A stretch of DNA of 64,000 nt from Schmidtea polychroa (Eukaryota), in assembly GCA_044892525.1 (NCBI GenBank), contig CM097885.1, positions 9,302,001 through 9,366,000 on the forward strand. The letters are read 5' to 3'. Under the pieces are notes generated by a model that was not told the DNA's origin, made no database searches, and was given only the letters and a program-made list of their open reading frames with translations. The position numbers and the translations under genes are program-made. Of the stretch, positions 1-64,000 are shown in pieces (position 1 is the first letter of the stretch; the number at the start of each line of letters is the position of its first letter).

Positions 1-1478
1 CGAATGTATCCATTTATTTAATTACATCATTCAACTTTACAATGATTTTATGAACATTAAAGAACAATGATTGAGGAGATGGAATCGTCCCTCCTGGCGG
101 TCTAAGGGCGGTGGCAGCGATGATTGCCGCTCTTAGGTGAGTCAGGAGGAGTGAGGACATCTGAAGAATGACAGTTATTTTACACCAGAAAACTGCCCAC
201 CGAGTGACGATCGATCAATTTCACCCGATAATTTTTTGAGAAGATGGGAACCTGACGGGATACAGGAAATCCATCGGTTGAGAATCACAGAAAACCTCCA
301 AGGATTTCGATTTTAGACGAAACGATTTAATTTTCCTTCGTAAACTCCTTATTTCCATGCGGCTATGATCGTTAGATCGGATGTAGGCACGATAACGAGC
401 AGTGTTTCCTTGTAGCGAAATACCCGATTCGATTGATGAACTGAATGTATGACATTTGCGTGAAGGTCGTCCTTTTGGACCAGGGTCGACCCGAGAATGA
501 ATGAGATTGTGGGTAAGTCCTTCTAAGGCACCTTAGAACCTGTACCGCGAGTGGGTTAAGAGTAGTCCTCAGGCAGGGGCTCACCTGTTAACCTACTCCA
601 ACCCGTGTGAGCAGCACCAACGTGGGAACACCGCCACGGGCTCACATGAGGGAATATTAACAAAGTCATGTGATGTATGTTGGGTAAATCTGAGTCCGAT
701 GTATGGGATTGCATGTCTGACTACGAAAATTTTCTTCTCCCCTTCATACACCAACATTATTATAAATATTTTATTCACTTTATTAAATAGAAAAAAATTG
801 GTTCATTTTCCCATAAAGCTCATGTTTCATAAATCCATTGATTTTTTTTAAATAATATTTGATTTTTGTAATAAGAAAAACTATTTTGTCAAAATGTAAT
901 TTTTACCCAAATTTTAAAAATTATATTTCCAAAAGTATATATACATTAATATCAATTGAATAATTTACCAATAGTTTCGATTTAAATTCGATTTAATTTT
1001 AATAATTAAAACAAGCAGACCTACCCATGAAAAGGTAATATCTTGAATGCTTAGCACGTATTTCCAAGCTGTTTTGTTTGATCTTGTATTAAAATTAGGG
1101 TTTCCAAAACGGATATATCGTATCTTATATCCTAGGTTATTTAATCTCATATCCGTATCCGATATCCGCGTAAAAAATGGCGGTTATTTTAAATTAAATT
1201 TTTTTTTAATTTTGAAAGTGATATTGTATGCATTACTCATGATTGTGCTCCAATGATGTTAAAGTACGCGAGAACTTGCCCCGCTAAAATCATTATATGT
1301 TTAAACTTAGACGTTTGTGATTAATTGTATTAACAACACGAACTTGTAGATAATCGTGAAACTGAACCTGACCTACTTGATGATTATGAATACGTTTTTC
1401 AGTATGAGGCCGGTATCGACACCTATGTTGACGAAAATATAACTATTTTTGAACACTTGAAGCTATACTGAAAATTGT

Positions 1479-2290
1479 GTGCTTTTTAGATATTCTCCAA
1501 TACGCAACAACATCCTGCAAAATTATGTTAAAATCGAATTCCAACATCAATATGAACTAATCCTAGATATTAAGGTTCGATGGAACTCAATTTCACCCAT
1601 GATAGAAAGATTTTTGAAGTTGAAAACGCAAATTTTACAAGCTTTAAATGATTTGAATGCTCATTATTTGATGGATAAAGTTGACTTTGAAATATTAAAA
1701 AATATCTATCTTTCTCTACAGCCCATAAAACTAGCAGTGGAAGCATTAAGTCGAAAAGACACAAATATTTAAGGTATTTTATCCTTCTTGAAAAACTAAA
1801 TGGAAACATTCAATTCGAAATAAGTCGCGATTTGTTAAAGTCAATTGAAAATCGAATTGTATCAAGAAAAAATGATAATATTACTGCTTTACTAAAATTT
1901 CTTGTTAACCCAACTTCAACAAAATCCACTCTTAGTTTTGCTTCAGGTTTTATGAAGAGACTTTTCCCTTCTGAGGCTAAAGAAGAAGTTCTGTGTGAAG
2001 AATTTGCAGTCATAGTTGAAACAGAAATAGAATTGGCTGAAGAAAAATTGTCCAACATTCAAGAGGTAGGAATATCAAATGATAACATCACTTTAAAACA
2101 AGAATTCAACATCTTCAAGAAAACTTCTATCAGAACAAAAATTTTTGAATTACTTTATATGGCATTGAAAACAGCGAAGCCGACTTCAACAGATTCCGAG
2201 AGGACTTTTTCGGTTTCTAGAAACTTCTGCACGAAGATCAGATCTCGCCTCTTTTGATTATCACTCAATGCATTGGAGTTTCTAAAATAA
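1479..2290 (+). pseudogene. Degenerate hAT-superfamily transposase (C-terminal half)
   Basis: ORF pieces FRYSPIRNNILQ..LILDIKVRWNS..MIERFLKLK and KPTSTDSERTFS (hAT RW motif and dimerisation domain), broken by stops and frameshifts. Similar to the transposase at 17051-18300. Confidence 0.8.
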
Positions 2291-5031
2291 TATTATTTAA
2301 ATGACAAAATGCAGTAAATACAATTTTAGTTATACCAATATGGTTAATACCTGTTTCGATCTGGGTTAAATTCTTGAGTTTCACGATCTGACTGTTGAAC
2401 TCCTCGGAAAATAGTCTAAATTATTCTTGATTCACTTTTAGCCTAAAACTCCAATTTTACAATTTGTTAGTGATGTAAACTTGACACAAAAATCTTTCTA
2501 ACAATTGGTGAATTATTCCTAGGAGTCATGTATTACACATATATTTTCAAATTCCAACCACTTGGTATTGTATTTCAAATTTACTCCCACTTGACGTAGA
2601 TTTTCTTGCAACACTGTTTAACACTACTGTTGTGCGACTTAAATTTCACAGTACGATTTTCCCGATTCAATGAAATTTCTTATAATAAAATGAAATTGTA
2701 AAAATTATATATATTTACAAATTACTATTTGTATTATATTATTTATTTATTACTATTAATATAATATATTATTTATTAATTACTAATTATAGAAAACGTC
2801 AAATTTTAATTACTATTTATAGTTATTATTATTATTTGTTTATTACTATTTATAGACAAGTTTATTTAAAAACTTCATTTTAAGTATTTTATTTATATCC
2901 AAAATTGCCAATTATTGTCATTAATTATTTAATTACCCTTATTTCGGCCATATGGCTTTGATGGGCATTGACCTCATGGTCAATTGAACCCAAACATTTA
3001 AACAAAGATGCTTTCTTTCACACTTGCTTTATCAGTAACCCAAATGAAGTTTCATTTACTTAATAAATTCACCATGTTCTACTTATTCTCACCCGCCATA
3101 TTCCTGATCGTCACAAATTTCAGTGTCACAATTTTCAAAATGTTTTCTACTTCATTATCTTCTGATTTGTTTCTTCAAAAATTTTATATAAAACGTTAAT
3201 TACAAGTTGTATAGTGTGTTCTGAAACATAATTGTTGATACACTGATAATAACTACTTCTACATGGGTTATATACGATATCATAATGCAAATTTAGTTTT
3301 CACTTTTCTACAAACAACTAACTGCATTTTCTGCAGCCATTGCAGCACTAATACGAACTAGACCCAAGTCCTAGTATTTTGATTTTGTAAATGAACATAT
3401 TTATATTCACGTATTTCCAATTCTGTACATTGGAGTCAAACAGACCCCATTCATTTTAATATATGACGAAACAATGCTTCTAGTTAAATTTTTTTAAATC
3501 TTTGAAATTAACATATTGCTTTTGAATAAAGTAGGTATTTAAAAAAAAGAATATCTTACAAAATATATGAAAATGAACCTGTGAACCATGGAAAGTAAGT
3601 AGAGTGAAAGTTACTGATTCATTCATCGCATTTTGATAAAAGATCTGGTAAAAGCAAAAAACAACTATCAATATAAAACTGTTTAAAATTTACTTAATTT
3701 ACAATTTAAAAACATTCTTTTTAACAAAATTTATAACATTTACAATTTCATTCTTTGAACCCAAATTTTTAATTTTCAATCTTTAAACTATTTTTAACAA
3801 TGTTTCACAGCACATCGATTGACAGAAAATCACTTGCCTGGTTTTCGTTAGTCGGTAAGTTCAGCTTTAATATTGTACTGGGAGACATTAGGGATTTCTT
3901 ACAAATCCAATAGCACGGACATCCGAAGAACGACATAAAATATTAAATGAAAGCCCATTTAATGTAGTATAACGCGAAAAAGTTACAGGAAGTCACTTTT
4001 GCTTACGCTATAAACAAAGAAAGCAATTATTTAATTTCTTCGGTGGTTCAATTTTATTCTTTAATTGAATTTATATTTTCGAAATAAAACATTTTTTTAC
4101 AATCGCTCAGCTTACGCATTGTAGTCGCGCGTTTCTCATCACATGGGAAATCTGTCCATATTTCTTACTTAGTTTCTTTAAAATATTCTTAGTAAACAGC
4201 CATTGTTATTTGAATAAAAATATAAAATAATATTAATTCAGAAACCATAATTAATTTTTCAATATAATACTTATAAATCACTAATTTCAGCAAAGTATTA
4301 GAGTATAAAACAATATTAAATTCAATATATCATTTGTTATTCGAAAACATGCTAATATTTGCATATTAACCCGTTATCTCCCAATTTTTTTTAATATATG
4401 TAGCTGTCCTACAAATAGAACACTGGTAGATAAAATAATTGTAGAAATTTTATAATACAAGGTTAACCGATGTACTAATAATTATTTAGTACGGTTAAAG
4501 TGGAATAAATGTTTTGACCATTAAATAAAATAATCAAAATTTGCTATAAATAACGAAAACTAAATATTTCCTTTTTTTCACTTTAAATTTTAATACTCTT
4601 CAATATTGAAATTGAAATATATATAATATTCATGATATGGGAATTTTACCAAAAACATTTCAATGACTGCTATAAGTTTTGTATACTCGGAACCATTAGA
4701 CTCGCATCAATCTAGCATAGGACACAAATTCCCTACATTCACACTAAATGAGGGAGACTTAAAAACGGCAGTTATCGCTTCAGATACTTTAAACACGTAA
4801 CCAGCATCTCTGCTCACCTTAACCAACATGATACGATACATTGCTAATAAACCTCAAAAAGGTCAATTTTATCAATGTTGGATAAGAACCCGCCTGCAGT
4901 GTTTCCGACAATATTTGCGTCGTATCCTTCCATCTTTAGGAGACTCAGAGGAGTGATCTTATCCCCACACTCACCTATAAGTATATCATGCGACTCCCAC
5001 TGGTCTTCCAAAGTCTCAGTTATGATGGTAA

Positions 5032-6110
5032 TTAGGGTGGGCCGACTTTTGATTTGGAAGTCGGAATTGACCGGATTCCTATTTTTGCCGATTAATCGGC
5101 ATCCGGTACGAACAGGCCTACCGATTCAAATAGTGTTAAAACCTTTTAATAATAAATCATAAAATTATAAATAAGTATTGAGCGTTAAATACGTTTATAA
5201 TACCTTTTTCATGTATCCATTACATTATCATGTCTAATAAAAATATTAAAAAACAAATAAAATTGATCAAAACAAACACTTCTTTATTATTATATTATGG
5301 TTTCAATTACATAAAAATTTCCATAAATAAAATCTCCGTAAAAGTGTGCTCCGACTATGACAATAAACGGTCTGTTTGTTATTTGAAACCGAGCAGCACT
5401 AATCGAGGCTTGTAATAAATATTGTTCCAGAACAACATGCCTGGCTGTACATGAAGCAGAGATCGAATTACTAAGAGCTTTTAATAAAAAATACTTTTAA
5501 GGCAGATTAATCAAGATTAAAATATAAATTCACCAGTGAGCTAGCGCCAACAATAATTTTATTAAACTTCAGGCCAATTACTGTCTTCACTGATCAATCT
5601 AGATAAAAATATAAATCCACCAATCAATGGGGCTTGCAGCCTTGCACCAGCAATTTGTATTAGACTCTTTTAGGGATATTTAAATAATTAATTTATAAAT
5701 AAAATATATATTGTGTTATAAGTATCAAGTACTATTATATAGTAAAAGTATAATAAATATAAATGCTGGCACGCGTAATTAGCATTATTATTAAATTCGC
5801 CATTTAAATCGGGTGTTTTAATAATACCAGATTTAGGCAACAATTTGTATTAAGCTTTTATTATTAACAGACTCAAAATCCATATTTAAAGATTTACAAA
5901 ACTAAATCATTCAAATATTTTAATAAGATTCTGAAGTTCATTTAATATAACTAAAACTAGAAATGTCAAAGCCAAGAAGTAATATTTGGGAGTATTTTGA
6001 AATCAAATCTATTGATGAGAGTAAGGCAAATTGTCTAATTTGCAGGGATAAACTCAGGCGAGGTGGGAATGACTCACGTAATATTGGTAATATGAACCTC
6101 CATATAAGCG
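5032..6110 (+). mobile_element. 5' part of a hAT element with BED zinc finger
   Basis: TAGGG-type end at ~5032 with CCGATTAATCGG subterminal motif. ORF 5963 MSKPRSNIWEYF...ANCLIC matches the BED finger WxxF..CxxC pattern and is truncated near 6110. Confidence 0.6.
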
Positions 6111-7016
6111 ATAATCAACTCCTGGTTATTCAGGAGTCTTCTTATGGTGGGGAGAATCATTTTGGCTAGATCGTCAGTTTGAAGTATAGATCTAGGATTC
6201 TTGCATCTAGGTTTGCTTCTTAATCCTTCACTAGGGTAGCCAAAAAAATCAAAGCTTTATTATTGATTACAAATTGGCTATTAAGGCATAAAGGGACAGA
6301 CTTTCAACTCTTCATTCTCTAAGGCTTTTTCATCAGTCTTATGGTTGGTGTGCTTGGAGCAATTACAACAAACATTATCTTCGACTTCACCATAGTCTCT
6401 GCTGTAGTATTGATGCATTGTATAGTATTGTTTTAATGCATTGTTTTACACTAATATAAATATATATATTTCGATTGGACTTCATTGTTTCGGCCAAATT
6501 GATTTGATCTTTAAGTTCATTTGATCTATTACTATTTCTGTCAGACGTGTTTTCATTGAGATTGAGGAACTTCAAGGTAGATGTATTTGATTTGATATAA
6601 GCTGTTTCTGTGCTAGGTATTCGTATTCTGAAGCTATGATTGGGTATAATAGGAAGGTTAATGAGTAGTGGGATGAGATTAGTAAGGAGAATTAGGAGAC
6701 GATTGATGGAAGTTGTAAGGAGTAATAGGTGTAAGTATAGTAGTAAAAAGGAGTAGTAATATGAAGGGTAGGGAGGTCTTGTGAGGGGTGGGTAGTATGA
6801 AAAGTAGTATGAAGGAGTATTGAAATGTTAAGGATTAATATACAGGAGTATCAGATATTATGTTTACACAAGCACAATAAAGACTATAGATAAAGACTAC
6901 CATAACTTCTATTCCAATTACTTTTTAATCTTAATTGCATTACAGGATCTTTTGATCGGAATTGATTTATATTTTTCGTTCTTATTCACTCTTTGTAACA
7001 GAAAAATTTTCAAGTA

Positions 7017-7605
7017 CCGTAATATCTCGACTATAAGTTGATTCATGTTTAAGTGGAAGTGTAATTTTTGGTAGAAAATAGTGTCTCAAATCAATGACTC
7101 GAATATAAGTTGAAACATAAAATCGAACTTATTATATATTAAATACTATCTAATATCTAATTTTAATAAAAAAATTACCAACATGTTAATACAAATTAAT
7201 AACTTCCGGTTTGTATAGAACAAAAATAGTAAAGGAAGCATATTCAAATAAATGCAATTAAAATATAATTTAAAATCCTAAAAACTCTTCATAATCTGTT
7301 GCTAGAGTTCATTAAAGAGTTCTTTTCTGAACTATGCCTCAGCAGTATAGTCGTCATTATCGTCATCACTATTGGTCTCGGTTTCATCTCCATCTTGGTG
7401 CAGTGCATCATATTGTAAGCCGTTCATTGCGTTCGAGATTCCACATTTCAGGAATGACTTTCGCACCATCTCTTCTGGTATGGAGTCCCACGCCTCCTTG
7501 ATCCAATTCTCCCATATTATTTGCCTTCCGAGTATACGTCGATGATCTTTTTCATTATCCCGGAAAAAGAACTAAATTTCTCGACTTATAGTCGAGTACA
7601 TGCGG
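7017..7605 (-). mobile_element. Internally deleted pogo/Tigger-like DNA transposon
   Basis: TA-flanked imperfect TIRs (CCGTAATATCTCGACTATAAG / CTTATAGTCGAGTACATGCGG). Minus strand encodes the pogo C-terminus WIKEAWDSIPEEMVRKSFLKCGISNAMNG plus an acidic tail. Confidence 0.85.
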
Positions 7606-9392
7606 TACATTAAATTTTTGTCAATTTTCGATAAGTATCACGTTTGTTGAAGATAATTATTTATTTCAGAAGTTGATGTTCATTTACAGCTACTAATTTT
7701 CAAATATTTCATTTAAATTTCATGAACAATATTTCCAAAAAGTAAATTTCTTTCATATTTTAATCCCTCAATTTATCAATTTTATATTTATATGTATTGA
7801 ACCTCATTTTATTACCACGATATAAACATTATTTAGTTTTATTTGGAATCATTTATATTAAATTATTTGAAATATCTATATAATTTAATTCAATGTACTA
7901 AGTAAAACAAAAATTTCAGATTTCTAATATTCGAACACGAAAAATTAATCAATTTCAAATAAAAAAAATACATACCCTTTCCAATGCAAATCACTAATAA
8001 TGCACACACCAATACGAAAAACAATTTTAATAATAACGCACACACAGACCCGATAAAAACAACAAAAAAACGCGCACATAGACGTGAGGCCGAAATCGGC
8101 TGAAACACCACATAAAAATTTATATTATATTTAACTTTTTAATATTCTTAATTTTAAAATTCTTTTCATTTTTTATTTAATTTCTTGTGCTTAGACTAGA
8201 ACAATTTTTTTCAAGATATATTTATCTATAGTCTGAAAACAAAGTTATTATAACCGATATTACAACTGTTTTTAAATATATTAATAAATTTCTTGTTATA
8301 AATGATACTATTCAATAAACAAGACTCAGCAATATTGAAACTTTATTTACAACACAATTACACTAAATCTTCCACCGGACGATAACCTGCATTTTTAATA
8401 AGATAATGCCTGGGTTTATCGTTTTTCTATCTCACACTTTCGATGACTAATGACTAATTTCTTTTAAACAAATAGATAGTTTAATTTTATTCACCTTTGA
8501 TCATTTTTTATATAAAATTTCGTTTCAAACTACGCATGTTTTATATTTTACACAAATTTTCGACAATTCATGTGATTTTGATTAAACAATTTTGTATTTT
8601 ATTTAAGGTTTGAATCCAGCCTTACGTAGAAATTTCATCAGCGGATCCTTTCACTACATATAAAATTTACTTGAAATTCAAATAATAATTTTTTAAACAT
8701 AGTTTTATATAAAAACCAAATATATCCTGACAAATCGTTACTATTTACCTAATAACTTAATATTACAATTTCTTCACTAGCTCGATTATTTTTCTAAACA
8801 ATGAATATATTTTAAATTAAATATTATGTAAAAAACACTTGAATAGTTAAATTCATTAGTCGGAAATATATTTTCTTATTTTTTTGTCCAAATAAACGGA
8901 CGAGTTAATAAATTTTCCCAAATATCCATGTTAAATCCCAGCATTTATCTAAAATTTGCAATCCCATTCTAATTTTCAATCCAAAATGAATTAACAATTA
9001 TATTATCGACTCTAATTTTTCATATAGTTGGTATCTTCTATGGAAATACCATTATGTAACACCTTAGTAAAATTCCACCATTTTCCAATATAAATTTTCA
9101 GTGTTTGAGTTTTGTTTTAAAACTAACATAATTACTCATTCTAAAATGATTGTATTCTGGCTTAGAAAAATAATAAAAATTTACTATATGCTATCTTACC
9201 AATATGTTGTATTGTGGCTTGTAAAAATAATAATTATTATGTAAGCTTTCGCTTCAAGTTTTATTAAGTGAGAATTTTCGATTATGAAATAATTCTTTTC
9301 AATTTTATTTAAAAATAATAGAATTGTTCAACGTATAGCTCTACTCTTTTTAATACATCTGTATTTTATTGGATATAAATAACAGATGTTGA

Positions 9393-9502
<110 letters not shown>

Positions 9503-10162
9503 CTTAAATAACAGACTTAGGATGTTTTAAAACTATAACTTTCATTATTTGAATTGAAATATTTCAACAAAGTCGAAAGATAATCAGGTTGGCAATTTTA
9601 CTTACTTTTACTTCAATATTCAGTACTCCATGTTTGTCTCTGATGAGAATAGTATCTTAAACATGGTGATAAAATATTAGTTCATCCAAATTCGAGAAAT
9701 TTTTTCAATAGTTATGTGGCTCTGTTGGTTTTGAATTAGTACTTCATAGACTGTCTTCAATTGTCCATTCCTTCAATACAATATATTTTATCATTTTTTA
9801 ATGGAGTTTGGAAGTGTCGAGTTCCTATTTCTGCATTGCAAAGTGAAATTCTGTTTTATTTCACTAGTGGCAAAGGAAAATGGCGTTACATGTGATCAAA
9901 AACAATTTACCATAATTATTTAAAATATTTAATTTTCTATAAAAGCAATGATTTTATTAATTGCATTTAGCAAATTGTTAATAGCGAATAATTTGTTTAT
10001 TTAAAAATATAAGTTAATATTATTATAATATTCCTATAATTTATACATGCATTGCATAAATATTACAACTTTATAGCAGAGTACTTAACTAATAAACAAA
10101 ATCATTTATGCCATAATGATTGTTAATATTATTATAGGTTTCCAATTATAACTTTCATTCAG

Positions 10163-22280
<12,118 letters not shown>

Positions 22281-24003
22281 GTGCAAATCCCCCATAGGAT
22301 TTGCTTTGTGTAGAAATAAATTATTATTATATTTTTTAATTCTGTTTTAATTGATTTTAAAAATTATTTTAAATTGAGTAAATTTGTTTTAAAATTTTTT
22401 AATGTAATTTTTGAATTTGTTGCCAAATTATTTTGATGAACAATGTCGGTTAACGCAATATATATATTTGAATTGAATATTTCAAGTAAGTTGAATAAAT
22501 AACATAAATTTCGTCATCAATATCTACTAAAAATGCTTGATTGTTTCTGTAATTACTAACAGTTCTCCATCGAAAGTTGAATAGTTTTTTCACTATTGCT
22601 GAATATTTATCAAAATGTAAAATATCAGCTTGTACAGGAACTTCTCTATGGCTGTGAAAGAATTATTTATTTCGTTCAAATAATGTAACCATTTATGATT
22701 TCTGTAAAGTAATGTATAAAGTCACAAAATAAAACGGAAGTAGAATAAAGATCAATAAAAACACCGAAATAGGAATAGTGCAGAAATTAATATCAATCGG
22801 GGAAATGGGTATGGTTGAACTCGAAAACATGAGACGAATACAAAAATAATAATAAAACTTTAGTGAGAGGTCCATAAAATATATAAAGTAAAATAACAAA
22901 CTAATTAATTAATTAATCGTTAATGGAAGGCCTGAACTAATGAGAAACTTGGAACACCCGACTAATCAGAAGTAGAAACGAACTCGACTGAGCGTCAGTT
23001 TAGAAGTGAAATTGGTAGGTTTCAAATAATCCCCAAAAGAATTTAAATAACGGTTACCTAATATTAGGTATAAGCCGATAATTATTGGGTAAATGTTGAT
23101 TCAATGTCGGATAATATCTTACAGAAAAGTATTATAGGAAAGTTGGCAGTTGGTTGAAGAAACAAAATCAGAGGGCGTTTACCAAAATCCAAAAGTCCTA
23201 AAGAAAGAAAAGAAATCAAGTAAAGATAGATAAAACTAAATTATCGTACCAGAAAAAGTAATTACACCTTGGGCAACCTACCCTTTGATAACGATTGCCT
23301 ACGAAAGAAAGGTTAGTTATTTGATTGGAAAAGGAGACGAAGAGTCGGCAACTAACCGACTTGTTAAATAACATTTTTCTATTTAACTTAACATGCAGAG
23401 TTGCTTATTGTATCGATTTTAAGATTAAGTTTAAGCAGTTTTTTTAAGCAATCTATAAAATTTTCTGGAAAAAATATGCTGACCCAAAAGAACCACTTTT
23501 TACATAATCTAAAAAGGTAAATTAGATTTTAAACTCAGACGGACACGACAGAAAAGTCTAAAATCGCACGCAACATAGCACGGAATAACAAAACAGTCAC
23601 ACAATTAGATATTTGCACGCATTATCTAGCGAATCGAAATCTGAAATCGAAAGAAATTGTACATTCAATTGGTAAATTTTTGATTATAAATTAACATTTT
23701 TAAACAGTTTTTGTCTTTGTTATTTTAAAATAACGAGACCTCAACACAAATAAAAGAGGAGAGTATATAAATCAAAAGATTTTTCAGTTCTATCGCCAAT
23801 TAAAATTTTGTTGATGACGTCATGTTATTCATATTTTTATTAAACTAAATTTTGACTACATAGATTACATAATTTTGCTCAGGAAATTGTAATAATTATT
23901 TAACACACTTTCGTTGTCAAATAAATTTTTGAACCAGTTTTCTCTAATTATTTATATAGTATATCAAGTTGAGAATTTATCAAATTCAACATTATTTATT
24001 CAT

Positions 24004-24966
24004 TTAACCTTCAATTTGAAGATATTTGGTAAAACAATAATTATTCAAGCTATTTTTTACATCTATTGCAGTTGGTCGTTTTGTTGAAACTTTAATCAGC
24101 ATTCTTTGAATTATAGTTGCAACAAATGAATCAGTGTTTTGAACATTAGTCAGATTTATTTCGTCTTTGATAGTTATATTTTTAATTTCATCCACCTTTA
24201 AAACATTCGGATTCAATGGATGATAACCGGTATAAAGAATTATCATGACAATCGCACATGACCATATGTCAACTGCTAAAGTTTGAGGTTCGTTTAAAAG
24301 AATTTCTGGTGCTATGTACCCCACCGTCCCTACTAGACACACAACCGGATTTTTCTTATCATAAAAAATAGAGAGACCGAAGTCGATTAATTTCACTTTT
24401 AACAGGATTTTGTTATATTTGTAACAGACAATATTTTCCAATTTTATATCCCGATGAATGATGGACTTTGAATGAATGAATGAAACTGCACTAAATATTT
24501 GTATCGTTATTGTTAGAGCAGTACCTACAGTCAGTTTTCCATGAGACATAATCTCATTACAGAGATCGCCACCGCTGGCAAACTCGTATATAAGTGATTT
24601 TCCTAATATGCAGGTGTCAAAGCATTCAATGAAGGGAATTATATTTTCATGCTGACCTATTTTAAGCATCATTTTTAATTCAGTGATATAAAATTCAGAA
24701 TTCTTAAACACTTTCTGAACGTATAATTTTTCAGTTCTTTCCTCTTCCACGAGCAATACCATTGCCCCTTTGGTATTGTTTAAAGGTTTCACAACAATAT
24801 AATCATTTGTTTGCTCTTTGCTGAAATTTGACTTCAATTTAGAAATTAGTGGCGCAAAATTACCTCTTGTTATGCTCTTTATTATCGATCTAACTTTTGA
24901 AGTTGATTTTTTGGATTTGGTATTTTTATCATTTTTATTTTGTAGACTTTTGGTAAAGATTTTCAT
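24004..24966 (-). CDS. Intronless Ser/Thr protein kinase (CAMK-like), paralogue 1
   Basis: Uninterrupted ORF with the beta3 Lys (YVQK), alphaC Glu, HRDIKLEN, DFG, GTVGYIAPE, DIWSC and KRPTA. First ATG at 24966; the ORF track starts upstream at a TTG (25047). No GxGxxG loop. Confidence 0.9.
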   Translation of the reverse strand: MKIFTKSLQNKNDKNTKSKKSTSKVRSIIKSITRGNFAPLISKLKSNFSKEQTNDYIVVKPLNNTKGAMVLLVEEERTEKLYVQKVFKNSEFYITELKMMLKIGQHENIIPFIECFDTCILGKSLIYEFASGGDLCNEIMSHGKLTVGTALTITIQIFSAVSFIHSKSIIHRDIKLENIVCYKYNKILLKVKLIDFGLSIFYDKKNPVVCLVGTVGYIAPEILLNEPQTLAVDIWSCAIVMIILYTGYHPLNPNVLKVDEIKNITIKDEINLTNVQNTDSFVATIIQRMLIKVSTKRPTAIDVKNSLNNYCFTKYLQIEG

Positions 24967-25222
24967 AGTATATTTAGACGGTAATAAATATTTTATATTT
25001 CCTTGGAGCTTATTCTCATATAAATATAATATTATTACATAATACAATGTATTTTTATGTGAATAGTTTTCCGTAAAATATCATATTTATTTGATCTTAT
25101 CAGTGGCGCAGCCAAGGGGGGTCAACTAGCTGTGCCCCCCCATGGCAAAAAGAATTCGCACTTTTTTTCTTCGTTTTGTCATATGTTCAAAAATTAATAG
25201 GTCAATATTCATTATGTTAAAC

Positions 25223-25541
25223 CAGCGTTTCCCAAAGTTTTTTCACCGCGGCACCCTTTTTGATTTCAAGTTTTTGACGGAACCTTATTTACAAAAATCT
25301 TAGAATTTTAATATCAAATATTATTAAAACTAATTTTAAATTCGTACTTTAAATGTGTAGTTTAAAAGAATATAATTAAGAAACTGTTTCCCTTTGAAAA
25401 AGAATTTGAAATTGGATCGAATAAAATCGAGAATTATTTATTAATCTTTATTTATAAATCTTTTTTTTATAAATTATTTATTTACAAAAATTTCGCGGAA
25501 CCCCTGCTATCAGTCCACGGAACCCACTTTGGGAAACGCTG
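25223..25541. mobile_element. hAT (Charlie-like) MITE with 8-bp TSD TGTTAAAC
   Basis: TIRs CAGCGTTTCCCAAAGT / ACTTTGGGAAACGCTG, with TGTTAAAC on both sides. Confidence 0.93.
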
Positions 25542-25799
25542 TGTTAAACCATTAATTATTCGATTCATGTAAGATAAAGTGGAAATCTGGTTCCGTTATA
25601 TGGCTGAGAATGTAATGACAAATAAAATGGTTCCTCAAATGTGAAACACAGTAGAAATATATTAAAAAGAAAGGTTTTGGAGAAAGTTGCTTTTTAAAAT
25701 CGGTTTCTGTTTTATTTAATAGATAATAGATAGGCATAATAATTTTTGACATCCATCGAAGCCTGTGTCATGCTCCTGGAGCATTAAAAGTTGTTTAAC

Positions 25800-26540
25800 C
25801 ATACGTCATCCAGGTATTGGAGCTATACCATCGAAAACCAAAATCTACTAGTGAAATGGTTGTTGCAATAAAAACAATGTTTAGAAATGGTAAACCAGAT
25901 AATTTACAAACTGATTTGGGTAAAGAATTTTATAATAGCAAAGTTAAAGAAAATCTAAAGAAAATTACTCTGTTTTTTCACAATTCAAAGCTGCTCATGT
26001 GGAAAGGTTTAATAGGACATTAAGAGATCGATTGAAAATATATTTTGTACATCAAGGTAACAAAACTTGAATAAATGTTTTACCGAAAATAATTCATAGT
26101 ATCAATCATTCCGAACATGGAGGTCTAAAGGGTATGAGACCGATTGATGTAACATATAAAAATGCTATGAAAATATTATTTTCACAACAAGATGTAACAA
26201 AAATTAAGAAACCTAAATATAAAGTTGGTGATCATGTTAAAATAAGTAAAATATCGGCTTCACCATTCATTAAAAATTTTGACAACAACTGGAGTGACGA
26301 AGTCTTTCAAATATTGAAGATTAATACGAAACAGAGTCCCTTTATGTATGTTATTAAAGATATTGATAATAATGAAATCCAGGGTAAATTTTACGAACAG
26401 GAACTGCAAGTTATTCCGACACCATCTGTCTTTAGAATTGAAGAAATTCTAAAATCAAAATATAAATATAAGGATAAACAATATTAAGTCAAATGGCATG
26501 GATATCAAAACCCAACTTGGATATCAGCATCTCAAATTGA
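25800..26540 (+). pseudogene. Polinton-type retroviral-like (rve) integrase with C-terminal chromodomain, disrupted
   Basis: KPDNLQTDLGKEFYN, VERFNRTL, PKYKVGDHVKISK..NWSDEVFQI..IQGKFYEQELQ and VKWHGY..TWI, with frameshifts and stops. Confidence 0.88.
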
Positions 26541-27560
26541 ATGAATAGAAACAGTTTTTTCACTATTTTACCAAGCAATAGCTGTCCATTAATTCATCCG
26601 AATAATGAGGCTAGTAAATTTATCGTTGAGTTACAAAATCCCATTTACCTGCATAACATGTGGGAAGTTGCTTTGCTTGATTACACATTTGTGTACAATA
26701 CATTTCCATTTTACAGTAATTCTAAGATTGAATATAAAGAAATTGCACCGAAATCAGTTAGCAGCTTTTATGTTATTGAACCCGAAGATGATGAAATGCC
26801 AATAAAAGAATTAAATAATGATTGTTACATGTATATTACCAAGGGAGTTTTAAATATTTGTTGCGATTACCATCCATTCGAGATAACATTTGAAGATGCA
26901 GCAAGCGTAAAAAGATTAGGAGTTCCTGAACCAACAATTATAAGTCACACTGATACATTTCAAATTGTAATTCCGCCGTATGTTGATGGCATTATGAATA
27001 ATGTAATTAGAATGAAGTTAACGTACAATTTTTTACAAGATTCAGTTTTCACATTTACTGATGATTTATATATAAAGAAGCTTGAAGATTTAACCAACTA
27101 TTTAGCAAGTAATTGCCCCCATATTTTCAAGTCTGTTGAACTGAATAAAAATGTCTTCAAATTCAGTCTCGGTGAAAACATTAAAGAAGTTATATTTGAT
27201 AAAAACTTGGTCAACACACTTGAATTACAAAAACAATTATATAATGACAAACAATTTGGTGGAGTTCGTAAAGGAAAAATATTTAATCACCATCAACAAA
27301 TGTTCATCTATGGCGATATTATTGATCCGATAAATGTTGGTGATTCACTGGTCCCTCTTCTGAAAGCGGTGTGGATTAAGAAATATGAGCAAGATGAAGT
27401 TGTGCAAATACAAATAGAAAATCATATGTATATACCAGTTGGAAGAACATGTATAAACAATATAAAAATTAATATACGCGATGATAGCGGAAATTTAATC
27501 CGATTTGCAAACGGTTCAAAAACACACGTAACTTTACATTTTAGAAAACAAGATGTCTAA
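26541..27560 (+). CDS. Adintovirus penton / Polinton minor capsid protein (intact 339 aa)
   Basis: N-terminal FFTILPSNS..HPNN.AS.F.V.L..PI.L...WEVAL and C-terminal MFIYGDII.P..VGDSLVPLL..YIPV....INNI.I.IRDD.G..I.F...THVTLHFRK motifs typical of this family. Confidence 0.85.
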   Translation: MNRNSFFTILPSNSCPLIHPNNEASKFIVELQNPIYLHNMWEVALLDYTFVYNTFPFYSNSKIEYKEIAPKSVSSFYVIEPEDDEMPIKELNNDCYMYITKGVLNICCDYHPFEITFEDAASVKRLGVPEPTIISHTDTFQIVIPPYVDGIMNNVIRMKLTYNFLQDSVFTFTDDLYIKKLEDLTNYLASNCPHIFKSVELNKNVFKFSLGENIKEVIFDKNLVNTLELQKQLYNDKQFGGVRKGKIFNHHQQMFIYGDIIDPINVGDSLVPLLKAVWIKKYEQDEVVQIQIENHMYIPVGRTCINNIKINIRDDSGNLIRFANGSKTHVTLHFRKQDV

Positions 27561-27939
27561 TCCTGATATAGTTTTTCTTTATGCCAATAGTCAAACTGGT
27601 GGTGAATTACCTTATTTTGTTGGCAAACAATACGGATCTGGATGGTTAAAAACTATTGGTCGGTTTGCTCTTCCTATTCTTAAACGTATAGGAAATTTTG
27701 GTATGAAAACAGCTAAAGATGTAATAATGAATAATGCAAAAATATTACCATCTTTAAAATCCAATGCCATATCTGAATTGAAAGAGGCATTACCAGATGT
27801 AATTTCTTCATTACCAATTGTAATGGTATCAAATGAAGCATCAGAATCTGAATAGTCTGAACTACAGCCTAAGCGAAGAAAACATCGAAGGTATATAAAC
27901 AAACGAATGAAAGGACGTAGAACTATATTCGAAAAATGA
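27553..27939 (+). pseudogene. pX/pVII-like basic core protein
   Basis: QTGG and QYGSG protease-site-like motifs, amphipathic GWLKTIGRFALPILKRIG. After one TAG (27853-27855) the same frame continues as KRRKHRRYINKRMKGRRTIF to a TGA overlapping the hexon ATG. Confidence 0.7.
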
Positions 27940-29130
27940 TTTGTGGAAAAACTGAATTATGTATTTTTGATCGACCGACTCCTCAGACGGTTATAGAATA
28001 TGCGACATTTGAAGACGTATTCCCATTTAATTCAATTGTTGATAATAAAAGCGATATTGAATTCAAGATAACTGGTCTCATACTGAATATCTCGATTTGA
28101 ATGATACATTACTCTACATTAAATTAAAGATTACAAATAATAATGGAAAGGAATTACCGGTTACTTCAGATGCAAAAGCTAACAATTACTTGTTCCATAC
28201 ACTTTTTAGTGTTGTTATTGTTGATTGAAGGTGGAAACGGAAGATATACACAAAAAGCTTTAATTGAAACTATTTTAAATTATAATGGAGATAGTAAAAA
28301 CATTTGCCTGGCTCCTATGGGTTATATTCCATCTGATAAGGAAAGAACAACATTAATTGCCGGTTCTAAATTAGGTTCCCTCTGTTCTTCATTGCAAATA
28401 GATTTTATGGATCAACCAAAATATTTACTTCCAGGAGTTAATGTTAATGTAACACTGAAAGGAAACCCATCATCATTCAGTATACATTCGCTAACAGATG
28501 AACCAAAGATAAAGGTATTGGAAGCAAAATTAATGATTCGCAGAGTTCGAGTTGAACCATCAGTTTTTACAGGGCATCAAATAAGGTTAAATTCTAAAGA
28601 TGCTATATATCCAAGAAACTGTCGACTTTACAATCAGTAAAGGTTCATCGTCATTTTACAAGGAAAAATTATTTATTGACAAAAGATTACCAAATTTTGT
28701 TTTAGTGGCATTTCAAACCGAATCTCAATTTAAGGGAACATATATGGAATCCAGATCAGTCTTTAAACATTTGGATATTACATCAATCACTTTAGCCAAA
28801 AATAGTGACTATCGAGAAAAATATACACAAAACCTTGACACAAATGATTATACTACAACGTATATGCAAAGTATTGTGAGAAATCTGGAGTATTTGGATA
28901 AAAACATGAACTGTGGGATTACACTTGAAGATTTCAAAGATAAATATCCATTCTTTACATTTGTTTTGTCTCCAGATTTTGATTTGAATCAAAGTCAATT
29001 ACCAAAACAAGGAAATTAAAAATTGAGTGTAAATTTTAATAAATCACTCTAGGAATCGGTTTATGTAATAGTATACGGAGTTTTCGAAAGAGAATTACAA
29101 ATTACTGCAAGTCGATCAGTATTGGTTTGA
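27936..29130 (+). pseudogene. Adintovirus hexon / Polinton major capsid protein, frameshifted
   Basis: MICGKTELCIFDRPTPQTVIE..IEFKI..EYLDLNDTLLY.., LQIDFMDQPKYLLPGV, LPNFVLVAF, GITLEDFK..YPFFTFVLSPD, GN.K..VIVYGVFE. Several frameshifts and stops. Confidence 0.85.
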
Positions 29131-29229
29131 AAGTATTTCAAACTGTATTGGTTTAAACGTAGTATAAATGAATTAAACAATGGAAACAATTTATTATGGA
29201 GTAAGTTTTTAATTACTAATTAATTTTAT

Positions 29230-29631
29230 TTGATTAGTTCTATTCAGGTTAATCGAATTGGAAAAATGTTGTTGGGGAATCAGTTTACTGGAGTATTCCC
29301 ATTAGATAAAATCCCCTATCTGAACGCAAACCAAGCTATAGTCGTCAATACTCAATCATCAAATCTTGAAGGAGAACATAGGATTGCAATATATGTGAAA
29401 CCTGATAAAATACATGTTTTTGATTGGATGGGATATTATTATCCAGATATAATGATAACAAAACTACAAAAAATTGGTAAACCCCTTCAGTATAATAAAA
29501 TTCGTTATCAAAATCCAATGACTCAAACATGTGGTCAACATTGCCTTGCATGGTTAATTTCAATGTTATATAATTATAAACGATGTAGTTTAATAAATCT
29601 TATTAGTAAAAATGTCTCGTTATTTTATTGA
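29230..29631 (+). CDS. Adenain-like cysteine protease (start codon TTG, possibly decayed)
   Basis: GVFPLDKIP..VVNTQ....GEH(R)IAIY..FD.MG..RYQ....TCGQHC: catalytic His, Asp and Cys plus the oxyanion Gln of adenoviral-type proteases. Confidence 0.85.
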   Translation: MISSIQVNRIGKMLLGNQFTGVFPLDKIPYLNANQAIVVNTQSSNLEGEHRIAIYVKPDKIHVFDWMGYYYPDIMITKLQKIGKPLQYNKIRYQNPMTQTCGQHCLAWLISMLYNYKRCSLINLISKNVSLFY

Positions 29632-30030
29632 CTTTGTTGTTTATAATGATCATGCTGGTGGAATAATTATTAAAGAATTATGTACTATGAATATAAATAA
29701 TATTTTACGCCCAAAGTATTGGTTATTTAATGATTTACCATTTTGGTCTGGACATGAAAATTTAGATCGATCGGAATGGTATGAAGACGAAGATTGGTTT
29801 TGTCCAACATGTATATTGAGGGATGTAGAAGATACAAGTGGAATTTTCTATGTCACTGATCAAGATAAACTAACAGTTTTGAAGAATTATTTCACAAACT
29901 TAAGATTAATAAAATATTCAATACAATTATCAGAATATTTTCCTGATAATATCCTATGTCCTTACCCTGATCATTCTAATTGTGCTTAGAAAAATTGTTT
30001 AATTGCTGTGTTAGATTATTTAAGAAATTA
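29612..30030 (+). CDS. Small viral accessory ORF of unknown function
   Basis: 125 aa ORF (YFIDF..IIKELC, CPTC, CPYPDHSNCA). The frame continues briefly past the TAG (KNC). Lies within the viral gene block. Confidence 0.5.
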
Positions 30031-30329
30031 ATAAAGTTTTTGAATAAAAATTATATTATTATTAATTTTGTTATTACTCATATCATTACGAGTGCAGTTT
30101 AAATGCATGATTAATCATGTTCTCTTAGTTTGTGTGAAATTTTTATTTTGTAATGTGTGTAAGTTTTGCTTCCCAATGTTTGAAAAGTATTTCACAGTGT
30201 GTGTAAATTATATTTCATAATATGCGTGTGCATGTAATACTCTCAATTTCTATTGGGTTAATACATATTACGCAATTTATGATATATAAAGTAATGTTTT
30301 AAAATATTTCATCACTTTTATTATATACG

Positions 30330-31970
30330 TTCACCGGTTTTGATTGGGTCGAACAATTTCTTACTGAAATTGAAATGATAGGGAAATATATTGTAACACC
30401 TTATTATTATAAAAATTATCAAAAGAAAATGATAATTACAGATGAACAACAATTAATGTTTGAAAACTGCACATGCTATTTGTGCAATAAACATTTAGGT
30501 AGTCCAGTTAGGGACCATGACCATTTTACCGGTCTATATCTTGTACGTATATACTTGTACGACTTGTAATCTGCCGAGGCAAATTAGACATACCCTTCCT
30601 GTCGTATTTTATAATTTAAAAGGTTATGATCTGCATTATATCTTGAAATTTGGCCTTTCAAAATATCATTCATGGAATATTAGCTTTATTCTTTTAACCA
30701 GCGAGAAATTCCTTAGTCTTTTTGCTAGGATTGACTCATTAACTGTTTATAGACTCTTTATAGACTCTTTATAGACTCTTTATAGACTTTTATCAATTTG
30801 TCAGCGAGTCTTTAAATAATACTGTCAAAACTTTATCATCTTTACCCTTGACCGAATCAGAATTTCAGGGTACAATAATAACTGCAAAGGGAATTTTTCC
30901 TTATGATGCCGCAACTTCCTTAGAGGTTTTGCATAACACTCATCAGTTACCTCCTATTTGGAAAGATGTGATGCCCGCTGATTATGAGACAGCTCAGAGA
31001 ATTTAGCTTGAAACTTTATGTACTTCACTTTGTGATTACATGATGGTTTTTTTCCAACTATTAAGAGCTAAGTCAATTGCTCATAACCAGCTAGAGCCAT
31101 TAAATTTCTTAGGGATTCCAGGTATGTCTTGGAATTCCACATTATTAACTTTAAACTCTCCAATTGAGCTCCTCACCGATATGGAGATATATAAGTTTTT
31201 CGAGGGCGGTATCCGTGGCGGACTAACTTTTGTAAATAAGCACTATGTAAAAACAGAATCGGATACCGCATTGTTTTACATAGATATAAATAATTTATAT
31301 GGTTTGGCTTTAAGTCAATCATTACTATGCAGTAACTTCCAATGGGTTACAGATGATAATTTAATAAATAATATAATTGTTGAGTGCACAACGGTAGATT
31401 TAGATCTGCTTGATTATGGTTATACCATAGAAGTGGATTTAGAAATACCGACGTCAATTCACGATAAACTGGATGATCTTCCCGTTGCCGCTGAAAGATG
31501 CGTGTACCGGGTTCGAAAATAGAGAAGCTGTTGCTTACACACAGCCCCAAGAGGAACTACGTTTATCATTGGAGGCTTCTACAAATATTTATTAAATTAG
31601 GTGTTAAAATATCATAAACACATAGAGCAATTAAATTTAAACAAGATAAAATTTTCAAAATTAATATTAACACAAATACGGCGTAACGAACAGCGTCAAC
31701 AAATAAACTTGATAAAAACTTTGATAAATTTTTAAACAACAGTCTTTACGGCAAGACAGTTGAAAATCTTAAAAAACGTATTAATTTACGTCTGTGTAAT
31801 TCTGCACAGAAATTATTAATATTATGTTTGAAACCATTTTTTCGTAAATGTACGAAAATCGATGATGGCCTGATATCGGTTTTATTGAGGAAGTACACAG
31901 TGTGTTTGGATAGACCCAGTTACATTGGTCAAACTGTACTAGATTTATCCAAACTTAGGATGTACCAGCA
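30330..31970 (+). pseudogene. Protein-primed family B DNA polymerase, truncated at both ends
   Basis: CYLC..VRDHDHFTG..CTTCNL, PVVFYNLKGYD (ExoII), FIDS, KGIFPYD, IRGG, YIDINNLYG (motif A), FLNNSLYGKTVEN (motif B), PSYIGQTVLDLSKLRMY. Sequence ends before the DTDS motif C. Confidence 0.9.
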
Positions 31971-32144
31971 GATGATCTCGGCAGATGATCCAGATGATTT
32001 TCATGGTCCAGCAGATAATGATTATTTTGGACATAATTATTTTCGATGATGTGGTTAAATTATTTAATATGTATTGATTTTATTGCCTTGAATATTTTTA
32101 GCAGTACTTTGTGATCAATTTTTACTAGTATTTTTAAACATTGT

Positions 32145-32146
<2 letters not shown>

Positions 32147-32212
<66 letters not shown>
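32147..32212. repeat. (AAT)n microsatellite
   Basis: Pure AAT repeat. Confidence 0.95.
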
Positions 32213-32215
<3 letters not shown>

Positions 32216-32379
32216 ATGTTAAAGTTTTGCCTTGAATATTTTTAGCCATACCTTTATGAGCAGTACCTTTAGGGGGACAGAATATCTTGTCGGATAAACT
32301 CAGAACATATAATAATATAAAGTATGTGTAATAATTGTATTATGTCTTTGTTAATTAAATCAACTTAAATTTTAAAATA

Positions 32380-32870
32380 CTGCAACGTAATATATTATTT
32401 AATCAAAAAAGTATGATGAGTCGTGTGTCTTTGTTTCTTAAAATATCTTTATAGTGTAATATTTCTTTGTTTAAAATGATGAGTAATATGTCTTTGTTAC
32501 TTAACATGTTTTCATTATGTAAAATATATTTATTACACAATAGTTCTCTGTTTAAATTTATGAGTCATATGTCTTTGTTGTGTAATATGTCTTTTTTATG
32601 CAATACGCCTTTGTTATGTAACAGTACTTTGTTTAAATTGAAGAGCCATGTGTTTTTGTTTAAATATTTGACCTTAATCCGACTAACATTAAAATTTGAC
32701 CTTAAATGGTCTAAAATCGCCTTTGACCTTAAGTCTTGACCTTAAAATCGATTTTGACCTCAGTGTTTGACCTTAAGCTGTTCTTTAAATGACGTTGCCC
32801 TCAAAATTTGACCTTACGGTGTCCTACCGTGACCTTAAAATTTCCTATGACCTTATATTGATCTTGAAAA
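32380..32870. repeat. Subterminal short repeats of the viral element
   Basis: Degenerate TGTAATATGTCTTTGTT-like units followed by about nine TGACCT(T) motifs. Confidence 0.7.
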
Positions 32871-33969
32871 AAACACCTCCTTATGATGTAATTTCATTTG
32901 TGACATTATCGATTACGCAATAGTTCTTCGTTCCCGGATCCACACTTTACCCATACTTATATACAGTACTGTACAAGCATCCCGCCGAGTACAAAGAACG
33001 AAATATAAAAGTCAATCATTCACACCCATAAATACAAAACGTATATAGACGAATAAGATTATTGAGCACTCATTTGTGAAATGATGACTTATTTGCATCA
33101 ATTTTTCGAATCTGAAATAATAAACATTTTCCAGAATATTTCGTACAGCTGCATTTTTTAAATCTGGAGACTGATTATAAACATTGTTTTAATTACTAGC
33201 TTTATATAAACAAAAGATTTAAAATGAAATTAATTAATGTTAAAATACTTTTTGACTGTGGCCCCATTTGGAGGTGACAAATTTCAATGTGGCCTATGGA
33301 AATAGAAAGGTTCTCCACTCTTGGTCTAGTCAATATATATGTCAGGAACAAATTAACAATTAAGTTCAGATAACGAAGACTGCTCCATCGCAATCGATTA
33401 TTCAAACAACCCGAAAATAGGAGAGTCATATTCAATAAAATGTATTGTGAATCAAAATATCTAAAGCGCCAAGTACACTTGGTATAAAGATTTGGAATTC
33501 GATATTCCAATAGAAATGTAAACGTCGATGCTGCTCGAATCTACTTGATTTGCTAATGGAGAGATTGATAAAAACAATAATGATGAATATATTTTACCTA
33601 TTAGTCTTGTTCCTACAAAAAAATACTAATTTCATTAATAATTTTAATTTCAATTATACGACAACTCAAATCTCCCGTCAGGCTCGGATATGGGGAAATG
33701 AATTTATATATTTAATATTATAAATGTTACAAAAATAAATATCTAGATATAATACTATTAAAAATATAATAACAAAAATTTGACTTAAAAAGTTCGAGAT
33801 TATGTTTTACTCTATTAAAAGCAATACTGTTGTATGTATCATAATCACTTCGATTTAAATAACATTTTATCTCTTGATTTTAGAAAGTATAGTTACTGTA
33901 GACAAATTATATTCATTCATAAACATATTTGAAAATTTAGTTATAAGAAAGCGCCATTCAAACATTCAT

Positions 33970-34013
33970 TTTACGATATATTTCGACAGTTTTCCTGTCA
34001 TAATCAGGTAGGA
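33970..34013 (-). ncRNA. Penelope-type minimal type I hammerhead ribozyme motif (core variant CUGAUUA)
   Basis: Minus strand reads CTAC-CTGATTA-T-GACAG-GAAAA-CTGTC-GAAA-TATA-TC-GTA. Part of an ~85-bp repeat also found at 61480-61560. Confidence 0.6.
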
Positions 34014-34172
34014 TAGAATAACTATACAAATTATCAGGCGGCAAGCGGGCCGCGGGTTGTGCATGGCTGGTATAAACTTTTGTTGTCAAATAAATTTTTG
34101 AACCAGTTTTCTCTAATTATTTATATATTATATCAAGTTGAGAATTTATCAAATTCAACATTATTTATTCAT

Positions 34173-35132
34173 TTAAACTTGATTTCGATGATATTTGATA
34201 AAAAAATAATTATTCAAGACCCTCAGTATATGTATTGCAAGTGGCCGTTTTGTTGGAACTTTCCTCACCATTCTTTGAATTATAGTTGCAACAAATGAAT
34301 CAGTGTTTTGAACATTAGTCAAATTTATTTCGCCATTGATAGTAATATTTTTAATTTCATCCCCCTTTAAAACATTCGGATTCAATGGATGATAGCCGGT
34401 ATAAAGAATTATCATGACAATCGCACATGACCATATGTCAACTGCTAAAGTTTGAGGTTCGTTTAAAAGAATTTCTGGTGCCATGTACCCCACCGTCCCT
34501 ACTAGACACGCAATCCGGCTTTTATCATAAAAAATAGAGAGACCGAAGTCGATTAATTTCACTTTTAACAGGATTTTGTTATATTTGTAACAGACAATAT
34601 TTTCCAATTTTATATCCCGATGAATGATGGACTTTGAATGAATGAATGAAACTGCACTAAATATTTGTATAGTTATTGTCAGAGCATTACTCTTAGTCAG
34701 TTTTCCATGCAACCTAACCTCTCTAGAGAGATCGCCACCGTTTGCAAACTCGTATATAAGTGATTTTCCTAATATGCAGGTGTCAAAGCATTCAATGAAG
34801 GGAATTATATTCTCATGCTGACCTATTTTAAGCATCATTTTTAATTCAGTGATATAAAATTCAGAATTCTTAAACACTTTTTGAACGTAGAATTGCCCTT
34901 TTCTTTCATCTTGCACTAACAATACCGATGCTCCATTTGTATGCTTTAGAGGTTTCACAACAATATAATCATTTGTTTGTTCTTTGTCGAAATTTGACTT
35001 CAATTTAGAAAGTAGGGGCCCAAATTGACCTCTTGTTATGCTTTTTATTATCGACCGAACGTTTGATGTTGATTTTTTGGATTTGGTTTTTTTATAATTT
35101 TTATTTTGTAGACTTTTGGTAAAGATTTTCAT
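34173..35132 (-). CDS. Intronless Ser/Thr protein kinase (CAMK-like), paralogue 2
   Basis: Duplicate of 24004-24966 with the same catalytic motifs. The duplicated block is ~34076-35245 versus ~23907-25079. Confidence 0.9.
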   Translation of the reverse strand: MKIFTKSLQNKNYKKTKSKKSTSNVRSIIKSITRGQFGPLLSKLKSNFDKEQTNDYIVVKPLKHTNGASVLLVQDERKGQFYVQKVFKNSEFYITELKMMLKIGQHENIIPFIECFDTCILGKSLIYEFANGGDLSREVRLHGKLTKSNALTITIQIFSAVSFIHSKSIIHRDIKLENIVCYKYNKILLKVKLIDFGLSIFYDKSRIACLVGTVGYMAPEILLNEPQTLAVDIWSCAIVMIILYTGYHPLNPNVLKGDEIKNITINGEINLTNVQNTDSFVATIIQRMVRKVPTKRPLAIHILRVLNNYFFIKYHRNQV

Positions 35133-35619
35133 ACTATATTTAGTCGTTGATAAATATTTTATATTTCCTTGGAGCTTATTCTCATATAAATATAATATTA
35201 TTACATAATACAATGTATTTTTATGTGAATAGTTTTCCGTAAAATAAAATATTCTGATTTTTTGTGCATTATAAAAAATGTTTTAAGAAAAACTTGAGAC
35301 TAATAAAAACATTTATTTACACTGCAAAACAAAATACTAATTAATAAATAAAATAAATAAAAAAAAATAATTAAACTAAATGTGGAACAAAGCGAATATT
35401 TTTGAACATTCATCAATAAAGAAAATAAATAAACAGAATTAATTTATGAAAACTTTTGAATGGTTGTTGTAATGCCTCTGACTCCCAATTTTATCAATTT
35501 AATAATTGAACTTAAAATATATTATTAAATTAATTAAAATTAAATCATTGTTTAAATAATTTTCACTTCTTTTCAAAAATCAAATTCAATAGAAAAAATT
35601 AATGAATCGTTCAGTTTAC

Positions 35620-35870
35620 TTTAATAATCGCACGCTATATACTGCACCGTTAATAACCACGCGCCTACAACCGCTCTGTTAAAAAACGCGCGTAAACAAA
35701 ACCGCGACCTTGAAAATCGCGACTTGTTTTAAAAATTGTTTTATAAATATTATTATAAATTGAATAATTAAAATGTACTAAGTTTCAAAAAGATTGGTTA
35801 CCAATCGCGATATTGTTTGCGCGCGGTTATTAACGGCGCGGTTGTGGGTGTGTGGATATAAATGTATACC
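35620..35870. mobile_element. Small inverted-repeat MITE-like element
   Basis: CCGTTAATAACC.CGCGC near the left end and GCGCGGTTATTAACGG near the right end; CGCG-rich in an AT-rich background. Confidence 0.55.
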
Positions 35871-35999
35871 AAAAACACATATGATCGATTCTGAATAATC
35901 GAATCCATTAACAAATTAGTATATAAGGAGTAGTCTCAGCCGATAATTGAACACTTTTTTTTAAAAATCTAAATCATCTGTTAAAATCTCAATAAACAT

Positions 36000-38220
36000 C
36001 TTGTTACAACTCCAACATTAATAGTTAACCGATCTGTTTTATCAAATTAAACTTTATTTAGAACATCAATTGGCTGTTCTTATGGATTTTCTTATGAAAT
36101 AGAATCAGGAAGTTCATCTTTAGTGCTGGCAGATCCAGGAATATGATCTGAATCAATAAATAAAGAACTTTTAGAAATTTTAGCGAAGAAAAGACCAGTG
36201 CAATTTTGTGCTAATATTCATTTCCTATCAGATGAGACAAATAGAAGATTTTCTTCAACATATTTTTTTAGAATTTTAGAAAATGTTAAAACAGTTTCTA
36301 GAAACTAAATAGTTTACTCTACTAAATTGAATATTTTGAATATGGTATTTTGTTTTTGCTACAAATTATTCAGCAAAAATATTATTAAAAGCTGACCAGT
36401 GCTGGATATTCTAATTGGCAACATGAAACAACGTATTTTGTTCAACATGAAAACAGTGCACAACATATCGAATGTTCAAAAAAGTGGTGTGAATTAAAAT
36501 TGCGGATGCAAAAGAACTGTACGATAGATAAAAGGCTTCAAAAATATAATGAAAAGGAAACAAAAGGATGGCGTGGTATTATTGAAAGAATGATAGCTAT
36601 TGTTTAATTTATATCTAGTCAGTGTTTAGTATTTCCCGACATATCGACAGAGTTATACCATCCAAACAATCGAAATTTCATAAAGCGGGAAAAGGTTAGC
36701 TAAATTTGATCCGATAATAACAAAGCATGTAATAAACGTACAAACATCAAAACAAAAAAAGTCACATATGTCACATCCATTTTTGAAACCAAATCATTGA
36801 TTTATTAGCAGGAGCTGTGACATTGAAATTAATAACCATTATAAAAAATTCAAAATATTTTTCTATTATACTTGATTGCACGCCAGATTTTAGCCAAGTG
36901 GAAAAAATCACGTTTGTTGTTCAATGTGTGAATTTGACGCGAAAATGAAGCAACAGTCGAGGAATATTTTCTCGGTTTTTCTCCAATAGTTGATACGACC
37001 GCTGAAGGTTTAGCAAACTTCCCTACTAACGAATTGTTGCCTAAATATAGCTTGGATGTACAAAATGTTCGTGGTCAAGGCTATGATAAGGGATCCAACA
37101 TGAGAAGTAAGCATATAGGACTTCAAAAAAGAATTTTGAATAATAACCCAAGAGCAACTTTTGTACCATATGCAGCAGATAACCTAAATTTAGTCCTTAA
37201 TGATGCTGTTAACATTAATAATGAATCTGTTGGATTTTTCGATATTGTTCAGGAATTATTTCATTATTTTTCTGTCCCTCTATTAAGAGGGATAAGTTAA
37301 AAATCAAAATTAACAATTTAACTTTATAACCTTTAAGTGGTACTAAATGGGCCAAGTCGTATTAACGCTATAAGACACTTGCAGCAAAATAGTAAATAAA
37401 TTTCTGAAAGTTTAATTAATTTAAAAGATGATCAAAGTAAATATATAAGCACAAGAAATACGGCAAATTCGTTAATTATCTGGCAAGACATACTCTCAAA
37501 AATTGACGTAGTTAGCAAAATGCAACGAAATTACCACATAGACATTACCACTTTCACTGCCAAGGCTAATTCAGAAAATTTTCCTACAGGGCCAAAATAT
37601 TTTTATGCAGAAATATGTTGCCTATGTTAATATAAAATTTTGGTACCAATTTAACTCATTTCCCATTTTATGTTTGGTATATTTATATTTATGCATTTTT
37701 ATATTTTTTAATATTTGTTATCCAGGCATATTACATATATGTTATACATATTTTATAATACAAACTTACTTTTTAAATATTTCAGATTATTTTCAAGTAA
37801 TATAATAAATATTATTGCAATTTATTATCATGACTAAAAAAAACGATTATCAAGCTGGAAGTTTATTTTCATCACGAACACGCCACAGAGTTTTTTTAAC
37901 TTATCCGCATGCGCCACGATATATAAGTGCATAGAAATATCCATAGAGCGTTAATACTGTTGTTAAACGGACTTCATATGAAAATTTGAACGTAGAACAC
38001 ATATATTATACTTGCGCCTACGGGATCATACCCGTAAAACATATATGTTATATGTGGCAGTGAATGTGTTAATGAATGTAGTAAGGCGTTGGGTAATTTA
38101 AAAAGATTTTTAAATGAGAAAAGAGACGATGCCAGTTTTAATGAATATATAAGTGAATCTACAAACCTTGCACAAGTTATTGATGTAGAAAATGAATTCC
38201 TACAAACCCGCATAAGGATG
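36000..38220 (+). pseudogene. ZMYM1/Tip100-like hAT transposase remnant, interrupted by a MITE
   Basis: RRFSSTYF, SKYFSIILDCTPDFSQVE, VRGQGYDKGSNM..GLQKRIL..NPRATFVP..NLNLVLND. The frame DINECSKALGNLKRFL is restored when 37549-38068 is removed. Confidence 0.85.
37549..38068. mobile_element. piggyBac-like MITE (TTAA target)
   Basis: TIRs CAC(T/A)TTCACTGCCA; right flank TTAA, left flank TTAC. Excision restores the host transposase reading frame. Confidence 0.7.
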
Positions 38221-39320
38221 ACATTCGATCAATTTTTTATGTGGTCTCCGACCTCCAAAAATGTTATATCATTCATATTGTTTCTAGTATTACACTAGAT
38301 AGAATCTACCCGATCCATACTGAAACCATGATTTTCTTGTGCAAGCAAGAACGCTCAGAACGCGGATTCCTAGAAGAAAATCGATTACTACGAGCCAAGA
38401 CCGACAGACTTGAGGGGACATGGTTTTTCCAGGGCCAGATGAAAAAAACCAATCAGGTATTTTGACTTGAACATTGTCGGACTACCTTACCAAGGAAAGC
38501 CGCTCTCAAAGTATCTTGATACAGGAGCAATTGCAGGCTCTGTATCAAATCTACACCAATCATGAATTCAAAGCGTGGATCCAGAACGTTTCATCTGCTG
38601 TCAAGACAAACCTCATGCGTTCCCACAATATGGTAGAACGCACACTGGCTGTCAAAGAAAACAACCAGCTCAAAATCCCAGTTTAGAAACCAATCAGTAA
38701 TTTGTGATCTTTTAATCCGGTGTTATACAAGAGTGCTATTCCTCACCGAGTGTTGTAATAAGCATTGTATAGTCACCAAGCAGAGTGTTGAATTTATTGT
38801 CAGTGTCAATTGAAAGTTTATTTGTGATTATCAATAAAGATTTCTGTTGTCAAGTGTTATTTGTGAATCGCTTGGAGTCAGAGTAACATTAAAAATTATC
38901 ACCAACTCAATAACCCAACACAATAGAGAAGTTTGGCGAATAAGGCAATCAGCGATCGGACGAAATCCAGTAATTGAAAGTAAAGTTCAATTCTCGTACC
39001 AGAAAGATGATTGCCGCTTGGGTTGTCTACCTTATCAAGCAAAATTTATTTAAATGGAAAGGCGTATATCTAGTGACGAATTGTAATTTTGATTGAAGTT
39101 TAATAAAGTTATTCTGTTTCGATTCAATTGTTTAAATAAGAACACGGGGAGTCAGAAAAAACCGACTTGAAAAATAATAACCCAACAATGAAAATGATTG
39201 AAAGGCCATCTTATAGTCGAATTTTATTAATGCTGCTAACAATCATCACTTTATAGTATCATCCTTAAAATTGTTATTTCTCATTACATCATTATTAAAG
39301 AAATTTGAAATATAATATTA

Positions 39321-39542
39321 CCGTATTTATTTTCTTATAACACACACTGACATGAAGGTATTGATGAGCCCCTGGGTCAGGGCATTCAAGATTCCGATTT
39401 AGTTGGAAATAGCAGCCTTTATCTGCCTGATCAATATTTTGAATAAACATTCTAGCTTTCCGTAATTTGAATGTACGGTTTTAATTTTCATATATCAAAC
39501 AGAAAATTATTAAAGGTGTGTGTTATAAGAAAATAAATACGG
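39321..39542. mobile_element. pogo/Tc1-mariner-type MITE
   Basis: Perfect ~27-bp TIR CCGTATTTATTTTCTTATAACACACAC flanked by TA on both sides. Confidence 0.9.
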
Positions 39543-39867
39543 TATTATAAAATTTTAATATTTTTTTTGAAAGAAATAAAAACATTATCCATGATCAAAA
39601 AGTCGATGGAACGACTTAATGAGATTTAAACTATACACATTAAGCATCGCGACATATAAACATGTTACGTAATCATTATTGCCAAACGCTTGATCCATTC
39701 AAATATGTGACTTAGTGAATGATCCCTGTAAAGTTTACAAAATCATTAATAATTTCGAAATGTGAATTTATAGGGCCCCCAAACAGTTTCCATAAAGAAC
39801 TATTTAAACAATTTACCTTAAATATTCCAACTGAATCAATTAATATTAACAAATCGATATATTATGA

Positions 39868-40603
39868 AAATATTTCAAAGTCCATTCAAACATGGAATTA
39901 TTTTTGAAGATTATCGATTAATTTCATTTTTCCTTGGATACATAGGGAATGAAAAAACTTGTCATACTTTTGATGGTACGGTTTTATATATAACAAATGC
40001 GGGTGTCTCTTTTTACTGTTGGTAACTAAGGTAAATTCTCACTCCTTCACATAGATACGAAAATTCAATTTCCAAAAAGCTATAATAGGGTTTTAAAATA
40101 GCGCAAAAAAACTAAAAAATGTCATTTTTCCTAGAAATTTTTTTAATTTACTTTTTGATACACTACAACAAAAATGCAATTTATTCATTATAAAATCTTC
40201 GTTATTTTATTATAAAATATTTCAAAGTCCATTCAAACATAGAATTATTTTTGAAGATTATCGATTAATTTCATTTTTCCTTGGATACATAGGGAATGAA
40301 CAAACTTGTCATATTTTTGATGGTACGGTTTTATATAACAAATGCGGGTGTCTCTTTTTACTGTTGGTAACTAAGGTAAATTCTCACTACTTTACATAGT
40401 TACGAAAATTCAATTTCCAAAAAGCTATTATTTTTTAAAATAGCGTAAAAAAACCAAAAAATGTCATTTTTCCTAGAAATTTTTAAATTTACTTTTTGAT
40501 ACACGATAAAAAAAATTATTGTTATAAAAATATTAATTATAATTTTCTAAAGAAAAAATGCAATTTATTCATTATAAAATCCTCGTTATTTTATTATAAA
40601 ATA
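39868..40603. repeat. ~350-bp tandem duplication overlapping the PPase 3' end
   Basis: AAATATTTCAAAGTCCATTCAAACAT... at ~39869 and ~40216. A more diverged partial copy lies at ~41086-41260. Confidence 0.85.
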
Positions 40604-42404
40604 CCATTTGTTATCTGAAACAGGGAAACTAGTTATTAGTGATAAAATTTTATCAGCAAATCAACCTCTTCCCACTGTGAGAGATTCTTCGAAAATATTT
40701 TCTTTGGCCAGTATTTCCATGCATCCTTCGGGGGAGATTCTAAACGGGCTGTCACTAATGGTAACATTGGAACTGAAAAGGGAAGTAAAAATGGGCCCAC
40801 AAAGACACCAACCAACCAATCAATATCGGATTTAATTTCTCCCTTAATTAAAGATCTCCAAGACTCGTGAGTTTCGTCGATAATATTTAGTGAGAATTCC
40901 TACGAATTTAGTTTCATTTATATCAATAGGATTTTGGCTATTTACTCGGTTTTGATATTCACCATTGAACGCGAATTGAGTTTGAGCCTTACCTTCAGGA
41001 ACCTTGTAATATTGGAACCAGTGCCGAGTAGCCTAACCAATCAATGTGTTACTAATGGAACTTTGCACAAGTTTTGCCATCATATCATAGAATAATTTTT
41101 TTTGGAGATTATCGATTAATTTTTTTCACTTAGATACTTAGAAAATCAATAAAATTTTTCAAAAAATTTAGATTACGTCGCCTTATAAAAAATGAAGTTG
41201 AGCATCTTTTCTATGTGGGTAACCAATGTAAATTCACGCGTTTTTACATAGTTAAAAAAAATCATTTTATTTAAAACAAAAAAAAATTCAAAAATCCCGC
41301 CAAATATTATTTAAACAAATCCCACCAAAAATCGAATTATCGCCTGGCATTTAGAACGAAACAAACAGGTTCAATATCGGATATCCATGAAAAATGAAAT
41401 ATATATATATAACATATTGCGTAATCACATATAAACATACATGTCGATATCATATATGTTAACATTTGCTACCAATTTGTGATAAATAGTGATTAAAATC
41501 ATCACAAATAATAGAAAATTAAAATTTAGGATTGGAAATAATAGATTTTCACGGATTATTATTATATTATTGTGATTGGTCAGCGATTGACCAATCACTG
41601 AGCGTTAACAAATCTTTTAATTTTGTAATTTAAAATTTATTAAAATTTCGATTACCTCCAATAACCCCGGCATTTCACATTCAACGTCGGAAATGTCTAT
41701 TATTAATAGTAATTTAGTTCTATAAAAATTCATTTTTTAATATAACCATTAATTTTATCACTAAGTGGATCTCGAGTATTTATTACAATTAATTTCCAAT
41801 CCATTTCTCCTGTTCACAAAAATTTATATTGATAAATAACATTATTAAATGCACCTTGATCAATCATTCCTAAAACTCCCAATACCTTTACTTCTAAAAC
41901 GGTTCCTGTTTCAACTATATCGCTACCAATTTCACAAGCATCAATCGGATCATTGTCACCAACAATACCGGTTTTATTATTTTTAACAAATGGATTTTCC
42001 CAAGTCTGAGGTAAAGCCCCATAATTCCAAATATATCCATGAAATGGAAATAAATTCTTGATATTTCGAATTTCACCTTTTTTCAAATCAAACATTATCG
42101 GATTCAACTTCGCTGTTTTAGAAATTTCCATTTTTCCATTAGTGAATTTCGGAATTTCAACTATCATATTAAAAACTTTACGATCTTTATTCGAATACAA
42201 ATTAATATCATGAAAAGGTGAAATAATTTGACCATCTTTTTCTAATTGAAAATCAAATAAAATATCATCGATACGAAGCAAAATACAACCGATATACTGT
42301 TTAAACGAATTTGAAAAATTCGTGCCAAATCTCACTGATTTATAAGATAATCTTTTCACACAAAATTTGAGAAAATAATTTGCATAAATATTTTGAAAAG
42401 ACAT
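40586..42404 (-). CDS. PPA2: Family I inorganic pyrophosphatase with possible mitochondrial presequence (PPA1/PPA2-like)
   Basis: Exons 42404-42290, 42241-41855, 41809-41747, 41696-41656, 41032-40946, 40899-40817, 40772-40666, 40614-40586. Motifs [52 protein letters not shown]. The PPA1/PPA2 distinction is tentative. Confidence 0.9.
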
Positions 42405-42468
42405 CAATTTACGATAATTAGAAAAACAAAAGTTATAAATTATAGAAAATTTAAACCACAGAAATTAT

Positions 42469-60630
<18,162 letters not shown>

Positions 60631-61279
60631 TATTTAAAAATGAAAGGGAATTTCGGAACAAATATACGTTTCAAGCCACCATAATTAAATAGAATATATC
60701 TTTCCCATTATTTATTGGTATAGTTCTGAGAAAGATCTTTTGGGACGTAGATAATATAATAATAATAATTATTATTTTTATTTATTTTATTTCAGATTGA
60801 TTTTTTTATTTTAAATAAGGTTGAAATTTAAAATTATTTTTATCATTTACAGAAACAATAACTGCTAATGCCGAGTAATTCGCTGGTGCTAACGATGCGC
60901 GAATGAAGTGATTTGTTAAATTAACTATAAAAATGTCCCCAAGCAGAATTTTCACAAAATTCAAACTTATCAATAAAAAGAAACCCTTTGAAACATTTGC
61001 CTAGTTATCAAGATAATCGTTTGCGAAATAGTTACGTATTTTTATCATGCCACTTTATCTATGTCAATTTTAATTAAATAATTTAATTTAAAATTTAAAT
61101 TAAATTAAATTAATATTATATTATAAGAAAAAAAAAGATATACAAAATTGAAGATTAAAATAGTTACTAAGTATTATTATTGTAATTATTATTATTTTTA
61201 TTATTATCAACATTATTATTTTTTTCTAAATTTAAATTCTTATGATTATTATAATTTATATTAATAATTTTTAATATTA

Positions 61280-61295
61280 TCATTATTATTATTAC

Positions 61296-61386
<91 letters not shown>

Positions 61387-61390
61387 TTAT
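61280..61390. repeat. (ATT)n microsatellite
   Basis: Largely pure ATT repeat. Confidence 0.95.
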
Positions 61391-61507
61391 TTTTAATTAT
61401 TACTATTTTATTATTAATATTATTATTTATTATTAATTGTGTTGAATAAATAGTTAAACAAACATGGCAACGATTTAATTATAAGAATGCGCCACTCAAA
61501 CATTCGT

Positions 61508-61550
61508 TTCACGATATATTTCGAGGTTTTCCTGTCATCATCAGGTAGGA
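61508..61550 (-). ncRNA. Penelope-type minimal type I hammerhead ribozyme motif
   Basis: Minus strand reads TCCTAC-CTGATGA-T-GACAGG-AAAA-CCTC-GAAA-TATA-TC-GTG: intact CUGAUGA/GAAA/UC core, stem II bulged. Confidence 0.65.
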
Positions 61551-61799
61551 TATAATAACTTATGAAATTAAGGATTTTTGAACAAATTTATTAATAGTAC
61601 AAATTATTAATTACATCAAATTTTTTTAATAAAAACATTAAAAAAAATTATAAAAAATTATAATTCAAATAACATATGATTTTTAAAATTTTAAAATATT
61701 GAAATTTAATTTAGTAATTTATTAATTATTTAATTTAACAAACAATAATCAATACATACAATATATAAAAAATTATTTGAAAACATTTAAAACACAAGT

Positions 61800-64000
61800 G
61801 TAGGAATAATGTAATATTAAACAATTAATGTTGTTTTAATATTATGAAAATCTGGTAAAAATAGAATTTGAAAAGGTTTTGTCTTACAAGCTATCCGGGC
61901 AATGGAAATCAACAAGATCATAATTGAAAATGTTGGAAAATTCGATGGCAAAAATACAGATGTGGAAGAATAGTTCGACAAACTCGAAATTATTTTGGAA
62001 GCCAAGAATGTGAAAAATGTCATGAATGTAATGCCATTTTTGCTTGAAGGGCAATCTTATGCAGTTTTCAAACAGTTAAAGAAAAGCAACGCGACAATGG
62101 ATTTTGGTATGCGAAGAAGGCATTATTGAAAACCTTCGGTATGAGCGAGCAAGAAGCTTTTACGAAACTTTTACAGAAAAATTTATTAATGGTTGATAAC
62201 TTGGATGTCCATGTAAATGAATTAAGGTCACTGTTGGAATGTTCAGGTGATCTACTAATCCGATTTTTTGTAAATAGCTTACCAAGTGATTTGTCAAATC
62301 AACTAATGATGTCAACAGCGTCAACAATGAATGAGTTAGTCGCTCAAGCAAAGAAAATCGCAAGTCATCAAATTTATTACAATGAAACAGTTGCAGTAGT
62401 AGTACCAAGACCAGATAGTGGAAGACAAGCCAATCGAAAATGCTATATATGCAAAAGTGCTAATCTAATAGTATTATGGGACATATTTTAAGGTTTTGCA
62501 AGTCGGGAAAAGATCAAGGGGCTACACACAATGTGGAGTCGGGTGTGGCCCCAAGAATTGTGAATATGTGAGACTCCTAAAAGTAAATGGTGATGTAAAA
62601 GCATGTTTAGTTGATTCGGGCAGCACTACTGCTATAGAAAAAGGAAATCCACGAAAATCTTTGACTGCGGTAGCGATGCTTGATGGTTCAATCATATTTA
62701 CTGAGCGAAGTAAAGTTGATATATAGGTTGGAGATAAGTTATTTAATATTGATTGTTTAACATACCCGAAACTAGTATCCAATTATGATGTAATTTTAGG
62801 AGTGAATGCTATTAATAGGTTTGGTGGAGTTCGATTGAATACAGAAGCCGTATTCGGTTGTGAAGAAGCACCTTGTCACGTAGTGTGCTATAGTAGTAGT
62901 ATGTCAGAAATATTGAAGGAAAATTTCTCTGTGAGACTTGAAAACGAGAAATGGATTGTCAAATGGGATTGGAAGTCAGAGCCGCCGAAATTTGTACCTA
63001 ATAGAAATTCAAACTTTTATGATAATTGTAGTAAGGATCAGGAGACGATGTGTATCTTGAATTCTTGGATATCTAACAGCTATCTAGTTGATTACGACGA
63101 GAAAACAATGGGCAAACCGATCGGATCAGTACCTATTTATGGTATAATTCAGTTAAATAAAGCGAAAGTGCGTCCAGTATTTGACTATATAGTGGGAATG
63201 CAGATATCTGTTCTGAAAAATTACGATCATGGAGATGTTTAATTAAAGAATTTGCAATGTTAGATTTATAAAAGCATGTGGCGATATCAATCTTGTATGG
63301 TTAATGGGAAGAGATATGCGCTTACGAGAATGGGATTTGGATTGAATATCGCGCCAACGATAATGACAGAGATTGTGAATAAAGTATTGAACAACAATGA
63401 ATCAATCAAGAAATACACAAGTTCATACATAGACGATATATTCGTAGATGAATCTGAAGTTAAAGCAAATAAATTAAGTGCAGAAATGCGTAAATTTGGT
63501 TTGATATGTAAAGAAGAAGAAAAGGTCAAGGATACTCTCAGTGTAAGAGTATTAGGTATTGATGTATTTCGAAAGAATAATGAACTACATTGGAAAAGAT
63601 CGAACGATATTCGGATAAATGAATTAAATGAAGGGCTTTCAAGAAGAGAGCTGTATTCGTCATGTGGCCAGTTAGTTGGAATTCATCCTGCTCATATATC
63701 AATAGGCTATTCAGTGGAATTTGGGATGATTCAATAGAAAATCATATCGTTGACAAAGTAAAATGGTTATTAGAAAAAGTGAATGAAAGAGATCCATCGT
63801 CAGGTATTTGGAGTGTTCCCAGCAATCAGACAGGCATAATTTGGTGCGATGCAAGTTCGATCGGCATTGGAATTGTATTAGAAATGGAAGGTTCAGTGGT
63901 TGAAGATGCGTGTTGGTTGCGAAAACCTGGTGATTCAAGAAACATTAATTTGGTGGAATTAGAAGCGATTGTGAAGGGTATTAATTTATGTATTAAATGG
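61800..64000 (+). mobile_element. Decayed LTR retrotransposon (gag-protease-RT-RNase H), running off the window
   Basis: Candidate short LTR TG..CA 61800-61888. Gag KFDG...VEE.FDKLE, protease LVDSGS, RT YALTRMGFGLNIAP and YIDDI, RNase H WCDAS..INLVELEA, with several frameshifts. Confidence 0.85.

Follow-up and report, generated by a model that had tools for sequence, protein, structure and literature searches.

A Polinton remnant between two tandem intronless kinase genes in Schmidtea polychroa

Background

Degraded endogenous copies of Polintons and adintoviruses are widespread in animals (Starrett et al. 2021, PMC8502044), and the sole mention of a kinase in the main text of that article is a casein kinase 2 motif, with no kinase gene. 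For nematodes, the KRMA report (10.1101/2022.07.12.499685) describes 532 CtkA/HipA-like kinases with a ubiquitin-like domain, often linked to Mavericks. Intronless kinases in tandem are described for mammals, and in mice Tssk1 and Tssk2 lie 3.1 kb apart (PMC7401350). In the Caenorhabditis elegans pair fog-2/ftr-1, patches resistant to gene conversion are taken as functional divergence (PMC3966223). A non-exhaustive literature search turned up no case of a duplicated host gene on either side of a Polinton.

The locus reported here was found in a stretch of 64,000 nucleotides from Schmidtea polychroa (hereafter, the window; positions are counted from its first letter). It shares with the krma loci a kinase gene near a Maverick; however, its two kinases (K1 and K2) are CAMK-like, low-copy, and outside the element. 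As in Tssk1/Tssk2, two intronless CAMK-group kinases stand in tandem, a likeness by functional analogy only (PMC7401350), and as in fog-2/ftr-1, short identical tracts alternate with patches that appear resistant to conversion (PMC3966223). Between the kinases lies an element that, like the adintovirus-type Polintons described in PMC8502044, has an integrase, a double jelly-roll capsid, a likely penton, an adenain protease, and a polymerase B, in the gene order of related Polinton loci; unlike them, it is missing its left end, the ATPase for packaging, and portions of the integrase and polymerase.

Results

Kinase repeats and host neighbours

The kinase genes, the repeats that contain them, and the nearest host genes were placed as follows.

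21879..22217, plus strand, HROB-like exon, left host neighbour (Pfam PF15072, E=7e-5, under the curated cut-off)
23907..25087, no strand, direct repeat copy 1, K1 with short flanks (blastn self-match)
24004..24966, minus strand, K1, intact intronless Ser/Thr kinase ORF of 320 aa, CAMK-like (Pfam PF00069, E=2e-42)
34076..35253, no strand, direct repeat copy 2, K2 with short flanks (blastn self-match)
34173..35132, minus strand, K2, intact intronless Ser/Thr kinase ORF of 319 aa (Pfam PF00069, E=2e-43)
40589..42419, minus strand, inorganic pyrophosphatase gene with introns, right host neighbour (Pfam PF00719; four tblastn pieces)

When the window was compared with itself by blastn, the two repeats matched over 1182 columns (91.9% identity, E=0). 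An earlier note on this DNA had described direct repeats of ~1.17 kb, each with an intact intronless kinase; both statements hold (the ORFs are uninterrupted and match Pfam Pkinase), with a repeat length of 1.18 kb, the right ends given there (25079 and 35245) being about 8 nt short. The homology ends abruptly, with four differing flanks; besides the kinase ORF, it takes in 113 nt upstream of it and 97 nt downstream. Behind the kinase stop codon lies an AATAAA motif, beyond which the homology continues, and a poly(A) tract is absent; no parent gene was found at an identity of at least 80% among the contigs. Homology left over from a spacer was not found (p=0.14 and 0.20), and no recognisable host spacer remains between the repeats. 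The other host genes had all been said to contain introns, a statement based on a small number of genes: introns are seen in the pyrophosphatase gene and presumed in two others, one a cation-efflux (ZnT-like) gene and one HROB-like.

The K1 and K2 proteins are identical in 270 of the 321 aligned columns. The best solved-structure matches of K1 were CDPK, CaMK1, DCLK1, and DAPK. The structural model of K2 (pLDDT 83) has a bilobal, canonical CAMK-like kinase fold with a low-confidence, helical N-terminus, and its best Foldseek matches were CDPK, CaMKII, and ZIP kinase; judged from this model, K2 is no more like viral kinases (best E 2e-17) than cellular CAMKs (5e-19). The CAMK-like hallmarks (beta3 Lys, alphaC Glu, HRDxKxxN, DFG, APE, and DxWS) are all present (K85, E96, H171-N178, D195-G197, P219-E220, and D232 in K2 numbering). 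The glycine-rich loop GxGxxG is absent on inspection of K1, K2, and their relative P0339, so that the predicted kinase activity of K1 and K2 is likely, not assured.

P0339 (320 aa, 37% identity, from a 1,683-nt Logan contig) was the sole close relative among 1.84 billion representatives. In the tree, which contained no TSSK sequences, it was sister to K1 and K2 with a support of 99/96, on a long branch (1.36). A word-based search for relatives returned generic kinases only (best E 8.5e-26, 31% identity), as did the Atlas clusters for P0339, and neither K1 nor K2 was present in the exact-sequence collection. K1 and K2 form, together with a single known relative, a single-exon family that evolves fast and has no name. 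If testis kinases are a guide, the two would probably act as a tissue-restricted, fast-evolving signalling pair. In a single run (X8) that was only guessed to be RNA, the depth in the kinase-only bins was zero, which is uninformative on expression.

Silent and replacement changes

Silent divergence between K1 and K2 was 0.22, 0.19, and 0.16 within 3, 5, and 8 codons of an amino-acid change, versus 0.047, 0.036, and 0.031 beyond these distances (Fisher p=0.0007, 0.002, and 0.007, respectively). Silent changes lay closer to replacement changes than expected by chance (p=0.002); the clustering of silent changes alone was not significant (p=0.70 and 0.61). Identical runs extend up to 149 nt, and the repeat flanks differ at 6 of 210 sites. 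A mosaic of ~20% and 3-5% silent divergence likely reflects patchy gene conversion, as read from two sequences; part of the pattern might instead stem from multi-base mutation or from selection acting on the flanks. The overall dN/dS was 0.74, and positive selection is thus not demonstrated.

The Polinton remnant

Judged from its genes, the block between the repeats is a remnant of an adintovirus-type Polinton/Maverick, derived from that family and not a complete member of it. Its parts were assigned as follows.

25802..26538, plus strand, Polinton integrase remnant (tblastn with the integrase of L003, Pfam rve and Chromo, E=3e-50)
26541..27560, plus strand, intact ORF of 339 aa, likely minor capsid (penton) (homologs, position, and Atlas lead)
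27553..27855, plus strand, small conserved ORF of 100 aa between the penton-like and capsid genes (tblastn; L001, L002, L003, L011, and L012)
27939..29127, plus strand, major capsid gene, broken by a frameshift and stops (tblastn to an L001 ORF, E=2e-76)
29200..29631, plus strand, adenain-type cysteine protease remnant (tblastn with ORFs of L001, E=1e-31, and L013)
29612..29989, plus strand, ORF of 125 aa of the element (tblastn from an L001 ORF, E=9e-9)
30595..31968, plus strand, remnant of a protein-primed DNA polymerase B, spread over several frames (tblastn, E=7e-48)
32426..32957, plus strand, likely right subterminal region (three repeats of 81 nt; the motif TGACCTT eight times; exact end approximate)

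The integrase remnant has lost its first ~85 residues and contains a frameshift and stops. The 339-aa ORF had 77 homologs among 553 candidates, in related loci it comes after the integrase, and the Atlas pointed to the Sputnik V18/19 family (44% of the cluster, score 0.96, recognition under the threshold of the tool); it had no match in Pfam and no sequence match in PDB, and the penton alignment had none in viral_contigs. By its position and the Atlas lead, it may be the minor capsid (penton) protein. The major capsid gene also lacked matches in Pfam and among PDB sequences, and the model of its intact homologue from L003 matched double jelly-roll capsids (Foldseek E=1.5e-15), namely those of iridovirus, PBCV-1, and mavirus. 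The L013 protease ORF is Pfam Peptidase_C5. The polymerase remnant spans residues ~520-1020 of a 1214-aa relative, and the L006 ORF is Pfam DNA_pol_B_2 (PF03175).

Neither of two related packaging ATPases matched positions 22000-38000 at E<=1, and we read the ATPase as lost together with the left half of the element. As for terminal inverted repeats, one subterminal region is present and the target duplication is not readable; a search of the window for an inverted counterpart to the right subterminal region found none, the DNA left of either kinase included. A match of this region to 10000-22218, which beat 20 shuffles, was AT-rich low-complexity sequence and was rejected. With the ATPase and the left end gone, and the integrase, capsid, and polymerase genes broken, the remnant is, on its sequence, dead. 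Polinton copies elsewhere in the genome differ from it by 8.5-10.5% (X1 records 2-5); the remnant and the divergent kinase patches (~20% pairwise) may date from events of similar age.

The remnant lies between the kinase repeats, which accordingly enclose a viral block as the earlier note had it, but they do not touch it: ~715 nt separate repeat 1 from the first integrase match (25802), and ~1.1 kb separate the likely right end (~32957) from repeat 2.

Other mobile DNA

The two gaps are occupied by the following features.

25101..25140, plus strand, orphan transposon end, 13 nt beyond repeat 1 (sequence)
25223..25541, no strand, MITE with inverted ends, flanked by a perfect target duplication of 8 nt (inverted match 25217-25238/25526-25547; identical 8-mers at 25215-25222 and 25542-25549)
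32958..34069, no strand, high-copy repeat filler with a second, differing transposon end at 34069 (depth, self-match, and end sequence)

The ends at 25101 and 34069, which we take to be hAT-like, confirm those reported at ~25101 and ~34068 near the breakpoints. They sit close to the inner homology borders, at distances of 13 nt and 6 nt, differ in sequence and in their 8-nt flanks (no common target duplication), and neither has a complementary partner in the window. The bin holding the 25101 end had a very high contig depth. On the right, X1 depth reached 56,520 and 99,006 in bins 33022-34023, the segment 33935-34023 recurs at 61473-61560 (blastn self-match), and in both X1 and X3 the locus-specific contigs reach only to 32987, which points to another high-copy repeat that begins near 32958.

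Contig depth

Four of the 15 listed runs were covered, and the copy level of the kinases was judged in the three informative ones (X1, X3, and X5) from summed contig depth, which does not equal copy number and for which only matches of at least 80% count. In the three kinase-only bins, the depth was 28, 47, and 90 in X1, 383, 419, and 377 in X3, and 81, 73, and 73 in X5. Across the 12 element bins (26008-32019), it was 8,167-62,212 in X1, 68,989-336,186 in X3, and 10,839-47,733 in X5, which exceeds the kinase bins at least 91-fold, 165-fold, and 134-fold, respectively. Long low-copy contigs had a depth of 37-69 (X1 records 1, 6, and 8), 133-224 (X3 records 9, 10, 15, and 16), and 30-47 (X5 records 17-23). 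The kinase depth is close to the single-locus level; in each of the three runs, both copies summed give ~3.5 times the depth of the low-copy contigs. Of the copy-2 region, X5 and X6 contained a fraction of just 0.57 of the words, which we read as haplotype divergence because X5 covers both kinases.

Discussion

The best explanation, to which we give a probability of about 0.7, is that K1 and K2 are a host tandem duplicate outside a dead Polinton, and that mobile DNA later came to fill the junction between them, the element being a passive insertion. It is based on the two intact low-copy ORFs and the high-copy broken element between them. In the order of events that we infer, duplication would have preceded insertion. 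A single-exon host kinase would have been duplicated at the DNA level, as part of a unit assumed to have once been longer, and both copies would have come under selection while the junction served as a tolerated landing site for hAT-like elements and the Polinton. Deletions beside the hAT-like ends would then have taken the old spacer and the left half of the Polinton, and this would account for the position of both inner homology borders right beside such ends. Short gene-conversion tracts between the paralogues would homogenise the flanks and the catalytic core, and the surface patches (P-loop hairpin, alphaD-alphaE, activation loop, and C-terminal helices) would remain divergent. Of the earlier proposal of a tandem retrogene duplication split by the virus, the host duplicate is retained, and the retrogene origin would be conjectural, given the missing poly(A) tract and the homology past AATAAA.

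The duplication had also been attributed to the neighbouring elements. Maize Ac/Ds provides a known case of reversed-ends (alternative) transposition, which leaves target duplications of 8 bp behind (PMC3744419). As a source of the tandem duplication, with the Polinton arriving separately, such transposition of hAT elements fits the closeness of a transposon end to each inner border. The two ends, however, differ from each other, each is without a partner in the window, and the 8-nt flanks are unlike, so that the marks to be expected of such an event are lacking; a deletion adjacent to an insertion accounts for the same borders. We regard this origin as unlikely.

Somewhat less likely again is a one-ended integration, in which the retrovirus-like integrase of the Polinton would have joined one end normally, the other being truncated and repaired by the host, so that ~1.2 kb of kinase DNA was duplicated to both sides; later transposons would then have entered both junctions. 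Retroviruses offer a precedent for this kind of product, with one normal end, the other often truncated, and duplicated host stretches that are hundreds to thousands of bp long (PMC5041404); no report of such integration by Polintons was found in a narrow literature search. One recognisable end with the other cut inside the integrase gene, a direct duplication with no remaining host spacer, and compatible ages of the element and the kinase divergence are as it predicts. Yet the gaps of ~715 and ~1,100 nt need independent later insertions at both junctions, the inner borders adjoin hAT-like ends rather than element ends, and truncation is common in old copies anyway. If it were true, a virus-like element would have created a host paralogue that was kept and diversified long after the death of the element, a Polinton thus making a retained host gene by a route that we found described for retroviruses only.

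That two divergent alleles of one locus were placed in tandem by the assembly is very improbable. The copies are 92% and their flanks 97% identical; but the homology ends abruptly at 1.18 kb with four different flanks, the summed depth of both copies is well above that of low-copy contigs, contigs of X1 identical to the window lie on both outer sides, and 400-nt contigs are identical to copy 2 (X1) and to copy 1 (X3). None of the contig pieces listed spans the whole stretch.

Least probable of all is the suggestion that the kinase is Polinton-family cargo that travels with the virus: 121 of the 532 KRMA kinases are Maverick-associated (10.1101/2022.07.12.499685) and the kinase is intronless with a GC3 (0.28-0.30) near that of the viral ORF (0.26), though also near that of host exons (0.19-0.30), but the kinase depth is at least 90-fold below that of the element genes, both kinases lie outside any inverted ends (K2 ~1.1 kb past the likely right end, and no left end of the element beyond K1 in the window self-comparison), a kinase match (E<=0.01) occurs in 0 of 17 related Polinton loci (pieces of 1.1-14.4 kb, none established as a whole element), no relative of K2 or P0339 was found in viral_contigs, and the kinases are CAMK-like, whereas the KRMA kinases are CtkA/HipA-like with a ubiquitin-like N-terminus. 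A further candidate for cargo, P0187, in which a kinase is joined to a penton-like fragment, was set aside; its kinase part differs (GGGGFG loop) and is outside the 12 best K2 matches, and we take it for a chimeric gene model.

Read as a host duplicate with a dead Polinton in its spacer, in a genome full of such elements, the arrangement is real though probably ordinary and matters little; the mosaic of homogenised and divergent patches in K1 and K2 is a usable case of paralogue divergence under gene conversion. Neither single-kinase alleles nor circle junctions were among the joints listed (15; 417 others), from contigs that cannot phase 1.2-kb repeats. Recombination between the repeats, which had been proposed to excise the virus as a circle, would indeed remove 10,169 nt, but the circle, with neither ATPase nor left end and no intact gene for integrase, capsid, or polymerase, would be inert, and hence a deletion product rather than a released virus.

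Direct repeats and the block between them

Self-comparison of the window revealed a single long direct repeat at this locus (23907-25087 versus 34076-35253; 91.9% identity over 1182 columns), each copy of which holds a kinase gene:

K1: 24004-24966, minus strand, uninterrupted open reading frame (ORF) of 320 aa, Pfam Pkinase E=2e-42
K2: 34173-35132, minus strand, uninterrupted ORF of 319 aa, Pfam Pkinase E=2e-43

K1 and K2 are identical at 270 of 321 aligned columns. Beyond the ORFs, the repeat continues for 113 nt on the upstream side, with four site differences, and for 97 nt on the downstream side, with two (6/210); no third copy was found within the window. The region is flanked by an HROB-like host exon to the left (Pfam score below the cut-off) and by a host pyrophosphatase gene with introns to the right. 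The host would be an animal with AT-rich DNA, probably a flatworm of the planarian type, in part judging from the 81% best match of this pyrophosphatase. The kinase-bearing direct repeats around a virus-like block, described in the earlier note, were thus confirmed by self-comparison, Pfam and related-locus mapping.

For this mapping, the 339-aa ORF of the block was aligned with 24 of its 77 homologs, and this alignment retrieved 17 related loci. The ORFs of these loci lie on the window in the order integrase, 339-aa ORF, small ORF, capsid, protease, 125-aa ORF, and polymerase; Pfam assigned rve+Chromo, Peptidase_C5, and DNA_pol_B_2 to the relatives' genes, and the predicted model of an intact capsid homologue matched double jelly-roll capsids (E=1.5e-15). 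On gene order, Pfam names and predicted fold, the block therefore derives from an adintovirus-type Polinton/Maverick (gene set for comparison: PMC8502044). As read from its sequence, the element is dead: the first ~85 residues of the integrase are missing, frameshifts and stops interrupt the integrase, capsid and polymerase genes, and neither of two related packaging ATPases matched. One subterminal region survives (32426-32860; 81-nt repeats and eight TGACCTT motifs), with no inverted partner in the window. The element is separated from the kinase repeats by ~715 nt on its left side and by ~1.1 kb on its right side, and these gaps contain high-copy repeats, including a MITE with a directly seen 8-nt target duplication; hAT and MITE are the names that we presume for these small repeats.

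A crossover between the two repeat copies would take out 10,169 nt and leave one chimeric kinase on the chromosome. The product would be inert, because it would have no ATPase, no second end, and no intact replication or capsid genes; excision of a virus through the repeats, as had been proposed, is hence not supported.

Divergence between the kinase genes

Between K1 and K2, 50 codons have amino-acid changes and 19 have silent changes only (dN/dS = 0.74). The replacements are clustered (p<0.002) at residues 63-81, 131-149, 205-209, and 290-320, which in the predicted model correspond to the beta1-beta3 hairpins, alphaD-alphaE, the activation loop, and the last helices. Silent divergence is 0.16-0.22 close to the amino-acid changes versus 0.03-0.05 elsewhere (Fisher p 0.0007-0.007), the latter in agreement with the repeat flanks. 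This distribution points to an older duplication that would have been homogenised tract-wise by gene conversion, a known pattern (PMC3966223), although silent sites on their own show no significant clustering (p=0.70, 0.61) and the comparison is of two sequences.

Origin of the arrangement

Passive insertion of the element into a host duplicate is favoured (probability about 0.68), which agrees in part with one proposal of the earlier note, a tandem retrogene pair split by the virus. Transposon insertions plus adjacent deletions may have trimmed the spacer between the kinase copies, and no host spacer homology is left between the repeats.

Duplication driven by hAT-like ends, also proposed previously, is unlikely: transposon-like ends at 25101 and 34069 do adjoin both inner homology borders, but they are unlike in sequence, partnerless, and have no common 8-nt flank. 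Nor do the ends fit a composite element. They fit insertions with adjacent deletions rather than the reversed-ends mechanism, which produces an 8-bp duplication (PMC3744419).

Slightly less probable is that one-ended Polinton integration made the kinase duplicate. The element differs from other genomic copies by 8.5-10.5% and the old kinase patches differ pairwise by ~20%, which is compatible with similar ages and so leaves room for such an event; one-ended retroviral integration leaves a normal end and a truncated one, together with duplicated host DNA that can reach kilobases (PMC5041404). The gaps on either side of the element argue against it. An assembly artefact is improbable.

The kinase as Polinton cargo, considered here because of a precedent in nematode Mavericks (10.1101/2022.07.12.499685), is the least probable, given a depth contrast of at least 91-fold, its absence from related loci (0/17; possibly incomplete loci of 1.1-14.4 kb), and no kinase relative in viral_contigs.

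The depth contrast was obtained by comparing contigs from 4 of 15 listed runs with 22000-37000 (80% likeness threshold). Summed contig depth, which is not equal to copy number and serves as a contrast only, was 28-90 (run X1), 377-419 (X3), and 73-81 (X5) in three kinase-only bins; 8,167-62,212, 68,989-336,186, and 10,839-47,733, respectively, in 12 element bins; and 37-69, 133-224, and 30-47 for long low-copy contigs. The element/kinase contrast was at least 91-fold (X1), 165-fold (X3), and 134-fold (X5), which corresponds to roughly two to a few kinase copies and very many element copies.

The penton-like ORF (26541-27560, plus strand) is unbroken across 339 codons, whereas the neighbouring integrase, capsid and polymerase are broken. 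Single X1 contigs over 25959-28212 have a depth of ~2,400-2,600 (low-copy level ~40-55), which suggests that near-identical copies of a young Polinton subfamily exist elsewhere in the genome.

Kinase family

By sequence and fold, K1 and K2 matched CAMK-group kinases, and viral kinases were no closer. The sole close relative among 1.84 billion representatives was P0339 (320 aa, 37% identity). In a tree of K1, K2 and the 45 top-ranked among 124 candidate proteins, P0339 clusters with the two kinases (99/96) and has a long branch. Catalytic motifs are all present except the GxGxxG loop, which is absent from all three proteins. At the usual activation-loop phospho-threonine position, the motif alignment has Cys in K1/K2 and Asp in P0339; the loops concerned are residues 63-69 (glycine-rich loop) and 205-214 (activation loop) of K1/K2. 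The missing glycine-rich loop together with Cys/Asp at this position hints at phosphorylation-independent regulation of the family.

Other features in the window

At 4707-5125 (minus strand), a broken fragment is similar to the nucleocapsid gene of rhabdoviruses (PF00945 E=3e-5 on 4844-5125, below the cut-off) and is probably an endogenous RNA-virus remnant. An LTR retrotransposon (43595-48637, minus strand) has gag, protease-RT-RNase H, and integrase in Gypsy-kind order; its LTRs are identical apart from a 17-nt indel, and it is very young. It apparently lies within an intron of a cation-efflux (ZnT-like) gene with exons near 60127-60633, of which we take 42465-42719 to be a further exon. Decayed DNA-transposase fragments, presumably hAT-like, were found at 1461-2257, 17051-18194, and 36389-37630, with a DUF4371 match at 36938-37300. 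Imperfect palindromic elements at 56612-57028 and 35641-35862 are probably MITEs, and six 28-nt units stand in tandem at 54596-54819.

Follow-up and report, generated by a model that had tools for sequence, protein, structure and literature searches.

Positions 25820–32957 of the 64,000-nucleotide stretch of Schmidtea polychroa DNA analyzed here (the window) almost certainly hold the broken remnant of a Polinton/Maverick (adintovirus-type) element. This remnant is very probably a real composite of two families (A and B) rather than a single element, and its likely best explanation is an inert, left-truncated Polinton relic whose A half and B half were brought together by nesting and then deletion. 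A sequence-only reading had proposed one virus lineage at 25790..32946; the Polinton/Maverick/adintovirus identity and the capsid module are upheld by folds and domains, but the single element gives way to the A/B composite, and the limits move, with homology beginning at 25820 and the terminus lying at 32957. The seven co-oriented genes of that reading are all present on the + strand, among the following features:

25820..26544, + strand: rve integrase with a C-terminal chromodomain (97% nucleotide identity to family A)
26541..27560, + strand: penton, a single jelly-roll minor capsid protein of 339 aa, the sole unbroken ORF (AF2, Foldseek, VIA)
27553..27939, + strand: small ORF lying between the penton and major capsid genes, its C-terminus basic (unbroken A copies encode 128 aa)
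27894..27900, + strand: TATAAAC box, a predicted late promoter signal, lying about 42 nt upstream of where the major capsid gene starts
27936..29130, + strand: major capsid protein, double jelly-roll, hexon-like (97.4% nucleotide identity to an unbroken 407-aa A ORF)
29196..29580, + strand: adenovirus-type cysteine protease (Pfam on an A copy; catalytic positions)
29612..30031, + strand: conserved ORF, ORF139 (encodes 139 aa where unbroken; 16 of 81 outside loci have relatives)
30328, no strand: junction at which family-A intergenic DNA meets the interior of a polymerase gene of family-B type (the two sides overlap by 1 nt and lack extended homology)
30328..31969, + strand: protein-primed family B DNA polymerase, internal fragment, of the family-B type (sequence comparison to B and A)
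31970..32050, + strand: polymerase C-terminal tail, following a 560-nt internal deletion
32146..32957, no strand: right terminal inverted repeat, B/C type, ending ...CCCATACT (75% to the L037 end, 71% to the L047 end)

The window's own ORFs gave no curated-level Pfam match for any element gene, and PDB sequence searches with hexon and penton profiles and the polymerase returned nothing relevant, so that folds were needed for identification. The AF2 model of the window penton itself (pLDDT 93) matched the mavirus penton in Foldseek (E 2.8e-8), and VIA gave Z 12–14 for five penton-type chains; individual comparisons were with a PBCV-1 chain (Z 14.2, rmsd 3.4, 142 aligned), the mavirus penton (Z 12.7, rmsd 7.2, 230 aligned) and an aviadenovirus chain (Z 12.1, rmsd 6.1, 248 aligned). 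The hexon model, made from the unbroken A ORF (97.4% identical to the window gene; pLDDT 93), matched iridovirus and PBCV-1 major capsid proteins (Foldseek E 6.5e-16, TM 0.60). For the protease, the A copy scores 22.4 bits against Pfam Peptidase_C5 (cut-off 21.3); the window ORF itself has no C5 match at E 0.1 and keeps the His, Asp and Gln..Cys positions, with a frameshift near 29570. Foldseek jelly-roll matches for both capsid proteins and the Pfam match of the A-copy protease thus agree with the assignments first made from the letters. The unbroken A copy of the integrase matches Pfam rve (1.3e-10) and Chromo (8.4e-6).

The genes are packed largely as described in the sequence-only reading: the integrase stop adjoins and overlaps the penton ATG (TGAATGA at 26538–26544), and the penton overlaps the small ORF by 8 nt. 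That reading also had the stop of this small ORF (its pX; a putative pX/core-like gene) overlapping the hexon ATG at 27936, which holds only at the end position of unbroken copies, as the window ORF stops prematurely near 27850. Among 81 outside loci, 6 carry relatives of the small ORF in the equivalent place; Pfam gave no match for it, and neither a PLA2 nor a gasdermin domain was found. ORF139, with a premature stop near 29990, falls in unnamed eukaryotic Atlas clusters (0.95); a Maelstrom/exonuclease identity was rejected, being weak (Atlas 0.84) and under the Atlas reliable range.

The contrast drawn between intronless viral genes and an intron-rich host holds only in part. The protease gene probably carries a 37-nt GT-AG intron (predicted at 29201–29237, after a 5-nt first exon at 29196–29200), and the host kinase genes on either side of the element are also ORFs without introns (320 and 319 aa); other host genes show up in the window as pieces resembling exons, from a pyrophosphatase and from a cation-efflux gene. 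An alternative protease structure, with a 21-nt exon and 47-nt intron, was set aside: it fits A copies but is not among the candidates listed for B copies. Additional TATAAAC sites lie at 27452 and 29575, and the motif falls within 150 nt of 5 of 12 family-A starts (P 5e-4 vs. the element's own background), a pattern consistent with its predicted role as a late promoter signal.

This copy is inert: it has lost its left arm as well as exonuclease motif I and motif C, and six of its seven genes carry frameshifts or stops, in line with the defect proposed at the outset. The integrase is 5′ truncated, with 96 of 339 codons gone, including the first catalytic Asp (which we place by motif pattern), and 243 codons remaining at the 3′ end, broken by frameshifts near 25840 and 25960 and stops near 26070 and 26480. 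Frameshifts near 28080, 28220 and 28610 and stops near 29020 and 29050 interrupt the major capsid gene. The polymerase fragment, which contains an endonuclease-VII-like insert and motifs A and B, has frameshifts near 30540, 30750 and 31490 and stops near 31000, 31620 and 31680. About 578 N-terminal codons are missing, including exonuclease motif I, and the proposed lack of motif C is explained by its position within the missing 560-nt stretch; unbroken copies have motifs ExoI, A, B and C (assigned by motif pattern), while the window copy retains A and B only. Pfam PF02945 and PF03175 both score below cut-off on the window polymerase, and the A enzyme falls in PF03175/PF02945 Atlas clusters at 0.98. 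As the earlier reading stated, the window shows neither a packaging ATPase nor a left inverted repeat. The latter was likewise not found in the 20 kb upstream (short repeat matches only) or in the genome search, and no partner left repeat was found for the right end at 32146–32957. Since only the right end is kept, the copy's own target duplication is unreadable. It is not an intact autonomous Polinton, i.e., one with all core genes unbroken and two ends.

The single intact gene raises the question of a host-domesticated capsid, the penton having been kept while the remainder decayed. Its lack of any break has a chance of ~0.03 at the pooled break rate (a post hoc figure), and it shows the lowest substitution rate (1.9%). 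We nevertheless hold domestication to be highly improbable: pN/pS is 0.89 (15 non-synonymous and 4 synonymous changes), the penton was one of seven genes tested, and many young copies hold identical intact pentons. Relatives of the penton number 77.

The two origins are directly observed, as are the breaks, the lack of homology at the junction, and complete young copies of both families at other sites in the genome. From 25820 to 30328 the element is 97% identical to family A (3.0% substitutions over 4,500 columns), while 30328–32957 comprises a polymerase and right end of the family-B type, the polymerase fragment differing from B by 6.3% substitutions (over 1,608 columns) and being 67% identical to A. 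Families A and B are about 70% alike. In the hexon and polymerase trees, the window hexon groups with A and the window polymerase with B (UFBoot 100 for both splits). No other match among the 40 scored in the genome spans the junction at 30328, and the 28 other places with an A capsid have an A polymerase in 27 cases, a B polymerase in none, and are cut by a contig end in one; thus, no surviving A/B lineage is seen, though the genome searches scored the best 29–40 candidates and rare A/B copies may be missed.

An assembly error joining two repeats could produce such a joint, and no contig at 97% identity bridges 30328 in four public runs (among assembled contigs, where absence is not probative). 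We judge this very improbable, as the junction overlap is only 1 nt, both halves carry private decay absent from the identical young copies, an identical 403-nt contig of run X1 spans the left junction at 25820, and the locus lies within a 271-Mb contig.

If the composite is accepted, it is somewhat probable that the halves were joined by nesting plus deletion rather than inherited from a recombinant parent. An A element would have inserted into a B-type element, and a deletion would then have removed the DNA between the A and B parts, creating the junction at 30328. Both halves would subsequently have decayed neutrally for a similar time (about 2.5–3% divergence), and two further deletions may have taken the left arm and polymerase motif C. 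As the left B-type arm is gone, the nesting itself is not directly visible; an A copy nested inside another Polinton does occur in this genome (L010–L012, 1 of the first 6 copies examined), but it lies in reverse orientation, and the element that hosts it has another type of polymerase. The reverse arrangement, a B-type element inserted into A, was rejected, as the DNA right of 32957 matches no Polinton copy compared.

Substitution rates were compared between the halves. The A part has pS/pN of 0.038/0.027 and the B part 0.123/0.048; at an assumed omega of 0.2, the neutral component is 0.025 (0.017–0.033) for A and 0.029 (0.012–0.046) for B, the B estimate hanging on the assumed omega (0.015–0.039 across omega 0.3–0.1). 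Equal decay counts against nesting in that it fits a single recombinant insertion equally well, and so does module exchange, which demonstrably occurs in the genome (L037/L038, L045–L047).

A once-mobile recombinant ancestor, with an A capsid module and B-type polymerase and ends, whose crossover was erased by a later deletion that left the present junction, is an alternative that we regard as unlikely. It would account for the similar neutral decay, and at L045–L047 a B-like hexon stands beside a polymerase of another type, in elements with a 6-bp duplication of their own; such polymerase/capsid exchange is also described in published accounts (10.1101/2023.08.22.554363; PMC8502044). Divergence to A of about 5% over 29420–30320, vs. 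about 2.5% further left, further hints at mosaic ancestry. Against it, a B polymerase accompanies none of the 28 other A capsids, and the best other match of the right end in the genome reaches only 78%, so no sister insertion was found. Nesting followed by deletion remains our preferred account.

Elsewhere in the genome, both families are represented by complete copies of ~15 kb, with inverted repeats, 6-bp target duplications, a packaging ATPase (Pox_A32 26.7 bits, cut-off 22.8) and a small TBP-like gene; the complete copies anticipated by the earlier reading, with both repeats, duplication and ATPase, thus exist. Six copies of each family were examined for their ends, and in A as in B four of them had AGT..ACT ends with the 6-bp duplication. 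Exact termini number 184 for A and 654 for B (reversed controls, 0). Three of five A copies are identical to L002 over 4,540 nt and all four B copies lack substitutions over 1,145 nt, and identity among several copies indicates recent integration. Integrase, protein-primed polymerase, double jelly-roll capsid, penton and protease are found in the window and/or in unbroken family copies, and the A32/FtsK ATPase and two-ended inverted repeats in the family copies. At L037/L038 and L045–L047, B-like hexons accompany a second type of polymerase (65% identity), and the genome's three polymerase types are 65–72% identical in DNA. A capsid-module search of public sequencing runs had no RNA dataset among the matches listed.

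Polinton integrases insert the element with a 6-bp duplication, and the protein-primed polymerase copies it from its inverted ends. By the same established biology, an icosahedral particle would be built in this family from the major capsid protein and penton with the help of ATPase and protease. The family's small TBP-like protein is predicted to switch on the packaging and capsid genes via the TATAAAC box. A viral-contig search with the TBP alignment yielded one weak locus, without Polinton genes. In the literature covered (subscription journals and Repbase excluded), no paper was listed that describes a TBP clade encoded by Polintons or an intron in their protease gene.

Earlier catalogues contain Polintons with the full set of four virion genes, and exchange of polymerase and capsid modules is published. 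The suggestion of an undescribed lineage probably does not hold for the host group, as Table S1 of PMC4028283 lists Schmidtea mediterranea Polintons, 14.9 and 15.9 kb long, that carry genes for the major capsid protein, penton, ATPase and protease. The elements share with Polintons/Mavericks (class Polintoviricetes), including Polinton-1_SM and Polinton-2_SM, the ~15 kb size, integrase, protein-primed polymerase, ATPase, protease, double jelly-roll capsid and penton (PMC4028283; planarian entries compared by description only), and with Mavericks the AGT..ACT inverted ends and 6-bp target duplication (PMC8097293). The window copy differs in being a truncated composite of two families, and the resident family in its TBP-like gene and probable protease intron, whereas intact vertebrate Mavericks are described as lacking introns (PMC8097293). 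TBP appears in PMC8502044 in a figure legend only, for other midsize viruses. Adintoviruses as described there share an animal genome, integrase, FtsK-type ATPase, adenain, hexon, penton, PolB and nearly overlapping ORFs, and virion-module transfer between their lineages is reported (PMC8502044); a pfam03175 score this weak would be in keeping with their divergent Beta class, and the small ORF has no PLA2/gasdermin match. Nematode Polintons likewise combine related capsid modules with different polymerases in one genome and have a nuclease insert in the polymerase, HNH-type there; however, their polymerases are described as deeply divergent and from other phyla, whereas here DNA identity is 65–72% and the window copy is a dead fragment (10.1101/2023.08.22.554363).

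The window copy itself reflects ordinary decay, and its value is as a pointer to young resident Polintons. At least two Polinton families of this genome are very young and have complete sets of virion genes. Related capsid modules are shared by three or more polymerase types, and a lineage-wide TBP-like gene and a probable protease intron are also present. Planarian Polintons are reported as piRNA targets that are de-repressed on PIWI knockdown (PMC8532177). According to PMC8097293, animal Polinton particles had not been observed; an animal whose genome has recently received complete copies is well suited to a search for them. It is improbable that the locus is what remains of a recombinant in which polintoviruses resident in one genome swapped polymerases, of a lineage still integrating and making particles, with late genes run by its own miniature TBP on TATAAAC and a host-type micro-intron taken into its protease; if this were true, the genome would offer a tractable setting for animal Polinton virions and for module exchange in action.

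The window copy, at 25820-32957, is a real, decayed Polinton/Maverick relic composed of two resident families, A and B. The sequence-only reading had taken it for one endogenous Polinton-like virus; its Polinton gene set is real, but it derives from both families. Specifically, trees of natural sequences group the window hexon with A (11 sequences) and the polymerase of the window copy with B (10 sequences), UFBoot being 100 for both splits. The switch comes at 30328, where A-type intergenic DNA passes directly, with a 1-nt overlap, into a B-type polymerase at about its codon 578. The relic and its neighbors in the window are:

24004-24966 and 34173-35132 (-): tandem protein kinase paralogues without introns, one on each side of the relic (Pkinase about 2e-42; 92% alike across 1,182 nt)
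25223-25541: small element with inverted repeats, presumably hAT-like by class, that lies immediately left of the relic and has an 8-bp target duplication
25820 to about 32050 (+): seven genes, followed by a terminal repeat ending at 32957
26541-27560 (+): penton, 339 aa, the only unbroken ORF of the copy
43595-48637 (-): LTR retrotransposon carrying ORFs for gag, pol and integrase, its matching direct repeats spaced about 4.7 kb

The co-oriented, tight packing first noticed in the seven genes was borne out (stop and start overlap at the integrase–penton boundary, and the penton shares 8 nt with the next ORF), as was the copy's defectiveness. In pairwise alignment with natural unbroken copies, the remaining six genes show 19 lesions, each a frameshift or a premature stop. 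Polymerase motif C was lost in a 560-nt deletion near 31970, and the integrase's first catalytic Asp went, together with the ATPase, the TBP-like gene and the left repeat, in a deletion on the left. By whichever route its parts were joined, this copy is inert.

Gene identities were read largely from relatives, the window's own pieces giving sub-threshold Pfam hints only. An unbroken copy elsewhere matched the rve integrase (1.3e-10, with a chromodomain), A32 ATPase (4.8e-6), TBP (2.7e-15) and, above cut-off, the adenovirus protease C5. The window penton model (66 sequences, pLDDT 93) matched the mavirus penton (Foldseek E 2.8e-8) and scored VIA Z 12.1–14.2 against PBCV-1, mavirus, Sputnik and aviadenovirus chains (unrelated rows, at most 6.8). 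For the major capsid protein, folding used a 407-aa ORF from an unbroken copy (111 sequences, pLDDT 93), to which the broken window gene is 97.4% identical; the model matched iridovirus and PBCV-1 major capsid proteins of the double jelly-roll type (E 6.5e-16, TM 0.60). The proposed capsid module and protease stand because both jelly-roll and protease matches exist. For the polymerase, no curated-level Pfam match was found; among the clusters closest to it in the Atlas (0.98), 21–40% of members have PF03175 and PF02945, and motifs ExoI, A, B and C, as matched by sequence pattern, occur in unbroken copies.

Across the 781 Mb of genome searched, 25820-30328 matched 28 other places at 94–96% among the best 29 candidates scored. 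Family A, defined from six of these fetched with flanks, is about 15.0 kb long, with 1.4-kb inverted repeats starting AGTAGG, a 6-bp target duplication in four of six copies, and the order repeat-ORF, ORF100, TBP-like, ATPase, ORF91, integrase, penton, small ORF, major capsid, protease, ORF139, polymerase. The window polymerase part is 67% identical to A and about 90%, gaps included, to 39 other places among the best 40 scored; places matching it define family B, which shares A's gene order at ~70% identity and has the 6-bp duplication in 4/6 copies examined. Both families integrated very recently: over 4,540 nt, three of five A copies are identical to copy L002 (the others differ by 0.07 and 1.2%), and four of four B copies lack substitutions over 1,145 nt. 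Exact terminal patterns number 184 for A and 654 for B genome-wide (reversed controls, 0), and many B termini are ends of short derivatives. As established for Polintons, complete copies would insert by integrase, replicate by protein priming from their ends and form a predicted icosahedral particle.

Other forms accompany these families. Many B-type end pairs lie just 250–700 nt apart, as short non-autonomous derivatives. Mirror-image elements of B type, about 10 kb long (L028-L030, at G000:C1:32636242-32646427, and L031-L033), with a polymerase gene in each arm, inverted ends, a 6-bp duplication and no capsid genes seen, are likely copy-back derivatives. B-like capsid modules occur with a third or fourth polymerase type (65–67% to A and B) at L037/L038, L045-L047 and L048/L049. 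A 157-aa ORF (L001:5538-6011 and L003:1180-1653) lies within the family A inverted repeat, and is therefore present twice per element; its relatives adjoin the TBP-like gene in 21/81 outside loci.

None of the other best 40 scored matches spans the 30328 junction, and of 28 other places with an A capsid, 27 have an A polymerase and one is cut by a contig end. An identical contig in public run X1 spans the left junction; bridging contigs for the middle junction numbered 0 in four runs, an uninformative absence. The right end is B/C-like and at most 78% identical to any other match found. Between 29420 and 30320, divergence from young A copies is ~5% versus ~2.5% further left (dispersion P 0.011), which may reflect recombination among A variants.

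We modestly prefer nesting followed by deletion: an A element would have landed in one of B type, and a later deletion would have joined the A and B parts. Nesting does occur in this genome: at L010-L012 another Polinton, in opposite orientation, contains an A copy flanked by its own 6-bp duplication. The rival that remains is a recombinant parent, i.e., an element already combining A capsid and B polymerase through module exchange. Such exchange occurs in this genome, because at L037/L038 and L045-L047 the hexons are B-like (95%) but the polymerase is of a third type, 65% identical to B; L045-L047 has a 6-bp duplication of its own. However, no second A/B copy was found among the scored genome matches.

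The substitution pattern of the A part (pS 0.038, pN 0.027; 1,340 codons) appears close to neutral decay, and that of the B part (pS 0.123, pN 0.048; 532 codons) reads as neutral decay plus older lineage divergence. Taking omega as 0.2, as obtained without correction from the A and B polymerases, the neutral component is 0.025 (95% 0.017–0.033) for A and 0.029 (0.012–0.046) for B, the latter becoming 0.039 at omega 0.1 and 0.015 at 0.3. These components are alike, so the halves have similar decay times, within wide limits.

The protease, previously read as intronless, probably contains an intron. Young B copies have no in-frame Met before the FxGVF motif (4/4), and in 10 of 13 copies, the window's included, a candidate 5-nt exon followed by a 37–39-nt GT-AG intron would leave 17 residues ahead of the motif in the spliced product. 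Against outside relatives the spliced protease scores 11–13 versus 6–7 for the unspliced frame; among 12 outside loci, eight of them unreadable by the pattern used, three of four readable ones have 16 residues before FxGVF without an intron and the fourth has 28.

Both A and B copies, though not the window, have a TBP-like gene of 154 aa; in the family A left arm (L001:6835-7299) it is arranged head-to-head with the packaging ATPase. Its profile matches solved TBPs down to E 3e-21; it has 88 relatives, mostly of 145–160 aa, and a Polinton core gene accompanies it in 38/81 outside loci (27/34 of those at least 3 kb). By sequence, it is conserved in a metagenomic clade of Polintons. TATAAAC lies within 150 nt of five of 12 family A starts (ATPase, ORF91, small ORF, major capsid, ORF139; P 5e-4), four of the five at -37 to -42, and was not found within 150 nt of the TBP, integrase and polymerase starts; the window retains three such boxes. 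By prediction, the TBP-like protein would activate the genes for packaging and capsid proteins via this box.

Polintons are defined by these capsid genes (PMC4028283), and Table S1 of that paper lists Schmidtea mediterranea Polintons, 14,867 and 15,944 bp long, that have the full set of four virion genes. Adintoviruses and virion-module transfer are described in PMC8502044, where the available text mentions TBP only in a figure legend; exchange involving polymerase and modules is reported elsewhere (10.1101/2023.08.22.554363; 10.64898/2026.10.13.758929). In vertebrates 96% of loci are described as degraded and intact Mavericks as without introns (PMC8097293), in contrast to the probable protease intron of A and B. 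Planarian Polintons are reported to be under piRNA control (PMC8532177). Interest centers on the young complete families rather than on the window copy.
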